This document shows, one piece after another, positions 1-64,000 of a stretch of 64,000 bases of DNA. The DNA comes from Candidatus Uhrbacteria bacterium (GTDB lineage: Bacteria > Patescibacteriota > Patescibacteriia > UBA9934 > GWF2-40-263), in NCBI GenBank assembly GCA_026395055.1, contig JAPLZK010000002.1:128154-192153 (forward strand), read 5' to 3'. Under the pieces are notes generated by a model. That model was given only the letters and a program-made list of their open reading frames with translations, had not been told where the DNA came from and did no database searches. The translations under genes were made by a program, and so were the position numbers. Every line of letters starts with the position of its first letter. The first letter of the stretch is position 1.

Positions 1-1
1 T

Positions 2-703
2 AAAGATGTTTCGTTTCGCTACACAGAAGACAAAGAAGTTTTACACCACATAAATCTCACGCTTGAGAAAGGAAAGACCTATGCCCTTGTTGGGCCAACA
101 GGCGGAGGAAAGACCACAACCGCGTCACTCATGGCGCGATTATATGATCCAACAGATGGAGCCATTTTTTTTGAAGGTCGAGATATTCGCACATTCGATT
201 CGGTTGAGCGCACGCAAAAGATCGGATTCATTTTGCAAGAGCCTATTCTTTTTTCGGGAACGGTTCGAGAAAATATTTTGTACGGGAATGATTCGTACAA
301 AGATTTTTCAAACGAGGATCTCATAAAAGTTTTACATGATGCGGAACTTGAAAGTCTCCTCGTGCGATTCGATGGTGGACTTGAGGCAAAGGTTGCAACC
401 TCTGGGGATTCACTTTCGCTGGGACAAAAACAATTAATCGCGTTCATGCGTGCCGTGCTACGAAATCCCGAGTTGCTCATCCTCGACGAAGCAACCGCGA
501 ACATCGACACAGTTACCGAGCAGTTGCTCGAGGATATTCTGAAGAAACTTCCAAAGGAAACAACGCGTGTGATCATTGCACACCGTTTGAATACCATTGA
601 GAACGCGGACGAGATTTTCTTTGTGAACAACGGGGAGGTGTCGCTTGCAGGTTCCATGGAACACGCAGTGGACATGTTGTTGCATGGGAAGCGGGAAAGT
701 TAA
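2..703 (+). CDS. ABC transporter ATP-binding domain, C-terminal part (5' end outside window)
   Basis: Frame-2 translation carries Walker A GPTGGGKTT, the ABC signature LSLGQKQ, Walker B LLILDEAT and an H-loop (IAHRL). Stop at 701-703. Confidence 0.85.
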   Translation, partial: KDVSFRYTEDKEVLHHINLTLEKGKTYALVGPTGGGKTTTASLMARLYDPTDGAIFFEGRDIRTFDSVERTQKIGFILQEPILFSGTVRENILYGNDSYKDFSNEDLIKVLHDAELESLLVRFDGGLEAKVATSGDSLSLGQKQLIAFMRAVLRNPELLILDEATANIDTVTEQLLEDILKKLPKETTRVIIAHRLNTIENADEIFFVNNGEVSLAGSMEHAVDMLLHGKRES

Positions 704-721
704 TTTCGAAATGGATTATAA

Positions 722-748
722 GCAGGGTGTTCTCACCCTGCTTTTTGG
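722..748 (+). terminator. Rho-independent terminator after the ABC gene
   Basis: Hairpin aagcagggtg/caccctgctt followed by TTTTT. Confidence 0.6.
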
Positions 749-756
749 TTACAAAA

Positions 757-785
757 AACCCGCACATGTTAGGCGGGTTGAGACA
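757..785 (-). terminator. Rho-independent terminator for the minus-strand NUDIX gene (overlaps its stop codon)
   Basis: On the minus strand: acccgcctaacatgtgcgggt followed by TTTTTT. Confidence 0.55.
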
Positions 786-1332
786 GGAAGAACTGTCGGA
801 TGGCTTCCGTGTGGGTCGAGAAACAGGCCTCGACGGCTTCGTAGACGATGACGCGTTCGAGAACTTCGCTGTTTGGGACAAACGGAGCGAGGTCTTTTTC
901 GTGAATGGCGCCCGCGAGGCAGAAGCAGAGCAAGGATCTGTGGCCAGTTGCGCTTTCGTACGGATACGGGCGAAACGGTTCGAGAGTGGTTGGATCCGTG
1001 ATCGCCACACCTTCCTCGTCGAGTTCGCGTGCCGCGCCTGTGCGCCAGTTTTCGATCTCGAGGTAACCACCAGCAAGGGCAATTTCGCCAATACATGGTT
1101 TGATTCCTCGTCGTACGAGTGCGAGACCAACTTTTCCGTCTTTGCGAATAACGGGTTGCAGAACAACCATGACAGGAATGGGATTGTCCCAAAATGGGTT
1201 ACCGCATTCCTGACAGACGCGTGGCCAGGTTTTTGTTTGTGCGAAGGCAACTCCGCAACAGGACGAAAAACGATTGCGTTCATTTGGCATGAGGGATGAT
1301 CTCCTTTGGAACAAATCGTTGAGTTCGTTCAA
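769..1332 (-). CDS. NUDIX hydrolase with an N-terminal Cys-rich zinc ribbon (NudC-like NADH pyrophosphatase candidate)
   Basis: Cys pattern CC...C-x2-C ahead of a NUDIX box (GGYLEIENWRTGAARELDEEGV). Architecture resembles NudC. The start may be the internal Met (MPNERN). Confidence 0.6.
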   Translation of the reverse strand: MNELNDLFQRRSSLMPNERNRFSSCCGVAFAQTKTWPRVCQECGNPFWDNPIPVMVVLQPVIRKDGKVGLALVRRGIKPCIGEIALAGGYLEIENWRTGAARELDEEGVAITDPTTLEPFRPYPYESATGHRSLLCFCLAGAIHEKDLAPFVPNSEVLERVIVYEAVEACFSTHTEAIRQFFLSQPA

Positions 1333-1373
1333 CGATTTGTGAAAAGGGACGAGACATAGTCTCGTCGAGCGTT

Positions 1374-2525
1374 CTAGATTGCAAGCATACGATTGATGCC
1401 GAGTTTCGCTTGAGCCGCAATGGACTTTTGAATGTGCACCTCGCGTTCATTCGAGATTGGATTGCGCGGATCGCAGCAGTCGTCGCAAAGGACGATTTCA
1501 ATGCGATCCTGCTCCAGACTCACAAGCAATTTCTCAAACGAGTTCGCTTTCATGAATTTGCAGACGGCCTGATCACTCACAGGAACGAATTCTTTTTCCG
1601 GCATCGCTTTACGCAACCGGTAAATCATTCCGCTTTCGGTTGCGATGAGAAACCGTTTAGCGGGCGACACGCGCGCACGTTCGAGCATTTGAGATGTAGA
1701 AAGAAAGTAGGCGCGTTCTTTTGGAATCACTCCCGCATTCAATTTCATAAGACACGAGTTTGCACATCCGCATTCCGGATGAATGATGAGTTCTGCGTCC
1801 GGATCATCGTCCATCGCATTTTCAATCACGTGTTCGCCAATCTTCTCATGTACGTAACAGCAGGCGTGAAACCCGTTGAAGGATTCCATGTAGACGTCGA
1901 CGCGCTTCGGATCAACGCCAAATTGATTGGCGGCCTTTGTGCGCATGACGTAGCCCAGGAACTTATCTGGGCACACAAGAATTTGCGAGGTCGGATGTTC
2001 TTTTGCCGCGACCGCGATGACACGATCGGTATTGCCCGACGTGCAAATGTAATCGGAAATGCTTTTGAGGTACGCGTCTGAATTGATGTAGGTGATGACC
2101 ACGCCGTTTGGGTGGAGTCGTTTCCACTTCTCAATCCATGCATGGTTGGTTCCAAAGACGAGCGAACAGCCGAGGGCGTCCGGAGTATCTGGAACAAAGA
2201 CGCGTGTCTTGTCTCCCGAAATGATTTTTGCGGTCGCGCCCATAAAGAACACACTTTGGAAATCGACGCGCGGAGCTTTTCGTCGATCCACTTCACGACT
2301 GAGTTCAAGCGAATCGCCAACAAGGTCGGCGAGCTCATGAAACTCAGGTGGCAGATAATTGTGCGCAGCAATGAACGAGTGCTTCTCCGCTGCACGTGCA
2401 CGAATTTGGATGGCGAGCTCCGCGAGTTCACGACACCGATCGAGGGTGTAGACACCTGGATACAAATCCGAGGCGAATCGAGAAAAGTTGTCGTGGTACT
2501 GACGGGCAAGATCTACTGCATTCAT
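1374..2525 (-). CDS. nadA: Quinolinate synthase NadA
   Basis: 383-aa ORF with the NadA hallmarks: conserved His/Cys [4Fe-4S] ligand context (HPECGC, HACCYVHE) and the three-repeat NadA layout. Confidence 0.8.
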   Translation of the reverse strand: MNAVDLARQYHDNFSRFASDLYPGVYTLDRCRELAELAIQIRARAAEKHSFIAAHNYLPPEFHELADLVGDSLELSREVDRRKAPRVDFQSVFFMGATAKIISGDKTRVFVPDTPDALGCSLVFGTNHAWIEKWKRLHPNGVVITYINSDAYLKSISDYICTSGNTDRVIAVAAKEHPTSQILVCPDKFLGYVMRTKAANQFGVDPKRVDVYMESFNGFHACCYVHEKIGEHVIENAMDDDPDAELIIHPECGCANSCLMKLNAGVIPKERAYFLSTSQMLERARVSPAKRFLIATESGMIYRLRKAMPEKEFVPVSDQAVCKFMKANSFEKLLVSLEQDRIEIVLCDDCCDPRNPISNEREVHIQKSIAAQAKLGINRMLAI

Positions 2526-2597
2526 GGAGTCTCCTTCTGGAACAAGACATCGAATGATTCAATGGCTTGGGAAGAAAGGGGAGTCAACGAGAGGGAA

Positions 2598-2626
2598 AAT
2601 GTATCGATAAAAGAGCTTTATGTCAA
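2598..2626 (-). promoter_or_regulatory. Candidate sigma70 promoter for nadA
   Basis: On the minus strand: TTGACA, 17-bp spacer, TACATT, about 70 nt upstream of the nadA ATG. Confidence 0.5.
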
Positions 2627-2640
2627 TAAAGGCGGCCATC

Positions 2641-2722
2641 TTAGGGATTAGGGGTAAGGGGCGAGGGGTTCGTAAAGCCAATTGGCTACTAGTCCCTAAA
2701 CCCTAATCCCTTACCCCTCCCA
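2641..2722. repeat. G-rich/C-rich imperfect hairpin element (TTAGGG-like heptamer runs around a central GCCAATTGGC palindrome)
   Basis: ttagggattaggggtaaggggcgagggg ... gccaattggc ... ccctaaaccctaatcccttacccctccc. The two arms are approximately reverse-complementary. Related to the elements at 22748-22820 and 21041-21077. Confidence 0.7.
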
Positions 2723-2725
2723 CGA

Positions 2726-2754
2726 TTGACAAAATGCCCAAAATCGGGTAGGAT
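2726..2754 (+). promoter_or_regulatory. Candidate sigma70 promoter for mqo
   Basis: TTGACA (2726-2731), 17-bp spacer, TAGGAT. Followed by RBS aggagg and the ATG at 2796. Confidence 0.55.
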
Positions 2755-2795
2755 CCTCCCTCGTCTCAATGTGAAATGGCGAGTAGGAGGAAAGC

Positions 2796-4115
2796 ATGTA
2801 CGACGTAATTGTGATTGGCCACGGTGTTACCGGCGCAGGCTTGGAATGGGTCTTGAGCCGCTATTCGAATGCAACGCGCATTTTGGGTATCGAACGACGC
2901 AAGGGCGCCGGCATGGTGAACTCGAATGTCACAAACAATTCGCAAACGCTTCACAAGGGCGATATCGAAAGCAATTATCCGCTCGATAAAGCTTTGCAAG
3001 TGAAGTGGGGTGCGGATTTGCTCGGCGCGTTCGTTGATCAGAATTTGCCTCACGGCAAGCTTGTCATACCGAAGCAATTGATTGCTGTTGGTGATGAGGT
3101 CGATGAGCTCACGAAACGGTTTCATCAGTTCAAACCGCATTATCCGGACATTCAGTTGTTGGATGGAAACGGCATTGCCGAACTCGAACCGCTTGTGATG
3201 GAGGGGCGCGATCCGAAGCAAAAGATTGCGTCGCTCTACAGTCCTCGCGGTCACGCGGTGAATTACCATCTTCTCGCAGAGAAGTTTGTGGATCTCGCAA
3301 AGGCGAGTGGTAAAGAGATCGATATTCGCTACAACACATCTGTACAACGCATCGAACGTACTGCGCATGGGTTCAATGTTCATGCCGACGGTGTTGTACA
3401 TTCTGCGAAGTTTGTGAGCGTATCGGCCGGCTCTGCAAGCCTGCTCTTTGCTCACGCGCTCGGCTACGAGCTTGACCTCGCGCTTCTCCCCGTTGCCGGA
3501 AGTTTCTACACCAACAAGCGTGTTGGAGGATTGCTTCAGGGCAAAGTCTACACGATGCAGGATCCAAAACTGCCGTTCGCGGCCGTTCACGGAGATCCGG
3601 CTGTGTACAACACGGATGAAACGCGTTTCGGTCCCACGGCTCGTCCACTTCCGCTTCTCGAGCGCGATTCGTGGCGGACGCTCGCGGAATTTCTCGACAT
3701 CGGCACCGTGACCCCGCGTGGGATCTGGAGCCTTCTCAAGATCATCTCGGATCCGACCATTGGATCGTTCGCTCTTTGGAATATGGTGTTCGACATTCCG
3801 TGGATCGGCAAACATGCATTCCTGCGCGACGCGCGTAAGATCGTGCCGAGTCTCGGTATTGATGACATCATGCTCGACAAGGGCGCGGGTGGCGTGCGTG
3901 GTCAGCCGATCAGTTTGAAAACGGGTTCGATCGTAAAAGGTCGCGACCGTTTCATTCCGAAGGATGCGCCGATCGCCTTCACTCTCGCTCCGTCGCCCGG
4001 CGCATCCTATTGCCTTGGCAACGCGGTCGAACTCGCGCGCGCCATGGTCGAACGTGTTCCGGGATTTCAGTTTGATGAGCAACGTCTGCTCGCGGATCTG
4101 AAACTTGACGCGTAA
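2796..4115 (+). CDS. mqo: Malate:quinone oxidoreductase-family FAD-dependent oxidoreductase
   Basis: N-terminal FAD-binding motif DVIVIGHGVTGAG. Segment NNSQTLHKGDIESNY and especially PLVMEGRDPKQKIA closely resemble conserved Mqo blocks. Length 439 aa, shorter than E. coli Mqo. Confidence 0.65.
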   Translation: MYDVIVIGHGVTGAGLEWVLSRYSNATRILGIERRKGAGMVNSNVTNNSQTLHKGDIESNYPLDKALQVKWGADLLGAFVDQNLPHGKLVIPKQLIAVGDEVDELTKRFHQFKPHYPDIQLLDGNGIAELEPLVMEGRDPKQKIASLYSPRGHAVNYHLLAEKFVDLAKASGKEIDIRYNTSVQRIERTAHGFNVHADGVVHSAKFVSVSAGSASLLFAHALGYELDLALLPVAGSFYTNKRVGGLLQGKVYTMQDPKLPFAAVHGDPAVYNTDETRFGPTARPLPLLERDSWRTLAEFLDIGTVTPRGIWSLLKIISDPTIGSFALWNMVFDIPWIGKHAFLRDARKIVPSLGIDDIMLDKGAGGVRGQPISLKTGSIVKGRDRFIPKDAPIAFTLAPSPGASYCLGNAVELARAMVERVPGFQFDEQRLLADLKLDA

Positions 4116-4160
4116 GTATTTCTTCTAAGAGTCTCGCTTCGAGTCTCTTTTTTTTATGCA

Positions 4161-4190
4161 TTGACGTGAAGTTTTTTTTGTGAGAATATT
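4161..4190 (+). promoter_or_regulatory. Possible promoter for the 4217 gene
   Basis: TTGACG, 18-bp spacer, AATATT. RBS ggaga sits before the ATG at 4217. Confidence 0.35.
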
Positions 4191-4216
4191 TTGTCGCCTC
4201 GTTCTTTGGAGAAGCC

Positions 4217-4816
4217 ATGCTTGATTTGTTGATTGATGCCCATACGCATCCAGACCCTCTTGTCTTTCTGCGCATGTTTCGTGAAGATGAATCGGCGTAT
4301 CAAACCCTTTTGCAGATGTTGCGCTTTGTCCTGCATGAACGTGAGATTCAACCACCGTTTCATGTGGTCGATGTCCTTCATCGTCATCCATTCGTTGGTG
4401 GCGAGCAATTGGTGCCAGGTGGATTTCCTTCGCGCATCAAACGTCCACATCGTGAAGCGCGTCAGGTTGTCCCTGCCGTGTACACGGATTTCGATCCTGA
4501 ACGGGATTTGGAAACGCGTCGCTCTCAACTGTTTGCGATGTTTGAGGAGGATGATGACGTTGAAGATCCGGAAGCACGCTCGTTGCGAAAATCCATGCAT
4601 CAATTTTTCAGCTATGCGTTTTCACGTGGCGACCTGATCGCGTGTCATGAACCCATGCTGTTTGTTTCCGGTGGCGGATTTGCAATGCGTGAAGGAGGAT
4701 TCAGATCGCATCCAAGTGTCAAAAGTATTTTCTTCGTGCCAGATCTTCGCGCACAAGAATCTGGAAAACTCCGCCGTGGTATTAAACGCACACCACAGTT
4801 CTCTCATCCTTGCTGA
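4217..4816 (+). CDS. Hypothetical protein
   Basis: 199-aa ORF with an RBS, a plausible promoter upstream and a terminator immediately downstream. No recognisable family. Confidence 0.5.
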   Translation: MLDLLIDAHTHPDPLVFLRMFREDESAYQTLLQMLRFVLHEREIQPPFHVVDVLHRHPFVGGEQLVPGGFPSRIKRPHREARQVVPAVYTDFDPERDLETRRSQLFAMFEEDDDVEDPEARSLRKSMHQFFSYAFSRGDLIACHEPMLFVSGGGFAMREGGFRSHPSVKSIFFVPDLRAQESGKLRRGIKRTPQFSHPC

Positions 4817-4833
4817 CCTCGGTCAGTTTTTTT
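4813..4833 (+). terminator. Rho-independent terminator
   Basis: ctgacc-tcg-ggtcag followed by TTTTTTT. Confidence 0.6.
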
Positions 4834-4837
4834 GTAT

Positions 4838-4871
4838 CAAAAACACGCATCAAGGGATGCGTGTTTTTTTA
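4838..4871. terminator. Bidirectional terminator hairpin
   Basis: acacgcatc-aaggg-gatgcgtgt flanked by an A-run upstream and a T-run downstream. Confidence 0.6.
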
Positions 4872-4873
4872 CG

Positions 4874-5092
4874 CTATCTTTTCAGAATGAGTCCAAGATA
4901 AAAGATCCATGTGGCACCAGCGATCAGAAAGAGAAGTGAGCACGCAAGAATCCAAATCAGGAATGCGCCAAGGAACAGGGAAGTGCGGACATGAAATCCA
5001 AACCAGATTCCAAGGAGACAAAGTATACACATGACAAAGCTTCCAAATGCATACTTCCATTTATTTTTTCGCATGTCGTCTGTGATCGGCAT
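4874..5092 (-). CDS. Small hydrophobic membrane protein (hypothetical)
   Basis: 72-aa ORF with two predicted TM helices. Its start abuts the HU stop and a terminator follows it. Confidence 0.4.
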   Translation of the reverse strand: MPITDDMRKNKWKYAFGSFVMCILCLLGIWFGFHVRTSLFLGAFLIWILACSLLFLIAGATWIFYLGLILKR

Positions 5093-5094
5093 AG

Positions 5095-5385
5095 TTAAAC
5101 CGATCGTTTGCCTTTCAAGGTATCTTTCAAGGCTTTTCCCGCTTTAAACTTAGGCACGACAACAGACGGAATGGTGATGGGTTCGCTTGGTTTTTGTGGA
5201 TTCACTCCAATACGTCCTTTGCGTTCGCGCGCAGAGAAGGTGCCGAAACCCGCAATAGTGACTTCGCCACCGCTTGCGAGTTCTCTTGTAACGATCTCTT
5301 CAAAGAGGGCGATGAAATCATCGCCTAATTTTTTAGAGATCTGCAATTTTTCGGCGATGCGTGTCGCCAGTTCTGCTTTGTTCAT
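5095..5385 (-). CDS. hup: DNA-binding protein HU
   Basis: 96 aa with HU/IHF family motifs (GFGTF, arm RNPQKPSEPITIP, KAGKALKD). Confidence 0.85.
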   Translation of the reverse strand: MNKAELATRIAEKLQISKKLGDDFIALFEEIVTRELASGGEVTIAGFGTFSARERKGRIGVNPQKPSEPITIPSVVVPKFKAGKALKDTLKGKRSV

Positions 5386-5406
5386 ATTGCTCTTATTCTA
5401 CACGAT

Positions 5407-6966
5407 TTATCGAGCGTACTCAATGACACGTGTCTCACGAATAATGGTTACTTTGATTTCACCTGGATAGCTTAATTCGGATTCGATCTTGTTTGCGATG
5501 TCTTTTGCAAGTTGGTAGGACGCAAGATCGGTAATTTTTTCTGGATGAATGAAGACGCGAACTTCGCGTCCGGCTTGAATGGCGTAGACTTTTTCGACAC
5601 CTTCAAACGCGCTCGCTGTGCGTTCCAATTCTTCCATGCGCTGAATGAAGTTCTCGAGTGATTGCTTACGAGCACCAGGGCGAGCTCCGCTGATTGCATC
5701 CGCAGCTTTTACGATGGCACCTTCGATGGTGCGAGGTCGATCCTCATGATGAGCGATGGATTGGTAGCAAATTTCTTCTGGGAATCCAAACTTCTTCATG
5801 ATGTTGTATCCAATTTCTGGATGCGCCCCTTGCATGTCGTGATCCACAGCTTTTCCAATATCGTGGAACAATCCACCTTTTTTACAGACGAAGACATCTG
5901 CTCCAAGTTCTTCCGCCATCATTCCAGCCAAGGTTCCAACTTCAATAGAGTGTTGAAGAGCGTTTTGTCCGTAACTTGTACGGAAACGCATGCGACCTAA
6001 AATGGAAATGAGTTTTGGGTCAATAGAGGAAACGGGAATCCCAAGTTGATATAACGCATCTTCTCCATTTTTCTTGAGCTCCTGTGACAAAGATTTTTTT
6101 GCCTCCATGATAGATTCTTCAATACGTGCCGGTTGAATGCGTCCGTCTTTAATGAGGGCATCAAGCGCACGCTTCGCGACTTGTCGGCGAATAGGGGAGA
6201 ATCCACTGATCGTAATAATGTTTGGTGTGTCATCAACAATGATTTCTGTTCCGGTTTGAAGTTCGATGGCTTTAATGTTGCGTCCTTCTTTTCCGATGAT
6301 ACGTCCTTTCATTTCATCATTTGGAAGTTCAACAGCGGTTGTTGTTCCGTCTACGGAGACAGAAGAGGCGAAACGTGTGATGGCGAGCGAAAGAAGTTTG
6401 CGTGCTTTAATTTCGATTTCTTCTTCGGTCATTTCTTCCATTTTTCGCAAACGACTTTGGAGCGCTTCTTGTGAATCTACCTCGATTTGTTTCATGAGGC
6501 GATCTTCTGCTTGTTCCTTTGTAAGCTTGGCGATCTCTTGGAGTTTTTCGTTTTGTTCAAGTTTGATGATTTCGATGTTGAGTTTTACATCTTCAATCTG
6601 TTTCTTTTGATCTTCCAGTTTTGTTTTTTTGTCTTCGATCTCGATCAGTTTTTGATCAAACAGCTCTTCACGTTTTTCCAAGCGCTTTTGTTGTTCCTGA
6701 ACTTCACGACGTCGTGTTTGTTCTTCTTGTTTTGCTTCCTCAATGATTTTGATGGATCGTTCTTTTGCTTCGATCAATACGTCTTGCTGCTTTGCTTTTG
6801 TCTCTGCAAGGATTTCTTGTTGTTTGTTCTTGGCTTCGTTTAGAATTTTTTCTGCGCGATTTTCTGCGTCATCTGCCAGACGAGCCGCTTTTGCTTTGCG
6901 ATACGTATAACCCGCAGCTGCACCACCTCCGAGTCCGACAAGGAGGAGTAGGAATGAAATAAACAT
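5407..6966 (-). CDS. rny: Ribonuclease Y
   Basis: N-terminal TM helix, a long coiled-coil (KQQ.../EEE...), a KH domain (GRIIGKEGRNIKA) and an HD domain (HSIEVG...HDIGK). The start is probably the internal Met at about 6966 rather than 7035. Confidence 0.85.
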   Translation of the reverse strand: MFISFLLLLVGLGGGAAAGYTYRKAKAARLADDAENRAEKILNEAKNKQQEILAETKAKQQDVLIEAKERSIKIIEEAKQEEQTRRREVQEQQKRLEKREELFDQKLIEIEDKKTKLEDQKKQIEDVKLNIEIIKLEQNEKLQEIAKLTKEQAEDRLMKQIEVDSQEALQSRLRKMEEMTEEEIEIKARKLLSLAITRFASSVSVDGTTTAVELPNDEMKGRIIGKEGRNIKAIELQTGTEIIVDDTPNIITISGFSPIRRQVAKRALDALIKDGRIQPARIEESIMEAKKSLSQELKKNGEDALYQLGIPVSSIDPKLISILGRMRFRTSYGQNALQHSIEVGTLAGMMAEELGADVFVCKKGGLFHDIGKAVDHDMQGAHPEIGYNIMKKFGFPEEICYQSIAHHEDRPRTIEGAIVKAADAISGARPGARKQSLENFIQRMEELERTASAFEGVEKVYAIQAGREVRVFIHPEKITDLASYQLAKDIANKIESELSYPGEIKVTIIRETRVIEYAR

Positions 6967-7090
6967 AAAATAAAACTTCTCAAATCTTGAGAAGTTCAAA
7001 CTGGGCCCCGAGATGGCTCGAGGCAAAAAATTCAATGACGTTTGGAATTATCGCAAAAACAACTTCGTGTGAAGACTGAAGTCTCTGGAG

Positions 7091-7131
7091 CTCTCCCCTG
7101 CCTGAGGGGAGAGGAGGAGAGGGGTGGGAGG
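7091..7131. repeat. G-rich palindromic mini-element (CCCCTGC-loop-GGGGAG followed by a G-run)
   Basis: ctctcccctgcctgaggggagaggaggagaggggtgggagg. Member of the short hairpin plus G-run family. Confidence 0.6.
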
Positions 7132-7219
7132 CAAATTGTTTGTGATAGAAAAATCCATATTCATCGAACAGCCTGAACTTCTGAAGAACTTTTTTCTCAA
7201 GAATTACACAAAAAGAGTA

Positions 7220-7250
7220 CCAAAAAGCCGTTCTTACGTCAAACGGCTTA
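7220..7250 (-). terminator. Terminator of truB
   Basis: Minus strand: aagccgtt-loop-aacggctt followed by TTTTT. Confidence 0.55.
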
Positions 7251-7956
7251 AAAATGATTCTATTTGGATGAGGTGAGATTCGATGTTTGCAGGGTCGAGC
7301 TTGTCGAAGGTGAAAGCCTCTTCGATCTTGAATGGTCCGATCAGTGTCCGTCGAAGTTCAGAAACGTACCCACCAACCCCGAGTTTCGCCCCGAGATCCC
7401 GAGCGATCGAACGAATATAGGTCCCGGAAGAGCAGTGAATGCGGAGGCTTACTTCCCGCAATGCCCCTCCTGCAAAGGAAGGGTTGGGGGAGGTTTCGAG
7501 CGCATCAATCGAATAAATGGTCACTCTGCGTGGTTCCACGAGTGTTGGGGTTCCAGCACGAGCAAGTTCATAAAGCTTTTTTCCCTGGACTTTGATGGCT
7601 GCATACGTCGGCGGAACTTGGTCGATTTCGCCTATAAAAGTTTTCAGAGTTTCGTCGATTTGCTCTTTTGTCAGGTTTTCCGTCGAAACAGGCTCTGAAA
7701 TCTCACCCTTTATGTCGTCTGTGGTAGATGTGGCCCCCAAAACAAACGTCGCTTCATACCATTTATCGAGACCAACGAATTTTTGAAGCTCGCGGGTGCA
7801 TTCTCTGGAAACCGCAACCAAAAGCAACCCGGTCGCAAATGGGTCAAGCGTACCGGCATGGCCAATACGTTTTTCCTCCGTTAAACGGCGAAGTCGTGCC
7901 ACGACGTCAAAGGAGGTAATTCCTTCAGGTTTGTCGATAAGAATGAAACCTTTCAT
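7234..7956 (-). CDS. truB: tRNA pseudouridine(55) synthase TruB
   Basis: Motifs GHAGTLDP and LIDKPEGITSFDVV. The start is likely the internal Met (MKGFILIDKP). Confidence 0.85.
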   Translation of the reverse strand: MKGFILIDKPEGITSFDVVARLRRLTEEKRIGHAGTLDPFATGLLLVAVSRECTRELQKFVGLDKWYEATFVLGATSTTDDIKGEISEPVSTENLTKEQIDETLKTFIGEIDQVPPTYAAIKVQGKKLYELARAGTPTLVEPRRVTIYSIDALETSPNPSFAGGALREVSLRIHCSSGTYIRSIARDLGAKLGVGGYVSELRRTLIGPFKIEEAFTFDKLDPANIESHLIQIESFLSRLT

Positions 7957-8017
7957 AGATATTCGAATCATACGTGATGGATGATGGATTGACAAAAAGG
8001 TTCGACACGCATTTTCA

Positions 8018-8046
8018 TTGACCAAACAAGCTTTTTCTTTTATACT
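8018..8046 (+). promoter_or_regulatory. Candidate promoter for infB
   Basis: TTGACC, 17-bp spacer, TATACT, 12 nt upstream of the ATG at 8058. Confidence 0.5.
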
Positions 8047-8057
8047 CGCACCAACCT

Positions 8058-10100
8058 ATGAATATTACAGAACTAGCTCGTCGTCTTCGTGTTCGCCCTG
8101 ATGAGCTCTTGCAAAAATTGCCAGAGCTCGGTTTTGCGGTTGGTGCACGTGCCATTAAGGTAGACGACCGCCAAGCACAAAAAATCATTGAAGCGTGGGC
8201 AGAAATGAGTCGAAAAGATCGTCTTGCCCGAAAAATGGAAATGCAAAAAGCGCATTCCGGACAACGACTTGAAATGCCAGAAGAAGATCGTAAGCCCGTG
8301 AAGATTCCTGCAATCACCACGGTGCGCGATTTTGCGTCTCTGTTGAATTTGTCCGTGCCTCGCATCATGCAAGAGCTCATGAAGAACGGAATTCTTGCAA
8401 GTATTAACGAACGTATCGACTTTGATACCGCATCTATTATTGCAGAAGATCTTGGATTTCGTGCGGAGCTTGATACAAATACAAAAAATAATAATGAGGA
8501 CACTTCGGGAATCGACAAAATTCGCGAACGATCAGATAGTGAAAAGAAAGAAGATTTGGTTACACGCCCACCGGTTATTGTTGTCATGGGACACGTTGAT
8601 CATGGTAAAACAAAATTGTTGGACGCGATCCGTACAACAAACGTGATGGCAACAGAAGCCGGAGGAATCACACAGCACATTGGTGCGTATCAAGTGGAAC
8701 GTAACGGTCGTCATCTCACATTTATTGATACTCCAGGGCACGAAGCGTTTACGGTTATGCGTTCTCGTGGAGCAAAGGTTGCAGACATCGCTATTCTTGT
8801 GGTCGCGGCAGATGACGGTGTGCAACCACAAACAAAAGAAGCCATTAACATCATCAAATCCGCAAACCTTCCATTCATTGTTGCACTCAACAAGATTGAT
8901 AAAGAGGGAGCAAACATTGATCGTGTCAAAGGACAGCTTGCGGAACTCGGTATCACATCAGAAGATTGGGGTGGAACAAGTATTGTGGTTCCTGTTTCTG
9001 CGCGTGAAGGAAAAAATATTGATCAATTGCTAGACATGTTGCTCCTTGTCACAGACATGGAGAAAGATCACATTGTTGCAAATCCAAAAGCGCGTGCGAT
9101 TGGAACGGTTGTGGAATCACACGTGGATACAGGAACCGGTCCTGTTGCAACCGTGCTTGTTCAAAGTGGAACGCTTAGTGTTGGGGACACATTGTCTATT
9201 CGTGACACGCTTTATGGTCGCGTTCGCGCCATGAAAGATTGGAATGGAAAAACACTTGTGAAAGCAACACCATCTACTCCTGTTGAGATCGTTGGATTTA
9301 AAGTCGCACCAGCTGTGGGTGATGTCATGGACGTTCCAGATCCATCCAAGGAATTGAAAAAAATGAAAGCAACAGACAGCTCGATGAAAGCAACAGAAGA
9401 AATGGCATCTATTCATCACACACAGGCGCAATCAGAAGAATCCAAGTCAGAGGAAAATAAGAAACATGTTTTGCCACTCATCATTCGCTCAGACGTTCTT
9501 GGGTCCCTTGAAGCAATCTTGGGAATGATCGATAAAATCAAACATGCAGACGTTTCCGTAAAAGTTATCAAGAAAGGACTTGGAAACATTACGGATACAG
9601 ATGTGCAAGACGCAGAAGCAGGCGGAGCGATTATCATGGCGTTTAATACGCGTCCAAACGGAACGGCCGAGATTCTAGCACGTGACAAACATGTCTCCAT
9701 CCGTAAGTATGATATTATTTACAAACTGTTTGATGACGTGATTGAAGAGTTGAAGAAATTGCTTCCGGCAGAACTCATTATTACGGAACTTGGTGGATTT
9801 GAAGTGGTCAAAGTCTTCCGTAAAACAGATCATGGATTTATTGTGGGAGGAAAAGTAAAGAAATCAAAAATCCTCCCAAAGACCAAGTTGCGTATTTCAC
9901 GTAACGGCGAATATGTTGGTGAAGGAGAGATCCTTGCACTTCAACTGGGTCCAGGAGAAATCAAAGAAGGACAACCCGGACAAGAAATCGGTTTGTCGTT
10001 CAAAGGAAAAGTAAAACCAGAAGAAGGAGATATCTTCGAAACATATACAGAAGAGAAGATTACAAAGTTATTTAAGATCGAAGGGATCGACGCGCGATAA
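8058..10100 (+). CDS. infB: Translation initiation factor IF-2
   Basis: G-domain motifs [13 protein letters not shown] and NKID, plus the C-terminal beta-barrel region. 680 aa. Confidence 0.9.
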   Translation: MNITELARRLRVRPDELLQKLPELGFAVGARAIKVDDRQAQKIIEAWAEMSRKDRLARKMEMQKAHSGQRLEMPEEDRKPVKIPAITTVRDFASLLNLSVPRIMQELMKNGILASINERIDFDTASIIAEDLGFRAELDTNTKNNNEDTSGIDKIRERSDSEKKEDLVTRPPVIVVMGHVDHGKTKLLDAIRTTNVMATEAGGITQHIGAYQVERNGRHLTFIDTPGHEAFTVMRSRGAKVADIAILVVAADDGVQPQTKEAINIIKSANLPFIVALNKIDKEGANIDRVKGQLAELGITSEDWGGTSIVVPVSAREGKNIDQLLDMLLLVTDMEKDHIVANPKARAIGTVVESHVDTGTGPVATVLVQSGTLSVGDTLSIRDTLYGRVRAMKDWNGKTLVKATPSTPVEIVGFKVAPAVGDVMDVPDPSKELKKMKATDSSMKATEEMASIHHTQAQSEESKSEENKKHVLPLIIRSDVLGSLEAILGMIDKIKHADVSVKVIKKGLGNITDTDVQDAEAGGAIIMAFNTRPNGTAEILARDKHVSIRKYDIIYKLFDDVIEELKKLLPAELIITELGGFEVVKVFRKTDHGFIVGGKVKKSKILPKTKLRISRNGEYVGEGEILALQLGPGEIKEGQPGQEIGLSFKGKVKPEEGDIFETYTEEKITKLFKIEGIDAR

Positions 10101-10229
10101 TAAAATTCCAAGAGAATAAATACGAATATCGAATAACGAAATTCGAAAACCAAAGAAATTATTTACCTGTTTTCGTCTTTCGGATTTCGAGTTTCGAATT
10201 TATTCATTCTTGGTGCTTAATTTTACCTT

Positions 10230-10550
10230 ATGTCCGAGCTTGTCCTCACAGAAGAAAATTTTGATCAATCCGTTTTACAGGCAGATAAACTAGTTCTCGT
10301 AGATTTTTGGGCATCGTGGTGCGGACCATGCAAAATGATGGCGCCGGTTCTTGAAGAGCTCGCACAGGAAATGGATTCTGTGATCATCGGAAAAATAAAT
10401 GTTGATGAACAGTCTTCGCTTGCACAGCGTTTCAACATTCTCTCCATTCCTACATTTATTTTGTTCAAGAAGGGGGAAGTCATCGAACAGTTTTCGGGAG
10501 CAATGGCAAAACAGGCACTCAAAGATCACGTTGAAAAACACCTTTCTTAA
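10230..10550 (+). CDS. trxA: Thioredoxin
   Basis: Active-site motif WCGPC. 106 aa. Confidence 0.9.
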   Translation: MSELVLTEENFDQSVLQADKLVLVDFWASWCGPCKMMAPVLEELAQEMDSVIIGKINVDEQSSLAQRFNILSIPTFILFKKGEVIEQFSGAMAKQALKDHVEKHLS

Positions 10551-10600
10551 AGCAATAAAGAGTCGCAAAGAATATTTGCGACTCTTTGCTATGTTTATCT

Positions 10601-11536
10601 ATGGAAATACAAGATCTCATCATTATCGGTTCGGGTCCAGCAGGATACACGGCAGCAATTTACGCTGCGCGTGCAGAATTAAAACCTGTTTTATTTGAAG
10701 GACAGGTTGCAGGTGGTCAACCGGGTGGGCAACTCATGCTCACAACGGACGTTGAAAACTTTCCAGGATTCCCCGCAGGAATCATGGGGCCAGATCTCAT
10801 GGTTGAAATGAAAAAACAAGCAGAGCGATTTGGAACAAACATCATTCCAAAAGATGTTACGCGTGTAGATTTTTCCGTGCGACCATTCCTTGTTGTTTCT
10901 GGTGACGACGAATATCGCGCAAACAGCGTCATTATTTGTACGGGTGCACAAGCAAAGTGGCTTGGGGTTCCAGGGGAACAAACATTTCAAGGTCGCGGAG
11001 TTTCTGCCTGTGCAACCTGTGACGGATTTTTCTTCAAAGAAAAACAGGTCGTGGTTGTTGGTGGGGGAGATGCGGCATTGGAAGAAGCAAATTTTCTTAC
11101 GCGTTTTGCCTCAAAGCTCACACTTCTTGTTCGATCTGAAACATTACGTGCATCAAAGATCATGCAAGAACGTATGAAAGCAAATCCAAAAATTGAAATT
11201 TTGTGGAATACAGAAGTTGCAGAAGTGGTTGGAGATGTAAAGATGACAGGACTCAAATTAAAAAACAATAAAACAGGTGAGGTGTCGGATTTTGCTGCGG
11301 ATGGACTTTTCGTGGCGATTGGTCACAAGCCGAACACAGAATTGTTTCAAGGGCAGCTCGAACTCGACTCGGTTGGATATATCGTGACGCAACCACATTC
11401 AACGGCGACAAGTGTTGAGGGGGTGTATGCGGGAGGAGACGTTGCAGATCATGTGTACCGTCAAGCCATCAGTGCCGCGGGAACAGGATGTATGGCCGCG
11501 CTCGACGCAGAACGATTCCTAAGCCGAAACCACTAA
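10601..11536 (+). CDS. trxB: Thioredoxin-disulfide reductase
   Basis: Motifs GSGPAGYTAA, the redox CATC and GGGDAA. The start is likely MEIQDL at 10601. Confidence 0.9.
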   Translation: MEIQDLIIIGSGPAGYTAAIYAARAELKPVLFEGQVAGGQPGGQLMLTTDVENFPGFPAGIMGPDLMVEMKKQAERFGTNIIPKDVTRVDFSVRPFLVVSGDDEYRANSVIICTGAQAKWLGVPGEQTFQGRGVSACATCDGFFFKEKQVVVVGGGDAALEEANFLTRFASKLTLLVRSETLRASKIMQERMKANPKIEILWNTEVAEVVGDVKMTGLKLKNNKTGEVSDFAADGLFVAIGHKPNTELFQGQLELDSVGYIVTQPHSTATSVEGVYAGGDVADHVYRQAISAAGTGCMAALDAERFLSRNH

Positions 11537-11547
11537 AAGACCAACAA

Positions 11548-11578
11548 AAACATCCTGTTTTATCAGGATGTTTTTTTG
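11548..11578 (+). terminator. Rho-independent terminator after trxB
   Basis: catcctg-tttta-caggatg followed by TTTTTTT. Confidence 0.7.
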
Positions 11579-11587
11579 TTACATCCA

Positions 11588-11616
11588 TTGACAAAACCGT
11601 GATTTTTTGATACATT
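11588..11616 (+). promoter_or_regulatory. Candidate sigma70 promoter for the APC transporter gene
   Basis: TTGACA, 17-bp spacer, TACATT. Confidence 0.55.
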
Positions 11617-11669
11617 ATGCGCTTCGCGTGCGGACGGCGCGCGCGATGTTCTTGCAACTTGGAGGTGTT

Positions 11670-13625
11670 ATGCAACCGATTCCTGAAGAGGCTTCTTCTT
11701 TGTCTCGTGCGTGGAAATGGATTGTTGGCAGGCCACGGAGTCTTGCGGATAACCGGATCTTTCATCAGTTGTCTTTGATTCCGTTTCTTGCATGGGTTGG
11801 ACTTGGAGCAGATGGACTTTCGTCCTCTGCCTACGGTCCGCCTGAATCCTTCGCCGCGCTCGGTGAACATCGTTGGCTCGCGCTCGCGCTTGCGACCATG
11901 ACCGCCGTTACCGTGCTCATCATCTCGATGGCATATACGCGCATCATTGCCGCGTTCCCGAATGGGGGTGGTGGCTATGTGGTTGCGACGCGTTTGCTTG
12001 GGCCGGTACCGGGAGTTGTTTCCGGTTCCGCGCTTCTTGTGGACTATATGCTCACGGTCACGGTTTCGATCGCGGCTGCGGGTGATGCGCTGTTCAGTTT
12101 TCTTCCGGTCGGCGCGCTTGTGTTCAAGCTCGCATTCGAGATTTTCATCTTGACCGGTATGATTCTTCTGAACTTACGCGGTGTGCGTGAGGCGATTCTT
12201 CCACTCGTTCCTGTATTCCTCTTGTTTCTCGTGACGCACATCGTGCTGATCGCGGCTGGACTTTTCAGTCCGCATACGACTGCGCCAATTGTGTCACAGG
12301 TTACGGTAGGGTTTCACACAAGCTACACCAAACTCGGCATGCTTGGGATGTTTCTCTTGTTTGCACGCGCGTGGTCGCTTGGTGGTGGAACGTATACGGG
12401 TATTGAAGCTGTGTCGAATGGTCTTCCGATCTTGCGTGAGCCGCGTGCGAAAACCGCGCGTATCACCATGACGTACATGGCCGCTTCGCTTGCCCTTACT
12501 GCTGCGGGTCTGCTCATCTGCTATTTGCTTGCGGACGTGCATCCCGTTGATGGTCAAACGTTGAACGCAATCCTTGCGGAACGCGTCTCACAGGGTTGGC
12601 CTGGTGGCAAAATGTTTTCGGTCGTCACGTTGATTGCAGAAGGTGCATTGCTTGTCGTTGGAGCCCAAGCGGGCTTTCTTGATGGGCCGCGTGTCCTTTC
12701 GAACATGGCGCTTGATGGCTGGGCACCGCGGCGTTTCGCTGCGTTGTCGCAACAGCTCACCACGCAAAACGGCATTATGCTGATTGGCGGAGCTTCGCTC
12801 CTTGCTCTTTGGTATACGAAGGGTGATGTAGGACAGCTTGTCGTCATGTATAGCATCAACGTGTTTCTCACGTTCTCGCTTTCCATGCTCGGCATGCTCC
12901 GGAAGTCGATTCGTAAGAAGAGTTTTTCGGACATCCTGTTGTTCACGATCGCATTCGTCTTGTGCGCTTCGATTCTCTGTGTGACGGCGTTTGAGAAATT
13001 TCTTGACGGCGGATGGATCACGCTTGTGGTTACGTTCGGACTCGTCATGCTCTTTGTCGCCATTCGCTCACATTATCGCGCGGTGGCAAATCAATTGCCG
13101 TCGCTTGATGCAGACTTGCCGCAAATTGAATTGCCGGAAGTTGTCACGCATTCTGTGCTTGATCCGAGTTCTGCAACCGCCGCGATTCTCGTTGGTGGAT
13201 ACAATGGTGTTGGTCATCAGACACTGAATGTGATTCAACAGACCTTTCCTGGTCACTACAAAAATGTCGTTTTCATTGCGGTTGGGACCGTGGATTCTGC
13301 AACCATCAAAGATGAACACGAGCTCCAAGTGCTTCGTGCACGGACGCATGAGTCCACACAGCGGTACGTTCTTTTGGGACAATCGCTCGGATTGAATGCA
13401 ACCGGAATGGACTGTGTTGGAACCGACCCTGTCCAAGAGCTCGAAAAGCTTTGTCTCATTGCAGCAACGGTTTATCCAAGCATTACGTTCTTTGCTGGAC
13501 AGATCATTTTCGGAAAAGAAAAGTGGTGGCACACGTTCCTCCACAATCATACTGCGGACGGACTGCAAAAGCGTTTGCAAGTTGATGGTCACACGATGGT
13601 GATCCTCCCCGTCCGTCTTCACTGA
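11670..13625 (+). CDS. APC-superfamily permease (amino-acid/KimA-like transporter) with a C-terminal cytoplasmic extension
   Basis: About 12 predicted TM helices, an APC-like GGGGY motif and RBS ggaggtg before the ATG at 11670. GC-rich. Confidence 0.6.
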   Translation: MQPIPEEASSLSRAWKWIVGRPRSLADNRIFHQLSLIPFLAWVGLGADGLSSSAYGPPESFAALGEHRWLALALATMTAVTVLIISMAYTRIIAAFPNGGGGYVVATRLLGPVPGVVSGSALLVDYMLTVTVSIAAAGDALFSFLPVGALVFKLAFEIFILTGMILLNLRGVREAILPLVPVFLLFLVTHIVLIAAGLFSPHTTAPIVSQVTVGFHTSYTKLGMLGMFLLFARAWSLGGGTYTGIEAVSNGLPILREPRAKTARITMTYMAASLALTAAGLLICYLLADVHPVDGQTLNAILAERVSQGWPGGKMFSVVTLIAEGALLVVGAQAGFLDGPRVLSNMALDGWAPRRFAALSQQLTTQNGIMLIGGASLLALWYTKGDVGQLVVMYSINVFLTFSLSMLGMLRKSIRKKSFSDILLFTIAFVLCASILCVTAFEKFLDGGWITLVVTFGLVMLFVAIRSHYRAVANQLPSLDADLPQIELPEVVTHSVLDPSSATAAILVGGYNGVGHQTLNVIQQTFPGHYKNVVFIAVGTVDSATIKDEHELQVLRARTHESTQRYVLLGQSLGLNATGMDCVGTDPVQELEKLCLIAATVYPSITFFAGQIIFGKEKWWHTFLHNHTADGLQKRLQVDGHTMVILPVRLH

Positions 13626-13652
13626 ACTCTCGCTCGAGAGTTCTTTTTTTGT
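13624..13652 (+). terminator. Rho-independent terminator
   Basis: aactctcg..cgagagtt followed by CTTTTTTT. Confidence 0.6.
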
Positions 13653-13686
13653 TTATAGTGGATAACACATTCTCCGTTGACGCGTT

Positions 13687-13715
13687 GGATGGTTTCGATT
13701 AGAGTGTTTTCTTCA
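13687..13715 (+). promoter_or_regulatory. Candidate promoter
   Basis: TTGACG, 17-bp spacer, TAGAGT. RBS gaaggag sits before the ATG at 13747. Confidence 0.5.
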
Positions 13716-13746
13716 CAACGTGTGAAGCGATTTTGAAGGAGTTGTC

Positions 13747-14217
13747 ATGGCGATGCCTACAATGGAAACATGGACAGATGAAGAACGGTGGTTCACGAAT
13801 AACATGTTGTTGATCACGATCCCATCTCTGCTCACCTTTGTTTTGTCTGTCCTTTTTGGATGCAGTGAAAACTTCTGTCTCCTTGCATACGGATCGATCT
13901 GGGCCATCTTTGCCCTAAAACAATTGTGTAGAGAGGATCTGATGGGTAGCACGCCATTCGTCTGTTACGGCGCGCCACTCCTTATGAACATCGTTGCCAA
14001 TCTGGTCGTTGTTGTCCTTGCCGTGAAGGAACAGCCGTATGTTCGCGAAGAGATTGTCTCGGCGATCATCCTAACGCTCACGATTCTCTGGTCTGTTGTG
14101 CGTCAGAAGAAAGATTTGTCGTTGAAACGAGCGTTCGGCGTTCTCGCGATTCAACTTTCTTTTACGGCGGTCACGCTTTACAGCATCGTCACCTATTACA
14201 TGTCGAGCCATCAGTAA
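13747..14217 (+). CDS. Hypothetical integral membrane protein
   Basis: 156 aa with about 4 TM helices and its own promoter and terminator. Confidence 0.5.
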   Translation: MAMPTMETWTDEERWFTNNMLLITIPSLLTFVLSVLFGCSENFCLLAYGSIWAIFALKQLCREDLMGSTPFVCYGAPLLMNIVANLVVVVLAVKEQPYVREEIVSAIILTLTILWSVVRQKKDLSLKRAFGVLAIQLSFTAVTLYSIVTYYMSSHQ

Positions 14218-14221
14218 CCCT

Positions 14222-14247
14222 TGAGTCCACTTCGGACTCTTTTTTAT
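14222..14247 (+). terminator. Rho-independent terminator
   Basis: gagtcc-acttc-ggactc followed by TTTTTT. Confidence 0.65.
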
Positions 14248-14362
14248 TTATCCATTGACATCTGACGCATTTTCGTGTTCACTCTCGTTGGATCAAGGGC
14301 GCGGTGTCCTTGAAGTTCCTTGCAACACTTCGATACGCTCAGTGCCTAACGGGGAGACTTCC

Positions 14363-15490
14363 ATGTCGAATCGAGAATCTCAAATCGAGCGAGAGCGCCG
14401 ATGGGTTGTGAAAAAGTTTGATCCGTTATTTCTTGGTCGTGCGACGGAAGTGCAGCAGATCGTTCAGGGATATTTCGATGTTCTTGAAGATCAAAGCTTT
14501 CGTGTTCGCATTATCGATGACGAGCGAGCCATTGTGAATTTGAAGACGGGTACTGGAGAGGTGCGTAAAGAAGAAGAGGAATCTGCTTCTCTCCGACTGG
14601 CGCGCATCATGCTTTCTGCAACGTCGTTTCGTGTCGAAAAGACGCGGCATGTCATTGATGGATGGGAACTCGATGTGTTCAAGGGTCCGCTCGCAGGGAT
14701 TGTGATCCTTGAATACGAAGCACATGGCGACGAACCGATTCCGCCTCTTCCGTCATGGATTCATGATGCGATCGATGTGACGGACTCGCTCACGAATCTG
14801 CATCTCGCGCGCATGGCAAAAGAAATAAGCGGCGATGTGAATGAGCACGTCTCGCGCTATCTTGAACCGCGCTTGCCAAAGATTGTTCTCACAGGAGGGC
14901 CGTGCTCTGGGAAGAGTACGCTCATGCGTGAGGTGATCGAGAAATACGGCGATCGCGTGCATTGTGTACCCGAGGTTGCATCGATCTTGATTGCGCAGGT
15001 TGGGATTCTGCCGAGTGCGACAGACGAAAAACACAATGCGCGCTTTCAACAAATTCTTTATCGTGTACAGCGGTCGTTTGAAGAAGCGGCTGAGTTGCAA
15101 GCGATGAAGGATGGAAAGCAGGCGATTGTGCTTGATCGAGGAACGGTTGATGCCGTTGCGTACCTTCATGGGGAAGACAATCTCAAACGGCAGGCACACT
15201 TCACGATTGCGACCGGTCTTTCTGTGCGTGCAGAATTGAATCGGTATGCGCAAGTGATTTGCTTGGCTCCTCCGACTCGTGATGTCTTCGAGACACACAG
15301 AACAAACAATCCTGCGCGGAGCGAAACGTACGAACAAGCTGTAGAGCTTGGACGACGTTCGCATGCGGCTTGGCATGTGACAGGCTACCCAGAATGGAAT
15401 TACGTCCACTTCAAACAGGTCGATGGTAAAACATGGGTCGCAAAGCGCGATGCCGCGTTCAAGATTCTCGACTTTTATATTGATCGCTGA
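14363..15490 (+). CDS. CYTH-domain protein fused to a C-terminal P-loop NTPase/kinase (AAA_28/NadR-kinase-like)
   Basis: N-terminal CYTH-like strands: RRWVV, YFD, RVRI, ExKxxxG(E/T)xR (NLKTGTGEVRKEE) and EYE. C-terminal Walker A GGPCSGKST with a DRGT Walker-B-like motif. Start chosen at MSNRES (RBS ggggaga), because a TTGACA-type promoter (14255-14283) lies inside the longer six-frame ORF. Confidence 0.55.
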   Translation: MSNRESQIERERRWVVKKFDPLFLGRATEVQQIVQGYFDVLEDQSFRVRIIDDERAIVNLKTGTGEVRKEEEESASLRLARIMLSATSFRVEKTRHVIDGWELDVFKGPLAGIVILEYEAHGDEPIPPLPSWIHDAIDVTDSLTNLHLARMAKEISGDVNEHVSRYLEPRLPKIVLTGGPCSGKSTLMREVIEKYGDRVHCVPEVASILIAQVGILPSATDEKHNARFQQILYRVQRSFEEAAELQAMKDGKQAIVLDRGTVDAVAYLHGEDNLKRQAHFTIATGLSVRAELNRYAQVICLAPPTRDVFETHRTNNPARSETYEQAVELGRRSHAAWHVTGYPEWNYVHFKQVDGKTWVAKRDAAFKILDFYIDR

Positions 15491-15512
15491 ACCCATTCGG
15501 GTTCTTTTTTTA
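15487..15512 (+). terminator. Rho-independent terminator
   Basis: gaaccc-attc-gggttc followed by TTTTTTT. Confidence 0.65.
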
Positions 15513-15516
15513 TGTA

Positions 15517-15546
15517 CAAAAAAAGACATCCAGAATGGATGTCGAG
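15517..15546 (-). terminator. Terminator for the minus-strand hypothetical gene
   Basis: Minus strand: gacatccattctggatgtc followed by TTTTTTT. Confidence 0.6.
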
Positions 15547-15548
15547 AA

Positions 15549-16460
15549 CTATGCGGCGTCTGTAATGGTGACTTCTTGGTTTGCTTCGGCGAATGGCTCT
15601 CGTCGAACAAACGGTTGTGAGCGATCCGTGTCGATGAAGTGTTGAAGATGTTTCACATCTGCTTCATACACCATCAGGTCGTACATATTTCCGTTTGTCT
15701 TTCCAACAACGGCGCGACAGGAGCGAAACGCTCCGTCATAGAGATTCTCCATTTCACGCGCACCGTCAAAGATGCGACGACGATCTCCGGATTTGTATGC
15801 AGGGTCTTCGTCGTTTGGTCGCGTGTGAACGTGTTCGATGACGAGCGGCGTGTTTGGTCGGCCGGCTTTGACGCTTACGCACCAGTTGTCTCGTTTGTTG
15901 TTGAGAATGATGAGATCAATCCCAAGCATACAATCTTCGAAAACGGAGGGGAGAAACACTCGACCCTGATTGGTTTCAAGAAACGTGCAAACGGTGCGTG
16001 CACAAGATGCGGCACCAACGAAAGAGGTTTCCCAGGCGTACTGATCAATTCCTCCCGCGCGTCCGAGAAGGTAAATCAGGTTGAGTTCTTGTGGGTGTAC
16101 GTCGATGAGCAATTTTGTCATGCGGTGTTGGATCATACATCCAAGAACAACGCGTGACCTGCGCTCTCGATCGTTCGCCTTGTCGTGATCGAAATGCTTC
16201 ATGAGTTTGTGAAGCAAGATTGTGTCAAACAAAAGGCGTTCGATGCGAGTGAGTCGAATCATGTAGGGGACGTCTGTGGTTGCGAGGTGCAACTCAAAGA
16301 TTTTTTCATGCGTCTGAACATGTCCCGTCAGGAACAACTGATAAGACGACGGAACGGACACGGGGAAGCGTGCATAGACGTTTGCACGCTTGATAGTGTC
16401 TGGCTGGAAGCGAAGCTTCTCACCCTTTGGTTCCATGGTATTCAGCTCGTTATGTTCCAT
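15549..16460 (-). CDS. Hypothetical protein (unrecognised family)
   Basis: Long ORF convergent with the CYTH gene and carrying its own terminator. The start is uncertain (the internal Met at 16460 is preferred over 16508). Contains a GRAGG-type glycine motif but no confident family assignment. Confidence 0.45.
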   Translation of the reverse strand: MEHNELNTMEPKGEKLRFQPDTIKRANVYARFPVSVPSSYQLFLTGHVQTHEKIFELHLATTDVPYMIRLTRIERLLFDTILLHKLMKHFDHDKANDRERRSRVVLGCMIQHRMTKLLIDVHPQELNLIYLLGRAGGIDQYAWETSFVGAASCARTVCTFLETNQGRVFLPSVFEDCMLGIDLIILNNKRDNWCVSVKAGRPNTPLVIEHVHTRPNDEDPAYKSGDRRRIFDGAREMENLYDGAFRSCRAVVGKTNGNMYDLMVYEADVKHLQHFIDTDRSQPFVRREPFAEANQEVTITDAA

Positions 16461-16598
16461 CAAAAAACGATCCAACACAATTGACCTCACGACGACGGCA
16501 CACGCCATCTTTGCGGAAAAGGACGATATCGAAGACTACCAAGAGAAACCTGTTGCGTCAAGGCTTTCTGTTTGTGATTGTGGTATAAAGGAGCTGTT

Positions 16599-18353
16599 AT
16601 GAAAAATCGATTCACCCATTTCCTTCTCGGAATTCTTTGTATTCTTGTTTTGATCTTTTCGATTTCGCGCTTTTATGCTCCTAAACAAGATCCTCGCCAG
16701 GTCTTCTCAAGTGGAATTCTTTCAAAATCCTTTTTCGATGATGCGTATAAAGCGGTTCCAAAACAGTCGCACGTGAGGGTGTTGTCCGTACTCAGCGCAC
16801 ATCATTTATTGATCGCAAATAAAATAGCAGAACTGTTTGATCGGATTGGATCTCGTCAGGTCCGAACGGTTGTTTTATTAAGTCCAAATCATTTTGATCA
16901 AGGAAAAACATCTGCACAAATAACGACAGGGAATTGGCAAACCCCCTATGGGATTCTTTCAACAGATGATGCGGCTGTGAAAAAGCTTGTTGCGTCGGTA
17001 GGACTCTCAATCGAGCCCAAGACGTTTATGAAGGAACACGGCATTCGTGCACTTACACCTTTTGTAAAACGATCCTTCCCAAACGCACGTCTTGTTCCAA
17101 TTGTTCTGCATGATGCGCTTTCAACTGAAAAAGCGGATGCGCTCGGTGTGGCTATCGCAAAAGAATTACCAAATGCGGTCGTGATCGCTTCTGCAGATAT
17201 TTCACATTATCTTCCAGAGTACGCTGCGACATATCACGACGAGGTAACACTTAATGCTCTCGAATCTGATGGGTGTAACGGGTGTGAATTAGAAGTAGAT
17301 GCAAATAGTGTGCTGCGCGTTTTATTTTCTTCGAATCGTGCTCGGGGTTCTGAAACATGGAATCTAACAGACCACGATTCTTCCCTTGGACTCGGAGTTG
17401 GGTCACAGCCAAAAGAAAATACTTCGCATATCCTTGGGTACTTTACAAAGGGGAAACCGAAGAATGAACCATTTGCCGCGATTCACGTAATTGGTGACGT
17501 TATGTTAGATCGAGATGTTCGAACAAAAATCACTGCTTATGGTGAAGCATATCCGTGGGAAAATATGCATCGATTTTTATCCGGCTCCAATCTCGTTGTC
17601 GGAAACCTGGAGGGAACGATTGGAACTATGACGAGTGATCATGCTTCTGTTGCACCGTACCGATTTATTTTCGATCCAAAATCCGTAGAAGCAATGAAGC
17701 CGTATGTTGATTTAGTAAGTTTGGCGAATAATCATTCTGGCGATCGTTTGGCAGACGGGGAAACAGAAACACGTGATGCATTGAGGCAACTCAATCTTCC
17801 GTGGTTTGGTTCGTATCACAATTCAGATATGCGAGTGGATCGGGTTGTGGGAAATAGGCAGATTGCCTTTGTTGCTTATCACGCGTTCGCTCCAAATGAA
17901 GAAGGTCTGAAAAAAGAAATTCACGATGCAAAAGAGGTTGGGAAATTCGTGATCGTGTATCCGCATTGGGGAACAGAATATGATCCATTGCCAGACGAGC
18001 AACAAAAACATCTTGCAGAACTTATGTCAGACGCGGGCGCAGATTTGATCATCGGAGGACACCCACATGTCGCGCAAGGATTCGATCAAATCGGAAAAAC
18101 ACCTATCGCATGGTCTCTTGGAAATTTTGTGTTCGATCAACCCATGTCGGACACATGGATGGCGATGACGCTCGGTGTTATACTGAAACAAAATTCCGTC
18201 GAACTTTACTTGTTGCCAGTGAATACAAAGAACGGTCAGCCGACCGTTGTGTCAGATCATGATGCAAAGACATTTTTTTCATCTCTTGCGGCAAGGTCGG
18301 CACCAGACTTCCAAGAACAAATTAAACAAGGACATCTAATTTTTTCTCGATAG
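16599..18353 (+). CDS. Membrane-anchored fusion: Memo-like (AmmeMemoRadiSam system protein B family) domain plus CapA/PgsA-type metallophosphatase domain
   Basis: N-terminal TM helix. Memo-like segment (VLSAHH..., LLSPNHF). C-terminal CapA family motifs (IGDVMLDR, GNLEG, SLANNHSGD, HWG..Y). Confidence 0.55.
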   Translation: MKNRFTHFLLGILCILVLIFSISRFYAPKQDPRQVFSSGILSKSFFDDAYKAVPKQSHVRVLSVLSAHHLLIANKIAELFDRIGSRQVRTVVLLSPNHFDQGKTSAQITTGNWQTPYGILSTDDAAVKKLVASVGLSIEPKTFMKEHGIRALTPFVKRSFPNARLVPIVLHDALSTEKADALGVAIAKELPNAVVIASADISHYLPEYAATYHDEVTLNALESDGCNGCELEVDANSVLRVLFSSNRARGSETWNLTDHDSSLGLGVGSQPKENTSHILGYFTKGKPKNEPFAAIHVIGDVMLDRDVRTKITAYGEAYPWENMHRFLSGSNLVVGNLEGTIGTMTSDHASVAPYRFIFDPKSVEAMKPYVDLVSLANNHSGDRLADGETETRDALRQLNLPWFGSYHNSDMRVDRVVGNRQIAFVAYHAFAPNEEGLKKEIHDAKEVGKFVIVYPHWGTEYDPLPDEQQKHLAELMSDAGADLIIGGHPHVAQGFDQIGKTPIAWSLGNFVFDQPMSDTWMAMTLGVILKQNSVELYLLPVNTKNGQPTVVSDHDAKTFFSSLAARSAPDFQEQIKQGHLIFSR

Positions 18354-18357
18354 CTTT

Positions 18358-20247
18358 ATGGAAATCGTTACTCCGTTAATACCTTCTGTGCCACCAATGC
18401 AAGAAGTTCCACCACCAACGCAATCAGGATCTGTGTCAAAAAAGACATTGATGATTGTAGGGGTTGTCGTTCTTGTTCTTGTTGCTGCAGGTCTCGCGGC
18501 CATTTTGTTCATGCGTCCACGGCCAGGTATAAAGTCTGGGGTCGTTTCAACACAAGGAATGTTAAAGGAAAATGCGACAACAACTCCATCCACAGATCCA
18601 AATAGTGTTTCGATGAAGTGGGTTGCTCCTGTTGATGGTAAATTCGCAGAAACAGAATTGCCCGATGTTTTTGTTTCGCTCATCATGTCTACATTTGATA
18701 AAGAATATCTTGCGTATATAAATAAAGATGCATCAGGTAAGGTGCGTACCCCAGCAGAGGTAAAACAAAATCTCGAAATGAAAGCGTTCACCATTGGAAT
18801 GGTATCTGGAGGAAAATACGATGGCTCGACTCTCATGATGGGGGAATGGGTAGAGGGTTGGGAAATGGGTTCGACAGGAATGAATTTTTATTACCTTTTG
18901 AATCAAGAGAAGCACATAACCGTATTTGGAAAATACCTTCTGTCATTCAGTTACTTTAGTAACATGGATGGAGATTCATTTACAAAAAAGTTTCACTCAA
19001 CGGATCTCGCAGAATTTTCAAAAACAGCTTCTGTAGATGATGAGATCTCTCTTGCAGAATTTGAGATTCCAAATAAACTCGCAGATGCAGATGGTCACAC
19101 ATTCACATTCGAGAATCTTGCAAAAACAACAAGCGAGCTTAAGCCTGTTTCTGCGGCTCGTACCATGGAAATGATCGCACCAGATACACAACGAAAATTC
19201 CAAATGTCGTTTGACTCAGGAATGTATTTTTCTCTTGTGCGTCCAGATGGGTATACCGTTCATTACAGATACGATATTCCATTTGATGGAGATCAAGGGA
19301 AAGAAGTTGATTGGAGTGACGGGACGATCATGGGAACGAGTAAATACGCAACGTCACGTTCAACAGGATGCGGATATTCTTCCCCAGATGTTGTCACAGA
19401 AATCCCCGAGATGGTTCCAGGGGGTCATGTGACAGATGTAAAAGGAGTTACGTACGATTTTTACAAACCCGTTTGGGCAGCAAAGGATACGATAAAAGCG
19501 GATCCATCCGATGGACTACAAATGACAGATGCTCAGATGTATTATCAAAACTACGAACAACGCTTGTCATGGGATACAACGAACAAAACCGTTGCGTCTT
19601 ATGAAGGATTCATGAAAATGCATCCGATGTTTCTTTGGAAAGATCCGTTTGGTCGCTGGCTTCGTTTCACAAATGAAAATGTTCAGTCTGCTGCAGAGTG
19701 TGGAAAGCCTGTCATTTATCTTTATCCAACCGTTACGTCGAGTATTGATGTCACCCTCGCGCCAAAAGGTGGATTCACCTATACAGAACCCGTGTATCGC
19801 AATGGTTGGCGCGTAACCGCTTCACCAGATGGAACATTGGTAAACCGCGATGACAACAAAATGTATCCATATTTATTCTGGGAAGGTCTTGGGGGAACGT
19901 ATGTTTCCCCACAAGATTTCTGGGTCGTGAAGAAAGCAGACATTCATCGTTTTCTGGGTGTGACCCTTGCAAAGATTGGACTCAACAAAAAAGAAGTCAC
20001 TGACTTTGAAGAGTTCTGGGAGCCAAAAATGCAAGCGGCGCCATACTACAAAATTGGATTCCACGGAACACGTGTCATGAATGAGATCGCACCAATGACC
20101 ATTTCGATTCAACCAGACACAACACTCCGTGTGCTCATGGATTACTCAGAATTACAAAAACCAATCGTAGAACACCCACCAACATTAATAGGAACCCCTG
20201 TCAGAAAAGGATTTACGGTGATCGAGTGGGGAGGAGTTTTGCGATAA
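18358..20247 (+). CDS. Hypothetical membrane-anchored extracytoplasmic protein
   Basis: 629 aa with a single N-terminal TM helix after a Pro-rich leader. Sits 4 nt after the preceding gene (likely operon) and is followed by a terminator. Confidence 0.5.
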   Translation: MEIVTPLIPSVPPMQEVPPPTQSGSVSKKTLMIVGVVVLVLVAAGLAAILFMRPRPGIKSGVVSTQGMLKENATTTPSTDPNSVSMKWVAPVDGKFAETELPDVFVSLIMSTFDKEYLAYINKDASGKVRTPAEVKQNLEMKAFTIGMVSGGKYDGSTLMMGEWVEGWEMGSTGMNFYYLLNQEKHITVFGKYLLSFSYFSNMDGDSFTKKFHSTDLAEFSKTASVDDEISLAEFEIPNKLADADGHTFTFENLAKTTSELKPVSAARTMEMIAPDTQRKFQMSFDSGMYFSLVRPDGYTVHYRYDIPFDGDQGKEVDWSDGTIMGTSKYATSRSTGCGYSSPDVVTEIPEMVPGGHVTDVKGVTYDFYKPVWAAKDTIKADPSDGLQMTDAQMYYQNYEQRLSWDTTNKTVASYEGFMKMHPMFLWKDPFGRWLRFTNENVQSAAECGKPVIYLYPTVTSSIDVTLAPKGGFTYTEPVYRNGWRVTASPDGTLVNRDDNKMYPYLFWEGLGGTYVSPQDFWVVKKADIHRFLGVTLAKIGLNKKEVTDFEEFWEPKMQAAPYYKIGFHGTRVMNEIAPMTISIQPDTTLRVLMDYSELQKPIVEHPPTLIGTPVRKGFTVIEWGGVLR

Positions 20248-20252
20248 GAATC

Positions 20253-20290
20253 AAAACGCACGAGTCAATCGTGCGTTTTTATTTTTGGAA
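20253..20290 (+). terminator. Rho-independent terminator
   Basis: acgcacga-gtcaa-tcgtgcgt followed by TTTTTATTTTT. Confidence 0.7.
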
Positions 20291-20304
20291 GGTTTTTGCT
20301 ACAT

Positions 20305-20333
20305 TTGCCTCAAGCCCTTATCTTCGATATCAT
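20305..20333 (+). promoter_or_regulatory. Candidate promoter for leuS
   Basis: TTGCCT, 17-bp spacer, TATCAT, just upstream of the ATG at 20343. Confidence 0.45.
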
Positions 20334-20342
20334 CCTCTTATT

Positions 20343-22745
20343 ATGAGCTATAACCATCAGGAAATCGAAAAGAAATGGCAAGCCAAGTGGGCGGCCGCTC
20401 GAACGGGGTATGTTGACGAGTCTGTATCTCGTGACAATGCGCTTTATTACTTGATTATGTTCCCGTATCCGTCTGGTTCCGGGCTTCACGTTGGACACGT
20501 GGAATCGCAAGCCGCGATTGATATTTTGGCGCGTATGGAGCGTATGCGCGGAAAGAATGTTTTGTGCCCGATCGGTTACGATGCGTTCGGACTTCCAGCT
20601 GAGAACTATGCCATCAAGACAGGTGTGCATCCGTCCGTCACCACAAAAGCCGCGATTGAGAACTTTCACAATCAAATGCAATCGCTTGGTTTGTCTTTTG
20701 ATTGGTCGCGCGAAATCTCGACCGCGGATCCTGAATATTACAAATGGACGCAGTGGTTGTTTTTGTTGTTTTACAAAAATGGATTGGCTTATCGAAAAAA
20801 ATCTCCCGTGAACTGGTGTGAAGGGTGTCACACGGTTCTTGCGAATGAACAAGTTGTTGCCGGTGCGTGTGAGCGCTGCGGCACGGTTGTGATTCAAAAA
20901 GATTTAGAGCAGTGGTTTTTTAACATCACAAAATACGCAGACCGACTGCTCGCCGGCCTCGATTCGCTCGATTGGCCAGAAAAGATTAAGTCGATGCAAC
21001 GCAACTGGATTGGAAAATCGGTTGGGGCAGAGGTGACGTTCGGGGTGGAGGGGCGAGGGGTTAGGGGCGAGGGGCTAGCCGTAACGGTTTTCACAACGCG
21101 TCCTGATACATTGTTTGGCGCAACCTATTTGGTTCTTGCGCCAGAACATGCGCTCGTTGATTCAATTGTCACGGATGAATATCGATCGGCTATTGAAGCG
21201 TATCGCATTGCGGCATCAAAAAAATCTGCGCTTGAGCGTACGGAATTACAAAAAGAAAAGTCCGGTGCGTTTACGGGATCATTCGCCATCAACCCGGCAA
21301 CAGGAGAAAAGATTCCTGTTTGGATTGCAGACTACGTCATTACCACATATGGAACGGGAGCGATCATGGCGGTGCCAGCGCACGATGCGCGAGATTTTGA
21401 ATTTGCCAAAAAATATCAGTTGCCAATAAAAGTTGTTGTTGCAAAGGATGGAGAAGAGTTGGAAGGATTTTTTGAAGAAGGCCTCGCGGTTCATTCAGAT
21501 TTTTTGAATGGCCTCTCGACCAAAGACGCAAAACAAAAAATGATTGCTTGGCTTGAAGAGAAGGGGATTGGAAACGCAAAGACTACATTCCGTATTCGCG
21601 ATTGGCTCGTGTCTCGTCAACGTTATTGGGGAGCACCGATTCCAATTATTTGGTGTGAAGATCACGGGGCGCAAGCGGTTGAAGAAGTTCAATTGCCTGT
21701 CGAGTTGCCAACGGACGTTGATTTTAAACCAACAGGAGAATCGCCACTCGTTGACTCAAAAACATTTCACGATGTGAAATGTCCGGTGTGTGGAAAAGAC
21801 GCGCGTCGCGAGTCAGACACAATGGATACATTCGTAGATTCTTCTTGGTACTATCTTCGCTATACAGATCCGCACAACCCAAATGCGTTCGCGGATAAAT
21901 CGAAGGTAGATTATTGGTGTCCGGTTGATCTGTACCTTGGTGGTGCAGAACACGCGGTGATGCACTTGTTGTACGCACGCTTCTTTGCGTATGCGCTTCA
22001 TGATCTTGGTTATCTCAATTTCGAGGAACCGTTTATGAAGTTGCGCAACCAAGGACTCATTCTTGGACCCGATGGTGACAAGATGTCAAAGTCAAAGGGG
22101 AACGTGGTGAATCCAGATGAAGTTGTCTCAGAATACGGAGCTGATGCGCTTCGGATGTACGAAATGTTCATGGGTCCACTCGAAGACGCAAAGCCATGGG
22201 ACACAAAGGGAGTTGTTGGGATTCGTCGTTTTCTCGACAAGGTTGAGCGATTAGGAGAACGGGTGCAGGGAGCACCAGATGCGGGTGTTCAACGAACATT
22301 GCATAAAGCCATAAAAAAAGTTACGGCAGACCTGGAAGAATTAAAATTCAACACAGCGATTTCACAGCTCATGATCGTGGTGAATGAATTTTCCGCCGCG
22401 ACTTCGATCAACAAAGAAACATTTGAATCATTTTTGAAACTCCTCGCACCTCTTGCGCCGCATTTGGCAGAAGAGTTGTGGGAGAAGCTTGGGCACGCAA
22501 CGTCGATCTTTGCAGAGTCATGGCCAATGTTCGACGCGGCAATGATCGTTGATGATGTTGTAGAAATGGGAGTTCAGGTCAACGGAAAAGTTCGCGGAAC
22601 AATCTCGATTGCACCAACAGCAGATGAAGCGATCGCAAAAGATCTTGCCATGGCAGAACCAAATGTTGTGAAATGGATCGAAGGAAAAGAAATTGCAAAA
22701 ATTATTTACGTCCCAGGAAAAATCTTTAATATTGTTGTGAGATAA
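20343..22745 (+). CDS. leuS: Leucine--tRNA ligase
   Basis: HIGH-type motif (PYPSGSGLHVGH), editing domain with TTRPDTLFGATY, KMSKS motif present. Start at MSYNHQEIEKKWQ. Confidence 0.9.
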   Translation: MSYNHQEIEKKWQAKWAAARTGYVDESVSRDNALYYLIMFPYPSGSGLHVGHVESQAAIDILARMERMRGKNVLCPIGYDAFGLPAENYAIKTGVHPSVTTKAAIENFHNQMQSLGLSFDWSREISTADPEYYKWTQWLFLLFYKNGLAYRKKSPVNWCEGCHTVLANEQVVAGACERCGTVVIQKDLEQWFFNITKYADRLLAGLDSLDWPEKIKSMQRNWIGKSVGAEVTFGVEGRGVRGEGLAVTVFTTRPDTLFGATYLVLAPEHALVDSIVTDEYRSAIEAYRIAASKKSALERTELQKEKSGAFTGSFAINPATGEKIPVWIADYVITTYGTGAIMAVPAHDARDFEFAKKYQLPIKVVVAKDGEELEGFFEEGLAVHSDFLNGLSTKDAKQKMIAWLEEKGIGNAKTTFRIRDWLVSRQRYWGAPIPIIWCEDHGAQAVEEVQLPVELPTDVDFKPTGESPLVDSKTFHDVKCPVCGKDARRESDTMDTFVDSSWYYLRYTDPHNPNAFADKSKVDYWCPVDLYLGGAEHAVMHLLYARFFAYALHDLGYLNFEEPFMKLRNQGLILGPDGDKMSKSKGNVVNPDEVVSEYGADALRMYEMFMGPLEDAKPWDTKGVVGIRRFLDKVERLGERVQGAPDAGVQRTLHKAIKKVTADLEELKFNTAISQLMIVVNEFSAATSINKETFESFLKLLAPLAPHLAEELWEKLGHATSIFAESWPMFDAAMIVDDVVEMGVQVNGKVRGTISIAPTADEAIAKDLAMAEPNVVKWIEGKEIAKIIYVPGKIFNIVVR
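21041..21077. repeat. In-frame G-rich repeat insertion inside leuS (GGGG-N-GAGGGG-TTAGGGG units)
   Basis: ggggtggaggggcgaggggttaggggcgaggggctag encodes GVEGRGVRGEGLA immediately before the conserved TTRPDT block. Same unit type as the intergenic elements at 2641 and 22748. Confidence 0.65.
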
Positions 22746-22747
22746 AA

Positions 22748-22820
22748 TAGGGACGAGGGGTTAGGGGCTAGGGGTTAGGATGGCCGATCGGCTACTAATC
22801 CCTCGTCCCTCGTCCCTCAC
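22748..22820. repeat. G-rich/C-rich imperfect hairpin element with a central GCCGATCGGC palindrome
   Basis: gggacgaggggttaggggctaggggttagg ... ggccgatcggc ... taatccctcgtccctcgtccctc. Sits between the leuS stop and the ugd start. Confidence 0.7.
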
Positions 22821-22831
22821 TCCTTTCCTGT

Positions 22832-24142
22832 ATGAACTTGGTGATTGTTGGAACGGGCTATGTTGGCCTTACATCTGCACTTGGATACACGCAACTCGGA
22901 CACCGAGTTGCGTGTGTTGACGTGGATGCAGAAAAAATTGCGCAGCTTGATCTTGGTCATGTGCCATTCTTCGAGGCGGGCCTCTCGGACGTGCTGCATA
23001 TTGCACAAGAATCTGGTTCGATTATTTTTACAACAGATCTTGCGTCTGTTTTGTCAGAAGCAGAACTTGTTTTGTTTGCTGTCGGAACGCCATCGACCTC
23101 GACGGGGGAAGCGAACTTGTCGTATCTCTTGCATGCTGCACGCGACGTTGGTCGATATCTCGACCACGAGGTTCTTCTCGTTGTGAAGAGCACGGTTCCG
23201 GTTGGAACCAATCAACGCGTTCTGGAAGTTGTGCGTGAGGCAATGACCGCAGCGGGTCGACAAGATCTCACGAGCCTGATTCAGATTGCATCGCTCCCAG
23301 AATTTTTGCGAGAAGGAAGTGCACTTGCAGATTTTATGGCACCAGAACGTATTGTTGTTGGGGCAGAAGACGAAGTGGCTTATCGAATGATTGAAGAATT
23401 ACATCGTGGAATACAAACGACGTGGGTGAAAACGACGATCGAAACGGCTGAACTTACAAAGTACGCAGCAAACGCCATGCTCGCCACAAAGATCTCGTTT
23501 ATTAACGAGATCGCAAATATTGCCGAACGAACCGGGGCAAATGTGGTCGACATCGCACATGCGATTGGACTCGACTCGCGCATTGGCCCACATTTTTTAA
23601 ATGCCGGAATTGGTTATGGTGGTTCGTGTTTTCCAAAAGATGTTTCAGCGTTGCGACAGATTGCGGGATCCATTGGGTATGATTTTAAATTGTTGTCTGC
23701 GGTGATTGAGGTGAATAATCACCAGCGCGATATCTTTTTGAAAAAAATCCAAGATGTTCTTGGAGACCTGAAAGGTCGCCGCATTGCGGTTTGGGGTCTT
23801 GCCTTTAAACCGGGGACGGACGACGTTCGTGAATCTGCAGCCATCGATCTGGTTCGACGACTCTATGCGCTTGGTGCAGACGTATTGGCCTATGATCCAA
23901 AAGGAATGGAAACGGCGAAACGCGTTTTACCAGATGGAATTCAATTTGCTCCAACCGCGATTGATGCGGCAGAGGGGGCAGAGGCACTTGTTGTGTTGAC
24001 GGAGTGGCCAGAATTTCGTGATGTCTCTTTTACAACGTTAAAAGCACGTATGCTGGATCCGATTGTGTTTGATGGAAGAAATTGTCTGCGAGATGTACGA
24101 CTCGAAAAATTTGGATTTACCTATGTGGGAGTTGGGATTTAA
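22832..24142 (+). CDS. ugd: UDP-glucose 6-dehydrogenase
   Basis: N-terminal NAD-binding motif GTGYVGL, catalytic GGSCFPKD and UDPG_MGDP dehydrogenase C-terminal motifs. Confidence 0.85.
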   Translation: MNLVIVGTGYVGLTSALGYTQLGHRVACVDVDAEKIAQLDLGHVPFFEAGLSDVLHIAQESGSIIFTTDLASVLSEAELVLFAVGTPSTSTGEANLSYLLHAARDVGRYLDHEVLLVVKSTVPVGTNQRVLEVVREAMTAAGRQDLTSLIQIASLPEFLREGSALADFMAPERIVVGAEDEVAYRMIEELHRGIQTTWVKTTIETAELTKYAANAMLATKISFINEIANIAERTGANVVDIAHAIGLDSRIGPHFLNAGIGYGGSCFPKDVSALRQIAGSIGYDFKLLSAVIEVNNHQRDIFLKKIQDVLGDLKGRRIAVWGLAFKPGTDDVRESAAIDLVRRLYALGADVLAYDPKGMETAKRVLPDGIQFAPTAIDAAEGAEALVVLTEWPEFRDVSFTTLKARMLDPIVFDGRNCLRDVRLEKFGFTYVGVGI

Positions 24143-25634
24143 AAAGATCATCGCATCGCCATCAAGAACATTCATGCTTCTTGCGGCGATGTTTTGTTTT
24201 GGCATTCTTCTTGGTCCGCTCACAATTGGAATCTCGACGAATGTATATGTTGCGTCTCTCGCAATCTGTGTTTTAAGTTTCGCATTCACCCCTCCTTCAC
24301 AAGGAGGGGTTGGGGGTGGTCGCATTATTGCGCTTGTAATTTTTCTTTTTATCTTCGGATTATTCCGTTATCAACAAAGTGAAATTCCAAAAAATATCCC
24401 AACGGTTCGAGATCATGTTGGTTCACTCATACGCGTCGAAGGGGATGTCGTTTCTGAACCATCGATGGGCGCAAAATCCCAACAGGTAACGATTGGCCAT
24501 GTTCATGTTGTCGATGCGCCCGTATTCGGAAATGTCCTAGTCTCCCTCCCCTTAACAGGGGGAGGGTCGGGGTGGGGGCATGTCTTCTATGGAGACCATC
24601 TTGTTTTTTCTTGTTCGATGCAAATTCCCCGACCGTTCAGTGGGTTCGCGTACGATCGATACTTACAAGCGAAGGGAACGCTCGCGCTTTGTCGCTTTCC
24701 GCATGATCTTGAGCGTGTGCCATCGACACACGTGTCCGTCGTTGGTTCGATCCTCGCACTCAAAGGAGACATTGTCTTGTTAATGAAACGGGTCTTTCCT
24801 GAACCACACGCTTCGTTTTTATTCGGCCTTGTCTTTGGAGGGAATGTCGGCCTCGATAAAGATCTTCAAAACGATTTTGCGAAAACGGGAACGTCACACA
24901 TTCTCGCCGCATCTGGTTTCAATGTCTCACTTTTCACATTCGTCTTCTTTGGTTTCGTGATTCAATATCTCGGCCGTAAGCGCGGTGCGATTGCCACAGC
25001 GATTCTTCTTGTTGCCTATGTCATCATGGCTGGCGCGACGGCGGCCGTCGTGCGAGCTGCAGTTTTTGGAAGTGTCCTCCTCGTCGGTTCAACAATCGGG
25101 CGCCGCGCATCAATTGTGAATACACTTCTGTTTACCGCAGCGCTCATGTTGTTCTACAATCCTCGCTGGCTCCTTGACGATGTTGGTTTCCAACTTTCGT
25201 TCGTCGCATTCGTTGCAATCATTTTCGTCGCACCACGTCTCGAGACGCATCTTGCATTTGTTCCAGAGCAACTTGGGATTCGAGACGCACTTGCGGGTTC
25301 ACTCTCTGCGATCGTTCTTACATTACCGATCATGCTCTGGCAGTTCGGTGCCATCTCGCTCGTTGCTCCATTTGCAAATGTGTTTGTTCTTCCGATCGTT
25401 CCATTTCTCATGCTCTACACAATCGTGATCTTGCCGATTGCGTGGATCTCAACATCGATCGGACAACTCATTGCACTCCCATCACTCTTTGGTTCGAAGT
25501 ACATGCTTGCGATTATTTCCACGTTTGCTTCTCCGGGATTTGCGTCCGTTTCTGTTCCATTTGCACACATTGGCGCAATCGTTATCGCGATAGCACTCGG
25601 AATCGGATGCGTTGCTTATTTACGAAAGGCATGA
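24123..25634 (+). CDS. comEC: ComEC/Rec2-family competence membrane protein (no metallo-beta-lactamase domain)
   Basis: Polytopic membrane protein with the competence domain (FLFGLVFGG...GTSHILAASGFNVS...). Starts at MWELGFKK, overlapping the ugd 3' end by 20 nt in another frame. Confidence 0.75.
   Translation: MWELGFKKIIASPSRTFMLLAAMFCFGILLGPLTIGISTNVYVASLAICVLSFAFTPPSQGGVGGGRIIALVIFLFIFGLFRYQQSEIPKNIPTVRDHVGSLIRVEGDVVSEPSMGAKSQQVTIGHVHVVDAPVFGNVLVSLPLTGGGSGWGHVFYGDHLVFSCSMQIPRPFSGFAYDRYLQAKGTLALCRFPHDLERVPSTHVSVVGSILALKGDIVLLMKRVFPEPHASFLFGLVFGGNVGLDKDLQNDFAKTGTSHILAASGFNVSLFTFVFFGFVIQYLGRKRGAIATAILLVAYVIMAGATAAVVRAAVFGSVLLVGSTIGRRASIVNTLLFTAALMLFYNPRWLLDDVGFQLSFVAFVAIIFVAPRLETHLAFVPEQLGIRDALAGSLSAIVLTLPIMLWQFGAISLVAPFANVFVLPIVPFLMLYTIVILPIAWISTSIGQLIALPSLFGSKYMLAIISTFASPGFASVSVPFAHIGAIVIAIALGIGCVAYLRKA
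24288..24320. repeat. In-frame palindromic G-rich mini-element inside comEC (copy 1)
   Basis: cccctcc-ttcacaa-ggagggg followed by ttgggggtgg. Encodes TPPSQGGVGGG. Confidence 0.65.
24541..24579. repeat. In-frame palindromic G-rich mini-element inside comEC (copy 2)
   Basis: ctccctcccc-ttaaca-gggggaggg followed by tcggggtggggg. Encodes LPLTGGGSGWG. Confidence 0.65.
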
Positions 25635-25671
25635 TATCTTTGCGTCAAATTAACTTGTAACCCTTCTTTCT

Positions 25672-26130
25672 ATGGCAGATGTACAACGCACCCTCGTCCT
25701 TCTTAAACCAGACGCTCTTCAACGCGATTTGCTCGGAGAAATCCTTACGCGCTTTGAACGCAAGGGTCTCAAGATCATCGGACTCAAGTTGTTTCAACTT
25801 TCGGACGAACAACTGAACGTGCACTACGCACACCTTGCAGAAAAATCTTTTTTTGCAGACTTGAAAACATTCATGAAGCACACACCGGTTGTTGGAATCG
25901 TGCTTGAAGGAATGGAAGCTATTGCAGAAGTTCGCAAGATGATTGGTTCTACAAATCCATTGCAAGCAGATGCAGGAACGGTACGCGCAGATTTTTCTAT
26001 GAACGTTTCTTCAAACTTAGTGCATGCATCTGACTCTGTTGAGAACGCGGCAGAAGAAGTAAAACGATTCTTTAAAGAGGAAGAATTGTTCGCCTACGCA
26101 AAAATCACCGACCAATACATCTTTGGTTAA
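25672..26130 (+). CDS. ndk: Nucleoside diphosphate kinase
   Basis: Motifs RTLVLLKPD and NLVHASDS (catalytic His context). 152 aa. Confidence 0.9.
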   Translation: MADVQRTLVLLKPDALQRDLLGEILTRFERKGLKIIGLKLFQLSDEQLNVHYAHLAEKSFFADLKTFMKHTPVVGIVLEGMEAIAEVRKMIGSTNPLQADAGTVRADFSMNVSSNLVHASDSVENAAEEVKRFFKEEELFAYAKITDQYIFG

Positions 26131-26134
26131 TCAC

Positions 26135-26165
26135 AAAAAACCCTGAGCACGGCTCAGGGTTTTTG
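26135..26165 (+). terminator. Rho-independent terminator after ndk
   Basis: ccctgagc-acg-gctcaggg followed by TTTTT. Confidence 0.7.
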
Positions 26166-26167
26166 AA

Positions 26168-26196
26168 TTGACAAGCGTCGAAGATTTCGTTACTGT
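26168..26196 (+). promoter_or_regulatory. Candidate promoter for the 26228 gene
   Basis: TTGACA, 17-bp spacer, TACTGT. RBS ggagg sits before the ATG at 26228. Confidence 0.45.
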
Positions 26197-26227
26197 TCAC
26201 CTTCGTTCTTTTGGGTTTGGAGGAAAA

Positions 26228-27355
26228 ATGATTCATTGGAAGCAGTTAGATGAATGGCAGAAGGATTGGCTGAACGTGGATGTGGATGCGCTCAAAAAGC
26301 GACGAGAATTCTTACGACGCGCTCCACTGCGTGATCAGGCCTTGTTTGTTGATTCGCTTCAAGTTGTTCGCCAAGGACGACGCGAGTTGATGAAAGACTT
26401 CGCCGCCATTTACGCACATCAAACGGGATTGGATTCTGCGATTGCAAGCACGCCACACATGGATCGTTTGCTTGAACTTGCAGAACGTCATCGCGATGGT
26501 GGGTCTCCGGATCCTCGTCGGTGGTTTGAGGCGTTGAGTTTGTTTGACCAAGCGCTCGCCATCGCACGTATTGAATACAAAGATCCACTCGAATCGGTTG
26601 GACGCGACCTTGAAGTTTTGTTGGACTTTTTATGGAGCACGTTTTTTGATGATGAGTACAAGCGCATTCATCTGCATGCGTACCATGATCCTACAAAACA
26701 ATTCATCGTCACAGAAGACGACGTTTCCATAGATGAGCCACTGATTCGTCCAGGGTTGATTCATCGAGTCTATCCATTGGATTGTCGCCGTATCACAAGT
26801 GGCGGTATTGCGTTCATGGATGATCGTATCAAAGGAGCCTTTTCGACGTGGTTGAAGATTGGGCGAAAAATGAAAGATGGGATCGTGACAGATACCTATA
26901 ATGTCACAGATCGTTGCGGTCTTACATTCGTTGTTCCAACACGCGCAGACCTTGTTGAGTTTGCTCTATCGCTTCTTGATACATTGTTGAAAAACGGTGC
27001 AGAGGAGCTTGAAAAGTTGTCAGAGGCGGGTGAAGACGTTGCCGCGGATCCAACAAATCGAAGCTCCTCTTCGATGTATCGTATGGCAAAGATGCTTGTT
27101 ATGTGGCATGAGCGTGAATATGAATTCCAGTTCATTACGTTTCATGATTACTTCACCGCAAAACGTTCGCTCACGGATGCGAATCATGATCTTTATAAGC
27201 TGAGGCAGGCATGCGGCTTTTCCTTTCCGTATCTGTGGCCTACGTCCATTTACGGGATCGAGTGGGAACAAGAACATGTTCGAAACGATTTGCGTGCATG
27301 GAAAATCGACCAACTTGGTTGGCACGTGAATGGAAAACATTCCGTAAATCTTTGA
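26228..27355 (+). CDS. Hypothetical protein, possible RelA/SpoT-like (nucleotidyltransferase-fold) alarmone-synthetase-type domain
   Basis: Weak but ordered matches to RelA/SpoT synthetase motifs: D..GL.FVV (VTDRCGLTFVV), YR..H-like (MYRMAKMLVMWH), and EFQFIT...H.LYK resembling E(I/V)Q(I/L)RT...H..YK. Plus an unrecognised N-terminal region. Confidence 0.35.
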   Translation: MIHWKQLDEWQKDWLNVDVDALKKRREFLRRAPLRDQALFVDSLQVVRQGRRELMKDFAAIYAHQTGLDSAIASTPHMDRLLELAERHRDGGSPDPRRWFEALSLFDQALAIARIEYKDPLESVGRDLEVLLDFLWSTFFDDEYKRIHLHAYHDPTKQFIVTEDDVSIDEPLIRPGLIHRVYPLDCRRITSGGIAFMDDRIKGAFSTWLKIGRKMKDGIVTDTYNVTDRCGLTFVVPTRADLVEFALSLLDTLLKNGAEELEKLSEAGEDVAADPTNRSSSSMYRMAKMLVMWHEREYEFQFITFHDYFTAKRSLTDANHDLYKLRQACGFSFPYLWPTSIYGIEWEQEHVRNDLRAWKIDQLGWHVNGKHSVNL

Positions 27356-27382
27356 GATCGCGCCTGCGATCTCTTTTTGTTT
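27355..27382 (+). terminator. Rho-independent terminator
   Basis: gatcgc-gcct-gcgatc followed by TCTTTTTGTTT. Confidence 0.55.
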
Positions 27383-27385
27383 CTG

Positions 27386-27414
27386 TTGACAATTCAGGGC
27401 GCATACAATATATT
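27386..27414 (+). promoter_or_regulatory. Strong consensus sigma70-like promoter
   Basis: TTGACA, exact 17-bp spacer, TATATT. RBS ggagg and the ATG at 27453 follow. Confidence 0.6.
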
Positions 27415-27452
27415 CGCTCTCGTGTCTCAATGGTTTTTTCTTCGGAGGCTCC

Positions 27453-27947
27453 ATGTTTCTTCAGTCACGTTTTCAGTTTTTGGCTACCTGGGATTCGCTG
27501 AGGCCCAAAGTTCAGCGCGCGTTCCTTGCGGGAAAGATCACGTATGAGGAGGCGCAACAGTTCTCGACACGTTCGTGTCTTGAGAACAAGCGACTCAACG
27601 TACAGGTGGAACTTCTTCACACCAAGCGTCATGAAGTTCTGTTCCGCACGCATGCGGACATCAACAATCCGCACAAAGACATTCAAGCACTCGCCGATGA
27701 ACTTGATCGCATGCCGGAACACGTTGCCATGCAGGTGATGGGTGGCAAGCTCACGCTCGTGCAAGCGCGCTTCGCGGATCGCAACAAGTTTGGCGCGAAA
27801 GGCGTGCAAGACTTGTGCCACACGAACACGCCGACGCTTCCGTATCGCGTGCGCAAATTTGCGTCCGGCACGGAACATTCGGTTCGCAGCTTCGTCCAGG
27901 TTCGTTCGCGCAGTCGCTTTGCGCATCCGTCCTCGCGGCGCAAGTAA
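27453..27947 (+). CDS. Hypothetical basic protein
   Basis: 164-aa ORF with a consensus promoter and RBS. Arg-rich C-terminus, no recognised family, GC-rich. Confidence 0.5.
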   Translation: MFLQSRFQFLATWDSLRPKVQRAFLAGKITYEEAQQFSTRSCLENKRLNVQVELLHTKRHEVLFRTHADINNPHKDIQALADELDRMPEHVAMQVMGGKLTLVQARFADRNKFGAKGVQDLCHTNTPTLPYRVRKFASGTEHSVRSFVQVRSRSRFAHPSSRRK

Positions 27948-28009
27948 TTCCTTCTCGATCTCCTTTTCATAGGAGGTCTTTTTTGTTTGGTGTGATATTC
28001 TACGTCCGT

Positions 28010-28789
28010 ATGATTGGTATTTTTGATTCTGGGATGGGTGGTCTGACGGTCGCCATGGCGATTCGTGAGCGTGCACCGCTCGCAGATTTTGTGTACTTCG
28101 CGGATCTTGCAAACATGCCGTTTGGAGAAAAGTCTGAGGAAGAACTTTTACACATCACAAAACACGCGATTCAATTTTTGATGGATCACGGTGCAACAGA
28201 GATTGTCGCTGCGTGTAATAGCGTCTCCATGCTTGCATCTGGTTTGCGATCAGAAATTCATATTCCCATTATGGAAATGTCCGAGCCGACGGTTTGCGCA
28301 CTTGCACAGGACCACCCCCAACCCCTCCTTGTAAAGGAGGAGAGTTTGCCATCTATTCTTGTTGTGGCAACAGAAGCAACGGTTCGATCGGGGATGTATG
28401 CGCGGGCGTTTGCCGCACAAGGAATCAAGATTGAGTCGATGGCGATTCCTGTACTCGCATCTGCAATTGAGCGAGATGCGTCTCGGATGGAACTTCGAGA
28501 AATTATTTTACCTGCCGTCAAGTATGCAATCACGATGAATGCGAAGACTCTCGTGCTTGGTTGCACACAATACCCATTCGCTCGATCTCTTTTTGAAGAG
28601 ATGTTTTTTGAACAAAACTATTTCATCGAAGTGTTTGATCCAGCCGACGCCGTTGCAGAAGAAGTCGTTTCACAATTTGATGTGCGGGGAAGGGGAGAGC
28701 AAACGTTTTTCGTTTCCAAGTCTTCCGAGGTGTTCGATCGATCTGTTCGAGAGTTCTTCAGTTCCAAATCATTGATCTCGATTCCTTGA
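28010..28789 (+). CDS. murI: Glutamate racemase
   Basis: N-terminal FDSGMGGLTV, then CNSVS and a second conserved Cys region (VLGCTQYPF). Start at MIGIFDSG. Confidence 0.85.
   Translation: MIGIFDSGMGGLTVAMAIRERAPLADFVYFADLANMPFGEKSEEELLHITKHAIQFLMDHGATEIVAACNSVSMLASGLRSEIHIPIMEMSEPTVCALAQDHPQPLLVKEESLPSILVVATEATVRSGMYARAFAAQGIKIESMAIPVLASAIERDASRMELREIILPAVKYAITMNAKTLVLGCTQYPFARSLFEEMFFEQNYFIEVFDPADAVAEEVVSQFDVRGRGEQTFFVSKSSEVFDRSVREFFSSKSLISIP
28311..28342. repeat. In-frame palindromic mini-element inside murI (inverted orientation: C-run then hairpin)
   Basis: cacccccaa-cccctcctt-gtaaa-ggaggag. Encodes HPQPLLVKEES. Confidence 0.6.
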
Positions 28790-28841
28790 CAAATTGTCTT
28801 TACACAGGTATTTTGCGCGAGCACTTGTGCACGAGGTTTAC

Positions 28842-30149
28842 ATGGAACAGATTGCAGAAATGGCTCATCGGATTCGCATTCACGATTTTACGTTTTGCGC
28901 GCAGCCAAACGCAGACGGGTTCTCGCTCGGAGAAATTCCTGGCATTGGTATGTACCCAGATCGTTCCGCCCTTCTTCAGGGAACATGTTTCCTGGATGGG
29001 GGATTGCATACAGATGTGGCAGAAGAACATCTTCATATGTATCTGCATCCGCTTGGAATTGGTGCGAAAGAAATTCGGTTCGTGAAAGGCGAATCGTTGT
29101 TCGAGGGGATTTTGAACGATCCGTTTGAACGCACTCGTCTGTGTCGCGAATTGTCGAATGGCGTTCCGACTACGCTTGAGGCGTTCTCTGCATCTGATGC
29201 GTGGGATCGATTTGTAGGAGCGCTCAACATTGATCCGTCTCGTTTGCGCACACCGGCAACGTCTGTGATGCGCACGCTCGATGACAAAGAAGCTATTCGT
29301 CGCCTCGCACACACGCTTGGTCTTGACGACGTGTTTCCGAAACACGTGTTTACCCTTGATGTGCACGAAACACTCGCGCGTATTCAAGAGTTTCGTGTTC
29401 AGTTCCCGCAACTGATTGTGGTGAAGCGCCCGGATTTGGAAAGTGGTGTTGGGCAATTGCTCATTGATCCGCAAACGTCCGAAGAACAGATTTTCGCCTA
29501 TGTGCGAGAGTACTGCACGGGACATCGTCCGATCATTGTGGAAGAAGGAGTGTTTGGCATCGAAGGTTCAGTTCAGTGGCACGTGAGTCCGCAAGGATTG
29601 GAATCAAGATTCTTTAGCCTGCAGTACACACACGCCGGAACACACCAAGGAAATGTGATTGCCCCTACGGGCGTGGCATGTCTTCCGGAAGATTGGCCGC
29701 TCGCATGGCGTGAGCGTGTCGTAGAAAAGATCTGGGCGACCACGGAAACATTTGTGAAGTGGGTCGCCGCTCGTGGGTTCATTGGTCCAATCGGATTCGA
29801 TTTCATCATGAACAAAAACGCATTCTCTCTTCTTGAGTGCAATGCGCGCACAACGGCCGCAACGTATCTTGAAAGTGTGCGTTGGCAGATTGAACGACAA
29901 GGACACGCAAACGTCACTGCCGCCATGAAGAACGCGTATCCAAAACGCGCACGCACATGGAAAGATTCTGTGCGCATGCTGGAACAACATTCGAACAACC
30001 TTGCGTTCAATGCAAAGACCGGTGTTGGGGTGATTGTCGCAAATCCGCGACTGTTTCATTTGGATTCTCCGAAGTGTTTGCTCATCTCTGCGGGTGCGGA
30101 CATTGCGCAAGCAGAGTCGTCTCTTGAACAAGCGCGAAAGATTCTCTGA
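28842..30149 (+). CDS. ATP-grasp superfamily amide-bond ligase with a pre-ATP-grasp N-terminal region (glutathionylspermidine-synthase-like family)
   Basis: C-terminal motif GPIGFDFIMNKNAFSLLECNARTTA matches the GSP-synthetase-type ATP-grasp core (E.N.R). Start at MEQIAEM. Immediately downstream of murI. Confidence 0.5.
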   Translation: MEQIAEMAHRIRIHDFTFCAQPNADGFSLGEIPGIGMYPDRSALLQGTCFLDGGLHTDVAEEHLHMYLHPLGIGAKEIRFVKGESLFEGILNDPFERTRLCRELSNGVPTTLEAFSASDAWDRFVGALNIDPSRLRTPATSVMRTLDDKEAIRRLAHTLGLDDVFPKHVFTLDVHETLARIQEFRVQFPQLIVVKRPDLESGVGQLLIDPQTSEEQIFAYVREYCTGHRPIIVEEGVFGIEGSVQWHVSPQGLESRFFSLQYTHAGTHQGNVIAPTGVACLPEDWPLAWRERVVEKIWATTETFVKWVAARGFIGPIGFDFIMNKNAFSLLECNARTTAATYLESVRWQIERQGHANVTAAMKNAYPKRARTWKDSVRMLEQHSNNLAFNAKTGVGVIVANPRLFHLDSPKCLLISAGADIAQAESSLEQARKIL

Positions 30150-30225
30150 TCCGTTTTCTGCGGATCTTTTTTTGTGGATAAGTACTTTACTTGACTAAAG
30201 TGCTTGGCTTTGATAGACTTTGTGT

Positions 30226-30537
30226 ATGAATCTGAATACCCCTGAAATTGAAGACTTGCTCAGAACCATTCGTTCGCTGCAAACACAGAAAGACGCCAAG
30301 GCGTTCTTTCGGGATTTACTCACAGAAAAAGAGATTCAAGAGTTGAGCATGCGCTGGAAAGCTGCGCAAATGCTTGCAGAGAACATTCCTTACGTTGAAA
30401 TTCAAAAACAAACGGGCCTCAGTTCTGCAACCGTCGCCCGCATTTCTAAATGGTTATCCTCTGGTATGAACGGCTACAAAAAAATGATCACACGTAATTC
30501 ACATACGCACCCTTCACCCAAGAAGGCGCGGTCTTAG
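30226..30537 (+). CDS. TrpR-like YerC/YecD family protein
   Basis: LLTEKEIQELSMRWKAAQML...GLSSATVARISKWL is typical of the small TrpR-related YerC/YecD family. Confidence 0.65.
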   Translation: MNLNTPEIEDLLRTIRSLQTQKDAKAFFRDLLTEKEIQELSMRWKAAQMLAENIPYVEIQKQTGLSSATVARISKWLSSGMNGYKKMITRNSHTHPSPKKARS

Positions 30538-30559
30538 CATTCCGGTTTTTCGGAGTGAG

Positions 30560-30590
30560 ACACCCTTCTTGGTTGAAGGGTGTTTTTGTT
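30560..30590 (+). terminator. Rho-independent terminator
   Basis: acacccttc-ttggtt-gaagggtgt followed by TTTTGTTT. Confidence 0.65.
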
Positions 30591-30595
30591 TCTAG

Positions 30596-30631
30596 GCCCT
30601 CCCCCTGCAAAGGGGGAGCTGGAGGGGGTTC
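30596..30631. repeat. Palindromic G-rich mini-element overlapping the RBS of the GNAT gene
   Basis: ccctccccct-gcaaa-gggggag followed by ctggagggggtt. The ggaggggg run lies 6 nt upstream of the ATG at 30634. Confidence 0.6.
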
Positions 30632-30633
30632 CC

Positions 30634-31227
30634 ATGCGTATTCGTCGGTTTCAAATGAAAGACATGGTAGAGATGGTTGTGTTGTATCAGAAATGTTTTT
30701 CAGAGGCGCCGTGGTTTGAGGTGCATGATGCAAAAGATGTGCAACGCATGTTTCGAAAATATGCGAAGACGGATGCAAAACCGGATATGGTTGTGTGTGT
30801 CTGTGAACAAGATGGTCGTTTGGTTGGGGGAGCGATCGGTTTCCACATCTGGTATAAACAAGAGGTGCTCAAATTGATTTCGGCACATTGCGAAATCCAT
30901 TTCAGCGCACACGACTCTGTTGATCGTGAACCGTACCAAGAAATTCAGGGAGTCTTCTACTTCGCCGAACTGTTTGTGGATCCGTCTGTTCGTGGACAGG
31001 GAATTGGAAAGGCCTTGATTGAAGAGCGTCTTGCGTTTGCTCGTCGTCGTGGTTATCAGAAAGGAGTTGTTCGCACGTCTCTGGATCAAAAAGTGATTCA
31101 GCATCTCTACAAAGATCAACTTGGGTTCAAAGAAGTTGCGCGTCAGGCGTTGCTTGCGAAGAAGTTGATTGACGGTGTCGAAGAGGAACTCGCGTACACG
31201 AGTGTGATCATGGTCGGAAAAATTTAG
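30634..31227 (+). CDS. GNAT family N-acetyltransferase
   Basis: Acetyl-CoA binding motif (VDPSVRGQGIGKALIEE) and GNAT fold features. Start at MRIRRFQ. Confidence 0.75.
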   Translation: MRIRRFQMKDMVEMVVLYQKCFSEAPWFEVHDAKDVQRMFRKYAKTDAKPDMVVCVCEQDGRLVGGAIGFHIWYKQEVLKLISAHCEIHFSAHDSVDREPYQEIQGVFYFAELFVDPSVRGQGIGKALIEERLAFARRRGYQKGVVRTSLDQKVIQHLYKDQLGFKEVARQALLAKKLIDGVEEELAYTSVIMVGKI

Positions 31228-31258
31228 ATGGGCGGGTCTCGACCCGCCCCTACGTCTA

Positions 31259-31288
31259 CAGACGCAACTTCATGCGTCTGTTTTTTTT
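31259..31288 (+). terminator. Rho-independent terminator
   Basis: cagacgca-acttca-tgcgtctg followed by TTTTTTTT. Preceded by an extra GC hairpin gggcgggtc-tcg-acccgccc (31230-31249). Confidence 0.7.
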
Positions 31289-31296
31289 GTTCAACA

Positions 31297-31328
31297 AAAA
31301 ACCTCCCTGTGCATGTGCAGAGGGAGGC
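31297..31328 (-). terminator. Terminator for nadE (minus strand)
   Basis: Minus strand: cctccctctgcacatgcacagggagg followed by TTTTTT. Confidence 0.6.
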
Positions 31329-31334
31329 GAGAGA

Positions 31335-33323
31335 TTACAGGCTGAGCTCTTCGATCATGGCGAGGACTTCCTCGATCCAGAGCGTGAGCGTGACGTCCGC
31401 AGGCGCGCGCCAATCGCCGCGAGGGCTGAGCGAGACACTTGCAACCTTGGGGCAGTCCGGCAGGTTTTGCCGTTTGAATTGCGCGTTTGAGAACCGAGTC
31501 AGAAACGCGAGGAGCCATTTCAGAATCGTTACGCGATCATATTCGCCCGCGAACGTGAGTTCCGCGAGCCAGGCAATTTTCCGCGGTGCGTAACCGTTTC
31601 GGATCATGTGCCAGAGGAAAAAGTCATGCAGGATGTACGGACCAATGAGATCTTCGGTCAATTGTTCGATCTCACCAGCCTTCTTTGGCTTTGTGAGTTC
31701 GGGCGAGATGGGCGTAGCGAGCACATCAAGGATTGCCTTGCGGATTTCCTTGAAGAGCTCAATGTCCGCCGCATAGCGCACGAGATATTTCACGAGGGTC
31801 TTCGGGATGTCGCCATTGGGGTTGTACATCGACTGTTGATCGCCGTTGTACGTGCACCAACCTTGCGCAATCTCAGAGAGGTCCCCGGTGCCAATCACGA
31901 ACCCGAGGTCCATGAGAATGTGCGTGCGTTCACGCGCTTGGGCGTTTTCGCACTTGAGGCACGTCCAGCACGGCTCGTGTCCAATGCTTCGCAGATGCGT
32001 CGTCACATTTTTCACAATCGAGATGTCTTTCCAGGTGACACCCGTTTGCCGGATGAGCTTCAGCGCATTTTTCTTGGTGCGCTTCGATGTGCCAGCTCCT
32101 GGCATGGTCACAGCAAGGATGCCCTTGCGATCCCAACCGAGTTCATCGAACGCACGAAGAACGAAGAGAAACGCGAGGAGCGAATCGAGGCCGCCCGAGA
32201 TGCCAATGACGACATCGCGGCGACCGGTTCCTTTTTCGAAACTCATGAGCCGACGCTTGAGCGCGGTCACGACGTGAGCATAAATGTCTTCGCACCGTTC
32301 GGTGCGCTTTTTTTCATCCGACGGAACAAACGGGAGTTTGTTCAGGTTGATGCGAGGCGCGGCAGCGATTTTGTCATCGACCGACTCGATCGTACATTCG
32401 ATATGTCGAAACGTTTTCGGATCGACCATGGAGGTCTGACCGAAACTTCCGGACATGAATCGTTCGCGTTCGAGCTTCTCCACGTCCACATCCGTGATGA
32501 GGAGTTGAGGTTCGAACTGAAACGGCTTGGAGCGTATGCGCATGTGACCGTTTTCTGCGATCATCGCGTCGCCGTCAAAGATGACGTCGCCGGAAGATTC
32601 CCACGGACCAGACGAAACATACAGGTACGCGCTCATGCAGTGTGCGGCCTGTTGCGTCACGAGGTCGTAGCGATACGAGCCCTTTCCGATCTCGCTGTTT
32701 GAAGCAGAGAGATTCGTAAGAATCGTCGCGCCCGCGTTCGCTTGGTGCGAACTCGGGGGGATCGGCATCCAGAGATCTTCGCAGATCTCGGTGCCGAGGC
32801 AAAAGATGCGGCGTTTGTTCGAACCGGTTCCGACGAACACATCGATCACATGATCGGTGCCGAAGGGGACACGTTGTCCGCAGAGTTCCACTTCCGATAC
32901 GGTCGCTTCGTACCCAGGCCGAAACCATCGCCCTTCGTAGAAGTGTTTGTAGTTCGGAATGAACGTCTTTGGCGTGATGCAGAGGATTACGCCTTTGTGC
33001 ATCGTGACCGCAACGTTGAACAACTTCTGGTTCACGAGCAGCGGCATGCCGACTTGAATGATCATGTCTGCATCGGCCGTTGTTTTGAGTAGCAAGCTCA
33101 ATCCGTCGATCGCTTTCTCATGGAGAAACGGTTGCAAGAACAGATCGCCGCAGGTGTAGCCCGTGAGCGACAGTTCTGGGAATGTGAGGAGCTGAACATG
33201 TTGATACGCTGCTTCCCCGACAAGCTTCGCCATTTCAAAAACGTTCATGAGCGGATTGGTGACATGCACCATCGGCACAGCAACCGCTGTACGAACAAGT
33301 CCAAACGCATTCTTGGGTTTCAT
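31335..33323 (-). CDS. nadE: Glutamine-dependent NAD+ synthetase (CN-hydrolase plus NAD synthetase domains)
   Basis: N-terminal nitrilase/CN-hydrolase domain, C-terminal PP-loop SGGLDS, 662 aa. RBS aaggaga. Confidence 0.85.
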   Translation of the reverse strand: MKPKNAFGLVRTAVAVPMVHVTNPLMNVFEMAKLVGEAAYQHVQLLTFPELSLTGYTCGDLFLQPFLHEKAIDGLSLLLKTTADADMIIQVGMPLLVNQKLFNVAVTMHKGVILCITPKTFIPNYKHFYEGRWFRPGYEATVSEVELCGQRVPFGTDHVIDVFVGTGSNKRRIFCLGTEICEDLWMPIPPSSHQANAGATILTNLSASNSEIGKGSYRYDLVTQQAAHCMSAYLYVSSGPWESSGDVIFDGDAMIAENGHMRIRSKPFQFEPQLLITDVDVEKLERERFMSGSFGQTSMVDPKTFRHIECTIESVDDKIAAAPRINLNKLPFVPSDEKKRTERCEDIYAHVVTALKRRLMSFEKGTGRRDVVIGISGGLDSLLAFLFVLRAFDELGWDRKGILAVTMPGAGTSKRTKKNALKLIRQTGVTWKDISIVKNVTTHLRSIGHEPCWTCLKCENAQARERTHILMDLGFVIGTGDLSEIAQGWCTYNGDQQSMYNPNGDIPKTLVKYLVRYAADIELFKEIRKAILDVLATPISPELTKPKKAGEIEQLTEDLIGPYILHDFFLWHMIRNGYAPRKIAWLAELTFAGEYDRVTILKWLLAFLTRFSNAQFKRQNLPDCPKVASVSLSPRGDWRAPADVTLTLWIEEVLAMIEELSL

Positions 33324-33373
33324 AGTGTCTCCTTGTCTTCTCGGTTGTAGGGAGCAGAATCAATTCGTCTGAT

Positions 33374-33428
33374 CTTCACGCGCTGACACATGTCGGCGGG
33401 TGGAGAAAAGGGCGATGTAAACATCGCC
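33374..33428. promoter_or_regulatory. Conserved intergenic module, copy A
   Basis: Inverted repeat cttcacgcgctgaca-ca-tgtcggcgggtggag, then aaaag, then hairpin ggcgatgtaaacatcgcc. On the minus strand this reads as hairpin, CUUUUCUCC, then the inverted repeat, upstream of the nadE RBS. Confidence 0.6.
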
Positions 33429-33479
33429 AGATGTTGTAGGGACAGGTCGTGACCTGTCCGATCGAATACGATCATGGGT

Positions 33480-34427
33480 CTAGTACAGAATATCGCCGTT
33501 GTGATCCCAGTTGCGGTAACCGTGACCATCGGGCTTGTGCACGATCGACTTCATGACCGTGCCGCCGTTTGCTTCTTCACAACGCGCGAACGTAACGTTC
33601 ACGCCGTGCGACTTCTCATCGAAAATGCCACCGACCAGGAACACAGGTGTGCCCCAGGGGAGTGGATTGCCGATGCGGACACCGTGCAGTTTTTGCTCGC
33701 CAAATTCGGTGAACTCAGCTTGCAGAGGCGCGATGTCGATCCAGTTCTTTGCGTTCCAGTCCACGACTTCTTGCGTTGCGCGGCCAACCGACTCCGGCCG
33801 CCATACTTCACGAATCACCACCATCTGCACACCGAGATTGCCCAGCACTTTGATGTACTCGAGAATCCCCGCAGCATCTTTCACGCCCGACTTGTTGATG
33901 ACAAGTGATGCACGCACAAGGAGTCCGAGTTCACGACATCGTTTGATAAGATCGGCGGGCGATTTCTTGATCAACATGAGTCCACGATTCTGTTCGAAGT
34001 CGTGGCTTGCAATCGAGAGTGTGATCATGGTGAGACCATAGCTGACCAAAGTGTCGAGCAAATGCTCTTTTGGCATGCCTGCCTGAAAAAGAAATCCGTT
34101 CGTATGCATATCTACAAGCGGAAGATATTTCGCACATTCCGTCACAACGTTCACGAGGTATTCTGGCGATTCCTGACTCGGATCCGCGCGACCCGTGAGA
34201 ATTGCATGCGTCGCGCCTGTGCGCTCAGCGAACCGGAGTCCGACGCGCAGTCGGTGTAGTTCGCATGTCTTCACGTCTTTTTCGTTTTCCATTTCCGTCC
34301 CGGGTGTTGTGCGACTGATGCAGAATTTGCATCCAGCCGTGCAGCGTTCTCGTGTCGAAAGCTGAACGGAAATGCTTTGCGCGCGCATCTGTCCGGAGCC
34401 GTGGGCGATTTGCCGATGTTCTGTCAT
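33480..34427 (-). CDS. Radical SAM protein (activase-like family)
   Basis: CxxxCxxC motif (CTAGCKFC), LTGRADP (LTGGEP-like) and TNG motifs. The start is the second Met (RBS gaaggag), because the longer six-frame ORF reads through the upstream intergenic element. Confidence 0.7.
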   Translation of the reverse strand: MTEHRQIAHGSGQMRAQSISVQLSTRERCTAGCKFCISRTTPGTEMENEKDVKTCELHRLRVGLRFAERTGATHAILTGRADPSQESPEYLVNVVTECAKYLPLVDMHTNGFLFQAGMPKEHLLDTLVSYGLTMITLSIASHDFEQNRGLMLIKKSPADLIKRCRELGLLVRASLVINKSGVKDAAGILEYIKVLGNLGVQMVVIREVWRPESVGRATQEVVDWNAKNWIDIAPLQAEFTEFGEQKLHGVRIGNPLPWGTPVFLVGGIFDEKSHGVNVTFARCEEANGGTVMKSIVHKPDGHGYRNWDHNGDILY

Positions 34428-34445
34428 TTGAATGTACTCCTTCAC

Positions 34446-34501
34446 CTTCACACGTCGACGAAATTGTCGGCGGGTGGAGAAAAGAGGTGAGAGACTCACC
34501 T
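34446..34501. promoter_or_regulatory. Conserved intergenic module, copy B
   Basis: cttcacacgtcgac-gaaatt-gtcggcgggtggag, then aaaag, then hairpin aggtgagagactcacct. Confidence 0.6.
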
Positions 34502-34523
34502 GAGAGAGTTGAACGCTGGAAGA

Positions 34524-35159
34524 TTACATGCCCCCTGTATTCGGCCAGCGTGTTTTGGGCGCGGCTTTCAGACGGCGGATTTCTTCTTTCAGTCGCATGT
34601 TCTGAATGTACAAACGAAATGCGTAGACGCGCAGATCGACGCAGACGTAGGTGTCTGCAAGAAATTCTTCTTCGGACACCCAATGGCGGATGATCTCTTC
34701 GCCCTCACCTGCAAGGCCGAATGTATCGTCGTCATGACCGGAAAGTTGATCGATCGTGATCTGTGCGTAGCAAAGGTGCGTGCGTTCCGGAATGATTCCG
34801 ACCGAGAGCACCATACTCACACCATTGTTCAAAACGATGATGGATTCTTCTGGGATGGTTGCGCCGAGTTCTTCCGAACCTTCCGCGACACACAGTTGCT
34901 TTGGCGAAACGTTTCGATCGAACCGACCTGCGAATGGGGTGATGAGTTCACCGGTTGGGTTCTCATCTGTCTGCACCGCAATGTGTGGCGAGCGAATGAG
35001 AAGCACACGCTTGTTCACGACGTCGTGGAGAATTCCGGCGACCGAGTCTGTGCAACGTACGATGTACCAGGGATTGCCCGTGACGGGGTGTTCCCATTCT
35101 TCGAGTCGCAAGAATTTGTTTTCGTAAAGGACGCGAACGAATGTTGCGGGTTTGGACAT
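34524..35159 (-). CDS. NUDIX hydrolase, ADP-ribose pyrophosphatase-like
   Basis: NUDIX box AGRFDRNVSPKQLCVAEGSEELG aligns with the NudF-type GX5EX7REUXEEXGU motif. RBS aaggag. Confidence 0.6.
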   Translation of the reverse strand: MSKPATFVRVLYENKFLRLEEWEHPVTGNPWYIVRCTDSVAGILHDVVNKRVLLIRSPHIAVQTDENPTGELITPFAGRFDRNVSPKQLCVAEGSEELGATIPEESIIVLNNGVSMVLSVGIIPERTHLCYAQITIDQLSGHDDDTFGLAGEGEEIIRHWVSEEEFLADTYVCVDLRVYAFRLYIQNMRLKEEIRRLKAAPKTRWPNTGGM

Positions 35160-35177
35160 GTGAGGAACTCCTTCTGA

Positions 35178-35233
35178 TCTTCACGCGTCGATAAGATATC
35201 GGCGAGTGGAGAAAAGGCTCGAGCGTTTCGAGC
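35178..35233. promoter_or_regulatory. Conserved intergenic module, copy C
   Basis: cttcacgcgtcgata-ag-tatcggcgagtggag, then aaaag, then hairpin gctcgagcgtttcgagc. Confidence 0.6.
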
Positions 35234-35243
35234 AGGTGTTGTC

Positions 35244-36500
35244 CTAGACCTGGCACGTGACATTCACGTGTGTGTACCGATCATAGTTTGTGAGGCGCTT
35301 CACGCGCGTCACAGAGGATTTGCGTCCGGTCAGTTTCTTTCGGTTGTCCGAGAGTTTGACGGTCGCGCGTCCACAGATGTGCGTGAGCTTGCAGACAATC
35401 GAGAGGGCTTTCAGTCCACGATTGTTTTTATAGGATTGGAATCCCATGTTATTGCCGAGGTTCGTGCCCCAACCAAATGCGAGCTTGATGCGACCACGGA
35501 AGTGCGCGTTCAGTTTCACAATGAGTCGTGCATCGAGACCGTCCGAGAAGACAATCAATTTCGTTTTCGGATCGATGCCGATCGATTCGTAGTACGCGAT
35601 AACTTTCTCCCCGTACGCAAACGGGTCGCCGGAATCGTGACGTGTTCCGATCCACTTCTTTGCAAACGCTTCGAAGTGTTCAAGAAAGTAGTCAGAGCCG
35701 TACGTGTCCGAGAGTGCAATGGAAAGGATTGTGCCATAGAGGGCAAACCATTGTTCAAGGAGAAGTTCGTGCGAGTACATGTACCCGGCCGCGTCATCCT
35801 CTTTGTGGTAGATGCCTTGATACCCCATGTCCATTTCGTGGGCGATGGTGCCGATCGCATCGATACCGAGTTCGATCGCAATCCAAATGTTTGACGTGCC
35901 GGTAAACTGCGCGCCTATTTTTGCGGTGCAGGTTGCGGCAACTTCACGCTGCCATTCGTAACTCCAACGACGACGCGTGCTGAAATCGGAGACGATCGCG
36001 TCCGACTCCATCACAATCTCGATGTTCTCGATCAACTTGTCACGGCCAGAGGCGAGGACTTCTTCTTCGGTGAGACCAAGCTCTGTGCACTTCGCGCGGA
36101 AGTACAGGCGGTTGACCACGTTCATGATGAACGTTTCCCACATCGTGATTGCCGTCCACTTGCCCCGCGCATGAATGGCGAGCTTGCCCTTCACAACGCC
36201 GACATGAATATCGGAGAGCTTGTAGGATTTCAGCCACGTCAGAAATGCAGGCTGCAATTGCCGACCAAGTGTCGGATGATTCCGAAGGCGTTCGATCATC
36301 TCGTCCGTCATCGTCATCTGCTTGATGTGGTCGAGTTCTGCTTGGACTTGCTCGATCGTCATGAAGTCGAGCAGATTCACATCTGTCCGATTCTTGAACG
36401 TGAATCGTCCCCTCCGTTTGCGCTGATGGAGCCAGATGAACTGGAGCATCATCAGTTTGTACTTGTCTGTATCGAGTAAGTTTTTGACGATGTCGAACAT
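35244..36500 (-). CDS. pncB: Nicotinate phosphoribosyltransferase
   Basis: N-terminal LLDTDKYKLMMLQ motif characteristic of NAPRTase, with size (about 420 aa) consistent. Start at MFDIVKN with RBS aaggaga. Confidence 0.75.
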   Translation of the reverse strand: MFDIVKNLLDTDKYKLMMLQFIWLHQRKRRGRFTFKNRTDVNLLDFMTIEQVQAELDHIKQMTMTDEMIERLRNHPTLGRQLQPAFLTWLKSYKLSDIHVGVVKGKLAIHARGKWTAITMWETFIMNVVNRLYFRAKCTELGLTEEEVLASGRDKLIENIEIVMESDAIVSDFSTRRRWSYEWQREVAATCTAKIGAQFTGTSNIWIAIELGIDAIGTIAHEMDMGYQGIYHKEDDAAGYMYSHELLLEQWFALYGTILSIALSDTYGSDYFLEHFEAFAKKWIGTRHDSGDPFAYGEKVIAYYESIGIDPKTKLIVFSDGLDARLIVKLNAHFRGRIKLAFGWGTNLGNNMGFQSYKNNRGLKALSIVCKLTHICGRATVKLSDNRKKLTGRKSSVTRVKRLTNYDRYTHVNVTCQV

Positions 36501-36656
36501 CGTGTTCTCCTTGTGCAAAAAGGACAGACCCACGAACGTCTTTCGTTCGTGAGAGAAATGTGCCCTCGAGCGCACATGCGCTCGAGAAAACGTTTCTTGG
36601 TCTTTCGAGAAAAATATCCTCGGGGCTGAATGTTCAGCCCCGGGAAGAAGAAGGAA

Positions 36657-38045
36657 TTACAGTTCGCTGATGCGACGCTGCAAATCTGTTTCTGGAAAGA
36701 ACGCGAGTTCTGCGGTTGCGGTTGTGCTTCTGCGAATGGACATGGAGTTCAGTTCGCCGAGTGGAACGCCGTCGCAGAAACCACGCATCGGTCGCTTGTC
36801 TTTGCTCATCGCTTCGAATCGAATGTGTGTATCGATCGGAAGCGGTTCGTTTTTCCAGTGGTGGGAACATACGCAGCTTCCAACGAGTTGGAGCATCTGC
36901 GTGCCAGGAATGAGACGCGAGCCACCCATGCGGTATGCGTATCCTGTTGATCCAGCCGCAGTTGAAACGAGCATGACGTCTGACATGATGGGATCGAATT
37001 TCACTTCGCCATTCATGAGGACACGTGTCCAAATGGTTTGTCCGCTCAGGCGATCAACCCATGCGTCGTTGAACGCGAGCATGGATGCGTGTTCGCCTGT
37101 GACGGATTCTGCTTCCACGTAGAGCAGGGACTCTGTGTACGTTTTGAGTTCACGACACGCGCGGAGTTTTTCCACGATCGTCGCTTCGTCAAAGTCGTTG
37201 AGCAGAAATCCTTTTGTTCCTCGGTTGAGGCCGAAGAACGGAACGTGATCGCGCCAGAGGCGACGAATGGTGTGAAGCATGAAGCCGTCGCCGCCGATGA
37301 CGACAACGCAGTTGTGTTGTCCTGGATCTGTTTGAAACGCGGATGCGAGTTTTGCCGCAATGCTCACCGCGTTTGCGTTTTGATCATTCGCCACAATGAG
37401 TGGCTGCATGGGTTCCGCAAATTTTGCTGGTCCACGCAGAACGCGTCCTGTGAACAACTGGTGTCGTTCCATGAACGCCGCAACAGCTGGCGACACAAGA
37501 GTTTCGATTGATTGGTGCTTGAAGATCCGTTCGCGAATTTCCGAACTGGATCCACGAAGGGTTGGTTCGATGATCGTGTGGTGCGGCGGAAGATCTTCCG
37601 GCACACACTTCACTCCATAGCGCATGTGCACCATGAAATGCAACTCGTTCCAAACTTCCTGTCCACGAAACCACGTTCGATGAATTTCCGATTGACCACG
37701 CGCGCCGCCGGCAATGATGTCGGCGCCGATGACGTGGCAAATTTCGTGATTCGGATAGAGGGCACGATAACGCTGATCGATATCGTACGAACGGGTGAAC
37801 ACCGAATGCTCAAGATCCGTAAGATCAATTTCGACACGCGGAATGCGGCCGAACGCGAGATCACACAGGGCTGCGCGAAACGCGAGCGAAAGATCATTGG
37901 TCGTTTCTTTGTCCGGTCGTGGTCCACACGGAATGACGATGAGACGATCATCAGGACCGAGCCTGTTCGCAAGTTTGCGAATGATCGCTTCGTGATGTAA
38001 TCCCGGAGGGCAGAAACTTCCACCGTACAGAAAAATCGTTGGCAT
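36657..38045 (-). CDS. Bifunctional fusion: NaMN/NMN adenylyltransferase (NadD-like) plus NAD kinase (NadK)
   Basis: N-terminal GGSFCPPGLHH (cytidylyltransferase (H/T)xGH-type motif). C-terminal NAD kinase motifs GGDGFML and DVMLVSTAAGSTGYAYRMGGSRL. Start at MPTIFLYGG with RBS gaaggag. Confidence 0.7.
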   Translation of the reverse strand: MPTIFLYGGSFCPPGLHHEAIIRKLANRLGPDDRLIVIPCGPRPDKETTNDLSLAFRAALCDLAFGRIPRVEIDLTDLEHSVFTRSYDIDQRYRALYPNHEICHVIGADIIAGGARGQSEIHRTWFRGQEVWNELHFMVHMRYGVKCVPEDLPPHHTIIEPTLRGSSSEIRERIFKHQSIETLVSPAVAAFMERHQLFTGRVLRGPAKFAEPMQPLIVANDQNANAVSIAAKLASAFQTDPGQHNCVVVIGGDGFMLHTIRRLWRDHVPFFGLNRGTKGFLLNDFDEATIVEKLRACRELKTYTESLLYVEAESVTGEHASMLAFNDAWVDRLSGQTIWTRVLMNGEVKFDPIMSDVMLVSTAAGSTGYAYRMGGSRLIPGTQMLQLVGSCVCSHHWKNEPLPIDTHIRFEAMSKDKRPMRGFCDGVPLGELNSMSIRRSTTATAELAFFPETDLQRRISEL

Positions 38046-38060
38046 GGTGTACTCCTTCAG

Positions 38061-38120
38061 CTTCAGCGTCCCAGGAGTGGGGCGCTTAAGAAAAGGGCAG
38101 AGTTCGAGAACTCCGCGAGA
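38061..38120. promoter_or_regulatory. Degenerate copy D of the intergenic module
   Basis: cttcagcgtcccaggagtggggcgcttaagaaaaggg followed by hairpin gcagagttcgagaactccgc. On the minus strand this is a hairpin plus CCCUUUUCUU. Confidence 0.45.
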
Positions 38121-38133
38121 GAATGAACGAATC

Positions 38134-38904
38134 CTAGTTGCGTGCGATGAAGCCGAACGATTGCAGGGCTTGTCGCAGTTCAATCGGATCATCTTTGTTG
38201 ATGACGAACAGGTTGCCGGCGCTTGGCGTGAGCGTTCCTGCTTCGAGCTCGGCGGCAATCTCGTCCGCGGCACGACCGGATCCCTTGATCACGTACGTGG
38301 GCCAGCCGTTCTTGACCGAGCGCATGACTTCGTCGCGCGTGATTGGTCCGCCGTTCCATGCGATTACGCCGACCTGGTTGAATCCAGCATGTGCTTTCAG
38401 GTTGGACATGAGTTCGAAGGCAGCATTCAGATCGCCGTCCCAGTCGAGCTTGCCTTCTGCACCATCTTGCACAAGCAGAATGGCGTTCATGGCCGGATTC
38501 GGCGCAGTGCCGTAATCGTCGAGCGTCAGATGTGATTCGCCCGTGAGACGCAAGACGTCTGTACGCGGGGCGGAGCCGAGTGCAATGCATTCGGGATTTG
38601 ATGCCGCGATGAAACCGGGAATGTCTGTGACCATGGGGTCAAGAACAATGTCTTTGTCGAACTGACGCGTGCCACCCGACCAGATCATTCCCTTGAAGCC
38701 TTCGAGGGCCATCAGGAAAAAGCCGATCATGGCACGCTTGTCATCACTATTCATTCCTTTGCATCCGCCGCTGATGCGCAGACACACTTTCTCTCCCGCA
38801 CGCGTTGCCATGAGGGCGAACGTTGCGGGGATTTGATTGCGCTTGTCTTGCACGAGCAGGTAGGTCTTGCCGCCAGGCGCGGTCACGGTTCTTGCTGTTG
38901 TCAT
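38134..38904 (-). CDS. LOG/SLOG-like Rossmann-fold protein, paralog 1
   Basis: LOG-like glycine motifs SGGCKGM and WSGGTRQ (GGGxxG-like) and KGSGRAADE (PGGxGTxEE-like). Paralogous to the neighbouring 257-aa ORF. Confidence 0.5.
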   Translation of the reverse strand: MTTARTVTAPGGKTYLLVQDKRNQIPATFALMATRAGEKVCLRISGGCKGMNSDDKRAMIGFFLMALEGFKGMIWSGGTRQFDKDIVLDPMVTDIPGFIAASNPECIALGSAPRTDVLRLTGESHLTLDDYGTAPNPAMNAILLVQDGAEGKLDWDGDLNAAFELMSNLKAHAGFNQVGVIAWNGGPITRDEVMRSVKNGWPTYVIKGSGRAADEIAAELEAGTLTPSAGNLFVINKDDPIELRQALQSFGFIARN

Positions 38905-38931
38905 CACTGCCTTTACGAACTTCCTAATTTT

Positions 38932-39705
38932 CTACGCCTGTGATTTCACGAGACGCAGTTTCTCCGGGGGAAGGATCCCGAAAGAAATGAGATGTTGCCT
39001 GATGTCGTCAGAATCTTTTTCTGCGACACGGACGTTTGGGTGTGACTCGAGAAACGCCTTGTTGCTCGCATACACATCCGCGTTGCGACCGCTGCCCCTG
39101 ATGAGCAGAACTGGCCAACCGCGTTTTGCGGTTGCGAGGATCTCGCGTTCCGTCACACCACCGCCGTTGTAGACGATGAGCAGTGATTTGAAATCGGCGA
39201 ACTCACGCAGGTCTTTTATGATCTGCAGACATTCTTCGAACTCCGCGTCCCAAATGGCCGGCTGATCCGGCGACACTTGAACCAGCAGACACATATCTTG
39301 GTTTGGATGAATGATCGTACGGTAGGTATCGACGTCACTCTCCGAAACCACGAGTCCGTGTTCCGTGATCTTGATGTCAGAAGTTCTTGGAACGACTCCA
39401 AGGGAAACCATGTTCGGACAGACCTCGCGTATGTGCGACGGAATCTCAGTGATCCCGGGCACAATGTTCGACGCATCTTGTTTCTCGATCATGCGCGTGC
39501 CACCAAAGAGCATGGCGCCCGCAAATCCAGAGAACGCTTCTGCGAAGAGTGAAAGAAAATCTCGCGCATCTTCCGCAGACATGTATCCGCACCCGCCCGT
39601 GAGCCGTACAACAACTCGATTGCGAGCAGTCGTGAGTTTGAGGGCGATCTTTACCGACTGGTCTCCTTCGTTCTTCACGAATAAGGAGGGAATGATGGTA
39701 GACAT
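38932..39705 (-). CDS. LOG/SLOG-like Rossmann-fold protein, paralog 2
   Basis: Same architecture and length as paralog 1 (RLTGGCGYM, FGGTRM, RGSGRNAD). RBS aaggaga. Confidence 0.5.
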   Translation of the reverse strand: MSTIIPSLFVKNEGDQSVKIALKLTTARNRVVVRLTGGCGYMSAEDARDFLSLFAEAFSGFAGAMLFGGTRMIEKQDASNIVPGITEIPSHIREVCPNMVSLGVVPRTSDIKITEHGLVVSESDVDTYRTIIHPNQDMCLLVQVSPDQPAIWDAEFEECLQIIKDLREFADFKSLLIVYNGGGVTEREILATAKRGWPVLLIRGSGRNADVYASNKAFLESHPNVRVAEKDSDDIRQHLISFGILPPEKLRLVKSQA

Positions 39706-39726
39706 CGTGTCTCCTTGTGGTGTGAG

Positions 39727-39800
39727 CCTTCGATTTCAGAACCTCATTGTTGGGGTGCTGAAGAAAAGGGCTCTACATTTCGTTTTGCTGATTTGTATGT
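39727..39800. promoter_or_regulatory. Degenerate copy E of the intergenic module, also the pncA terminator region
   Basis: cttcgatttcagaacctcattgttggggtgctgaagaaaaggg followed by hairpin gctctacat...atggagagc. Confidence 0.45.
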
Positions 39801-39843
39801 GCAAGGTGAAATGGAGAGCGGGGGAGAGAAAGAGCGAATTGCC

Positions 39844-40602
39844 TTAGGTGTGGATCTGATCCGAGTTGATGCACTTCACGCCGCGAGCGATGAGGCGCGC
39901 TTCCATGAAGGCAATCGAGCCGGGGTAGTCGCCATCCGGAGGCAAACCAACGGAGCGCGTGCAGTCGCGGACGATGTAGGACTCGAAGCCTTCGAGTGCC
40001 GCGTCTTCGGCTGTGAAGCCAACGCAGAAGTCGAACGCGAGACCGACGATGAACACGCGCTTGATGCCGCGTTCCTTCAGGATGCGACCAAGACCAGTCG
40101 GCATCCAAAGCGTGTCGCGAAACGCGCTGTAGCTGTCGACGCGCGGATCCGTTCCCTTCGGGAAGTGCAGAATGAACGCGTCGTCGAGATCGCGCAGGCC
40201 GTCGAAGAGACGAATCTCGTTTGTGGTCATATCGGCATGTTCGTCCCAGAGGAGCGTTTCATGCCGATTGAGGCGCATGAGGTAGGCGATCAAATCTTCG
40301 CGGGTGAAGAGTGCATGCTTCGCAATCTTGACCTTGTTTTGCAGAACTTCCGTGATGGTGAGCGGACCGCGGGCCCGTTTCACGTAGGAGGTTCGGTAGT
40401 TGATGTGACCCCTCGGGTGCGCATCGAAGACGTTGAAACGTTGGCGGCGCTTGAACTTCAGAACGAGTTCCCGGAGGACCCCGATGATATCAAGCGCGCC
40501 AGGCACCGGCAGTCCACCATCTGGACCAAATGCATTTGTCGCATCAACGACGATGACCGCATCGCCTTTGCCGATCTTGATCAAACCTTCGAAATTCAGC
40601 AT
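39844..40602 (-). CDS. pncA: Nicotinamidase/pyrazinamidase (isochorismatase family)
   Basis: Isochorismatase-fold motifs VVDATNAF, FDAHP.GH and the catalytic Cys context GLAFDFCV. Confidence 0.7.
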   Translation of the reverse strand: MLNFEGLIKIGKGDAVIVVDATNAFGPDGGLPVPGALDIIGVLRELVLKFKRRQRFNVFDAHPRGHINYRTSYVKRARGPLTITEVLQNKVKIAKHALFTREDLIAYLMRLNRHETLLWDEHADMTTNEIRLFDGLRDLDDAFILHFPKGTDPRVDSYSAFRDTLWMPTGLGRILKERGIKRVFIVGLAFDFCVGFTAEDAALEGFESYIVRDCTRSVGLPPDGDYPGSIAFMEARLIARGVKCINSDQIHT

Positions 40603-40607
40603 GACTC

Positions 40608-40635
40608 ACCTCAATCCCCACGGTGGGGAGGTTCA
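40608..40635. repeat. G-rich palindromic mini-element at the pncA 5' end
   Basis: cctcaatcccca-cgg-tggggaggtt. May supply the SD on the minus strand (ggaggtgagtcATG). Confidence 0.5.
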
Positions 40636-40817
40636 ACGAACAGAATCTGCGGAAAACACTGTGTCATCTGCAGATGAATTCATTGAAAAAACGCTTTTTG
40701 AGAACCGGGGAGAATACCTGATTTTGGCCATTTTGTCAATGGTTTTCGGTTGGTTTACACGAACGAACCCTGAGCGGCCCTTTTCGAGGCTTTTTCGTTG
40801 GAAGGTGCTGTAAATTA

Positions 40818-40844
40818 AAGTAAGTGTAGACTATACACTTACTT
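40818..40844. promoter_or_regulatory. Perfect 11-bp-arm inverted repeat, candidate operator
   Basis: AAGTAAGTGTA-gacta-TACACTTACTT between the nrtR 3' end and the pncA upstream region. Shares the GTGTA...TACAC core with the palindrome at 41582-41596. Confidence 0.45.
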
Positions 40845-40854
40845 ATGTCAAGAC

Positions 40855-40897
40855 CCAATAAAAACGCACCAATCTTTCGATTTGGTGCGTTTGGTTT
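40855..40897. terminator. Bidirectional Rho-independent terminator (for nrtR on the minus strand)
   Basis: acgcaccaa-tctttcgat-ttggtgcgt flanked by A-runs and T-runs. Confidence 0.65.
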
Positions 40898-40908
40898 TGT
40901 CTCATTTG

Positions 40909-41574
40909 TTACATAATTTCCACGTATTCCAGCTTTCGGTGCTTGAACTTATAGAGCTCAGCGGGGCGGTTGGCTTCGCCGCCACGTTTCTTTCCAACAG
41001 GAACGATGAGATCCAGAGCCAAAATGCGCTTGCGGAAGTTGCGTTTATCTACGGTTGTATCAAGAATAATCTCGTAAACACGCTGTAAATCTGTGAGAGT
41101 GAATTCGTCAGGGAGCAAGCTCCAGGCGATGTTTGTGTATTGTAATCGGCTTTTGAGGCGCGTAATGGCTTCCTTGGCAATGATTTTGTGATCATAAGCC
41201 AATTCGGGAAGTTTTTTTACGGGCCACCATTTCACGTCCGCATACTTGTCTGACGTTTTGAGCTGAACGGTGTCAGAGATGAGGGCGAATGACGCAACGG
41301 AAATGACACGTTCTAATTGATCGCGATCAATTGCATCAAATGTTTTCAGTTGTTCAAGGTAGATATTTGAAACTCCTGTCTGTTCTTTTAAAATGCGAAT
41401 GGCGGTCTGTTCTGTGGTTTCTGCGTCCTCAACACGTCCGCCAGGGAAGGCCCAAAGTCCTGTGTAAGGTTTCTTTTTCATTTGGATGAGAAGTGCACAA
41501 AGTTGGTCATCTTTTACGGTAAAGATGACGGTATCAACCGCAACGACGATAGATTGTTTTGTGGATGGGGACAT
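40909..41574 (-). CDS. nrtR: NrtR-family transcriptional regulator (NUDIX-like domain plus C-terminal winged-helix)
   Basis: N-terminal NUDIX box (GGRVEDAETTEQTAIRILKEQTGV) and a C-terminal about 90-aa wHTH-like region. This architecture is diagnostic of NrtR regulators of NAD metabolism. Confidence 0.65.
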   Translation of the reverse strand: MSPSTKQSIVVAVDTVIFTVKDDQLCALLIQMKKKPYTGLWAFPGGRVEDAETTEQTAIRILKEQTGVSNIYLEQLKTFDAIDRDQLERVISVASFALISDTVQLKTSDKYADVKWWPVKKLPELAYDHKIIAKEAITRLKSRLQYTNIAWSLLPDEFTLTDLQRVYEIILDTTVDKRNFRKRILALDLIVPVGKKRGGEANRPAELYKFKHRKLEYVEIM

Positions 41575-41581
41575 AAGTGTT

Positions 41582-41596
41582 TGTGTAAATTACACA
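41582..41596. promoter_or_regulatory. 7-1-7 palindrome immediately upstream of the nrtR start, candidate autoregulatory operator
   Basis: TGTGTAA-a-TTACACA located 8-22 nt upstream of the nrtR ATG. Confidence 0.45.
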
Positions 41597-41697
41597 CAAA
41601 GTATCAGAGAATGAACGCTTCGTCAAGTTTACCTGCCGGCAGGTAGGTGGAAAAAAGCGCGCCTGAGACGTATACTGTGCGCACTAACTGAAATTGT

Positions 41698-42111
41698 ATG
41701 AAATACCGTCAGATTCTGAATCATCGTCCCGCAATGAAGTTTCGTTATGTTTTTTATACGCCTCTCGTTTTTTTTCAGTTCATCCCGATCGTGATTCTTG
41801 ACCTCTCTTTGGAGATTTACCATCAGATCGGATTTCGCCTCATGGGAATTCCTTGTCTAGACCGAAAAAATTTCATTCGCATGGATCGTCACAAGCTTTC
41901 GTATTTAACGTGGTATGAAAAAATTGGGTGTGCCTATTGCGGGTACGTAAACGGATGGTTTCGTTATGCGAGTGCAATCGCTGGTGAGACAGAAAAATAT
42001 TGGTGCGGAATCATGCATAAAAAATATAATGGATTCAAACCGCCAGAGCATCACGCAGACTATTTACCTTTTGGCGATGAAAAGGCGTTTGATGAATTTG
42101 TGAAGAAATAA
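41698..42111 (+). CDS. Hypothetical Cys-containing membrane protein
   Basis: 137 aa with an N-terminal hydrophobic segment and CAYCGY/WCG motifs. Confidence 0.45.
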   Translation: MKYRQILNHRPAMKFRYVFYTPLVFFQFIPIVILDLSLEIYHQIGFRLMGIPCLDRKNFIRMDRHKLSYLTWYEKIGCAYCGYVNGWFRYASAIAGETEKYWCGIMHKKYNGFKPPEHHADYLPFGDEKAFDEFVKK

Positions 42112-42112
42112 T

Positions 42113-42409
42113 ATGGAACGAGAAAAACAACCGTATGTTCCTCCGATGACAGGGGAAGAAGCGCTCGCCATGTTTGGGGATCGTCGATTGCTTGATTTGG
42201 AAGAAGCACGCAAGCATCTTGGAACACGGGTTGATGAAACGGCAAAAGAAATTGCGAACATGCAAATGGATCCAGAACCAGATTGGGAAGAGATTTCAAA
42301 AAAAGAATTAGAGCTCGATCAAACAAGAGAGAAGCTCAAAGAAACAAATCAACTCATTCGAAAGGCCGCACAAGATTTTGGAACAAAACGCGGGCCGCTT
42401 ACCCTGTAA
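42113..42409 (+). CDS. Hypothetical small charged protein
   Basis: 98 aa, translationally coupled to the preceding ORF. Confidence 0.4.
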   Translation: MEREKQPYVPPMTGEEALAMFGDRRLLDLEEARKHLGTRVDETAKEIANMQMDPEPDWEEISKKELELDQTREKLKETNQLIRKAAQDFGTKRGPLTL

Positions 42410-42415
42410 GAACTT

Positions 42416-43714
42416 ATGTCTGTATTTCATATTACTGGCGGAAAGCCACTTGTTGGCGAAATTGCTGTTTCTGGCGCAAAGAATGCTGCTTCAAAAATGC
42501 TGATCGCAACACTGCTCACGTCAGAACCAGTTGTGCTCAAAAATGTTCCGCGCCAACAAGAAACACAAATCACTCAGGAAATTATTGAAGCGGTTGGAGC
42601 AAAGATTGATTGGCGATCGCAGAATGAAGTGTGTGTCACCACTTCGAGCATCCGCTCCACAAACGCAACATCCCTTTCGCGAAAAAATCGCATTAGTATT
42701 TTGGCACTCGCGCCACTTTTGCATCGTGCAGGTGAGGCTTTTGTTCCTCGAGTAGGAGGGGATGCCATCGGACCACGTCCGGTGAATTTTCATATTGATA
42801 TTTTGAAAAAAATGGGCGCAGAAATTCTCGAGACCGAGAATGGGTATCAAGCGAGTGTGAAGAAAAAATTAAAAGGAACATTGATTGAACTCGCATATCC
42901 ATCGGTTGGTGCAACAGAAACAGCCATCCTCGCCGGTGTTCTCGCAGAAGGTCGAACAACTATTCGAAACGCAGCGGGTGAACCAGAGGTCAAACAATTG
43001 ATCATGATGCTCCAAAACATGGGAGCCATTATTCAAATCAACTCCGGACGATGGATTGAAATTTTTGGAGTAGAAAAATTGCGTGGGACAGAAGTCGCCG
43101 TGATGCCGGATCGTATGGAAGCGGCGTCCTATGCATCAATGGCCATTGGAACGCGTGGAGAAATTCTCGTCCGTGGCGCAGAGCATGCGCATATGATGTC
43201 GTTCTTAAATGCGGTGCGACGCATCGGTGGGGAATATGAGGTGAAACCGAATGGAATTTTATTTCGAGGAACACGTCCACTCAAAGGAATTGAACTCGAG
43301 ACAGACACACACCCAGGGTTTATGACGGATTGGCAACAGCCATTCGTTACGGTGCTTACGCAGGCTGTGGGAACCTCGGTTGTACACGAGACGGTGTACG
43401 AGGAACGATTCGGTTACACAGATGCCCTTAAAAAAATGGGAGCAGATATCTCACTTTTCTCAAACTGTCTTGGAGAAATTGAATGTCGATTTAAAGGAAT
43501 GAATTACAAACACTCGGCGGTGATTAATGGTCCATCGAAACTTCACGCGGCAGAAGTAGAAGTTCCTGACATTCGCGCCGGACTCGCGTTCGTTGTCGCG
43601 GCACTTATTGCCGACGGCACTTCAACACTCACGGGAATTGAACATCTTGATCGTGGGTATGAAAACCTTGAAGAGAAACTTCGGGGTGTTGGTGCAGATA
43701 TTAAACGAATCTAA
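42416..43714 (+). CDS. murA: UDP-N-acetylglucosamine 1-carboxyvinyltransferase
   Basis: EPSP-synthase-fold MurA. N-terminal GAKNAA, catalytic loop region, 432 aa. Confidence 0.85.
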   Translation: MSVFHITGGKPLVGEIAVSGAKNAASKMLIATLLTSEPVVLKNVPRQQETQITQEIIEAVGAKIDWRSQNEVCVTTSSIRSTNATSLSRKNRISILALAPLLHRAGEAFVPRVGGDAIGPRPVNFHIDILKKMGAEILETENGYQASVKKKLKGTLIELAYPSVGATETAILAGVLAEGRTTIRNAAGEPEVKQLIMMLQNMGAIIQINSGRWIEIFGVEKLRGTEVAVMPDRMEAASYASMAIGTRGEILVRGAEHAHMMSFLNAVRRIGGEYEVKPNGILFRGTRPLKGIELETDTHPGFMTDWQQPFVTVLTQAVGTSVVHETVYEERFGYTDALKKMGADISLFSNCLGEIECRFKGMNYKHSAVINGPSKLHAAEVEVPDIRAGLAFVVAALIADGTSTLTGIEHLDRGYENLEEKLRGVGADIKRI

Positions 43715-43726
43715 TTGTGTCATTGC

Positions 43727-43800
43727 GAGGAGTTCGACGACGAAGCAATCTTGCGCTTCGTGTCGAAAAGATTGCCGCGCTTCGCTCGCAATGACATGCA
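43727..43800. repeat. Long nested imperfect palindrome between murA and the M50 protease gene
   Basis: gtcattgcgag...gaagcaatctt...aagattgc...ctcgcaatgac, nested inverted repeats about 74 bp, no T-tract. Confidence 0.5.
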
Positions 43801-43808
43801 AATAAAAT

Positions 43809-44492
43809 ATGTTCCTCACCCTCCTTTTTTCCTCACCACCTCTCGCTCTCGCTTGGATCATCGCGATTTTATTTTCGCTCACGGTTCATGAATTTTCTCA
43901 TGGTCTCATGGCAAAGGTGAGAGGGGATCTGACAGCTGAACGTGAAGGACGCCTCACATTGAATCCACTCGCACACCTTGACGTGTTTGGATTTATTCCA
44001 TTGCTTCTCTTTGGATTTGGTTGGGCAAAACCCGTTCCGTTTAATCCGTACAATTTAAAAAATCCCAAATGGGATTCTGTATTAATTGCGCTTGCAGGGC
44101 CCGCATCAAACTTGATCATCGCAATAGTGTGTTCGATGGCATTTCGATATTTGGTTGTTGGAGGAATACTATCATCGTACAGTTTGCTTTCCGCATTTCT
44201 CTTTTTCTTCATCTTGCTCAATTTATTTTTGATGTTGTTCAATATCATCCCCATTGAGCCACTCGACGGTTCCAAATTATTTTTCGCGCTCTTCGATGCG
44301 CCAAAGTATGAGCAGCTTCGTCGTTTCGTGTTTGTGCGCGGTCCTCAGATGTTGATGTTTGCTGTCTTTATCTCGCTCCTCACAAACATCGACATCTTCT
44401 TTTTTATCTCGCGACCTGCATATGCCATTTGTCATTCTCTGACCGGAACAAGTTGTGAGGCGTATCAGAGCATGTTGTTTTCCTCACTTTAG
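43809..44492 (+). CDS. Site-2 protease family (peptidase M50) membrane metalloprotease
   Basis: HEFSHG (HExxH) inside a TM helix, a second conserved Asp-containing helix (LDGSKL) and a polytopic membrane topology. Confidence 0.75.
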   Translation: MFLTLLFSSPPLALAWIIAILFSLTVHEFSHGLMAKVRGDLTAEREGRLTLNPLAHLDVFGFIPLLLFGFGWAKPVPFNPYNLKNPKWDSVLIALAGPASNLIIAIVCSMAFRYLVVGGILSSYSLLSAFLFFFILLNLFLMLFNIIPIEPLDGSKLFFALFDAPKYEQLRRFVFVRGPQMLMFAVFISLLTNIDIFFFISRPAYAICHSLTGTSCEAYQSMLFSSL

Positions 44493-44561
44493 AAAAATGT
44501 ACAAAAGAATGCATTTCGATTATGCTCTAAAGAGACCAACAAAATCTCTTCAAAGAATCTT

Positions 44562-45206
44562 ATGAAAAAAATTTCACATCTTATTTCAGTGTTCGTCATA
44601 GCTTCCGTTCTTGTCTTGCCACAAGCGGCTGTTTTGGCAGCAACAAATTCGGCAAGCTTTGCGGTTGTTTATAACGGCTACGGAACAGTAGCTCAGGCAA
44701 GTGGTGTTGTGAATTTAATTCCAATGGCTGCAACACAACCCTCTGAAACACATGCAGCACTTGTCGTGAGTAAACAAAGTGTTCATCAACCGTTTCAGTT
44801 GAGTTACACCATGAAAACCACACAACAGCTTCGCACCGGTTCCACCCCAAATCCGTGGGAGGTGGGTTGGTTCTTGTTTGGTTATAAGAGTACGGGTGCG
44901 TTCAAGTATTTGGTTATGAAACCGGACGGATACGGATTTGAACTCGGAGAATCGCTCTTGAACAATAATCAGAATTTTCTCTACACCTCCGCGTTTAACC
45001 AAGATTTGTTCCCAATTAATACGGATTATAATGTCACTGTTCTTGCCAGAAAGAACGTGGTGACCGTGACTGTAAACGGTAAAAAGTCCCTGCAATACAC
45101 GCTTTCCTCAAAAGATACGCTCTCCTTGGACGGCCAATACGGGTTTTATACAGAAGACGCGGCTGTACAGGTTTCAAACATCAAAATGCAGCAGCTCATG
45201 AAGTAA
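44562..45206 (+). CDS. Hypothetical secreted protein
   Basis: Signal peptide (MKKISHLISVFVIASVLVLPQAAVLA) with a terminator downstream. Confidence 0.5.
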   Translation: MKKISHLISVFVIASVLVLPQAAVLAATNSASFAVVYNGYGTVAQASGVVNLIPMAATQPSETHAALVVSKQSVHQPFQLSYTMKTTQQLRTGSTPNPWEVGWFLFGYKSTGAFKYLVMKPDGYGFELGESLLNNNQNFLYTSAFNQDLFPINTDYNVTVLARKNVVTVTVNGKKSLQYTLSSKDTLSLDGQYGFYTEDAAVQVSNIKMQQLMK

Positions 45207-45207
45207 A

Positions 45208-45242
45208 CCAAAACCGGACGTTTCAAACGTCCGGTTTTTTGG
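45208..45242 (+). terminator. Rho-independent terminator
   Basis: ccggacgtt-tca-aacgtccgg followed by TTTTTT. Confidence 0.7.
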
Positions 45243-45272
45243 TGGAAAAACGCAGAAAATCCCCATAAACAC

Positions 45273-45301
45273 TTGACAAAAGTGCGATTTTGTGGTATAT
45301 T
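45273..45301 (+). promoter_or_regulatory. Consensus sigma70-like promoter for hrpA
   Basis: TTGACA, 17-bp spacer, TATATT with a TGg extension. Confidence 0.6.
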
Positions 45302-45406
45302 AGTCCGTCAGAAATTGGGCGAAGTCCGTCCCGTTTTTGTGCGATTGTTCGATAAAACCGAACCTTTCGATGTATTGGTTTCACTCAATTTCAAAGAGGT
45401 GATGAC

Positions 45407-48400
45407 GTGTCTGACAAAATTTTTGTCCTTCCGTTTGATGCGTACGTGGACGAGTTTCTTGAACTCGTGCGCCGAAACCAGGTTGTCATTCTCGCGGCCG
45501 AAACCGGCGCGGGAAAGTCCACCAAAGCACCACTCGCTCTGCTGAACGCAGGGCTCGGTGGCAACAAGCTGATTGGGGTTTCCGAACCTCGACGTCCGGC
45601 GGCAACGCTGCTCGCAAAGTGGGTGGCAGAACTGCACGGAACCGAATTCGGGACCGTGGTCGGCTATCAGATTGGTCAGGACAAGCAGATCTCGAAAGAG
45701 TCTGAGCTCGTGTTCCTGACCGAAGGTGTTCTCTTGAACCAGCTCCATTCGGATCCGCTTCTTTCGCACTACGGCATCATCTGCCTCGACGAGGTGCATG
45801 AGCGTGGCGTGAATCAAGATCTCCTGATGGCACTCGTGAAGAGCGTGCTCCCGAAGCGGCCCGACCTCAAGGTTGTGGTCATGTCGGCCACGATCGACAC
45901 AGATAAGTTCGCGAAGTACTTCGGCAATGCTCCTGTGCTCACGGTCCCCGGTCGGGTTTTCCCGGTTGCGGTTCGCTACGCAGAAGACACGCCGAATGCG
46001 GGCCGCATGGTGGATGCGATGATTGAGAAGATTCTAGAGATTTTGCACGGCAACGAGCCGGGCGACATCCTCGCGTTCCTTCCGGATCAAGCGAGCATCA
46101 CGCAGGTCGTGAGCAAGCTCGAAAAGGAAAAGGAGCGCGAGCTCTCGCGTTATCGGTTCCTGCCGCTTTACGGCTCGCAGGCGCCCGATGATCAGGCGGA
46201 AGTGTTCAAGGTGGATGGTCGCCGTCGCATCATTGTGGCGACGAACATCGCGGAAACCTCGCTCACGATTGACGGCGTCCGACATGTGGTCGACTCCGGG
46301 CAAATTAAGGCGACGGTTTACGTCGACGCCAACATGTCCGCGCTGCAAGTGACCGAGCATTCGCAAGCTGGTTGCAATCAGCGCAAGGGACGTGCGGGTC
46401 GGACGCAAAATGGTATTTGCCATCGTCTGTTCTGCGAGGCAGATTTCGAAAGCCGCGTGGCGTTCACGAAGCCGGAGATCTTGAGCATGTCGCTCGATCA
46501 GGTTCTCTTGGATCTGCGTTGCCTGAAGTACACCCTCGCGGAAATTCTCAGCCTCGACCTCATGGACGCTCCGAAGACCCAGCAATGGAAAGACGCTGAA
46601 AAGCGTCTGAAGATGCTTGGTGCGATCGGTGCGGATGGTGCGGTCACCGAGGATGGTGTGCGGATGAAGCGGTTCCACGTGGAGCCGATGATTGGCCGCA
46701 TGATCCTTGAAGGCGAGAAGCACGGATGTTTGGAAGAAGTGATCACGATCAGTGCGTGCCTTGCCGGTACGCGTCCGATCTTCATTCGTCCGAAAGATCG
46801 GTATGCAGAAGCGGACCGCGCGAAAAAAGGATTTGATGATCCGAACTCGGATCTGCTCACCCTTCTCAAGGTGTGGCGGCAATGGGATCGGACGGACGGA
46901 GATTATCGGTGGGCGAGAGAGAATTTCCTTTCTTCGAGGGCTCTCAGTCAGGTGGATCGCATGCGCGACCAGCTGATGCGGACGCTCGAGCGGGAAGGGG
47001 TTCCGTATTCGTCTTCGAAAGATGAACTTGGTCTTCGCAAGGCTGTTGCGGCCGGGCTCATCGTCAATATTGCCCAGAAGTCTGGGCGATTCAACTATTC
47101 CTGGAATGATCGCTCGACGTTTGTCTCCCCCGGCTCCGCGCTGTTTGGAGATAACCCGCCGCAAATGCTTGTGTGTGTGAAGGCGATGGAAACCACGAAC
47201 GATCGTGGAACCAAAACCTACATGCATGGATGCCATGCGATCGAACCGAGTTGGCTTTCGGAGCTCGTGCCTGCAGAGGCGTGCGCGATGGAAGTGAATT
47301 TGGAAAAAGATTATGTGACGCGCGAACTTCAGCTGAAGTATCGGCGGACCTGGAACGGAATCGAACTCGAGCATAAAACCTTGGAGACGATTCCAGAAGC
47401 ACTCATTCCGTTCATTGCCGCTTCGGTGACGAAGCAGCTTGTCGACGGGTATGGGTACTTCTGTGACAATGCGACGCAGCTCGTAAAGCTGTGGAAGCAG
47501 ATTGTTCCGTCTGTGCCGTGGAGTGTCTTTGGGGAAGAGCGTACCAAGCGTATTCAGCCGTTTGCGGAAACGTTTGCAAAAGCGATTGCGAAAAAGATTG
47601 CGGGCTTGCCCACGATCCGACTCGTTCTCGCCGCAATCGAATCCGTCATCGCGGAAGATGTTCTGATGGGTGACGCGCTCAAGGCGTATCAGATCGAGCA
47701 CGAAGCAGAAATGCGGCGTGACCGTGAGATGATCGCAGAGCGCGCTCGTCGTGAAGAAGAAACTCGTAAGGCGAACGAAAAAGCGCAAGCTGAATTCGCT
47801 CCGCTGCGCGAAGAGTTCGCGGCACTCGATGCTCGTGTGCGTGCCCTCGGGTACGTGTTCGACTATTCGGGCGGTACGCGCATGGATTTCCGCGACAATA
47901 ATCAGCGTGAGATCGCTCGCAGAAACGTGAACAGCACTTACGCGTATGATCTCTCGACGGCGCGGTACGAACTGCAACAGTACACGGCGATCGTCGAACG
48001 GCTGGAGCGTGCCAACGCCCCGAAGTTTGATCTGACCCGCGTCATCTACGCACAAGTACGCGCAGTCATGCCGGTTTGTCCTGTCTGTGGCGGAGCGTGG
48101 AATGATTCCTTCGTTTGTACGCAAGTGCACTCGCCGGATCAGGTCATCGCAAAGCATGGTCAGAATGACTGGCTCATCGGTGAGTTCAAGACGGATCGGG
48201 ACGAGACGGTTGCGAGCGTAAGCATCGAACGTCGTCGCACTTCCGTGAAGCTCGAATTTGAAGTCGGTGAGAATCAGGCTTGGTCGTACAAGGCGTTCAA
48301 GTTTATCGCGTTCAATCCGAACATCATTGTTCTGTCGCCGGCCTTGGTTGCGGATCGCGAGATCATCCTCCTCTGGCTTGCGGAACTCGAAGAAGCAAAG

Positions 48401-48727
48401 CGAGCTCTCGAAGCCGAACTCGCATTTGTTGCAGACCTCAAGCGGAAGGTAACGACCGGTGAGGTGATTTGTCTCAAGTTTCGGGATCGTGGCAATGGCA
48501 CCATGGTCGCAGATTACAAGCGCGAGCTTGTCGAAGCGCCCTACGGTGACGATCTGTCTCGGTATCCGAGCTCGGGAGATTCCTGGTGGTGTCATGTGAT
48601 TCCCGGGAGCGGCCCGACTAAAATCGCCCTTTACCGCAAGGTGGGGGTGACCAAGGTCGATGTCGAAAAAGTCCTCAAGGACGGCCTCGACATGTTCCCG
48701 GGCCTCCCAAGCCAGCTCCTGCAGTAG
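45407..48727 (+). CDS. hrpA: DEAH-box ATP-dependent helicase HrpA-like with a long C-terminal extension
   Basis: Motifs AETGAGKST (motif I), DEVHER (motif II), TNIAETSLT and QRKGRAGR (motif VI), plus HA2/OB-like regions. About 450 extra C-terminal residues with a coiled-coil and CPVCGG. Confidence 0.75.
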   Translation: MSDKIFVLPFDAYVDEFLELVRRNQVVILAAETGAGKSTKAPLALLNAGLGGNKLIGVSEPRRPAATLLAKWVAELHGTEFGTVVGYQIGQDKQISKESELVFLTEGVLLNQLHSDPLLSHYGIICLDEVHERGVNQDLLMALVKSVLPKRPDLKVVVMSATIDTDKFAKYFGNAPVLTVPGRVFPVAVRYAEDTPNAGRMVDAMIEKILEILHGNEPGDILAFLPDQASITQVVSKLEKEKERELSRYRFLPLYGSQAPDDQAEVFKVDGRRRIIVATNIAETSLTIDGVRHVVDSGQIKATVYVDANMSALQVTEHSQAGCNQRKGRAGRTQNGICHRLFCEADFESRVAFTKPEILSMSLDQVLLDLRCLKYTLAEILSLDLMDAPKTQQWKDAEKRLKMLGAIGADGAVTEDGVRMKRFHVEPMIGRMILEGEKHGCLEEVITISACLAGTRPIFIRPKDRYAEADRAKKGFDDPNSDLLTLLKVWRQWDRTDGDYRWARENFLSSRALSQVDRMRDQLMRTLEREGVPYSSSKDELGLRKAVAAGLIVNIAQKSGRFNYSWNDRSTFVSPGSALFGDNPPQMLVCVKAMETTNDRGTKTYMHGCHAIEPSWLSELVPAEACAMEVNLEKDYVTRELQLKYRRTWNGIELEHKTLETIPEALIPFIAASVTKQLVDGYGYFCDNATQLVKLWKQIVPSVPWSVFGEERTKRIQPFAETFAKAIAKKIAGLPTIRLVLAAIESVIAEDVLMGDALKAYQIEHEAEMRRDREMIAERARREEETRKANEKAQAEFAPLREEFAALDARVRALGYVFDYSGGTRMDFRDNNQREIARRNVNSTYAYDLSTARYELQQYTAIVERLERANAPKFDLTRVIYAQVRAVMPVCPVCGGAWNDSFVCTQVHSPDQVIAKHGQNDWLIGEFKTDRDETVASVSIERRRTSVKLEFEVGENQAWSYKAFKFIAFNPNIIVLSPALVADREIILLWLAELEEAKRALEAELAFVADLKRKVTTGEVICLKFRDRGNGTMVADYKRELVEAPYGDDLSRYPSSGDSWWCHVIPGSGPTKIALYRKVGVTKVDVEKVLKDGLDMFPGLPSQLLQ

Positions 48728-48736
48728 AGGTTTTCT

Positions 48737-48776
48737 TGCCCCAGGTGTTCTCTGAACACCTGGGGTTTTTCTTTTC
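48737..48776 (+). terminator. Rho-independent terminator after hrpA
   Basis: ccccaggtgtt-ctctg-aacacctgggg followed by TTTTTCTTTT. Confidence 0.7.
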
Positions 48777-48785
48777 CCCAATATT

Positions 48786-48814
48786 CTTGACGCTTTTTCC
48801 CCTCCGTGATATCT
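48786..48814 (+). promoter_or_regulatory. Candidate promoter of the str operon
   Basis: TTGACG, 17-bp spacer, TATCTT. Confidence 0.45.
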
Positions 48815-48888
48815 TTTCGGCACATAAAACGCTGCTGAAACTCTGAAATTTGTCGACCTCAATGTCTTGAGTTTTTTCTTTTTTTATC

Positions 48889-48921
48889 TAAACCCTAGTC
48901 CCTCGTCCCTAATCCCTCCCA
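48889..48921. repeat. C-rich half-element (complement of GGGAGGGATTAGGGACGAGGGACTAGGG) in the rpsL leader
   Basis: aaaccctagtccctcgtccctaatccctccc directly upstream of the rpsL ATG. Same heptamer units as 2641 and 22748, on the opposite strand. Confidence 0.55.
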
Positions 48922-48923
48922 CT

Positions 48924-49352
48924 ATGCCAACAGTCAACCAACTTATTCGCAAAGGACGCACAAGCAAAGGATCCAAGTCAAAGTCACCTGCCATGCAGTA
49001 CACGTTTGACTCCTTGCACCGCAAAAAGACGAGCTTGGTAAAAGGAAGTCCATTTAAACGTGGAGTTTGTGTAAAGGTAGCAACCATGACTCCAAAGAAG
49101 CCAAACTCTGCTATTCGTAAAATCGCCCGCGTGCGTCTTTCAAACGGAACAGAAGTAAACGCTTACATTCCAGGTGAAGGTCACAACTTGCAAGAGCACT
49201 CCATCGTCATGATTCGTGGCGGAAAGGTGAAAGATCTTCCAGGTGTTCGTTATCACATCGTTCGCGGTGTCTATGACGCCCAAGGAGTAAAGGGTCGTAT
49301 GCAAGGCCGTTCAAAATACGGAGCACAACGTCCTAAGGCAAAGAAAGCGTAA
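48924..49352 (+). CDS. rpsL: 30S ribosomal protein S12
   Basis: [12 protein letters not shown]...PKKPNSA.RK. Confidence 0.9.
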
Positions 49353-49424
49353 AATCTCATTCATGAGTGGAGTACCTGATTATTGAGTCGGGGAATAAAT
49401 TCCATTCGATTACTTCAAAACATT

Positions 49425-49892
49425 ATGCGCGGAAAAAAAGCTACTCGACGTGAGATTACCCCAGACCCTAAGTTCGGAAATGTTGTTGTTGCAAAACTCA
49501 TCAACACCATCATGCAAAACGGAAAAAAGACGGTTGCACAAGGAATTGTGTATGACGCGTTTGAATTGATGAACAAAAAAACAAGCGAAGACCCAATTGA
49601 AACTTTTGAAAAAGCTCTTAAAAACGTGATGCCATCTCTTGAAGTGAAGTCAAAGCGCGTTGGTGGAGCAAACTATCAAGTTCCAATGTCTGTTCGCGGC
49701 GATCGCCGTTATCTTTTGACATTTCGTTGGATCATTACAGCAGCTCGTGCAAAAAAGGGTCGTCGTATGGCAGAAAAACTTTCTGATGAATTGCTTGCGG
49801 CTGCAAACGGAGAAGGGGATGCTGTGAAGAAGAAATTGGATGTTCAACGTATGGCTGAGGCAAACCGTGCCTTTGCTCACTTCGCAAAGTAA
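49425..49892 (+). CDS. rpsG: 30S ribosomal protein S7
   Basis: S7 family. Start at MRGKKA. Confidence 0.85.
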   Translation: MRGKKATRREITPDPKFGNVVVAKLINTIMQNGKKTVAQGIVYDAFELMNKKTSEDPIETFEKALKNVMPSLEVKSKRVGGANYQVPMSVRGDRRYLLTFRWIITAARAKKGRRMAEKLSDELLAAANGEGDAVKKKLDVQRMAEANRAFAHFAK

Positions 49893-49934
49893 ATTCCAAT
49901 TCTTTAAACCTCTCAAACCTTTCAATCATTCTTT

Positions 49935-52034
49935 ATGCCTAGAGAATACCCGCTACAAGACGTTCGTAACTTTGGAATTTTCGCTCACATCGATGCTGGA
50001 AAAACAACCGTTTCTGAACGTGTGCTTTTTTACACAGGAAAGAAACACAAAATCGGTGAAGTTCACGAAGGTGCAGCAACCATGGACTGGATGGAACAAG
50101 AAAAAGAACGTGGAATTACCATCACAGCCGCTGCAACAACGTGTTTTTGGAAAGATCACCAATTGAACTTGATTGATACCCCAGGACACATCGACTTTAC
50201 CGTTGAAGTAAAGCGCTCAATGCGCGTGCTCGACGGCGGAATTGCGGTGTTTGATGGTGTTGCCGGAGTGGAGCCACAATCCGAAACAAACTGGCGCTAT
50301 GCAGATGACTTTAAAGTGCCTCGTATTGTTTTTATTAACAAATTAGATCGCACAGGAGCGGATTTTTATAAGGACGTTGCTTCGGTTCACAATCGTTTGA
50401 CCAAGCGTGCGTACTGCATTCAACTTCCAATCGGAACAGAAGGTGGATTCAATGGAATCATCGATTTGTTGAAGATGCGTGCATTCATGTATCGCGATGA
50501 AGCAGGGCGAGAAGTAGAAGAAGTTGATATCCCAGAAGAATACAAAGCAAAAGCAGAAGAATACCGAACAATCTTAGTTGAAGCCGTTTGTGAAAACGAC
50601 GAAAAATTGATGGAAAAGTATTTGGCAGGTGAATTCATTACAGAAGCAGAAATGAATCCTGTTATTCGTCGCACAACTATTTCAAACGAATTCATTCCAA
50701 TCATGTGTGGTTCTGCGCTTAAAAACAAAGGTGTTCAACTTTTGTTGGATGCGGTTGTTGCATACTTGCCAAGCCCACTTGATGTTCCGTCTTTTCACGG
50801 AACAGATCCAGATGATCATGAAATCATCATTGATCGTCATTCCTCTGATTCTGAACCATTCGCAGCTCTCGCGTTTAAGATCGCCGCTGATCCATTTGTT
50901 GGAAAGCTCGCCTTCTTCCGCGTGTACTCTGGTTCCGTAAAAGCAGGAACATACATTTTGAACGCATCAAACGGGGCAAAAGAACGTGTCGGACGCATTG
51001 TCCGCTTGCACGCAAACACACGTGAAGAAATTCAAGAAGTGTTTGCTGGTGAAATTGCCGCAATGGTAGGACTCAAAGAAACATTTACCGGTCACACCCT
51101 TTGTGATCCTGAAAACCCAATCTTGCTTGAGGCAATTGTGTTCCCAGAACCAGTTATCTCCATCGCCATTGAACCAAAAACAAAAGGAGACCAAGAAAAA
51201 ATGGGTGTTGCTCTGCAAAAACTTGCAGAAGAAGATCCAACCTTCCGTGTTCGCACAGACGAAGAAACAAACCAAGTTATTATTTCCGGAATGGGAGAAT
51301 TGCACTTGGACATTATTGTGGACCGTATGCGTCGCGAGTTCTCTGTGGATTGTAACGTTGGAACCCCTCAAGTTTCTTATCGTGAAACGATTAAAGGAAA
51401 TGCGGTTGGAGAAGGAAAATACGTCCGTCAAACAGGTGGAAAAGGACAATACGGACACGCGGTTGTGCGTATTGAAAAACTTCCACCAGGTTCTGGATTC
51501 GAATTCGAAGAAGAAATCAAAGGTGGTTCTGTTCCAAAAGAATTTTTTAACCCAATTGAAAAAGGGGCTCACGAAGCCGCTGATCGCGGAGTTCTCGCGG
51601 GTTACCCACTCTTGGACGTTAAAGTTATTTTGACAGACGGTTCCTTCCACGACGTTGACTCTTCAGAAGCTGCCTTTAAAATCGCAGGTTCTATGGCCTT
51701 CCAAGACGCCGCTCACAAAGCGGGTGTTGAATTGCTCGAGCCTGTCATGAAAGTAGAATCTGTCACACCAGAAGATTTCATGGGAGCGGTTGTCGGAGAT
51801 TTGAACGCAAAACGCGGACAAATTCAAAGCATGGAAGATCGCTCTGGTGCAAAGGTCATCACGGCATTTGTTCCGCTCGCCGAAATGTTCGGTTACGCAA
51901 CAACGTTGCGTAGTATGACCCAAGGTCGCGCAAGTTACTCCATGGAATTTGATCACTACGATTCCGTTCCATCAAACGTTTCAAAAGAAATTATTGAAAA
52001 ACGCGGAGGACAAAACCGTCGCGTGGGAAACTAG
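49935..52034 (+). CDS. fusA: Elongation factor G
   Basis: Motifs [17 protein letters not shown] and NKLDR. 699 aa. Confidence 0.9.
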
Positions 52035-52039
52035 AAAAA

Positions 52040-52078
52040 CTAAAACCGAGCCTCATATAGGGCTCGGTTTTAGTTTTT
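52040..52078. terminator. Bidirectional terminator between fusA and the convergent methyltransferase gene
   Basis: aaaaccgagcc-tcatatag-ggctcggtttt. Confidence 0.7.
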
Positions 52079-52612
52079 ACGATAGAGTCGAACGTTATCA
52101 ATCGTTCTCTCCTCCTTCCACTTCGGAAACTTAAACCCATTCGCTACCACTCGCGCGCCGATCGGTAATTCTTTTTGTAATTTCTCTTCAATCCCTTTCA
52201 TGGCGTACGAGATTTGGTAAAGCAGAACAAGATTTGTGCTCGATACATCAACGTGCCAAAATGAATCAGGATGAATTTCGATTTTGTCCGTAAGATTTTC
52301 TTTTTCGATCAACTCGCGTGATTGTTTTACAAGCCAGTGTTGAATCTCATAGCCGATGGATTTTTTCGCTCCGGCTTTTGCAGCAGCAATGAGTAATCGA
52401 CCATCACCAGATCCAAGATCCACGACAATATCGGATGGTTGAATTTGCGCGAGTTCGATCATATCATCAATCGCTTCAGGTGGTGTTCCTACAAATAATC
52501 CGCCACCAGCAAACGCGGGAATCATGAGACGAATAAGTGATCGCGTAGCGAAAAATAAATAGACGATGGAGGTGATTCCAATAATTGCTAGGATACTATA
52601 AAGATAAAACAT
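52070..52612 (-). CDS. Class I SAM-dependent methyltransferase with an N-terminal TM helix
   Basis: Motif I VVDLGSGDGRLL. 180 aa. Confidence 0.6.
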   Translation of the reverse strand: MFYLYSILAIIGITSIVYLFFATRSLIRLMIPAFAGGGLFVGTPPEAIDDMIELAQIQPSDIVVDLGSGDGRLLIAAAKAGAKKSIGYEIQHWLVKQSRELIEKENLTDKIEIHPDSFWHVDVSSTNLVLLYQISYAMKGIEEKLQKELPIGARVVANGFKFPKWKEERTIDNVRLYRKN

Positions 52613-53629
52613 ATGATTCCCAAAAAAGTATTAACAGCGTTCGGGTTTGACCAAAATGCTTCTTCAAAGCAACTTTCGTCCGGACTCATTCACCAAACGT
52701 ATCTCATAAAGAATGATCGTAAACAGTATATCATTCAACGATTACACCCGGTACTTGCAACACCTGAGATTGCAAACGATTTTTTGTCCGTGACAAAATA
52801 TTTACACAAAGAAAAATTTCTCGCGCCCGAATGTGTTCTCTCTAAAAAAGGCGAGGTGTTGGTTGATGATGGAAAATGGAAGTGGCGTGCACAGACATTT
52901 GTTTCAGGGAAAACCGTTCATCTATTAAAAGATATAAAGATGGCGAAAGAGGCGGGGGAGGTCTATGCGCGTTTTCACGAGACAATGGCAATCGTGCCGT
53001 ATGAATTTCAATCCAAAAAAGTTTCGCATGATACAGAAAAGATTTTTGAAACGTTTCGTCATACTGTAGATGTATATCGTGACTCTGAACGCATGCTTGA
53101 TGTGATTCATGATGTTGTGTTTCTTCTTGAACAAACACCAAAGTATTTCTTGCCGAAGTCATTACCACTCCGTGTCATCCACGGTGATCCAAAAATTTCA
53201 AACATTTTGTTTGATGCATCGGGAAAAGCAAAATCAATTGTAGATCTTGATACATGTAATCGACGACCAATTCTTGTTGAGCTTGGGGATGCATTTCGAT
53301 CCTGGTGTGGGGGGAGGGAAGACGATGTAAAGAATGTGTTTTCCATCCCAATGTTCCGTGCGGCGTGGAAGGGGTATGCATCAAACGCAACGTTTCTTAC
53401 GAAAATAGAGCGGAAATACGTTGGTAAAGCTATTGGAACGATCACACTCGAACTTGCGTGTCGATTTATGACGGATTATTTTGTCGATGACTATTTTGGC
53501 TGGGATCCGTCACGTTATTCCTCCAGACGAGCACATAATCTTGCTCGAGCGAAAGGGCAGATTGCGGAATTTAAAGATTATCTAAAAAAGCGCGAAATTA
53601 TTGAAAAAATTGTACACAAAGACGCTTGA
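52613..53629 (+). CDS. Aminoglycoside phosphotransferase (APH)/homoserine-kinase-II-like kinase family protein
   Basis: Catalytic HGDPKISNILFD (HGD..N) and DLD metal-binding motif. Confidence 0.55.
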   Translation: MIPKKVLTAFGFDQNASSKQLSSGLIHQTYLIKNDRKQYIIQRLHPVLATPEIANDFLSVTKYLHKEKFLAPECVLSKKGEVLVDDGKWKWRAQTFVSGKTVHLLKDIKMAKEAGEVYARFHETMAIVPYEFQSKKVSHDTEKIFETFRHTVDVYRDSERMLDVIHDVVFLLEQTPKYFLPKSLPLRVIHGDPKISNILFDASGKAKSIVDLDTCNRRPILVELGDAFRSWCGGREDDVKNVFSIPMFRAAWKGYASNATFLTKIERKYVGKAIGTITLELACRFMTDYFVDDYFGWDPSRYSSRRAHNLARAKGQIAEFKDYLKKREIIEKIVHKDA

Positions 53630-53661
53630 CACGAGGCTCGGATCCGCTAAAATGCGGACAT

Positions 53662-54171
53662 ATGAAAGATCAGCTCAAACGTATCCTGAATCTTGTCCAA
53701 AAAACCGGGGACACGATGATTGTGACGGATCCAAATGGAGACGACGTTTACGTCGTAATGGGGCTTGATCAGTATGAAAATCTCAGAAACATAGATGTTT
53801 TTGAGCCAGAACAGGAAATAGATGAATTGGAAGGGTATCGTCAAAGCTTTCCGCAAGGTCCTTCAGCCTGGGGAGACATGGTCGAGTCAGATGAGCTTGA
53901 GACAGTAGGGGATGTCATTGATAAGAATCCAGACATCTGGAGCGTGATGAAACCTGCTGGTGAAGAGGGGGAGACCTGGGATTTGGCAAAATTATCAGAG
54001 AATGAAGCTGAAGACCTTGAAGAGAAGTATAAAAAGTATGCACAGGAGCCAGTAGCGTCAGTTTTCCCAGAAGTTCCTGCGGAGGGAAAAACAGAAGAAA
54101 TTACGCCAAAATTAGCAGAAAACGAGGATGAATTTGGAGAAGAACAGTTTTATCTCGAACCGATTGAGTAA
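53662..54171 (+). CDS. Acidic hypothetical protein with a Phd/YefM-like N-terminal segment
   Basis: N-terminus LKRILNLVQKTGDTMIVTDPNGDDVYVVMGLDQYENL resembles the Phd/YefM antitoxin fold, followed by an about 110-aa E/D-rich tail. No toxin partner nearby. Confidence 0.35.
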   Translation: MKDQLKRILNLVQKTGDTMIVTDPNGDDVYVVMGLDQYENLRNIDVFEPEQEIDELEGYRQSFPQGPSAWGDMVESDELETVGDVIDKNPDIWSVMKPAGEEGETWDLAKLSENEAEDLEEKYKKYAQEPVASVFPEVPAEGKTEEITPKLAENEDEFGEEQFYLEPIE

Positions 54172-54174
54172 GAC

Positions 54175-54203
54175 TTGCGTAATTTAAAAGGGTTTGCTAT
54201 ACT
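54175..54203 (+). promoter_or_regulatory. Candidate dedicated promoter for tuf
   Basis: TTGCGT, 17-bp spacer, TATACT, about 80 nt upstream of the tuf ATG. Confidence 0.5.
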
Positions 54204-54283
54204 TTCGCCTGTCTCGAAAGACCAAGTAATTTCGATAAATAAGCAAAAATTAATTTTGGGCGGCTCCGCCCTTTCTCATTTCT

Positions 54284-55477
54284 ATGGCAGAAGCATTTGC
54301 GCGCAACAAGCCGCACGTTAACGTTGGAACCATCGGTCACGTTGACCACGGTAAAACGACAACAACAGCTGCCCTCCTCGCCGTTTTGGGTGCGAGAGGA
54401 TTGGCTGCACAATCAAAGGGAATGGACGATTTGGATAAAGCACCAGAGTCAAAAGCTCGTGGAATCACAATCGCAACCGCTCACTGTGAATATGAGTCAG
54501 AAAAGCGTCACTACGCTCACGTGGACTGTCCAGGACACGCTGACTACATCAAGAACATGATCACAGGTGCTGCTCAAATGGACGGCGCAATCTTGGTTGT
54601 TTCTGCTGCAGACGGCCCAATGCCACAAACTCGTGAGCACATTTTGCTCGCACACCAAGTTGGAGTTCCAGCTATGGTGGTCTTCTTGAACAAAGTTGAC
54701 ATGGTAGATGATCCAGAACTTATTGATCTTGTTGAAGAAGAAGTTCGTGATCTTTTGAAAAAATACAAATTCCCTGGAGATGAAGTGCCTGTTATTCGCG
54801 GATCCGCTTTGAAAGCACTCCAAAACCCAACAGATCCAGAAGCATCAAAGTGCATCATGGACATCGTTGCAGCTTTGGACAACTACATCCCAGAACCAGT
54901 TCGTGAAGTAGACAAGCCACTTCTTATGCCTATTGAGGACGTATTCTCAATCGAAGGTCGTGGAACCGTGGTTACAGGTCGTATCGAACGTGGAACCATC
55001 AACTTGAACGATGAAGTTCAATTGGTCGGTATTCACGAAGAACCAACAAAAACAATCGTTACCGGAATTGAAATGTTCAACAAGTCTTTGGCGCAAGGAC
55101 TTGCTGGTGACAACGCAGGAATTCTCCTTCGTGGTGTTAAGAAAGAAGACGTTGAGCGCGGAATGGTTCTTGCGAAACCAGGATCCATCACCCCTCACAC
55201 AGACTTCGAAGCTGAAATCTACGCCCTCACAAAAGAGGAAGGTGGACGCCACAAACCATTCTTTAAAGGATATAAGCCACAGTTCTACGTCCGAACAACA
55301 GACGTTACGGGTGAAGTTGTCCTTCCAGAAGGAACAGAAATGGTTATGCCTGGAGACACGGTTAGCGCAACCGTTAAATTGATTCATCCAGTTGCTCTCG
55401 AAGAAAAGATGACATTCGCAATTCGCGAAGGTGGAAAAACCGTTGGAGCTGGAATCGTTGTAAAAATTATCAAGTAA
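54284..55477 (+). CDS. tuf: Elongation factor Tu
   Basis: Motifs [17 protein letters not shown] and NKVD. 397 aa. Confidence 0.95.
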
Positions 55478-55531
55478 TTAACGAGTGGGGGGTGCTTTTC
55501 ATCCCTCACTTACCGTTCTTTCTTTCACATT

Positions 55532-55870
55532 GTGACTAATACCCCAACAAAAAAAGAACAAGAAGACAAACCACGCCTTCGTATCAAAATTCGTGCGTAT
55601 GATAGCAAGATCATTGATCAAGCTACAGAAACGATTTTGAAAACAGTAGAGCGTTCCGGAGCAAAAGTGATTGGTCCAATTCCTCTTCCAACAGAGAAGA
55701 AGAAATACACGGTCAACCGCTCAACCTTCGTTCACAAAGATTCTCGTGATCAGTTTGAAATGCGCGTTCATAAACGCATCATCGACATCACAGAAACAAC
55801 AGACAAAACCATCGATGCTCTTATGAGCTTGAACCTTCCAGCAGGTGTCGATGTCGAAATCAAAACCTAA
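55532..55870 (+). CDS. rpsJ: 30S ribosomal protein S10
   Basis: [10 protein letters not shown]...PLPT...R.HKRIIDI. Confidence 0.85.
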
Positions 55871-56097
55871 CCCTGACTTCGGTCAGGTCTCAGAGTAAAG
55901 AGATTCTCTTTCTTCCGAGATCTGTCTGAAGATCTACCAATCAATTGAACAAGGAAGAAAGATCTTATGCATCTGGTGTGTATCCTGAAGAAAACCTTCC
56001 TGAGCTTTGAGAGATTGTTGCGGAGATTATTACATTGTCCATAAACATCCTTCGTACAAGTTTACCTCCAGTATTTTGGAGATCGTTGTATTAGGGG

Positions 56098-56142
56098 CTA
56101 GAAGCCGATCGTTATTCGCAAGAATGAAGATCGACTTCTAGC
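56098..56142. repeat. Long hairpin in the rpsJ-rplC spacer, related to the ggggctag/gccgatcg repeat family
   Basis: ctagaagccgatc...gatcgacttctag (one mismatch) preceded by attaggggctag. Confidence 0.5.
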
Positions 56143-56171
56143 TTTTGTGCTAGTAAGCATTGAAAACACGT

Positions 56172-56804
56172 ATGCCATTTATCATCGGACGCAAAGTCGA
56201 AATGACACAACAATTTAAGGATGACGGTACCGTCGTTCCGGTTACGCTTATCAAAGCGGAACCAAACATCGTTACACAAATCCGTGAAGAAGCACGCGAC
56301 GGTTACGTTGCTGTGCAAATTGGATCTGAAGTCACAACCAAATCGCTCGTAAAGAGTGAAGCGGGTCACTTGCAAGATCTTCCGCAACTTAAAACCTTGC
56401 GTGAATTTCGTGTGGCTGGTGTTCCAGAAAATTATGTGCGCGGAACAGAAATCCGTGTAAGTGATTTTGTGCCCGGTACAAAAGTTGACATTGTCGGTGT
56501 TTCAAAGGGTCGTGGATTTGCTGGTGTTATGAAACGCCACCACTTCGCAGGAAGTAAAGCAACTCACGGTAACAAAGATCAACAGCGTATGGGAGGTTCC
56601 ATTGGTTCACAACGCCAAGGAAAAGTTATTAAGGGTCAGCGCATGGGTGGTCATATGGGTGACGTGCGTGTGACAGTAAAAAATCTTGAAGTCGTTTCTT
56701 TTGATGCAGATAAAAACTTACTTGCTGTCAAAGGTGCGATTCCAGGAGCTCGTGGAGGACTTATCCTGGTTCGTTCACATGAAAGAAAACAATTATGGCA
56801 GTAG
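56172..56804 (+). CDS. rplC: 50S ribosomal protein L3
   Basis: L3 family (KRHHFAG....G...Q). Start taken at MPFIIGRK. Confidence 0.85.
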   Translation: MPFIIGRKVEMTQQFKDDGTVVPVTLIKAEPNIVTQIREEARDGYVAVQIGSEVTTKSLVKSEAGHLQDLPQLKTLREFRVAGVPENYVRGTEIRVSDFVPGTKVDIVGVSKGRGFAGVMKRHHFAGSKATHGNKDQQRMGGSIGSQRQGKVIKGQRMGGHMGDVRVTVKNLEVVSFDADKNLLAVKGAIPGARGGLILVRSHERKQLWQ

Positions 56805-57430
56805 TATCCCTCTACAATACAACCGGTGCAAAAGTAGGATCGCTTACACTTGAAGCGAGCTTGTTTGACGTGAAAATGAGCCCAGCGCTTATTCACGAAG
56901 CAGTTGTTGCACAACAAGCAAACTCTAGAGAAGCAATCGCTCACACCAAAACTCGTGGTGAGGTTGCGGGCTCAAGTAAGAGACCATGGAAACAAAAAGG
57001 AACAGGACGTGCTCGTCACGGATCTACAAAGTCTCCAATTTGGATCGGTGGTGGTATCAGCTTTGGGCCACGTAATGATCGTAACTTCTCTCTCAAAATC
57101 AACAAACGCGCAAAACGAAAAGCTCTTGCAATGGTCTTGTCTGAGAAAGTTGCAACAGATCGTTTCGTCACACTCGAAGCATTTGATTTGAAGGAAGGAA
57201 AAACAAAAGAGTTGGCAATGATTCTCAAAAACTTGCCAATTTCAAAAAAGAAAACCCTCATCATTCTTCCTCCAGCACAAAAAGATATCGCGATTGCTGC
57301 AAAGAACATGAAGGGAATTGAAACAATGCCAGCCAACACGCTGAACGTTGTAGATCTTTTGAAGGCAGATGTCGTGTTGATCTCAAAAGAAGCGGTTGAA
57401 ATGGTCACTCAAATTTACAAGCGAGCGTAA
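56795..57430 (+). CDS. rplD: 50S ribosomal protein L4
   Basis: L4 family. Overlaps the rplC 3' end. Confidence 0.85.
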   Translation: MAVVSLYNTTGAKVGSLTLEASLFDVKMSPALIHEAVVAQQANSREAIAHTKTRGEVAGSSKRPWKQKGTGRARHGSTKSPIWIGGGISFGPRNDRNFSLKINKRAKRKALAMVLSEKVATDRFVTLEAFDLKEGKTKELAMILKNLPISKKKTLIILPPAQKDIAIAAKNMKGIETMPANTLNVVDLLKADVVLISKEAVEMVTQIYKRA

Positions 57431-57435
57431 ACGGT

Positions 57436-57816
57436 ATGGGAATTTTTAAAAAAAACAATTCAAAAGCGATCGTGCCGAAGGTGGCTAAAGAAAAGACAGA
57501 TGCTCCCGTTTCTGAAACAAAGAAACTTGCCGCATTCGTCTCTTCTGTGCTTATTCGCCCGATCGTAACAGAAAAGAGTGCGATTCTCGCTTCAAAAAAT
57601 TCGTATGTCTTTGCGGTTGCAAAGTCTGCAAATAAAATTGAAGTAGCCGCAGCTATTCGAAAGATGTATGGCATGTTGCCAGAGTCTGTGAACATCCAAA
57701 ATGTGCGTGGAAAATACGTACGTCGCGGAAAGGTTGATGGACATCGCAAGGCTTGGAAAAAAGCTATCGTTACATTGCCTAAAGGAAAAACTTTGAATAT
57801 TTACGAAGGGGTCTAA
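57436..57816 (+). CDS. rplW: 50S ribosomal protein L23 (with N-terminal extension)
   Basis: Core VLIRPIVTEKS... Confidence 0.8.
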   Translation: MGIFKKNNSKAIVPKVAKEKTDAPVSETKKLAAFVSSVLIRPIVTEKSAILASKNSYVFAVAKSANKIEVAAAIRKMYGMLPESVNIQNVRGKYVRRGKVDGHRKAWKKAIVTLPKGKTLNIYEGV

Positions 57817-57846
57817 TCTTGGCAGCAAACAGAATTAACAACACTT

Positions 57847-58698
57847 ATGCCAGTTAAACGCTATAAACCAACGACTGCCGGACGCCGCAATTCAAGTGTG
57901 GATACTTTTGAAGATCTCACAGCTTTTAAACCGTTGAAATCTCTTACTATCCACAAAAAGAAATTTGCAGGTCGTAATAATCAAGGAAAAATCACGGTTC
58001 GTCATCAAGGAGGGGGTGCAAAACAACGCATTCGTCTCGTAGATGCAAAGCGCGATAAATTTGATATTCCGGCAAAAGTCGCAACGATCGAATACGATCC
58101 AAACCGTGGTGCTCGTATCGCCCTTCTCTTCTATAAGGATGGAGAAAAGCGATACATTGTAGCTCCTATTGGCTTAAAGGTAGGTGATTCTGTTGTTTCT
58201 TCAAAAGTAAAAGGTGAAATTCAGACAGGAAATCGTTTCTGTCTTGAGCATATTCCAGTCGGAATTCAGGTGTATGACATCGAACTCCAACCTGGAAAAG
58301 GCGGGCAATTGGTGCGTGGAGCTGGTTCCACGGCACAGCTCATGGCCGTTGAGGGTCCTTACGCAACAGTGAAGTTGCCATCTGGAGAGATTCGGATGGT
58401 CTTCAAGCAGTGTATGGCAACCATTGGTCAAACTTCAAACCCAGATCGTCGATTGATTCGTTGGGGAAAAGCAGGTCGATCACGCCATCGCGGCATTCGT
58501 CCTTCTGTCCGTGGAAAAGCCATGAACCCAGTAGATCACCCACACGGTGGAGGAGAAGCTCGCAACTCAATTGGGTTGAAGCATCCAAAGACTCCTTCTG
58601 GAAAACCAGCGCTTGGTGTAAAGACGCGTCGCAAACAAGCTTCAGATAAACTCATCATTCAACGTCGTAAGAAGGGCCGATTCGTCGGCGGTAAGTAA
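57847..58698 (+). CDS. rplB: 50S ribosomal protein L2
   Basis: L2 family (HPHGGGEG). Confidence 0.9.
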
Positions 58699-58714
58699 TC
58701 CTATGTGACGCAGT

Positions 58715-59041
58715 TTGAAAAAAGGTCCCTACGTTCATCCGAAGCTGATCAAAAAGATCGGTAAGTTGAAAGCGGGAGACCAGACACCAATCAAAACATG
58801 GGCACGCTCTTCCACGATTACTCCGGAAATGCTTGGCTTCACATTTGCTGTGCATAACGGAAAAGATTTCATCAAAGTACGTGTCGTAGAAAACATGGTT
58901 GGACACAAGCTTGGGGAATTCTCCGCAACACGAAAGTTCGTTCGTCATGGTGGAAAGCTTCAGAAAGAATCTGAGGCAAGCGCCGGAACACCAAAAGCAG
59001 CTCCAAAAACAGCAGCAAAACCAGCTGCAAAGAAAAAATAG
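58715..59041 (+). CDS. rpsS: 30S ribosomal protein S19 (TTG start, K/A-rich C-terminal tail)
   Basis: LKKGPYVH...GHKLGEF. The ORF begins with TTG. Confidence 0.8.
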
Positions 59042-59054
59042 TGATTGAACATGT

Positions 59055-59480
59055 ATGCAAGTGAAAGCTCACGCTCGCCATATCCGCATGTCATCCCGTA
59101 AGGTCCGTCTCGTGATTGACCTCATCCGTGGTGCTCGTGTAGAAAAAGCGCAAACACAACTTCGTTTCGCAAACAAACTCGCCGCTGAACCGGTGCTGAA
59201 ACTTTTGAATTCAGCAATCGCGAACGCTGTGCATAATTTTCAACTCAACAAAGACGATTTGAAAATTACATCCATCACCGCAGACGAAGGACCTATCTTG
59301 GATCGTTGGCACCCACGTGCACATGGTCGCGCGATGCCAATTCGTAAGCGTAGTACTCACATTTCAATCACTCTCGAAGCTATTCCACTTGTTGAAAAAG
59401 GAACAGTAAAGGAAGTGGTTGCAAAACCAGTTGCAAAAAAAGTCATCTCCAAAAAAACCGTAACCTCTAAGACCGAATAA
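59055..59480 (+). CDS. rplV: 50S ribosomal protein L22
   Basis: L22 family, synteny. Confidence 0.85.
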   Translation: MQVKAHARHIRMSSRKVRLVIDLIRGARVEKAQTQLRFANKLAAEPVLKLLNSAIANAVHNFQLNKDDLKITSITADEGPILDRWHPRAHGRAMPIRKRSTHISITLEAIPLVEKGTVKEVVAKPVAKKVISKKTVTSKTE

Positions 59481-59488
59481 AAACTTCT

Positions 59489-60139
59489 ATGGGACACAAG
59501 GTACATCCAAGAGGATTCAGAATCGGAGTCACACAAGGGTGGGACAGTCTTTGGTTCGCGGATTCAAAAAATTACGTTAAACTTCTTCAAGAAGATGTAA
59601 CGATTCGTGCTTTTCTCATGAAGACATTGAAAGATGCTCTTATTGATAAGGTAGAAATCGAACGTACACGTCAGGAAATCAAGATCATGATCTACTCTGC
59701 AAAGCCTGGAATCATTATTGGTCGTGGCGGAACAGGAATTGAAGATCTTTCCAAGAAAATCAAATCAAAGTTTTTTCCTGGAAAACGTGTCAAAATGTCC
59801 ATTAACGTAAAAGAGGTTCAAAATGCATCTCTTTCAGCAATGGTTGTTGGTCAACAAATCGCAACAGACATTGAAAAACGTATGCCATTTCGTCGTGTCA
59901 TGAAAGGAACTCTTGAGCGCGTTACAAAAGCTGGAGCGAAAGGCGTGAAGGTTGCTGTAAGCGGACGCTTAAATGGATCTGAGATTGCACGTCGTGAAAT
60001 GTTGGCACAAGGAAAAATTCCTTTGCACACACTTCGCTCAGATATTGATTACGCTTCCGTTACAGCTCGCACCATCTGGGGAGCAATCGGAATCAAGGTA
60101 TGGATTAACCGAGGAGAAGTTTTCGATAAAAAAGCATAG
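59489..60139 (+). CDS. rpsC: 30S ribosomal protein S3
   Basis: KH-like domain plus GRLNGAEIAR. Confidence 0.9.
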   Translation: MGHKVHPRGFRIGVTQGWDSLWFADSKNYVKLLQEDVTIRAFLMKTLKDALIDKVEIERTRQEIKIMIYSAKPGIIIGRGGTGIEDLSKKIKSKFFPGKRVKMSINVKEVQNASLSAMVVGQQIATDIEKRMPFRRVMKGTLERVTKAGAKGVKVAVSGRLNGSEIARREMLAQGKIPLHTLRSDIDYASVTARTIWGAIGIKVWINRGEVFDKKA

Positions 60140-60150
60140 GATAGAAATTT

Positions 60151-60570
60151 ATGTTAATGCCGAAGAAGGTAAAACATCGCAAATCTCACAAAGGACGCGG
60201 TCGCGGAAAACGTCTTGCAACTCGCATGACAACCGTTGCGTTCGGAGATTTTGCTATCAAAGCAACAACAGAAGCATGGGTAACCTCACGTCAGATTGAA
60301 GCTGCTCGCCGCGCAATGACACGTGCCATTAAGCGTGGAGGAAAAGTTTGGATCCGTATTTTCCCAGATAAGCCTGTAACCTCAAAAGGTTCCGAAATGC
60401 CTATGGGAAAAGGAAAGGGAGCCGTGGATCACTACGTAGCTGTCATTCGTCCCGGAACGGTCATGTTCGAAATGGGTGGAATTTCTGAAGAACTTGCACG
60501 TCATGCACTTACGCTCGCAGCAAGTAAGCTTCCGCTCAAGACCAAGATCATCTCTCGTGAAATTGCTTAA
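60151..60570 (+). CDS. rplP: 50S ribosomal protein L16
   Basis: L16 family. Confidence 0.9.
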
Positions 60571-60575
60571 CCTGT

Positions 60576-60770
60576 ATGGATGCAAAAACTCTTCGACAAA
60601 AAACTCCAGATGCGCTTTTGCATGATATTCATGATGCAGGAGAAAAGCTGAAAGCACTTGAGTTTAAATTGTCTTCAAATCAAATTAAGAATGTGCGTGA
60701 AATTCGTCTGCTCAAAAAGCAGATGGCACGTATGCGCACACTCGTCCACGAATCTCAAAAGAACACATAA
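60576..60770 (+). CDS. rpmC: 50S ribosomal protein L29
   Basis: Size, position and coiled-coil character. Confidence 0.8.
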   Translation: MDAKTLRQKTPDALLHDIHDAGEKLKALEFKLSSNQIKNVREIRLLKKQMARMRTLVHESQKNT

Positions 60771-60773
60771 CGT

Positions 60774-61019
60774 ATGAACACAAAGATTACCACAATTCGA
60801 CGCGCATTTACTGGGGTTGTCACTTCCAACAAAATGGAAAAGACAATCGTAGTTCGTGTTGACCGAACTCTTGTGCATCCAAAATATGGAAAGCGTTATG
60901 TGCGCAGTGAAAAGTTTCACGTGCATGCACCAACGGGCACATATGAAATCGGACAAACGGTCTCATTCAAGGAATGCCGCCCGCTTTCAAAAACAAAACG
61001 TTGGACCGTTGTCGCGTAA
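60774..61019 (+). CDS. rpsQ: 30S ribosomal protein S17
   Basis: S17 family. Confidence 0.85.
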   Translation: MNTKITTIRRAFTGVVTSNKMEKTIVVRVDRTLVHPKYGKRYVRSEKFHVHAPTGTYEIGQTVSFKECRPLSKTKRWTVVA

Positions 61020-61099
61020 AACAAACAGTTCGTCGTTCGATGTTAGAAAATGATTAATCGTTTCCTGACTCGAACGACCAACTACAAACATTCAATTCT

Positions 61100-61471
61100 A
61101 TGGTACAAGAACTCTCAGTCATCAAAGTTGCAGATAATACAGGAGCGAAAAAGCTCATGGTTATTCGTGTACTTGGAGGTTTCCAAAAACGTTATGCTCA
61201 CTTGGGCGAACTTGTTGTGTGTTCAGTGAAAGAAGCTGTTCCACACGCAGCCGTCAAAAAAAGTGACGTCATCACAGCTGTGATGGTGCGTACACGTAAG
61301 GAAACACGCCGAAAAGATGGAACTTATATTCGTTTCGATGAAAACGCCGCTGTGATCATTGATAAGAAAACAAAAGATCCAAAAGGAACGCGTATTTTTG
61401 GACCAGTTGCTCGTGAATTGCGTGCGGGTGGATACAACAAAATTATTTCTCTTGCACCTGAAGTGCTCTAA
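61100..61471 (+). CDS. rplN: 50S ribosomal protein L14
   Basis: L14 family. Confidence 0.9.
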
Positions 61472-61483
61472 ATCACCCATCTT

Positions 61484-61807
61484 ATGAAAATCAAATCTGG
61501 CGACAAGGTCCGGGTTTTGACCGGAAAAGACAGAAACAAAGAGGGGAAAGTGCTTCAAGTGTTTCCAAACCTTAACCGTGTCGTTGTGGAGGGGGTAAAT
61601 ATCCTCACAAAGCACATGAAAGGACGCGGAGAACATGCAGGACAAAAAATTCAGTTTCCATCTCCTGTTCATGTCTCAAATGTTCAACTCATTTCAGAAA
61701 AGACAGGAACACATGGTCGAATTGGATACAAGATGATCGAAACAGAAGGTTTAAAGAAAAAGATTCGTGTGCTTCGTAAAAAAGGAACAACCGAGGATAT
61801 TGAATAA
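61484..61807 (+). CDS. rplX: 50S ribosomal protein L24
   Basis: KOW motif (IKSGDKVRVLTGKD). Confidence 0.85.
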   Translation: MKIKSGDKVRVLTGKDRNKEGKVLQVFPNLNRVVVEGVNILTKHMKGRGEHAGQKIQFPSPVHVSNVQLISEKTGTHGRIGYKMIETEGLKKKIRVLRKKGTTEDIE

Positions 61808-61812
61808 AAATT

Positions 61813-62355
61813 ATGTCACTCAAAGATTCATACAAAACATCTGTCGTCCCTGAACTCATGAAAGAGTTTGGGTACAAAAATGTGAATGCGGTGCCTGTGG
61901 TCAACACAGTGACACTGAATATTGGAGTTGGGCCTGGCATGAAAGATGCAAAATTCCTTGAAACAACACAAAATACTTTAAAGCGAATTACGGGTCAAAG
62001 ACCTGTTTCCACAAAAGCACGTAAATCCATTGCTGGATTCAAGATCCGTGAGGGAAGCGTTGTGGGAGTGATGGTCACGCTTCGTGGAAAGCGCATGTGG
62101 GACTTTTTAGAAAAATTGATCAACGTCTCATTGCCACGCGTACGCGACTTTCGTGGGCTTTCTCCAAAATCCTTTGATGGAAATGGAAATTACTCCATTG
62201 GTTTCAAAGAACACATGGCGTTCCCAGAAATTTCAAGTGAAGAAATTGAAATCACACATGGAATTCAAGTCACAATCGCAACATCCGCTAAAACAGATAA
62301 GGAAGCAGAAGCTTTGCTCAAACACTTGAGACTTCCTCTCAAACAAGACGCATAA
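61813..62355 (+). CDS. rplE: 50S ribosomal protein L5
   Basis: L5 family. Confidence 0.9.
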
Positions 62356-62356
62356 T

Positions 62357-62542
62357 ATGGCAACAGAAAATCAAATTGCAAAATCGAAAAAGAAACCTAA
62401 GTTCTCTACGCGCATCCACCGACGTTGTTGGAAGTGCGGAAGAAACCGTGGGTTTATGCGTGCGTTTCAGTTATGCCGTATCTGTTTTCGGGAGTTGGCA
62501 AACAAAGGAGAAATTCCAGGTGTAAGAAAATCAAGTTGGTAA
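62357..62542 (+). CDS. rpsN: 30S ribosomal protein S14 type Z (zinc-binding)
   Basis: 61 aa with C-x2-C...C-x2-C. Confidence 0.85.
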
Positions 62543-62543
62543 T

Positions 62544-62936
62544 ATGATCACAGACCCAATCTCAGACATGCTCACACGAATCCGCAACGCGCAGGCTGTT
62601 AAAAAAGCTACGCTTGCTTTGCCGTACTCGAACATCAAGTTCGCGATTGCTAAAATTCTTGTAAAAGAAGGATTTGTTGAAAAAGCCGTGATGACAACGG
62701 AATCAAAATTTCCGATGATTCAGATTGATTTGAAGTATTCAAACAATCTTCCGGCCATTCAATCTATCCAACGCGTGAGTAAACCAGGACGCCGCGTTTA
62801 TACCAAGTCAGAAGACTTGCGTTCAATTTTGTCTGGACTCGGTATTACAATCGTATCCACTTCAAACGGACTCATGACCAATAAAGAAGCGCATGCTCGT
62901 CACCTTGGTGGTGAGGTGCTTTGTGAAGTGTATTAG
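62544..62936 (+). CDS. rpsH: 30S ribosomal protein S8
   Basis: S8 family. Confidence 0.9.
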   Translation: MITDPISDMLTRIRNAQAVKKATLALPYSNIKFAIAKILVKEGFVEKAVMTTESKFPMIQIDLKYSNNLPAIQSIQRVSKPGRRVYTKSEDLRSILSGLGITIVSTSNGLMTNKEAHARHLGGEVLCEVY

Positions 62937-62947
62937 AAAAAAACTAT

Positions 62948-63505
62948 ATGTCACGTGTTGGAAAAAAACTCATTCTTATTCCGAAAGAGGTTGAAGTAAC
63001 TGTCGATGATAAATTCATCGTAGTGAAAGGCCCTAAAGGATCTTTGTCACGGACTGTTCATCCGCTTGTTTCGCTTACGCTTACAGAAGATGCGGAAGGA
63101 AAACACCTTGCAGTTTCTGTTGTTGACGAAACGGAAAAGGTGAACCGATCTCAATGGGGAACAGCACGTACATTGATTGCAAACATGATCACGGGTGTAA
63201 CGGTTGGATTCAGCAAAAAACTTGAAGTGAACGGAGTTGGTTATCGCGTAAACCTTCAAGGAAACATTTTAAACTTGATTGTGGGATACTCCCACGACGT
63301 CCCATTCCTTCTTCCTGAAGGAATTACAGCAACTGTGGAAGGAAACGTGATTACCATTATCGGAATTGATAATGAAGTTGTGGGTGAGATTGCTGCGCGT
63401 ATCCGAAAAGTACGAAAACCTGAACCTTATAAAGGAAAAGGAATCAAATACACAGATGAGGTGGTACGTCGCAAGGCTGGTAAATCACAAAAGGCAGCTG
63501 CTTAA
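62948..63505 (+). CDS. rplF: 50S ribosomal protein L6
   Basis: L6 family. Confidence 0.9.
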   Translation: MSRVGKKLILIPKEVEVTVDDKFIVVKGPKGSLSRTVHPLVSLTLTEDAEGKHLAVSVVDETEKVNRSQWGTARTLIANMITGVTVGFSKKLEVNGVGYRVNLQGNILNLIVGYSHDVPFLLPEGITATVEGNVITIIGIDNEVVGEIAARIRKVRKPEPYKGKGIKYTDEVVRRKAGKSQKAAA

Positions 63506-63514
63506 CACAAACGT

Positions 63515-63865
63515 ATGAACGGATTGAAAAAACAACTTAGCCGCGCTCGTCGCGCACATCGCACACGTGTTTCTATGCACGGAACTGAACTCAAACCACG
63601 TTTGAGTGTTTCGCGCAGCTTGAAACATATTTATGTCCAGCTCATCAATGATGATAAGGGTGTAACAATGGCTTCTTGCTCTGATAAAGAGGTGAAAACA
63701 GATGCGTCTCCAATTGAAATCGCAAAAGAAGTTGGTGAAATGATTGCAAAAAAGGCGATTGCAGCTGGTGTAGAAGCGGTTGTATTTGATCGCGGTTCAT
63801 TTCGTTATCACGGCCGCGTGGCTTCTTTGGCAGATGGAGCACGTTCAGCAGGTTTGAAGTTCTAA
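63515..63865 (+). CDS. rplR: 50S ribosomal protein L18
   Basis: L18 family. Confidence 0.85.
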   Translation: MNGLKKQLSRARRAHRTRVSMHGTELKPRLSVSRSLKHIYVQLINDDKGVTMASCSDKEVKTDASPIEIAKEVGEMIAKKAIAAGVEAVVFDRGSFRYHGRVASLADGARSAGLKF

Positions 63866-63872
63866 TTTTGAT

Positions 63873-64000
63873 ATGACAAACGCACAAACAACTTCACGAC
63901 CAAAATCATCTACACCAGATCCTAAAAAATCTTTTGGTGGAAAAGGTGATACGCGCGGAAAAGGCGGAAAACGCCCAGACCGTGATAAAAAAGAACCAAG
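63873..64000 (+). CDS. rpsE: 30S ribosomal protein S5, N-terminal part (continues beyond the window)
   Basis: ATG after rplR. Basic/Gly-rich N-terminus, position in the spc operon. Confidence 0.55.
   Translation, partial: MTNAQTTSRPKSSTPDPKKSFGGKGDTRGKGGKRPDRDKKEP

What the first reader, a model, noticed from the sequence alone, without database searches (positions are those of the whole stretch)
21041..21077. TTAGGGG/GAGGGG heptamer-type G-run element inserted in-frame in the leuS editing domain, with relatives at 2641, 22748 and 48889
Inside leuS, ggggtggaggggcgaggggttaggggcgagggg encodes GVEGRGVRGEGLA right before the conserved TTRPDT motif. The same unit structure forms long G-arm/C-arm hairpins around central palindromes (GCCAATTGGC, GCCGATCGGC) at 2641-2722, between divergent nadA and mqo promoters, and at 22748-22820, between leuS and ugd. 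It also appears as a C-rich half-copy in the rpsL leader. Five or more consecutive G-tracts mean strong G-quadruplex potential on one strand. The units look like telomere repeats (TTAGGG), which is unexpected in a bacterial chromosome.
Basis: seen in the sequence. Interest (0 to 1): 0.6.

Follow-up and report, generated by a model that had tools for sequence, protein, structure and literature searches.

The report
G-run heptamer hairpin repeats, CPR bacterium
A tiny-genome bacterium (Candidatus Uhrbacteria) carries its own family of ~80-base hairpin repeats built from seven-base G-rich units, and a piece of one was recently written, in frame, into a floppy surface loop of its essential leucyl-tRNA synthetase; it looks like tolerated repeat DNA, not a telomere or a working part of the enzyme.

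Summary
The window comes from a Candidatus Uhrbacteria (Patescibacteria/CPR) MAG. It holds two full ~82-nt elements: four NNNGGGG heptamers, an 8-nt spacer, GCCRATYGGC, TACTART, then three or four CCCTNNN heptamers. It also holds two half copies: a G-arm inside leuS and a C-arm in the rpsL leader. Period-7 arrays are about 100-fold over chance; periods 8-11 give none. Relatives have empty sites at three of the four positions. The leuS copy replaces the tip of the beta-hairpin that opens the CP1 editing domain. It adds 5 residues, uses the rarest codons in the gene, and is the only segment of the model with pLDDT below 50. That loop ranges from 10 to 229 residues among orthologues. The copy shares 23 of 25 bases with the G-arm 1.7 kb downstream. 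G4Hunter scores are 2.2-2.6, but full copies fold as -37 to -45 kcal/mol hairpins. The telomere likeness is coincidental: (NNNGGGG)n arrays are common in metagenomes, and paired arms run 5'-G to C-3' in 20 of 21 cases. Most likely this is a lineage-private, hairpin-forming heptamer-repeat module that survives only at permissive sites. How it spreads, and whether the C-arms next to start codons have a role, remains open. I rate it a new variant of a known kind.

The parts
21042..21080 (+). In-frame G-arm-only copy inside leuS. It has five to six G4 tracts (GGGG TGGA GGGG CGA GGGG TTA GGGG CGA GGGG) and encodes GVEGRGVRGEGLA (LeuRS residues 234-246), the tip of the beta-hairpin just before TTRPDT.
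   Evidence: relatives have AVASSDES; G4Hunter 2.56; nhmmer E = 0.03; +5 aa against T. thermophilus LeuRS 1H3N; rarest codons in the gene, rank 2 of 787; strands 225-236 and 245-251; residues 240-243 are the only stretch with pLDDT < 50; 23/25 identity to B's G-arm.
22747..22822 (+). Full element B between the leuS stop and the ugd ATG. G-arm 22747-22781 (ATAGGGA CGAGGGG TTAGGGG CTAGGGG TTAGGAT), palindrome GCCGATCGGC 22783-22792, TACTAAT 22793-22799, C-arm 22800-22820 (CCCTCGT CCCTCGT CCCTCAC).
   Evidence: MFE -45 kcal/mol, z = -4.6; the spacer is -4 to 22 nt in five relatives against 86 nt here; no terminator-like T run.
2641..2721 (+). Full element A between the divergent nadA and mqo promoters. 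G-arm 2641-2668 (TTAGGGA TTAGGGG TAAGGGG CGAGGGG), spacer 2669-2676, palindrome GCCAATTGGC 2677-2686, TACTAGT 2687-2693, C-arm 2694-2721 (CCCTAAA CCCTAAT CCCTTAC CCCTCCC).
   Evidence: MFE -36.9, z = -2.5; -35 boxes at 2626-2621 on the - strand and 2726-2731 on the + strand; relative L159 has the two -35 boxes 6 nt apart and no element.
48893..48920 (+). C-arm-only copy in the rpsL 5' leader: CCCTAGT CCCTCGT CCCTAAT CCCTCCC, then ACT and the ATG at 48924. It has the same ...CCCTCCCAC terminus as element A. There is no Shine-Dalgarno sequence.
   Evidence: nhmmer E = 0.08; terminator 48738-48766, promoter-like site 48787-48815, so the array is in the leader; relative L153 has a 4-unit C-array at the same position; absent in L154, L155 and L156.
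10108..10213 (+). Same architecture with an unrelated unit: an AT-rich inverted heptamer-array hairpin after the infB stop. The 5' arm is 10120-10147 (ATACGAA TATCGAA TAACGAA ATTCGAA) and the 3' arm is 10170-10199 (TTTTCG TCTTTCG GATTTCG AGTTTCG AAT). It is not a member of the G-run family, but it shows the period-7 inverted-array design recurring in this genome.
   Evidence: MFE -37.2 kcal/mol, z = -6.4; the upstream ORF is IF-2.

Best explanation
These are copies and fragments of a lineage-private, hairpin-forming repeat module about 82 nt long. Each module is a 5' arm of NNNGGGG heptamers, a short asymmetric core (GCCRATYGGC-TACTART), and a 3' arm of complementary CCCTNNN heptamers. It belongs to the broad and poorly understood class of bacterial heptanucleotide repeat arrays.

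In this very compact CPR genome, copies persist only where extra DNA does no harm:
- between two back-to-back -35 boxes (A);
- between a stop codon and the next start codon (B);
- in a Shine-Dalgarno-less 5' leader (rpsL);
- as a G-arm-only fragment kept in frame by selection, at the tip of a hypervariable surface beta-hairpin of LeuRS.

The leuS piece was most likely copied from a G-arm like that of element B, 1.7 kb downstream, by template switching or gene conversion. It overwrote the ancestral 8-residue loop. It is a passenger with no role in aminoacylation or editing.

Shown here: the anatomy, the relatedness of the copies, their absence at orthologous sites in relatives, the hairpin potential, the period-7 excess, the foreign codon usage and the loop location.

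Inferred: that the module spreads by copying (enzyme unknown), that the arms grow and shrink by slipped-strand mispairing, and that the leuS copy is neutral.
For: 1. A and B have identical architecture and spacing and share an exact 21-nt degenerate core that chance does not give. Their arm spacers differ but stay complementary within each copy, with 3 doubly changed pairs out of 23.
2. There are empty sites in relatives.
   - leuS-ugd spacer: 3, 4, 5 and 22 nt, or a 4-nt overlap, in five relatives, against 86 nt here.
   - nadA-mqo spacer: in L159 the two -35 boxes are 6 nt apart, against 99 nt here.
   - leuS loop: AVASSDE(S/Q) in orthologues at 88, 84 and 80% identity.
3. The leuS array matches B's G-arm at 23 of 25 bases, including a 15-mer found only at those two places. 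Its codons are the rarest in the gene: mean synonymous fraction 0.18 against 0.43, with AGG at 2% of Arg codons and CTA at 1% of Leu codons.
4. The site is permissive. The loop ranges from 10 to 229 aa in 116 orthologues (mode 12). It hosts unrelated hairpin-like inserts and whole ASCH or Ham1 domains. In the model it is the tip of a beta-hairpin and the only stretch with pLDDT below 50.
5. A relative (L153) carries an independent in-frame G-heptamer array in a different variable loop of LeuRS, and a full G-arm/C-arm element between the RNase Y and HU genes.
6. The distribution is patchy, as expected of a lineage-specific activity. There are no period-7 arrays in about 67 kb from five relatives. 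There are four arrays in 22 kb of L153 and seven or more arms in this 64 kb.
7. Period 7 is specifically enriched. This matches the known excess of heptanucleotide repeats in some bacteria (Mrazek 2007, as summarised in PMC4679880).
Against: - No transposase, RAYT or reverse transcriptase turned up among 30 window ORFs.
- There is no target-site duplication at B's junction.
- Only two full copies are available, so 'family' rests on a small sample.
- Genome-wide copy number is unknown. The core pattern has no hit elsewhere in GTDB species representatives or JGI metagenomes.
- C-arms abut start codons in four cases (ugd, rpsL in two genomes, HU in L153). This could mean function rather than mere tolerance.
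- The rpsL array is shared with a more distant relative.
- The strict 5'-G to C-3' polarity seen across metagenomes (20 to 1) is not predicted by a simple selfish-element model.
Confidence: 0.6

Rival explanations
1. The arrays are cis-acting expression signals. The pyrimidine-rich C-arm placed directly before a start codon serves as a Shine-Dalgarno-independent ribosome or protein landing site. The full hairpin brings the upstream stop codon and the downstream start codon together for coupled translation. The leuS copy is then a by-product.
For: - C-arms end 3-11 nt before the ATG of ugd and rpsL here, and 3-7 nt before the ATG of rpsL and HU in L153.
- None of these genes has an SD. Many translation genes in the window also have SD-less, C/U-rich leaders.
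- The rpsL-leader array sits at the same position in two genomes whose LeuRS is 78% identical.
- There is a close parallel with TAACTGA heptamer repeats, which sit just upstream of start codons without ribosome-binding sites, including in ribosomal-protein operons (PMC4679880). Heptamer repeats are also reported near start codons in Nostoc (bioRxiv 10.1101/2022.06.06.494920).
Against: - The closest relatives express the same genes without the arrays. ugd is coupled to leuS by a 3-5 nt spacer, and L154, with a homologous rpsL leader and 95% identical S12, has no array.
- Element A lies outside both predicted transcripts.
- In full copies the C-arm is sequestered in a -37 to -45 kcal/mol stem.
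- No experiment in any organism has yet shown the proposed function.
Confidence: 0.2
2. Each array arose independently on the spot by replication slippage of a seed heptamer, with fold-back template switching creating the second arm. There is no mobile element at all.
For: - The AT-rich hairpin at 10108-10213 has the same design with an unrelated unit.
- L153 has independent arrays with other units, ACAAGGG and CCCCTAA.
- The empty site for B already holds a TAGGG seed: AATAGGG|TATG in L029.
- Heptamers are the favoured slippage unit in bacterial long simple-sequence repeats (Mrazek 2007, via PMC4679880).
Against: - Slippage cannot explain why A and B share the asymmetric, non-repetitive core GCCRATYGGCTACTART with the same spacing.
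- It cannot explain why A and the rpsL copy share the terminus CCCTCCCAC.
- It cannot explain the 15-mer shared by the leuS array and B.
- The units within an arm are not identical, as a fresh slippage array would be.
Confidence: 0.12
3. The elements work through G-quadruplex or i-motif formation. They would act as DNA- or RNA-level switches for transcription, replication or recombination, possibly serviced by the neighbouring HrpA-like DEAH helicase.
For: - G4Hunter scores are 2.24-2.56, with four to six runs of GGGG and 3-nt loops.
- Element A lies between divergent promoters, where negative supercoiling would favour extrusion.
- An HrpA-like helicase gene sits directly upstream of the rpsL C-array. 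E. coli HrpA binds G4 and i-motif structures in vitro (PMC11014265).
- E. coli has an intergenic repeat proposed to act as a G4-hairpin-duplex switch (PMC5100583).
Against: - There is no conservation of the G-arms at these sites in relatives.
- In full copies the complementary arm offers a very stable competing hairpin or duplex.
- The helicase match starts at HrpA profile position 66, so it appears to lack the N-terminal APHB domain that mediates G4 and i-motif binding (PMC11014265).
- L153 has arrays but no helicase at that locus.
- Folding in vivo is untested.
Confidence: 0.06
4. Artefact or contamination: an assembly chimera, eukaryotic telomeric reads, or chance low-complexity sequence.
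For: The units resemble TTAGGG and TTTAGGG. A few metagenome hits of the G-arm pattern are indeed long telomere-like arrays.
Against: - A, the leuS array and B appear with identical sequence in the window and in independent assemblies of two runs.
- The arrays are embedded in intact, syntenic bacterial genes.
- The leuS reading frame is preserved.
- The statistics exclude chance.
Confidence: 0.02

Closest known systems
Bacterial heptanucleotide direct repeats: TAACTGA repeats of marine Beggiatoaceae, Cyanobacteria and Bacteroidetes (MacGregor 2015, PMC4679880); cyanobacterial STRR heptamers; 'long simple sequence repeats' (Mrazek 2007)
   Same: - Tandem 7-nt units in short arrays of 2-6 copies.
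- Mostly intergenic, and often within a few nucleotides upstream of start codons that lack a ribosome-binding site. This includes ribosomal-protein genes.
- Occasionally inside ORFs.
- Patchy phylogenetic distribution.
- Function and origin unknown.
   Different: - The unit sequence is different and G-run based (NNNGGGG / CCCTNNN).
- The units within an arm vary in their 3-nt spacers.
- The arrays come as complementary inverted pairs around a conserved core and form an ~80-nt hairpin. In BOGUAY, 169 direct sets and only one indirect repeat were reported.
- The host is a CPR bacterium.
REP/BIME elements mobilised by RAYT transposases (Nunvar 2010, PMC2817692)
   Same: - Short, extragenic, hairpin-forming repeats with no coding capacity.
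- No target-site duplication.
- On the minus strand the core reads GTAG followed by a GC-rich palindrome (GTAGCCAATTGGC, GTAGCCGATCGGC), like the REP head.
   Different: - REPs are 20-40 nt single imperfect palindromes. Here the palindrome is 10 nt and is flanked by 28-35 nt heptamer arms.
- No RAYT gene was seen.
- Copy number is unknown, whereas REPs usually exceed 100 per genome.
Rickettsia palindromic elements (RPEs) and other intragenic MITEs (review PMC10969869)
   Same: Palindromic repeat DNA is inserted in frame into conserved housekeeping genes, at positions compatible with the protein fold. Related copies lie in intergenic DNA.
   Different: - RPEs are ~150 bp and insert as whole elements. 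Here only one 35-nt arm is in the gene, and it replaced the resident loop.
- There is no sequence similarity.
- No heptamer periodicity is described for RPEs.
E. coli intergenic G-quadruplex-hairpin-duplex switch motif (Kaplan 2016, PMC5100583)
   Same: A repeated intergenic motif in which a G4-forming tract is accompanied by a conserved complementary C-rich tract. Hairpin and G4 are therefore alternative folds.
   Different: - In E. coli the C-rich region is on the 5' flank of the G4 tract. Here the G-arm is 5'.
- The sequence is different, with no heptamer arrays.
- No intragenic copy was reported.

Membership tests
Heptanucleotide tandem repeats (LSSR / STRR / TAACTGA-type) | Head-to-tail repeats of a 7-nt unit, three or more copies, in excess of chance | tested here: met
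   TRF finds period 7 and 14 arrays at 21048-21078, 22748-22779, 22799-22818 and 48893-48917. Period-7 arrays: 5 observed against 0.05 expected; periods 8-11 give 0.
Heptanucleotide tandem repeats (LSSR / STRR / TAACTGA-type) | Mostly intergenic, often directly upstream of start codons without an SD (the TAACTGA pattern, PMC4679880) | tested here: met
   C-arms end 11 nt (ugd) and 3 nt (rpsL) before the ATG, and neither gene has an SD. The same holds for rpsL and HU in L153. Element A is upstream of both promoters, and one copy is intragenic.
Heptanucleotide tandem repeats (LSSR / STRR / TAACTGA-type) | Same unit sequence as a described family (TAACTGA; STRR CCCCAGT, TTGGTCA, CAACAGT, the STRR units recalled from memory) | tested here: not met
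   The units are TTAGGGG, CGAGGGG, CTAGGGG, TAAGGGG and their complements. Full-text search for such strings returned no paper.
REP/BIME (RAYT-associated) | GTAG-type head followed by a 20-40 nt GC-rich imperfect palindrome (PMC2817692, Table 1) | tested here: inconclusive
   On the minus strand the core reads GTAG+CCAATTGG+C and GTAG+CCGATCGG+C in both full copies. The palindrome is only 10 nt, and the stem is otherwise made of heptamer arms.
REP/BIME (RAYT-associated) | A cognate RAYT (Y1 transposase) gene in the genome; usually more than 100 copies | not testable with these tools
   No such domain among 30 window ORFs. There are 4 loci in 72.6 kb.
MITE | Terminal inverted repeats plus a target-site duplication | tested here: not met
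   The arms are inverted repeats. The filled-versus-empty comparison at B (AATAGGG|...|TATG against AATAGGGTATG in L029) shows no duplication.
RPE-like intragenic palindromic element | A whole palindromic element inserted in frame at a fold-compatible site of a conserved protein | tested here: not met
   The copy is in frame and sits at a disordered hairpin tip. Only the G-arm is present, and it replaced the ancestral 8 codons.
G-quadruplex motif | Four or more runs of three or more G with loops of 1-7 nt; G4Hunter above about 1.5 | tested here: met
   leuS 2.56, A 2.28, B 2.24. GGGG runs with 3-nt loops.
G-quadruplex motif | Actual G4 folding in the cell or in vitro | not testable with these tools
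   ViennaRNA models only canonical pairing. The competing hairpins are -36.9 and -45 kcal/mol.
Intrinsic (Rho-independent) terminator | GC-rich hairpin followed directly by a T run | tested here: not met
   No terminator-like site at A or B. A canonical one exists in the same window at 48738-48766.
Telomeric repeats | Long terminal arrays at the ends of a linear replicon | tested here: not met
   The arrays are 4-5 units, internal, and flanked on both sides by syntenic bacterial genes.
Any Rfam RNA family | Score at or above the family's gathering threshold | tested here: not met
   No hit in the window at gathering thresholds. Only sub-threshold miRNA-hairpin noise on A and B, and sub-threshold sRNA or leader matches confined to the terminator hairpin at 48730-48780.

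The most novel reading that the evidence does not exclude
The window's elements may be local examples of a widespread, unnamed class of bacterial repeat: polar inverted heptamer-array hairpins. In these the purine or G-run arm is always 5' and the pyrimidine or C-run arm 3', on both strands. The ratio is 20 to 1 among metagenome loci. Both window copies, the L153 element and the AT-rich hairpin at 10108-10213 follow the same rule.

Such strict polarity together with the 7-nt step would point to a dedicated generating mechanism. One example is reiterative 3'-end synthesis of G-rich heptamers on both ends of a break, followed by joining, which automatically gives 5'-G...C-3' on both strands. The alternative is strong selection for a C-rich tract next to downstream start codons.

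In CPR bacteria this process would be active enough to rewrite loops of essential genes. LeuRS is hit twice, independently, in two genomes.
Probability: 0.18. Interest if true: 0.75.

Novelty: new variant of a known kind. Interest (0 to 1): 0.5.

Why it matters
CPR/Patescibacteria genomes are about 1 Mb, tightly packed and usually described as poor in repeats. Here a repeat family has recently inserted between -35 boxes, between coupled genes and into an essential aminoacyl-tRNA synthetase, so repeat-driven change is still under way in a streamlined genome. The work also gives three things that can be tested.

1. The beta-hairpin tip before TTRPDT in LeuRS is a natural insertion hot spot. It ranges from 10 to 229 residues and carries hairpin-repeat-like inserts and whole ASCH and Ham1 domains. 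That is useful for protein engineering and for understanding how aaRS acquire new domains.
2. A five-to-six-tract, four-G quadruplex motif lies inside the mRNA of an essential bacterial gene. From my own recollection of Guo and Bartel 2016, such motifs are depleted in bacteria and harmful when introduced.
3. Inverted heptamer arrays across metagenomes follow a 5'-G-arm to 3'-C-arm rule. As far as my literature searches show, nobody has described this, and it constrains any model of how bacterial heptamer repeats arise or what they do.

Tried and rejected
- **Genome-wide compilation of copies.** The core-plus-C-arm pattern GGCTACTANTCCCTNNNCCCT in 185,579 GTDB species genomes gave only 26 single hits in unrelated taxa. 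The source genome is not in the collection. The stricter core pattern in JGI metagenomes gave 0 hits. Copy number therefore could not be obtained.
- **Extending the genome.** Exact-protein look-ups returned only short Logan contigs. One (L158) added 8.6 kb beyond the left edge and contained no arrays. The S12 look-up found nothing on record.
- **Start-codon proximity test.** I asked whether metagenomic G-to-C elements sit next to start codons. The result was 17 of 41 sides against 0.335 at random positions, so it is uninformative. Proximity to ORF ends was enriched (18 of 41 against 0.095), which only shows that the elements are intergenic.
- **Rfam.** Nothing at gathering thresholds. E-value mode gave only miRNA-hairpin noise on A and B, plus sub-threshold sRNA or leader matches on the terminator hairpin at 48730-48780.
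- **Intrinsic terminator reading of B.** Rejected, because there is no T run.
- **Telomere or eukaryotic contamination, and assembly artefact.** Rejected.
- **Literature.** Exact heptamer-array strings appear in no paper. 'TTAGGGG' returns only eukaryotic telomere papers. I found no CPR repeat paper.
- **Mobile-element genes.** No transposase, RAYT or RT among 30 ORFs scanned with Pfam.
- **Orthologous site for element A.** NadA is absent from the close relatives (best hit 68% identity), so this empty-site comparison is with a distant genome.


Full report
**What is there**

The sequence at 21041-21077 is as described. leuS runs from 20343 to 22745 on the + strand. Bases 21042-21080, GGGGTGGAGGGGCGAGGGGTTAGGGGCGAGGGGCTAGCC, encode GVEGRGVRGEGLA, followed by VTVF-TTRPDT.

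The three other places are also as described. The two long ones have the same build:
- four NNNGGGG heptamers;
- 8 nt of spacer;
- a 10-nt perfect palindrome, GCCAATTGGC in one and GCCGATCGGC in the other;
- TACTAGT or TACTAAT;
- three or four CCCTNNN heptamers.

The degenerate 21-mer GCCRATYGGCTACTARTCCCT occurs exactly twice, against none in 100 shuffles. GGGGNNNGGGGNNNGGGG with up to one mismatch gives 7 matches against 0.03 expected.

A profile built from the two full copies recovers the leuS array (E = 0.03) and the rpsL-leader array (E = 0.08), and nothing else convincing in 64 kb.

Period-7 arrays are about 100-fold over a first-order Markov expectation (5 against 0.05). Periods 8-11 give none.

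Both full copies fold into long hairpins. The minimum free energies are -36.9 kcal/mol (z = -2.5) and -45.0 kcal/mol (z = -4.6). The two half copies do not fold. Between A and B the arm spacers differ but remain complementary within each copy: 3 of the 23 consensus pairs changed on both sides. G4Hunter gives 2.56 for leuS, 2.28 for A and 2.24 for B.

**Source and context**

The LeuRS is 100% identical to a protein of a 'MAG: Candidatus Uhrbacteria bacterium', a member of the Patescibacteria or CPR. Window GC content is 47.7%.

A, the leuS array and B are reproduced exactly in independent Logan assemblies of two runs, so they are not assembly artefacts.

Pfam confirms NadA (1374..2525, - strand), an Mqo-like FAD oxidoreductase (2796..4115, + strand) and Ugd (22832..24142, + strand).

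Where each copy sits:
- **Element A** lies exactly between two divergent promoter-like sites. Their -35 boxes are at 2626-2621 and 2726-2731, so A is probably not transcribed.
- **Element B** fills the gap between the leuS stop and the ugd ATG. It has no T run after it.
- **The rpsL array** lies in a 5' leader, downstream of a canonical terminator (48738-48766) and a promoter-like site (48787-48815). It ends 3 nt before the ATG at 48924.

**Are they recent?**

At three of the four sites a relative has an empty site.

- **leuS-ugd spacer.** It is 86 nt here. In five relatives whose LeuRS is 78-88% identical it is 3, 4, 5 or 22 nt, or a 4-nt overlap. The junction reads AATAGGG|TATG in L029 and AATAGGG[78 nt]TATG here, with no target-site duplication.
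- **nadA-mqo spacer.** L159 keeps the divergent gene arrangement. Its two -35 boxes are 6 nt apart (CGTCAA-TTACCC-TTGACA), against 99 nt here, of which about 81 are element A.
- **leuS loop.** Orthologues at 88, 84 and 80% identity share AVASSDE(S/Q), which is 8 residues. This genome has 13. The DNA is replaced rather than simply interrupted.
- **The replacing DNA.** The 13 codons have the lowest codon adaptation in the gene: mean synonymous fraction 0.18 against 0.43, rank 2 of 787 windows. AGG is 2% of Arg codons and CTA is 1% of Leu codons.
- **Likely donor.** The leuS array matches the G-arm of element B, 1.7 kb downstream, at 23 of 25 positions. The match includes a 15-mer, CGAGGGGTTAGGGGC, that occurs only at these two places.

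The fourth site behaves differently. A four-unit C-array sits at the same position of the homologous rpsL leader in L153, whose LeuRS is 78% identical. It is missing from L154, which has 95% identical S12 and a more similar leader, and from L155 and L156. That means either an old array that was later lost, or two gains at one hot spot.

**Why leuS tolerates it**

Against T. thermophilus LeuRS (1H3N) the segment aligns as PVEGKEVR-----IPVFTTRPDT, which makes it a 5-residue insertion.

An AlphaFold2 model (mean pLDDT 88.5) places residues 225-236 and 245-251 in two strands of a beta-hairpin. The G-run-encoded residues form its tip. Residues 240-243 are the only stretch of the protein with pLDDT below 50.

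In 116 orthologues the distance from the GAExxF strand to TTRPDT ranges from 10 to 229 residues, with a mode of 12. The longer versions include:
- peptides that read like translated hairpin repeats (SSRPTEGSRGISSGTREIPRLVDDSSLGMT, CHPERSDGSRDP...QDDT);
- whole ASCH and Ham1 domains.

So this is a general insertion hot spot of CPR LeuRS.

L153 carries a second, independent in-frame G-heptamer array, (ACAAGGG)n, which encodes VGGEGQGTRDKGQGVKEEG. It lies in a different variable loop near residue 630.

**The wider class**

The family-specific core has no match in GTDB species genomes beyond chance singletons, and none in JGI metagenomes.

Many of these loci have the same design: a G-arm, a unique centre and a complementary C-arm.

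Of 89 loci with 200 nt or more on both sides, 20 have the C-array downstream of the G-array and 1 has it upstream. Because a palindrome reads the same on both strands, this polarity is a real property of the elements and not a strand choice.

The elements sit next to ORF ends more often than random positions do (18 of 41 against 0.095), so they are intergenic.

Within the window, an AT-rich hairpin after infB (10108-10213, -37.2 kcal/mol, z = -6.4) has the same inverted heptamer design with an unrelated unit. Its purine-rich arm is again 5'.

L153 has a full G-arm/C-arm element between the RNase Y stop and the HU start, with the C-arm 3 nt from the HU ATG.

Arrays are absent from about 67 kb of five other relatives.

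**Comparison with what is known**

Heptanucleotide repeats are a recognised but unexplained bacterial class. Mrazek's long simple-sequence repeats have heptamers as their commonest unit, and polymerase slippage was proposed as the cause. TAACTGA repeats of Beggiatoaceae, Cyanobacteria and Bacteroidetes sit just upstream of start codons lacking ribosome-binding sites. They include ribosomal-protein genes and a few ORF-internal cases (PMC4679880). Nostoc heptamers lie near promoters and start codons.

The present elements share the period, the array size, the closeness to start codons, the lack of an SD and the patchy distribution. They differ in four ways:
- the units are based on G runs;
- the arms are paired and inverted;
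- there is a conserved asymmetric core;
- the host is a CPR bacterium.

They resemble REPs in being extragenic hairpins without target duplications. The minus-strand core reads GTAG plus a palindrome (PMC2817692). The size does not fit, and no RAYT gene was seen.

They resemble Rickettsia palindromic elements in entering conserved genes in frame (PMC10969869). Here, though, only one arm is present.

An E. coli intergenic 'G4-hairpin-duplex switch' has the same logic of a G4 tract with a complementary C tract, but with the opposite arm order (PMC5100583).

No Rfam family matches.

**Verdict**

The most likely reading (confidence about 0.6) is a lineage-private hairpin repeat module made of heptamer arms. 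It is copied by an unknown route and trimmed by slippage. It survives only at permissive sites. The leuS copy is a G-arm fragment that overwrote a disordered hairpin tip and is carried as a passenger.

The main rival (about 0.2) is that the C-arms next to start codons act as SD-independent translation signals. A slippage-only origin (about 0.12) and a G4 or i-motif function (about 0.06) are less likely. Artefact is excluded.

The telomere likeness is coincidental.

I could not measure genome-wide copy number, the copying mechanism or the in-vivo structure.

Noticed in passing
window 45407-48727 (+), directly upstream of the rpsL leader array: This 1106-aa ORF is an HrpA-like DEAH/RHA helicase (Pfam DEAD, Helicase_C, HA2_C, OB_NTP_bind; NCBIfam HrpA E = 1e-136, matching profile positions 66-683). 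It is not rpoC. In relatives L153, L155 and L156 other genes precede rpsL, so the helicase and ORF 44562-45206 look like an accessory insertion. That is unusual for a small CPR genome. E. coli HrpA binds G4 and i-motif structures through its N-terminal APHB domain (PMC11014265), which this protein seems to lack.
   Followed up: partly
window 10108-10213: An AT-rich inverted heptamer-array hairpin lies right after the infB stop: (NNNCGAA)x4 ... (TTTCGNN)x4, MFE -37.2 kcal/mol, z = -6.4. It has the same architecture and the same purine-arm-5' polarity as the G-run elements, but an unrelated unit. It may act as a terminator.
   Followed up: partly
metagenome loci L032-L151: Four-unit (NNNGGGG) arrays are abundant in metagenomes of all GC contents. 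When a complementary C-array is nearby it is downstream in 20 cases and upstream in 1. Some loci nest arrays of other heptamers (L059 AAGTCAA with CTAGGGG; L099 CGCCGAC, CCAGGGG and GGAACCT). A few are eukaryotic telomere-like arrays (L094, L110, L132, L137).
   Followed up: partly
LeuRS orthologues P0004-P0010, P0014, P0017, P0018, P0077, P0078, P0081 (loop before TTRPDT): The same beta-hairpin tip is an insertion hot spot across CPR LeuRS. It carries ASCH (PF04266) domain inserts of ~125-135 aa, a 229-aa insert in P0010 (which carries PF01725, Ham1), and 29-39 aa peptides that look like translated hairpin repeats (for example SSRPTEGSRGISSGTREIPRLVDDSSLGMT).
   Followed up: partly
L153 11435-11469 (leuS of GCA_039738895.1) and L153 2400-2520: A relative has an independent in-frame heptamer array, (ACAAGGG)n, in a different variable loop of LeuRS (VGGEGQGTRDKGQGVKEEG). 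It also has a full G-arm/C-arm element between the RNase Y stop and the HU start, with the C-arm 3 nt from the HU ATG.
   Followed up: partly
window 7093-7135, between truB and the RNase Y gene (both on the - strand): A short hairpin, CTCTCCCCTGCCTGAGGGGAGAG, is followed by a G-rich run, GAGGAGAGGGGTGGGAGG (G4Hunter 2.12). On the minus strand this puts a C-rich tract in the RNase Y leader. It is not period-7 and not related to the family core.
   Followed up: no
window, start regions of fusA (49935), tuf (54284), ribosomal protein genes (56795-62948), leuS (20343) and ndk (25672): Many highly expressed genes have no Shine-Dalgarno sequence and have C/U- or A-rich leaders. Several metabolic genes have canonical AGGAGG or AAGGAG. 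Initiation in this organism therefore uses a mix of modes.
   Followed up: no
genome loci L003, L005, L020, L024, L028 (Dialister/Fusicatenibacter), L008, L009, L014, L017: Chance hits of the core pattern in unrelated gut and soil bacteria are themselves heptamer arrays, (TAATCCC)n, (TACTCCC)n and (CAGTCAC)n, next to GGCTAC. In L008 and L014 a conserved-looking double hairpin (CTCCCC..GGGAG, GTGGC, a second hairpin, GACGGAGAGGG) precedes them.
   Followed up: no
window 38134-41574 and 31335-38273: An NAD-metabolism cluster (NadE, NAPRTase, an NMNAT/NAD-kinase-like protein, the NrtR regulator) includes two adjacent SLOG/LSDAT-domain proteins (38134-38907 and 38932-39705).
   Followed up: no

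Follow-up and report, generated by a model that had tools for sequence, protein, structure and literature searches.

A 64,000-nucleotide stretch (the window) of a contig from Candidatus Uhrbacteria, a CPR bacterium with a tiny genome, carries copies of a short hairpin unit that has inserted into intergenic spacers and into protein-coding genes, where it occupies loops of the encoded proteins. The unit belongs to a repeat family that is widespread among bacteria and physically linked to genes for a DUF559 endonuclease. The copies in the window are probably non-autonomous solo ends of this DUF559-associated, REPIN-like mobile family.

The unit is about 33 nt long and follows the plan CCCCTCCTT-loop-AAGGAGGGG-TTGGGGGTGG. 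Its stem is a perfect Shine-Dalgarno/anti-Shine-Dalgarno pair and its ends read (A/G)CT...GGTGGTT. Units in the window span 31-41 nt, with net insertions of 25-33 nt. Three copies are canonical (in ComEC at 24288-24320, MurI at 28311-28342 and TruB at 7464-7497) and three are looser (in ComEC at 24541-24579 and between genes at 7091-7131 and 30597-30631), the latter keeping the plan of C-rich arm, loop, G-rich arm and G-run but differing in sequence. The 24288-24320 copy reads ACCCCTCCTTCACAAGGAGGGGTTGGGGGTGGT and the reverse complement of 28311-28342 reads CTCCTCCTTTACAAGGAGGGGTTGGGGGTGGT, the two having the exact 23-mer ACAAGGAGGGGTTGGGGGTGGTC in common. The arm pair CCCCTCCT(T)/(A)AGGAGGGG, which encloses a variable loop, is exact in both and has two mismatches at 7464, and the GGGGTGG-type tail is found on one side only, the window copies carrying TTGGGGGTGG. 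The initial annotation had described these hairpins with G-runs as mini-elements, and they are real: the window contains five hairpins with a G-run or C-run tail, against none in 30 block shuffles, and a 19-mer search allowing up to three mismatches gives three matches where none is expected. In approximately 47 kb from the closest relatives no tailed hairpin occurs, compared with five or six in the 64-kb window. At the gathering score Rfam gives no match in the window, the ComEC copies reaching only chance level (E >1). The features are as follows.

7091..7131, plus strand: intergenic variant between TruB and RNase Y, CTCTCCCCT-GCCTG-AGGGGAGAG plus GAGGAGAGGGGTGGGAGG
7234..7956, minus strand: host gene for tRNA pseudouridine-55 synthase TruB, 240 aa; its matches carry PF01509 and PF16198
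7464..7497, plus strand: partly decayed copy in TruB (gene on the minus strand), GCCCCTCCTGCAAAGGAAGGGTTGGGGGAGGT, encoding TSPNPSFAGGA
24123..25634, plus strand: ComEC/Rec2 host gene, 503 aa; Pfam PF13567 and PF03772, 100% match to an NCBI Candidatus Uhrbacteria protein
24288..24320, plus strand: canonical copy, ComEC site 1, hairpin CCCCTCCTT-CAC-AAGGAGGGG with tail TTGGGGGTGG, in-frame, encoding TPPSQGGVGGG
24541..24579, plus strand: variant copy, ComEC site 2, TCCCTCCCC-TTAACA-GGGGGAGGG-TCGGGGTGGGGG, in-frame, encoding SLPLTGGGSGWG
28010..28789, plus strand: glutamate racemase MurI host gene, 259 aa; Pfam PF01177, with a 100% identical Candidatus Uhrbacteria protein
28311..28342, minus strand (G-run orientation): canonical copy in MurI, in-frame, encoding HPQPLLVKEE
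30597..30631, plus strand: intergenic variant ahead of the GNAT gene, CCCTCCCCC-TGCAA-AGGGGGAG plus CTGGAGGGGG
30635..31227, plus strand: GNAT acetyltransferase gene, with the element G-run as its ribosome-binding site
40606..40636, minus strand: doubtful site, at best a degenerate relative, with a 5-bp CCCC/GGGG stem plus TTGAGGTGAG (GAGGTGAG tail)

The copies within genes occur in both orientations and three different frames, and all of them preserve the reading frame. Those in ComEC and MurI had been recognized from the start, and Pfam confirms the host genes; the list was incomplete, as the copy in the minus-strand TruB gene had been missed. The insert at ComEC site 1, the DNA of which folds at -10.4 kcal/mol (z -4.0), is missing in the syntenic relative L123 and in about 12 of 20 Uhrbacteria orthologues. 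The site 2 insert is missing in L123 and about 14 of the 20, and a few relatives have other variants in its place (PLPRGGQGWG and NPLLSKEGAGGG). The 10-residue insert of MurI is missing in 18 of 19 aligned relatives, including some that are 76% identical, and that of TruB is missing in relatives with 85-88% identical TruB. All three sets of orthologues align with gaps of 5-10 residues at the inserts, and the ComEC, MurI and TruB peptides are lineage-restricted rather than ancestral segments. AlphaFold2 models place the MurI and TruB peptides, as had been anticipated, in low-confidence coil between secondary-structure elements: in MurI this predicted coil has a low pLDDT and joins helix 91-101 to strand 115-120, and in TruB the predicted loop joins strands 143-152 and 167-175, with pLDDT <50 at residues 156-163.

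Two of the intergenic copies that had been proposed are clean insertions. The copy at 7091..7131 represents a net gain of 33 nt relative to L206 and L208, with flanks approximately 90% identical, and that at 30597..30631 a net gain of 25 nt relative to L122 and L123, with flanks approximately 95% identical. The G-run tail of the 30597 copy does double as a Shine-Dalgarno sequence, supplanting the ancestral one of the GNAT gene (ATG at 30635). A third proposed copy, at 40608, is doubtful as a family member, having a 5-bp stem and being picked up by none of the family criteria applied, although its tail GAGGTGAG does serve a minus-strand gene, the one that ends at 40602, as Shine-Dalgarno sequence. 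Taken together, the clean empty sites and the lineage-restricted peptides support the earlier proposal of a mobile miniature element that is tolerated in proteins.

The existence of a wider repeat family is borne out by a scan of genome contigs, in which the same 19-mer was found in more than 120 stretches (at least) from at least ten phyla, against a chance expectation of about 17 by our own estimate, which takes base composition as uniform. The complementary arm, which formed no part of the search query, is present in 140 of 155 copies (90%), with loops of 2-6 nt that vary by copy. Elsewhere the units occur as singlets, inverted doublets and tandem arrays and are mostly intergenic. The commonest arrangement there is the R-F doublet (52 pairs within 120 bp in 120 loci of other genomes), which is approximately 80-110 bp long with inverted ends. 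Other phyla also have in-frame copies, in genes for SMC, CysRS, HutU and MetH and in a VirB4-like gene.

Across approximately 835 kb of flanking DNA from the loci listed, DUF559 is the sole non-housekeeping family that recurs beside the element; no RAYT (Y1 transposase) was found beside the repeats in these flanks, the other recurrent neighbours being housekeeping families. The DUF559 protein (PF04480, E 6e-32) is a Vsr-like endonuclease with PDB 3hrl as its closest solved structure (E 1e-27), and its acidic/His motif is conserved, D53, E64, D66 and H70 being unchanged throughout alignment A4. DUF559 has been grouped with Vsr and the homing endonuclease I-Bth0305I (PMC3424549). When loci are ascertained by the element, all eight DUF559 genes adjoin it, within approximately 150 bp; they are present in 8 of 120 element loci, so that solo units far outnumber the gene. 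When loci are ascertained by the protein, hairpins lie within 300 bp in 78 of 80 and on both sides in 61 of 80, at a density of 4.7 per kb near DUF559 compared with 0.24 per kb further off (approximately 19-fold), a test that covers one subfamily because its query came from element-adjacent genes.

The usual order is hairpin-GGGGTGG, ORF, CCACCCC-hairpin with inverted ends, and both F-ORF-R and R-ORF-F arrangements occur. The dominant arm beside DUF559 is CCCCTCCT, and a GGGGTGG-type tail is present at 38 of 58 upstream and 37 of 59 downstream ends. Similarity between DUF559 proteins correlates with similarity between their ends (Mantel r ~0.6, p 0.001), and the end-likeness score is 20.3 within a cassette and 12.8 between different cassettes. 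DUF559 genes either stand alone or are fused in-frame through linkers that the hairpins encode. Complete cassettes, both ends included, are found in-frame within known domains, interrupting Eco57I methylase, Type_ISP_C, MetH and PglX, and some of them lie in restriction-modification methylases. On plasmid pAQ6 of Picosynechococcus PCC 7002, DUF559 is flanked by CCCCC-loop-GGGGG-YTAGGGGG, a relative of the family from cyanobacteria.

The full element would be a cassette of approximately 0.5 kb that encodes DUF559, a Vsr-like PD-(D/E)XK endonuclease, and has inverted repeats at its two ends, each consisting of a C-arm/G-arm hairpin (CCCCTCCT..AGGAGGGG) and a GGGGTGG tail. The same ends would also exist without a gene, as REPIN-like inverted doublets, singlets and tandem arrays. 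In the Uhrbacteria lineage studied, 25-33-nt copies have entered spacers and what would be permissive surface loops of ComEC, MurI and TruB, and within genes only frame-keeping insertions (net multiples of three) would survive. Since none of the six frames of the unit contains a stop codon and the frame is kept, the copies would, judging from the sequence, simply be translated, giving loop peptides rich in Pro and Gly. Once inserted, the hairpin would be free to decay, as seen in the TruB and MurI copies, which are losing their stems, and one copy has hit a ribosome-binding site that it now provides. The DUF559 nuclease may make the break, the repair of which, primed by short GGAGG/CCTCC-like homology, may then copy the unit in with another copy as template. 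To our knowledge strand transfer is not among the activities of Vsr-like nucleases, and the mechanism of spread is therefore a conjecture.

Counting against the solo-end reading, the window has singlets only and no inverted R-F doublets, the gene lies in two different arrangements relative to the ends, target-site duplications were not recognized at the two clean empty sites (7091 and 30597), and DUF559 is absent from the approximately 78 kb read (the 64-kb window and an extension of about 14 kb, of a 339-kb contig). The units could instead form a repeat family of their own that spreads by another route, for instance through gene conversion or template switching at GGAGG/CCTCC microhomology, and in or beside which DUF559 genes preferentially insert as homing-endonuclease-like parasites, much as some IS elements target REPs. 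In the R-ORF-F arrangement the gene does look as if it had landed between the two units of an R-F doublet (L027, L119 and L210), L042 and L055 have whole R-F doublets on both sides of the gene, solo units far exceed DUF559 genes, and at both clean empty sites the ancestral DNA is similar to part of the unit. This is nevertheless rather unlikely, as cassettes lie in-frame in at least six unrelated host proteins and always with hairpins on both sides, which a single insertion explains more parsimoniously than a pair of them; moreover, end similarity follows protein similarity, and ends of the same cassette match best. We regard it as distinctly improbable that the units are ordinary REP/REPIN sequences, mobilized by a RAYT (IS200/IS605-type tyrosine transposase) whose gene lies elsewhere in the respective genome. 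Like REPs, they are imperfect palindromes of 20-40 nt with a conserved unpaired flank and many dispersed copies, arranged as singlets, inverted doublets and clusters, mostly intergenic and sometimes in genes, and flanking a small nuclease-type gene (PMC3116915, PMC3733652); REPs are also on record within TruB genes (PMC3733652). The units here, however, lack the GTAG or CGTC tetranucleotide that defines one end of a REP (PMC3733652). The flanked gene encodes a Vsr-like PD-(D/E)XK endonuclease and not, as in a REPtron, the HUH tyrosine transposase RAYT, and no transposase family recurs in the approximately 835 kb of flanks where DUF559 does. REP sequences are normally lineage-specific, whereas the present unit is identical across phyla.

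That the unit is a functional cis element under selection (a Shine-Dalgarno-sequestering hairpin, an mRNA stabilizer or terminator, or a hairpin/G-quadruplex switch) might be suggested by its stem, by the tail at 30597 that is a ribosome-binding site, by G-runs that could form G-quadruplexes, and by Vsr-like homing endonuclease genes, in which hairpins ahead of the start codon are known to mask the ribosome-binding site (PMC2677866). Such a role is very improbable given that copies in genes take both orientations and three frames, stems are eroding in coding copies, close relatives manage without a copy at every site and no Rfam family matches. Finally, the length of the host loops varies greatly from one relative to another, and the Gly/Pro-rich segments might be low-complexity linkers that evolved locally with no repeat insertion; this is hardly credible, being already contradicted by the identical 23-mer, for which ComEC and MurI differ in frame and orientation, and running against the same DNA in distant phyla and the clean intergenic insertions.

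Several other small repeats bear comparison with the DUF559-associated units. MITEs have terminal inverted repeats, a target-site duplication and a length of 70-300 bp; the R-F doublets measure approximately 80-110 bp and have inverted ends, and no target-site duplication was recognized at the two clean empty sites in the window. The GC-cluster or 'byp' elements of yeast mitochondria are short GC-rich palindromic mobile units within protein-coding genes, which either fall outside codons or undergo ribosomal bypassing, whereas frame and length here would fit plain translation. The small dispersed repeats (SDR) of heterocystous cyanobacteria, reportedly described by Elhai and colleagues in 2008, are said to be mobile, hairpin-associated and approximately 20-30 nt long, and to occur also in genes and structural RNAs; the likeness, by description only, lies in very small hairpin-associated mobile repeats that also enter genes. 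Rickettsia palindromic elements (RPE), the parallel drawn initially, are approximately 100-150 bp long and confined to Rickettsia. They too lie in-frame in conserved genes, including TruB, and are tolerated as extra peptide (PMC3733652, PMC10969869). Compared by description, the resemblance is functional only, residing in in-frame tolerance (here in ComEC twice, MurI and TruB), and implies no membership: the present unit is about 33 nt, is hosted by Candidatus Uhrbacteria, is not private to one genome but crosses at least ten phyla, and forms the ends of DUF559 cassettes. Vsr-like (EDxHD) homing endonucleases such as I-Bth0305I, from the same nuclease superfamily clade as DUF559 (PMC3424549), and 'fractured gene' endonucleases are likewise free-standing selfish genes that invade conserved genes. 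Homing endonucleases lie in introns, in inteins or between split-intein halves and home to one cognate site, whereas DUF559 cassettes have inverted hairpin ends, are dispersed, can be read through in-frame and leave many ends that lack the gene.

These data point to a widespread DUF559-associated mobile element, no description of which was found in the literature. Tentatively, it may constitute an apparently undescribed class: a cassette of about 0.5 kb with a Vsr-like DUF559 endonuclease as its only gene and inverted Shine-Dalgarno/anti-Shine-Dalgarno hairpins with G-runs as its ends, which would have crossed at least ten phyla with those ends nearly unchanged, could sit in-frame in essential or defence genes without splicing, and would scatter through genomes ends that lack the gene, both 33-nt singlets and REPIN-like doublets, which are translated into loop peptides. 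In that case DUF559 would stand to these repeats as RAYT stands to REPs, with another nuclease fold, and break-repair (homing-like) chemistry would take the place of transposase chemistry.

The repeated unit in the window is a hairpin of about 33 nt, consisting of a C-arm, a loop and a G-arm, with a G-run tail on one side. The two strongest copies lie in the comEC and murI genes, both confirmed by Pfam, and share an exact 23-mer. A 19-mer search allowing up to 3 mismatches, for which no match is expected by chance, finds these two together with a third copy in truB. A detector built for hairpins that pair a pyrimidine arm with a purine arm and have a G-run or C-run beside them gives five such tailed hairpins in the 64-kb window and none in 30 shuffles. 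The sites are as follows.

24288-24320, in comEC: unit, one of the two strongest copies, ACCCCTCCTTCACAAGGAGGGGTTGGGGGTGGT
28311-28342, in murI: unit, the other strongest copy, given as the reverse complement, CTCCTCCTTTACAAGGAGGGGTTGGGGGTGGT
7464-7497, in truB (gene on the minus strand): third unit
24541-24579, in comEC: looser family member
7091-7131, spacer between truB and the RNase Y gene: looser family member
30597-30631, upstream of a GNAT gene: looser family member
40608, stem of only 5 bp: doubtful family member

The initial annotation proposed that units sit in comEC (twice) and murI with the reading frame kept, which is borne out and extended by the TruB copy; of the intergenic sites that it assigned to the same family, those at 7091 and 30597 stand as looser members and that at 40608 is doubtful. 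The four in-gene copies use three frame and orientation combinations (TPPSQGGVGGG, SLPLTGGGSGWG, HPQPLLVKEE and TSPNPSFAGGA), and direct reading of the unit consensus shows that, the loop apart, all six frames are free of stop codons. Computed as single-stranded DNA, the ComEC copy has a fold of -10.4 kcal/mol (z -4.0), and the stems of the MurI and TruB copies are weakened. Rfam identified no RNA family, tRNA included, across the whole 64-kb window at the gathering threshold, and a permissive search over the ComEC copies matched none. Directly upstream of the 30597 unit (30561-30582) lies CACCCTTCTTGGTTGAAGGGTG, a hairpin that resembles a terminator and leads into a T-run; it is kept almost base for base in two relatives (loci L122 and L123). 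A perfect 9-bp hairpin at 31302-31327, CCTCCCTGTGCATGTGCAGAGGGAGG, is without a G-run or C-run tail and was left out of the family count.

Comparison with relatives demonstrates that the window units are insertions. The window comes from a Candidatus Uhrbacteria (CPR) MAG, and its MurI and ComEC proteins match NCBI proteins at 100%. Relatives with 76% identity lack the 10 MurI residues, as do 18 of the 19 sequences aligned, and one 67%-identical relative has a different family member, GACCCCTCCCTGCCTCCCCTTGGCAGGGGAGGAGAA, in the same loop. Both ComEC units are absent from the syntenic relative L123 and from most of about 20 orthologues, a few of which have different variants in these two places. 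The TruB unit is absent from relatives at 85–88% identity, and its loop is a hot spot that holds other repeat-like peptides in other lineages. The inserted peptides are thus lineage-restricted, a point that the initial annotation had raised for checking. Outside genes, the TruB/RNase Y spacer is about 90% identical to that of two relatives save for a net 33-nt insertion at 7091-7131, and the spacer upstream of the GNAT gene is about 95% identical save for a net 25-nt insertion at 30597-30621. Here the G-run of the unit replaces the ancestral AAGGAG ribosome-binding site, in agreement with the earlier reading of this G-run as a Shine-Dalgarno sequence. No tailed hairpin was found in about 47 kb of the closest relatives. 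In AlphaFold2 models (mean pLDDT 88.7 and 86.7) the MurI and TruB peptides form low-confidence coil between regular secondary-structure elements, matching the surface-loop placement that had been expected; the in-gene copies are loop-located and keep the frame. The view of a mobile element tolerated in proteins is supported and the observation behind it extended.

The β-hairpin loop of TruB in other Uhrbacteria contains peptides such as SLRAERSNLPGEVESAGKIASSSMTPPRND and TPLNPPLVRGE (among the protein relatives P0129, P0141, P0145, P0150, P0152 and P0155), and in the Uhrbacteria relative L206 (10470-10530) a hairpin whose G-arm comes first, GGGAGGGTCACGACCCTCCC; this loop seems to be shared by several small repeat families that are unrelated to one another. 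The leucyl-tRNA synthetase of the same relative (L206 1-1213) has 932 aa with an ASCH-domain match, the window enzyme (L001) being called at 800 aa, and is another domain-level insertion in a housekeeping enzyme of the Uhrbacteria group.

The window units belong to a cross-phylum family. A scan with AAGGARGGGTTGGGGGWGG over one genome per species, in which counts are lower bounds among the matches listed, gave matches in at least 120 stretches versus about 17 by chance (our estimate, uniform composition), so that the repeat family anticipated by the initial annotation does exist. Matches occur in Bacteroidota isolates (Hymenobacter, Pontibacter, Pedobacter, Adhaeribacter and Aureivirga), in Thiomargarita, Acinetobacter and Alphaproteobacteria including a Rickettsiales MAG, in Armatimonadota, Planctomycetota, Nitrospirota, Acidobacteriota and Verrucomicrobiota, and within the CPR in Uhrbacteria, Magasanikbacteria and Shapirobacteria. 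The arm CCCCTCCTT (up to 1 mismatch), which lies outside the search pattern, is found 2–6 nt upstream in 140 of the 155 listed copies. Loops are apparently alike within one genome and different between genomes. The listed loci contain 260 tailed hairpins, arranged in singlets, 52 inverted R-F doublets whose tails face outward (F, hairpin then G-tail; R, the reverse), 22 F-R pairs and tandem arrays, for example of 41-bp units in Thiomargarita. In one Thiomargarita MAG the arrays are head-to-tail, with at least 8 copies at a 41-bp period (L053 4560-5040 and L011 7140-7322), and many single or doublet copies elsewhere in that genome adjoin a second repeat (...gtgcgtaaggtgag...). The occurrence of a near-identical 33-nt sequence from the CPR to Bacteroidota, Thiomargarita and Acinetobacter is a mark of horizontal spread.

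Copies in other genomes are mostly intergenic; among the listed loci about 15–20 fall within evident genes, in long open reading frames, and many of these host proteins have several related units. Named by eye from sequence, the hosts include SMC (L050, Magasanikbacteria; peptide ETSPNPSFAKEGG), a VirB4-like ATPase (L077), urocanate hydratase (L034; peptide DHPQPLLSKEGS), cysteinyl-tRNA synthetase (L121), methionine synthase (L073) and a FemAB-like protein (L015). A single orientation and frame, reading T-[T/S]-P-N-P-S-[L/F] as in the window TruB copy, accounts for about half of the in-gene copies in other genomes (tallied over in-ORF copies of L015, L046, L050, L059, L073, L083, L086, L107 and L121), which suggests that tolerance differs between reading frames.

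DUF559 is a very large protein family for which we know of no established function. When all ORFs of the 120 listed loci were clustered for families adjoining the unit, the only recurrent family besides abundant housekeeping ones was a 110–170-aa protein, identified as DUF559 (PF04480, E 6e-32); all 8 DUF559 matches in these loci lie within about 150 bp of a unit. The 64-kb window itself contains no DUF559 gene, and short Logan contigs matched by the window edge proteins contain neither a further unit nor DUF559. As an independent test, 80 metagenomic loci were fetched by protein alone, with a 4-sequence DUF559 alignment as query. Covariation counts would be circular, as the stems were chosen by the hairpin detector, and near-versus-far hairpin enrichment was therefore used. 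C-arm/G-arm hairpins lie within 300 bp of DUF559 in 78 of the 80 loci, on both sides in 61, at a density of 4.7 per kb near the gene versus 0.24 per kb further off.

These hairpins are the inverted-repeat ends of a cassette of about 0.5 kb. The usual upstream end, (A/G)CTCCCCTCCT-loop-AGGAGGGG, a 0–20-nt spacer that often holds a second small GC hairpin, then GGGGTGGT, finishes 20–60 bp before the ORF; the downstream end, ACCACCCC-CCCCTCCT-loop-AGGAGGGGAG, lies 5–40 bp past it. The dominant arms beside DUF559 are of the CCCCTCCT type, and one DUF559 locus (L196) has the sequence exactly as in the window. A minority of loci have the order R-ORF-F (L027, L119, L186 and L210), and in others whole R-F doublets flank the gene on both sides, a REPtron-like picture. 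In a Nitrospiraceae MAG (L038 5456-5806) a DUF559 pseudogene with an in-frame stop still has intact R-F doublets on both sides. On plasmid pAQ6 of Picosynechococcus PCC 7002 the ends that flank DUF559 take a cyanobacterial form, CCCCC-loop-GGGGG-YTAGGGGG; at least 7 hairpins of the CCCCC-loop-GGGGG-(C/T)TAGGGGG type and a second repeat, AAATCCCCnnnnGGGGACTTTCTACTGGTG, surround the annotated gene (L209 400-1170), which has a PIN-domain gene on one side and a DUF1156 gene on the other. Elhai reportedly described small dispersed repeats in cyanobacteria, which may overlap with this end variant. DUF559 cassettes are thus bounded by members of the cross-phylum family, which is found without the gene as well.

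Roughly 8 of the 80 loci have the complete cassette with both its ends embedded in the reading frame of a larger protein, where it interrupts a known domain, for example an Eco57I-type methylase domain (L132 and L157) or Type_ISP_C (L130); proteins that are HsdS-like by eye (L169 and L129) are further cases. MetH of a Raineya sp. MAG also has an in-frame cassette; in this protein (L073 5300-5950) a complete DUF559 domain lies between the element-coded peptides SPPSKEGQGEV and TSPNPSLKGGEH, with a further unit, SSLEKGLGGEV, downstream. A BREX PglX gene also has a cassette within it (L210).

There is strong association evidence for a DUF559-associated REPIN-like mobile family, in which DUF559 would have the mobilizing role. 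The closest solved structure to the DUF559 protein is 3hrl, and DUF559 has been grouped with Vsr and the homing endonuclease I-Bth0305I (PMC3424549). The DUF559 nuclease would make the break, and repair that starts from short homology would then copy the unit in. A hint of such repair is that, at the two clean empty sites, the ancestral sequence is similar to a portion of the unit (TGCAAAGGAGC versus TGCAAAGGGGGAGC; TCTCCCCTTT versus CTCTCCCCT); another is that the variants in the same loops differ from relative to relative, as might be expected from gene-conversion overwriting. It is possible instead that DUF559 genes target repeats already in place, but the parsimony of in-frame cassettes argues against this, as does the co-variation of the ends with the protein: cassettes with more similar DUF559 proteins have more similar ends (Mantel r 0.62 and 0.60, p 0.001), and the two ends of one cassette are more alike than ends of other cassettes (score 20.3 versus 12.8). 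A reading as REP elements driven by RAYT fails because the units lack the GTAG/CGTC tag and, among the ORFs of the 120 listed loci, no recurrent transposase family lies beside them. An origin of singlets by recombination between paired hairpins, in a cassette or in a doublet, predicts zero or two tails and was rejected because the window copies have exactly one. Phages were also considered as carriers and set aside, with only 2 viral contigs containing the 19-mer and 3 phage records a DUF559 relative.

REPs inside genes, including TruB genes, are on record, and the Rickettsia palindromic elements (RPEs) are the classic palindromic repeats located in-frame in genes, as the window units are (PMC3733652; PMC10969869); the window-level observation therefore fits a known kind. 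Searching the literature for the sequence of the unit, in either orientation, and for cyanobacterial variants gave unrelated matches only, and a DUF559-repeat link is absent from the titles and abstracts of the listed papers that mention DUF559. The sequence family, its cross-phylum spread and any link between DUF559 and dispersed repeats were thus not found in the accessible literature. An indirect echo is that predicted targets of programmed inversion show a 14-fold enrichment of 'DUF559 domain-containing protein', together with PglX and Eco57I methylases (PMC9881135), which fits genes bounded by inverted repeats.

The consistent repeat link gives the orphan DUF559 a testable role as nuclease partner of a REPIN-like family. 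The in-frame cassettes in methyltransferases, MetH and SMC are natural domain insertions with ready-made flexible linkers, which could be used as a tool. Finally, CPR proteins are being remodelled by 33-nt surface-loop insertions, which affects their annotation, alignment and structure prediction.

Follow-up and report, generated by a model that had tools for sequence, protein, structure and literature searches.

The window analysed, a stretch of 64,000 nt from an Uhrbacteria-like CPR bacterium with a tiny, reduced genome, contains nine consecutive genes on the minus strand within positions 31335–41574, as revealed by open reading frame listing and HMM scans. From 5′ to 3′ these are nrtR, pncA, SLOG-B, SLOG-A, a nadD-nadK fusion, pncB, a Nudix gene, a radical-SAM gene and nadE, and they are flanked by core genes (LeuRS, ComEC, MurA-like, EF-G, EF-Tu, L3, L2 and S3). 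A preliminary description of this DNA had counted ten genes, a figure reached only by scoring the two domains of the nadD-nadK fusion as separate genes; the consecutive, single-strand arrangement that it reported was borne out, as were its gene assignments, the latter by HMM scans with Pfam and NCBIfam/TIGRFAM profiles. The features given below are on the minus strand unless otherwise stated.

The genes cover the whole route from nicotinamide to NADP, by way of PncA (to nicotinate), PncB (NaMN), NadD (NaAD), NadE (NAD) and NadK (NADP). The pncA-like nicotinamidase (39844–40602) has an isochorismatase fold (Pfam Isochorismatase, 49.4 bits) and shows the motifs DATNAF, DAHPRGH, FPKG and FDFCV, although its score of 75 bits against NF008623 is below the cutoff of 174. 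The fusion of NaMN adenylyltransferase with NAD kinase (36657–38045), which recurs in many CPR loci and whose true start is the ATG at 38045, matched Pfam CTP_transf_like, NAD_kinase and NAD_kinase_C, as well as TIGR00482 (75.5 bits) and NF003406 (137 bits). Genes pncB (35244–36500), for nicotinate phosphoribosyltransferase, and nadE (31335–33323), for a glutamine-dependent NAD synthetase, were assigned with scores above cutoff (TIGR01514, 310 bits, cutoff 269.55, with Pfam NAPRTase at 174 bits, and NF002730, 723.6 bits, cutoff 473, respectively).

Gene nrtR (40909–41574) codes for a Nudix-like effector domain (Pfam NUDIX, 64.6 bits), with a degenerate Nudix box (RILKEQTGV), and a winged-helix DNA-binding domain (NrtR_WHD, 88.2 bits); its score against NF050029, 141.9 bits, is far under the equivalog cutoff of 400. 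The gene is preceded by a promoter-like region (TTGACG, a spacer of ca. 16 nt, ATACTT; 41598–41626), whose hexamers, but not its spacer, are kept in the related Uhrbacteria loci L007 and L009, and followed by an intrinsic terminator-like hairpin with a T-run (40860–40892), kept in L007; these elements were read from the sequence. A further terminator-like hairpin with a T-run closes the operon (31295–31327). Just downstream of the nrtR −10 element is operator O1, TTTGTGTGTAATTTACACAAACA (GTGT-N7-ACAC; 41578–41600, no strand assigned), an imperfect palindrome that is identical in L007 and L009 and is the single match in the window, with 0.10 expected by chance. Position 41596, the limit set for the island in the preliminary description, marks where a genuine operator palindrome ends. 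The GTGT-N7-ACAC pattern also adjoins nrtR in L005, L011, L012, L021, L032, L041 and L042, being otherwise rare (29 matches in 721 kb).

A further operator, O2 (40818–40844), overlaps promoter P1 (TTGACA-17-TACACT, 40823–40851; 10/12 in a promoter scan), both spanning 40818–40851. O2 is an exact palindrome, AAGTAAGTGTA-tagtc-TACACTTACTT, with arms that are invariant and a centre that is variable in L007 and L009. Next are a second promoter-like site, P2 (TTGACA-17-TATTCT, 40711–40739; also 10/12), and a conserved structured leader of ca. 90 nt ahead of pncA (40603–40691); the region of P2 and the leader had no match in Rfam. Both O1 and O2 fit the published NrtR operator core, GT-N7-AC (PMC2330246). 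The domain matches, together with these two palindromes at the nrtR and pncA promoters, uphold the earlier proposal of an NrtR-type regulator with palindromic operators. O1 is predicted to be a site for nrtR autoregulation, and NrtR is predicted to repress the operon through O2 at P1; nrtR is a transcription unit by itself, and the remaining eight genes, pncA to nadE, form a single operon, as sequence and comparison show. As judged from the NrtR family, ADP-ribose, a product of NAD consumption, would free NrtR from its operators and induce the operon.

Between pncB and the radical-SAM gene lies a gene for a divergent Nudix protein of the ADP-sugar pyrophosphatase type (34524–35159; TIGR00052, 24.8 bits), which had no match in the Pfam scan. 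It contains the motif AGRFD..(K/A)EAxEExG, with E93, E96, E97 and G99 invariant in an alignment of orthologs (A5), and it seems moderately likely that it splits ADP-ribose, or an ADP-sugar akin to it, into AMP and ribose-5-phosphate. An RNA motif specific to the operon (model R1) occupies three intercistronic gaps: pncB/Nudix (35165–35238; 68.9 bits; folded), Nudix/radical-SAM (34432–34506; 76.5 bits; fold z-score −2.4), where it partly overlies the ribosome-binding site, and radical-SAM/nadE (33360–33432; 61.6 bits; folded).

The radical-SAM enzyme (33480–34427), designated type 1, contains a CTAGCKFC motif. Its Pfam score, 28.3 bits, falls just short of the gathering score (29.5); the fold was confirmed afterwards and is closest to those of GDGT-MAS, MoaA, viperin and BlsE. 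It has a single cluster motif (C30, C34 and C37 in the numbering of alignment A1), no auxiliary-cluster Cys set and a C-terminal motif KSIVHKPDGHGYRNWD, and its family matches no curated family. In all 17 genome loci retrieved by the type-1 profile the gene is within a NAD cluster, accompanied by nadE in 13, by pncB in 13 and by nadD and/or nadK in 14 of them. A sister type, type 2 (HHalign probability 99 %, over the full length), fills the pncB-rSAM-nadE slot in L003, from a DPANN archaeon, and in the CPR loci L055, L123, L125 and L126; it is also found near nadE, a PRPP-synthetase-like gene and pncB on the phage-like contig L056, and it adjoins pncB, pncA, nadD or nadE in ca. 13 of ca. 43 IMG/VR loci. 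What is best established about this enzyme is the genetic linkage of the radical-SAM gene with pncB and nadE. With its MoaA/viperin-like core, it would carry out a radical reaction whose substrate, a nucleotide or a precursor, feeds or accompanies the PncB-to-NadE segment.

SLOG-B (38932–39705) and SLOG-A (38134–38907), both of 257 aa, match LSDAT_prok (PF18171) with 33.1 and 38.1 bits, respectively (gathering score 25.4), and SLOG-B is directly upstream of SLOG-A in every locus having both genes on the retrieved sequence. NAD genes or NrtR occur within 10 kb of the pair in ca. 11 of ca. 20 distinct contexts, a proximity expected for ca. 2–3 % of random genes in a genome of ca. 1 Mb; in L042, the pair directly follows nrtR, which has an operator upstream. 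The neighbors are unrelated at about half of the SLOG-pair loci (L001, L030, L034, L036, L052–L054), and in phages roughly two in three radical-SAM genes are among replication genes instead of NAD genes, so neither family is strictly tied to NAD genes. The reading that we favor, tentatively, is that SLOG-B and SLOG-A form a heteromer, with the ADP-ribose-binding fold of TRPM2, that cleaves the N-glycosidic bond of a nucleotide of pyridine or adenine (NMN, NaMN, NAD or an ADP-ribose derivative); this would release the base and a ribose phosphate, supplying PncA and PncB.

Somewhat less likely is that the pair instead senses ADP-ribose or NAD without catalysis, allosterically regulating an operon enzyme or another target, as might be imagined from TRPM2, which is gated by its homologous MHR1/2 domain. 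The MHR1/2 domains of TRPM channels are ligand binders, not enzymes, and they provide the top sequence and structure matches; the motif GSGRxAD is common to SLOG proteins and TRPM channels, and the location of the pair away from NAD genes at about half its loci is what a general sensor might show. However, both paralogs have an invariant Glu, E193, which aligns with the catalytic Glu of LOG and is replaced by Thr or Ser in TRPM channels, and both retain the full set of conserved residues (ca. 26 invariant in the two), which is unexpected for a scaffold or pseudoenzyme subunit. Additionally, sister clusters lacking the pair carry N-glycosidases (nucleoside hydrolases and a deoxyribosyltransferase-like/Nudix fusion), a pattern resembling enzyme displacement.

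Taken as a whole, the locus is probably a chromosomal Preiss-Handler NAD(P) salvage operon, predicted to be repressed by NrtR, with three conserved accessory functions that would deal with the breakdown products of NAD; we infer NrtR-controlled salvage combined with recycling of these products as its function. The earlier designation as an expanded NAD and ADP-ribose handling module is apt, for sister clusters add an ADP-ribosylglycohydrolase, a PRPP-synthetase-like protein, a histidine phosphatase, nucleoside hydrolases and the deoxyribosyltransferase-like/Nudix fusion. It is unlikely that the radical-SAM, SLOG and Nudix proteins produce a novel nucleotide derived from NAD or ADP-ribose (a cofactor, signal or toxin), with the radical-SAM enzyme modifying the ribose, as in MoaA, viperin and BlsE, the SLOG pair binding or trimming the product and the salvage genes supplying the NAD consumed. 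Contrary to such a role, the accessory genes share their NrtR-controlled transcription with housekeeping salvage genes and lie on the core chromosome of genome-reduced bacteria, they are accompanied by no effector, transporter or immunity gene, and PADLOC gave no match. Moreover, the SLOG pair is missing from most radical-SAM clusters, while L041 contains it but no radical-SAM gene, and this independent occurrence argues against one joint pathway.

The radical-SAM/pncB linkage, the tightest and most widespread, could also indicate that the enzyme supplies the PncB substrate, either the phosphoribosyl donor or nicotinate, the latter formed anaerobically from a modified precursor or one that is not a pyridine. 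The cluster would then be a (semi-)de novo NAD route for CPR, DPANN and phages that, on this view, would be without NadA, NadB and NadC, the comparison having covered loci. The frames of the radical-SAM gene and pncB overlap in phage loci L073–L076, in the order rSAM, pncB, nadD, pncB is followed by the radical-SAM gene in L003, L055, L123, L125 and L126, and a precursor supply independent of the host pool would benefit a phage. Nevertheless, we consider this quite improbable: we know of no chemical precedent for a radical-SAM enzyme making this substrate, the enzyme has one cluster motif and no auxiliary-cluster cysteines, and the same clusters often carry pncA, which salvages nicotinamide.

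The island differs from the rest of the window in base composition, with a GC content of 0.532 in 31335–41574 vs. 0.467 elsewhere. The GC-rich island of the preliminary description holds for the eight genes from nadE to pncA (GC3 0.57–0.68, against ca. 0.32–0.50 for the majority of genes elsewhere in the window), but not for nrtR (0.48), which is outside the block, and a few unrelated genes are equally rich (an HrpA-like helicase at 45407–48724, 0.66, and the ORFs at 27453–27944, 0.65, and 2796–4112, 0.61). The elevated GC3 of the NAD cluster recurs in CPR genomes of 34–68 % GC, and is therefore a property of the cluster and not a mark of recent arrival; across genomes it follows host GC, from 0.37 to 0.93. 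The recent horizontal acquisition suggested earlier is unsupported, since the island keeps its position between the same core genes in L007 and L009; its proteins are 84–92 % identical to their counterparts there, which falls within the range of the flanking genes, we found no tRNA genes anywhere in the window, and the flanking genes scanned included neither an integrase nor a transposase. The operon is probably long resident at its present chromosomal position rather than recently acquired. Over long timescales, the module is nevertheless a mobile mosaic, its pncB, nadE and radical-SAM types having been exchanged among relatives and a sister radical-SAM type occurring with NAD genes in a DPANN archaeon and in phages. 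Despite the GC3 raised through eight contiguous genes, this mosaicism and the carriage by phages of the sister radical-SAM type with Preiss-Handler genes, a recently gained mobile or defence element, such as a phage-derived NAD-replenishing counter-defence cassette foreign to host metabolism, is highly improbable in view of the shared position, the identities, the absence of tRNA genes from the window and of integrase and transposase genes from the scanned flanks, and the GC3 tracking host GC, and also because type-1 radical-SAM and SLOG relatives were not found in IMG/VR or GenBank phages and PADLOC matched no defence system to the radical-SAM, SLOG or Nudix proteins.

The unusual members pointed out in the preliminary description are real: neither the radical-SAM nor the SLOG proteins belong to unrelated housekeeping families, and their NAD neighborhood is kept across many genomes. 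We found no report in the searchable literature linking these proteins to NAD-salvage genes, and their travelling with such genes in other bacteria and archaea and, for the radical-SAM enzyme, also in phages, points to undescribed NAD chemistry. Radical chemistry is not required in the canonical Preiss-Handler route, which leaves the part played by the radical-SAM enzyme in the operon without precedent. The SLOG proteins had no match to Pfam LOG (Lysine_decarbox) in the Pfam scan, and the conserved NGGxxTxxE of SLOG-A, which also has a conserved GSGRxAD, resembles the LOG motif PGGxGTxxE but is not the same; the fold of SLOG-A is that of the TRPM2 MHR1/2 domain, and the closest solved relative of the pair is the ADP-ribose-binding domain of TRPM2.

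The minus strand of the window carries nine genes in a row at 31335-41574 in the ORF listing, transcribed in the order nrtR, pncA, SLOG-B, SLOG-A, nadD-nadK, pncB, a Nudix gene, a radical-SAM (rSAM) gene and nadE. The preliminary description had singled out a real island, with its functions largely read correctly and its run on a single strand rightly seen, but its ten genes result only if the two domains of the nadD-nadK fusion are scored as separate genes. The enzymes of the Preiss-Handler pathway are all recognizable: nadE, for a glutamine-dependent NAD synthetase (NF002730, 723.6 bits, cutoff 473), and pncB (35244-36500, refined start; TIGR01514, 310 bits, cutoff 269.55) at equivalog level, and, by HMM scans, the pncA-like isochorismatase gene and the nadD-nadK fusion (36657-38045, refined start) at domain level, below the equivalog cutoffs for PncA, NadD and NadK and with the family motifs present. 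The fusion, of which we know of no previous description, recurs across CPR bacteria, in the window and in eleven loci retrieved from other genomes (L007, L010, L012, L014, L019, L021, L022, L041, L123, L125 and L126), and the HxGH motif of its NadD part is altered (GGSFCPPGLHH). The GC-rich coding strand gives rise to long antisense ORFs as a by-product, for instance at 39715-40677 and 31608-32702. The island is flanked by core genes, with those for LeuRS, ComEC and Glu-racemase-like, Trp-repressor-like and GNAT proteins on one side, and those for a MurA-like protein, an M50 peptidase, an HrpA-like helicase, EF-G, EF-Tu, L3, L2 and S3 on the other; the closest homologs are from Candidatus Uhrbacteria, with 85-87% identity, which places the host among the CPR/Patescibacteria. 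Few parts of core metabolism are regarded as better charted than NAD salvage, and reconstructions of NrtR regulons exist for many bacteria. The system belongs to a known kind, that of NAD salvage operons controlled by NrtR, and represents a new variant whose extra members, the rSAM and the SLOG pair, are conserved and uncharacterized; no earlier report linking these members to NAD metabolism was found in the searchable literature.

The product of nrtR shows an N-terminal Nudix-like domain (NUDIX, residues 12-132, 64.6 bits) and a C-terminal winged helix (NrtR_WHD, residues 152-210, 88.2 bits), as in the NrtR family. With 141.9 bits against NF050029 it does not reach the equivalog cutoff of 400, which makes it a divergent member of the family and no equivalog of the curated proteins. 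Its Nudix box is degenerate (RILKEQTGV), in keeping with an effector domain that lacks catalytic activity, and this domain weakly matches one candidate model in PADLOC. A promoter-like site of its own precedes the gene, and a hairpin followed by a T-run (40860-40892) lies at its end. The palindromic operators anticipated for an NrtR-type regulator were found in two places: predicted operator O1, TTTGTGTGTAATTTACACAAACA (41578-41600), closely follows the nrtR -10 element on its downstream side, and O2, AAGTAAGTGTA-tagtc-TACACTTACTT (40818-40844), overlaps P1, the promoter-like site ahead of the pncA operon (TTGACA-17-TACACT). Both were located by eye and by pattern search, an inverted-repeat search at default settings having missed them. 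Their common core, GTGT-N7-ACAC, agrees with the consensus published for NrtR, in which a 21-bp palindrome has GT-N7-AC at its core (PMC2330246). In L007 and L009, from related Uhrbacteria, the operator arms are identical and the O2 centre and promoter spacers vary, the pattern expected of an operator bound by a dimer. The core also adjoins nrtR in seven more CPR loci and is otherwise rare, with 29 matches in 721 kb, nearly all of them by nrtR or NAD genes. The same paper shows ADP-ribose freeing NrtR from DNA (PMC2330246). By analogy, NrtR is predicted to repress the operon and ADP-ribose to induce it.

A structured RNA element occupies each of the gaps between pncB and the Nudix gene, between the latter and the rSAM gene, and between the rSAM gene and nadE (35165-35238, 34432-34506 and 33360-33432, minus strand), with a weak fourth copy at 38047-38117. 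Its hairpin has a different sequence in every copy, the changes being fully compensatory, and is followed by an invariant CUUUUCUCCAC, an inner hairpin enclosed by a second stem (UCUCCAC paired with GUGAAG), and the ribosome-binding site. Elsewhere, a covariance model found copies only between the genes of NAD operons and on their coding strand (L007, L008, L009, L011, L022 and L023), with weak matches in L010 and L014. Over 16 copies, 93.7% of the cells pair, as against 26-51% in slid controls; six of the 12 pairs change on both sides, and none of 500 shuffles reached the observed values. The motif may act as an attenuator or as a translational operator, or it may mark a processing site. Ahead of pncA there is a second promoter-like site, P2 (TTGACA-17-TATTCT, 40711-40739), and a leader of ca. 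90 nt with two hairpins (within 40603-40739, minus strand), near-identical in L007 and L009, which together could constitute a further layer of control beside NrtR. Searches of Rfam with the whole window at the gathering threshold, and with 31.0-42.5 kb at E<=1, returned no riboswitch or other known RNA, indicating that neither the leader nor the intercistronic motif belongs to a known family.

Genes SLOG-B and SLOG-A code for two proteins of 257 aa that have the SLOG (Rossmann-like) fold and score 33.1 and 38.1 bits, respectively, for LSDAT_prok (PF18171, gathering score 25.4). They are ca. 30% identical, with ca. 26 residues invariant in both, among them R44, GGC47-49, M52, GGTR, T94, LG..PR, Q147, W156, NGG..T..E193, GSGR212 and D215. 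SLOG-B is immediately upstream of SLOG-A, separated by a short gap, in every locus with both genes on the retrieved sequence (more than 40 loci, from CPR bacteria and one DPANN archaeon), and this constant gene order suggests that the products form an obligate heteromer. The family is small, with 593 representatives at E<=1e-3 among 1.84 billion, nearly all of them stand-alone; two rare proteins, P0406 (801 aa) and P0443 (705 aa), carry a C-terminal SLOG-B-like domain after a long N-terminal region in which no partner domain was recognized. NAD genes or nrtR occur within 10 kb in ca. 11 of ca. 20 distinct SLOG contexts (the window, L003, L005, the L007 type, L009, L024, L032, L040, L041, L042 and L049), with the order operator, nrtR, SLOG-B, SLOG-A in L042, and a scan of neighbours found no recurrent alternative partner near the seemingly isolated pairs. 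In the clusters sampled, the nucleoside hydrolase and deoxyribosyltransferase-like genes known from other clusters are absent wherever the SLOG pair is present, a pattern compatible with the displacement of one N-glycosidase by another. Residue E193 occupies what we take to be the position of the catalytic Glu in the LOG motif PGGxGTxxE. The most likely role of SLOG-B/A, which we advance with reserve, would be cleavage of the N-glycosidic bond of a pyridine or adenine nucleotide. Somewhat less likely, the pair would be a pure sensor of ADP-ribose or NAD. TRPM2 and TRPM8 rank first in a PDB profile search; the TRPM channels have Thr or Ser at the position where the pair keeps E193.

The rSAM gene (33480-34427, minus strand, refined start) codes for a protein with the CX3CX2C motif (CTAGCKFC) and the core fold of the radical SAM superfamily (Pfam, 28.3 bits). 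The family to which it belongs, designated type 1, shows 47-87% identity across more than 150 CPR proteins, with C30, C34 and C37 invariant, a distinctive C-terminal motif, KSIVHKPDGHGYRNWD, and one near-invariant Cys, no more, outside CX3CX2C. No curated family fits it, and PADLOC gave no match: its score is 21 bits for TIGR02666 (MoaA, cutoff 284), and it does not match viperin (NF038283 and the PADLOC pVip model), for which members of the sister family, type 2, score 19-33 bits (cutoff 180). An identity as MoaA, viperin, QueE or an NrdG-type activase was rejected on score and motifs.

When one genome per species was scanned with the type-1 profile, 17 loci were recovered; each is an NAD cluster of a CPR bacterium, and they contain nadE (13/17), pncB (13/17), nadD and/or nadK (14/17) and a Nudix gene (10/17). 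Around these is a variable shell comprising genes for a histidine phosphatase (8), often directly upstream of the rSAM gene, a PRPP-synthetase-like protein (7), an ADP-ribosylglycohydrolase (7), nucleoside hydrolases (3) and a deoxyribosyltransferase-like/Nudix fusion (2). This ADP-ribose- and ribose-handling shell occurs in the sister clusters L013, L015-L023, L041, L123 and L125, and a conserved protein of ca. 340 aa without a Pfam match (fam27) is also found in sister NAD clusters. The rSAM of L003, from the DPANN archaeon, is of type 2, a distant full-length homolog of type 1 (HHalign probability 99%, 24% identity) with 1,427 homologs. Type 2 occupies the same slot, pncB-rSAM-nadE, in the CPR loci L055, L123 and L126, and in L125 the order is pncB-rSAM followed by ADP-ribosylglycohydrolase, histidine phosphatase and nadE; the type-2 contexts L057 and L124 are unrelated to NAD. 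At the position of nrtR in the window, directly upstream of pncA, L125 (462-2252) and L126 (341-2148) carry a conserved pair of proteins, one of ca. 263 aa, vWA-like by eye (TLIxTDGAD), and a partner of ca. 230-255 aa; these were checked and are not SLOG proteins.

Type 2 extends to viruses, in loci that were found only with the type-2 alignment. In IMG/VR, ca. 43 viral contigs, many from jumbo phages, contain a full-length type-2 rSAM. This is beside pncB in ca. 13 of them, with reading frames that sometimes overlap, and these loci also contain pncA, a NadD-type adenylyltransferase, an NH3-dependent NadE, a Nudix/NrtR-like gene or a NAD-dependent DNA ligase; the remaining viral type-2 genes are among replication genes. 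Varying combinations of the Preiss-Handler genes pncA, pncB, nadD and nadE accompany the type-2 gene in L067-L069, L073-L076, L086, L094 and L056, several of them jumbo, with a Nudix/NrtR-like gene in L068 and L069 and a NAD-dependent DNA ligase in L069; in the phage-like contig L056, the rSAM gene is near nadE, a PRPP-synthetase-like gene and pncB. Scans of IMG/VR with the type-1 rSAM profile, the SLOG profile or a single type-2 protein gave no match, and neither did a tblastn search of GenBank phages with SLOG-A. Taken together, the type-1 and type-2 contexts indicate that the link of the rSAM with the nicotinate branch holds in bacteria, archaea and phages, for a pathway that, to our knowledge, needs no radical step in its classical form.

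The remaining accessory protein is a divergent Nudix protein whose sole HMM match is TIGR00052 (YffH/AdpP; 24.8 bits, cutoff 79.55), Pfam NUDIX giving none. Compared with the canonical box, GX5EX7REUXEEXGU, E-x2-EE-x-G is invariant, Lys or Ala stands in place of the Arg, and the protein lacks the first Glu; the orthologs keep AGRFD..(K/A)EAxEExG, with E93, E96, E97 and G99 invariant. Judging from these residues, the metal-binding core of the box appears intact.

In the mechanism that we propose, NAD consumers would release ADP-ribose, which would lift NrtR off O1 and O2, and the derepressed operon would supply PncA, PncB, NadD, NadE and NadK, allowing NAD(P) to be rebuilt from nicotinamide or nicotinate. 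The Nudix protein would probably convert ADP-ribose to ribose-5-phosphate and AMP, the SLOG-B/A heteromer would cut an N-glycosidic bond or, less likely, serve as a sensor, and the rSAM would act on a nucleotide or precursor tied to the PncB-NadE segment. It is possible, although we hold this tentatively, that both types of the MoaA/viperin-like rSAM and the SLOG-B/A pair are new enzymatic components of NAD metabolism. The rSAM would then serve in precursor supply, or in the modification or repair of pyridine nucleotides, in or around the nicotinate branch, through a novel reaction that CPR bacteria, DPANN archaea and phages have in common. In the SLOG pair one would have a catalytically competent prokaryotic relative of the TRPM2 ADP-ribose-binding domain that cleaves or senses NAD breakdown products, and a related ligand or protein may act through the intercistronic RNA motif to adjust the operon. 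A rather unlikely rival explanation is that the accessory genes make a new NAD-derived nucleotide. With still lower probability, the rSAM would be an anaerobic source of nicotinate or of a phosphoribosyl donor, a rival that its adjacency to pncB would favour.

Composition bears on the origin of the island. Its GC content is 0.532, versus 0.467 elsewhere in the window, and GC3 from nadE to pncA is 0.57-0.68, versus ca. 0.32-0.50 for most other genes of the window; nrtR, with a GC3 of 0.48, is outside the GC-rich block, so that the GC-rich island of the preliminary description extends from nadE to pncA only. Island-like values are also shown by the gene for the HrpA-like helicase (45407-48727, GC3 0.66) and a 164-aa ORF (27453-27947, GC3 0.65), both with syntenic counterparts in related genomes, which indicates that the genome is compositionally patchy in general. 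In L007 and L009 the island is located between the same flanking genes as in the window, its proteins being 84-92% identical to their counterparts and the flanking proteins 30-95%. No tRNA gene was found in the whole window, and the flanking genes that were scanned showed neither an integrase nor a transposase. Although its composition is atypical, the shared site and these absences argue against the recent horizontal acquisition that the GC content had suggested. Comparison of GC3 with that of their own flanks, in L003, L009-L012, L014, L016, L018, L021 and the window (31335-40602), showed that in most CPR loci examined the NAD cluster exceeds its surroundings, whatever the GC of the host (34-68%), and follows the host from 0.37 to 0.93. 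High GC is therefore a lasting property of the cluster and not a sign of recent arrival, and the low GC3 of the ribosomal-protein genes in the window indicates that it is not the usual codon bias of high expression. Over longer times the cluster is mosaic, with a different pncB type in L009 and L024, a different nadE type in L014, L015 and L019, and a different rSAM type in L126, a cluster that has the gene order of the window except for the missing SLOG pair, with Trp-repressor-like and GNAT genes near. LSDAT/SLOG proteins were reportedly associated by Burroughs et al. in 2015 with conflict or defence effectors such as SLATT; the neighbours of the SLOG pair are NAD genes or miscellaneous housekeeping genes, and PADLOC returned no defence-system match for the SLOG, rSAM or Nudix proteins. 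The least likely rival is a mobile counter-defence cassette, for which the phage loci of type 2 would speak and against which stand the conserved site and these PADLOC results.

An rSAM that accompanies pncB and nadE in genomes as different as those of phages, ultra-small bacteria and ultra-small archaea would point to a step, repair reaction or precursor route missing from current pathway maps, and offers a concrete protein to test. The SLOG pair is a soluble bacterial relative of the human TRPM2 ADP-ribose-binding module, in an operon predicted to be controlled by ADP-ribose, and bears on the origin of this channel domain. For phage biology, the viral loci lengthen the list of NAD-supply modules with a possible role against NAD-depleting defences; in CPR and DPANN biology, the clusters are relevant to cofactor maintenance in organisms that lack de novo pathways.

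Compared with the nucleotide and nucleoside rSAMs of the MoaA, viperin and BlsE type, for which scores are 21-49 bits with curated cutoffs of 180-284, the present family lacks the second-cluster Cys motif of MoaA and has its own conserved C-terminal domain, with the distinctive motif in type 1 and DGR..YDWQ in type 2. The SLOG pair differs from TRPM2 MHR1/2 (LSDAT_euk) in being stand-alone, of ca. 257 aa and duplicated as a B/A pair, in having the Glu that TRPM channels lack, and in having NAD salvage genes as linked partners instead of a channel or an effector of a conflict system. It differs from the LOG/PpnN phosphoribohydrolases in having NGGxxTxxE in place of PGGxGTxxE; it gave no match to Pfam LOG (Lysine_decarbox), and no MHxRK-type Arg motif was seen in it. 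Described phage NAD pathways reportedly use NAMPT/NMNAT or Adps/Namat, and no rSAM partner is mentioned in the searchable literature on phage or NrtR NAD systems. NARP1-like chemistry, with a PRPP-synthetase-like protein and a phosphoribosyltransferase, was ruled out for the window, which has no PRPP-synthetase-like gene. The type-2 contigs resemble the phage NAD modules (NadV/NatV, NARP1, NARP2 and the NAD systems of jumbo phages; PMC11662467) in their self-contained supply of NAD, whereas the cluster of the window is cellular and NrtR-regulated. Neither a radical-SAM target of NrtR nor a SLOG/LSDAT member of its regulons is mentioned in PMC2330246 or in the later NrtR literature searched. 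As in the regulons of Rodionov et al., 2008 (PMC2330246), palindromes of ca. 21 bp with GT-N7-AC are situated over the promoters of NAD genes and nrtR, and the targets include pncA, pncB, nadD and nadE, with prs-type genes in sister clusters; unlike in those regulons, the host here is a CPR bacterium, nadD and nadK are fused, and an RNA motif is repeated between the cistrons.
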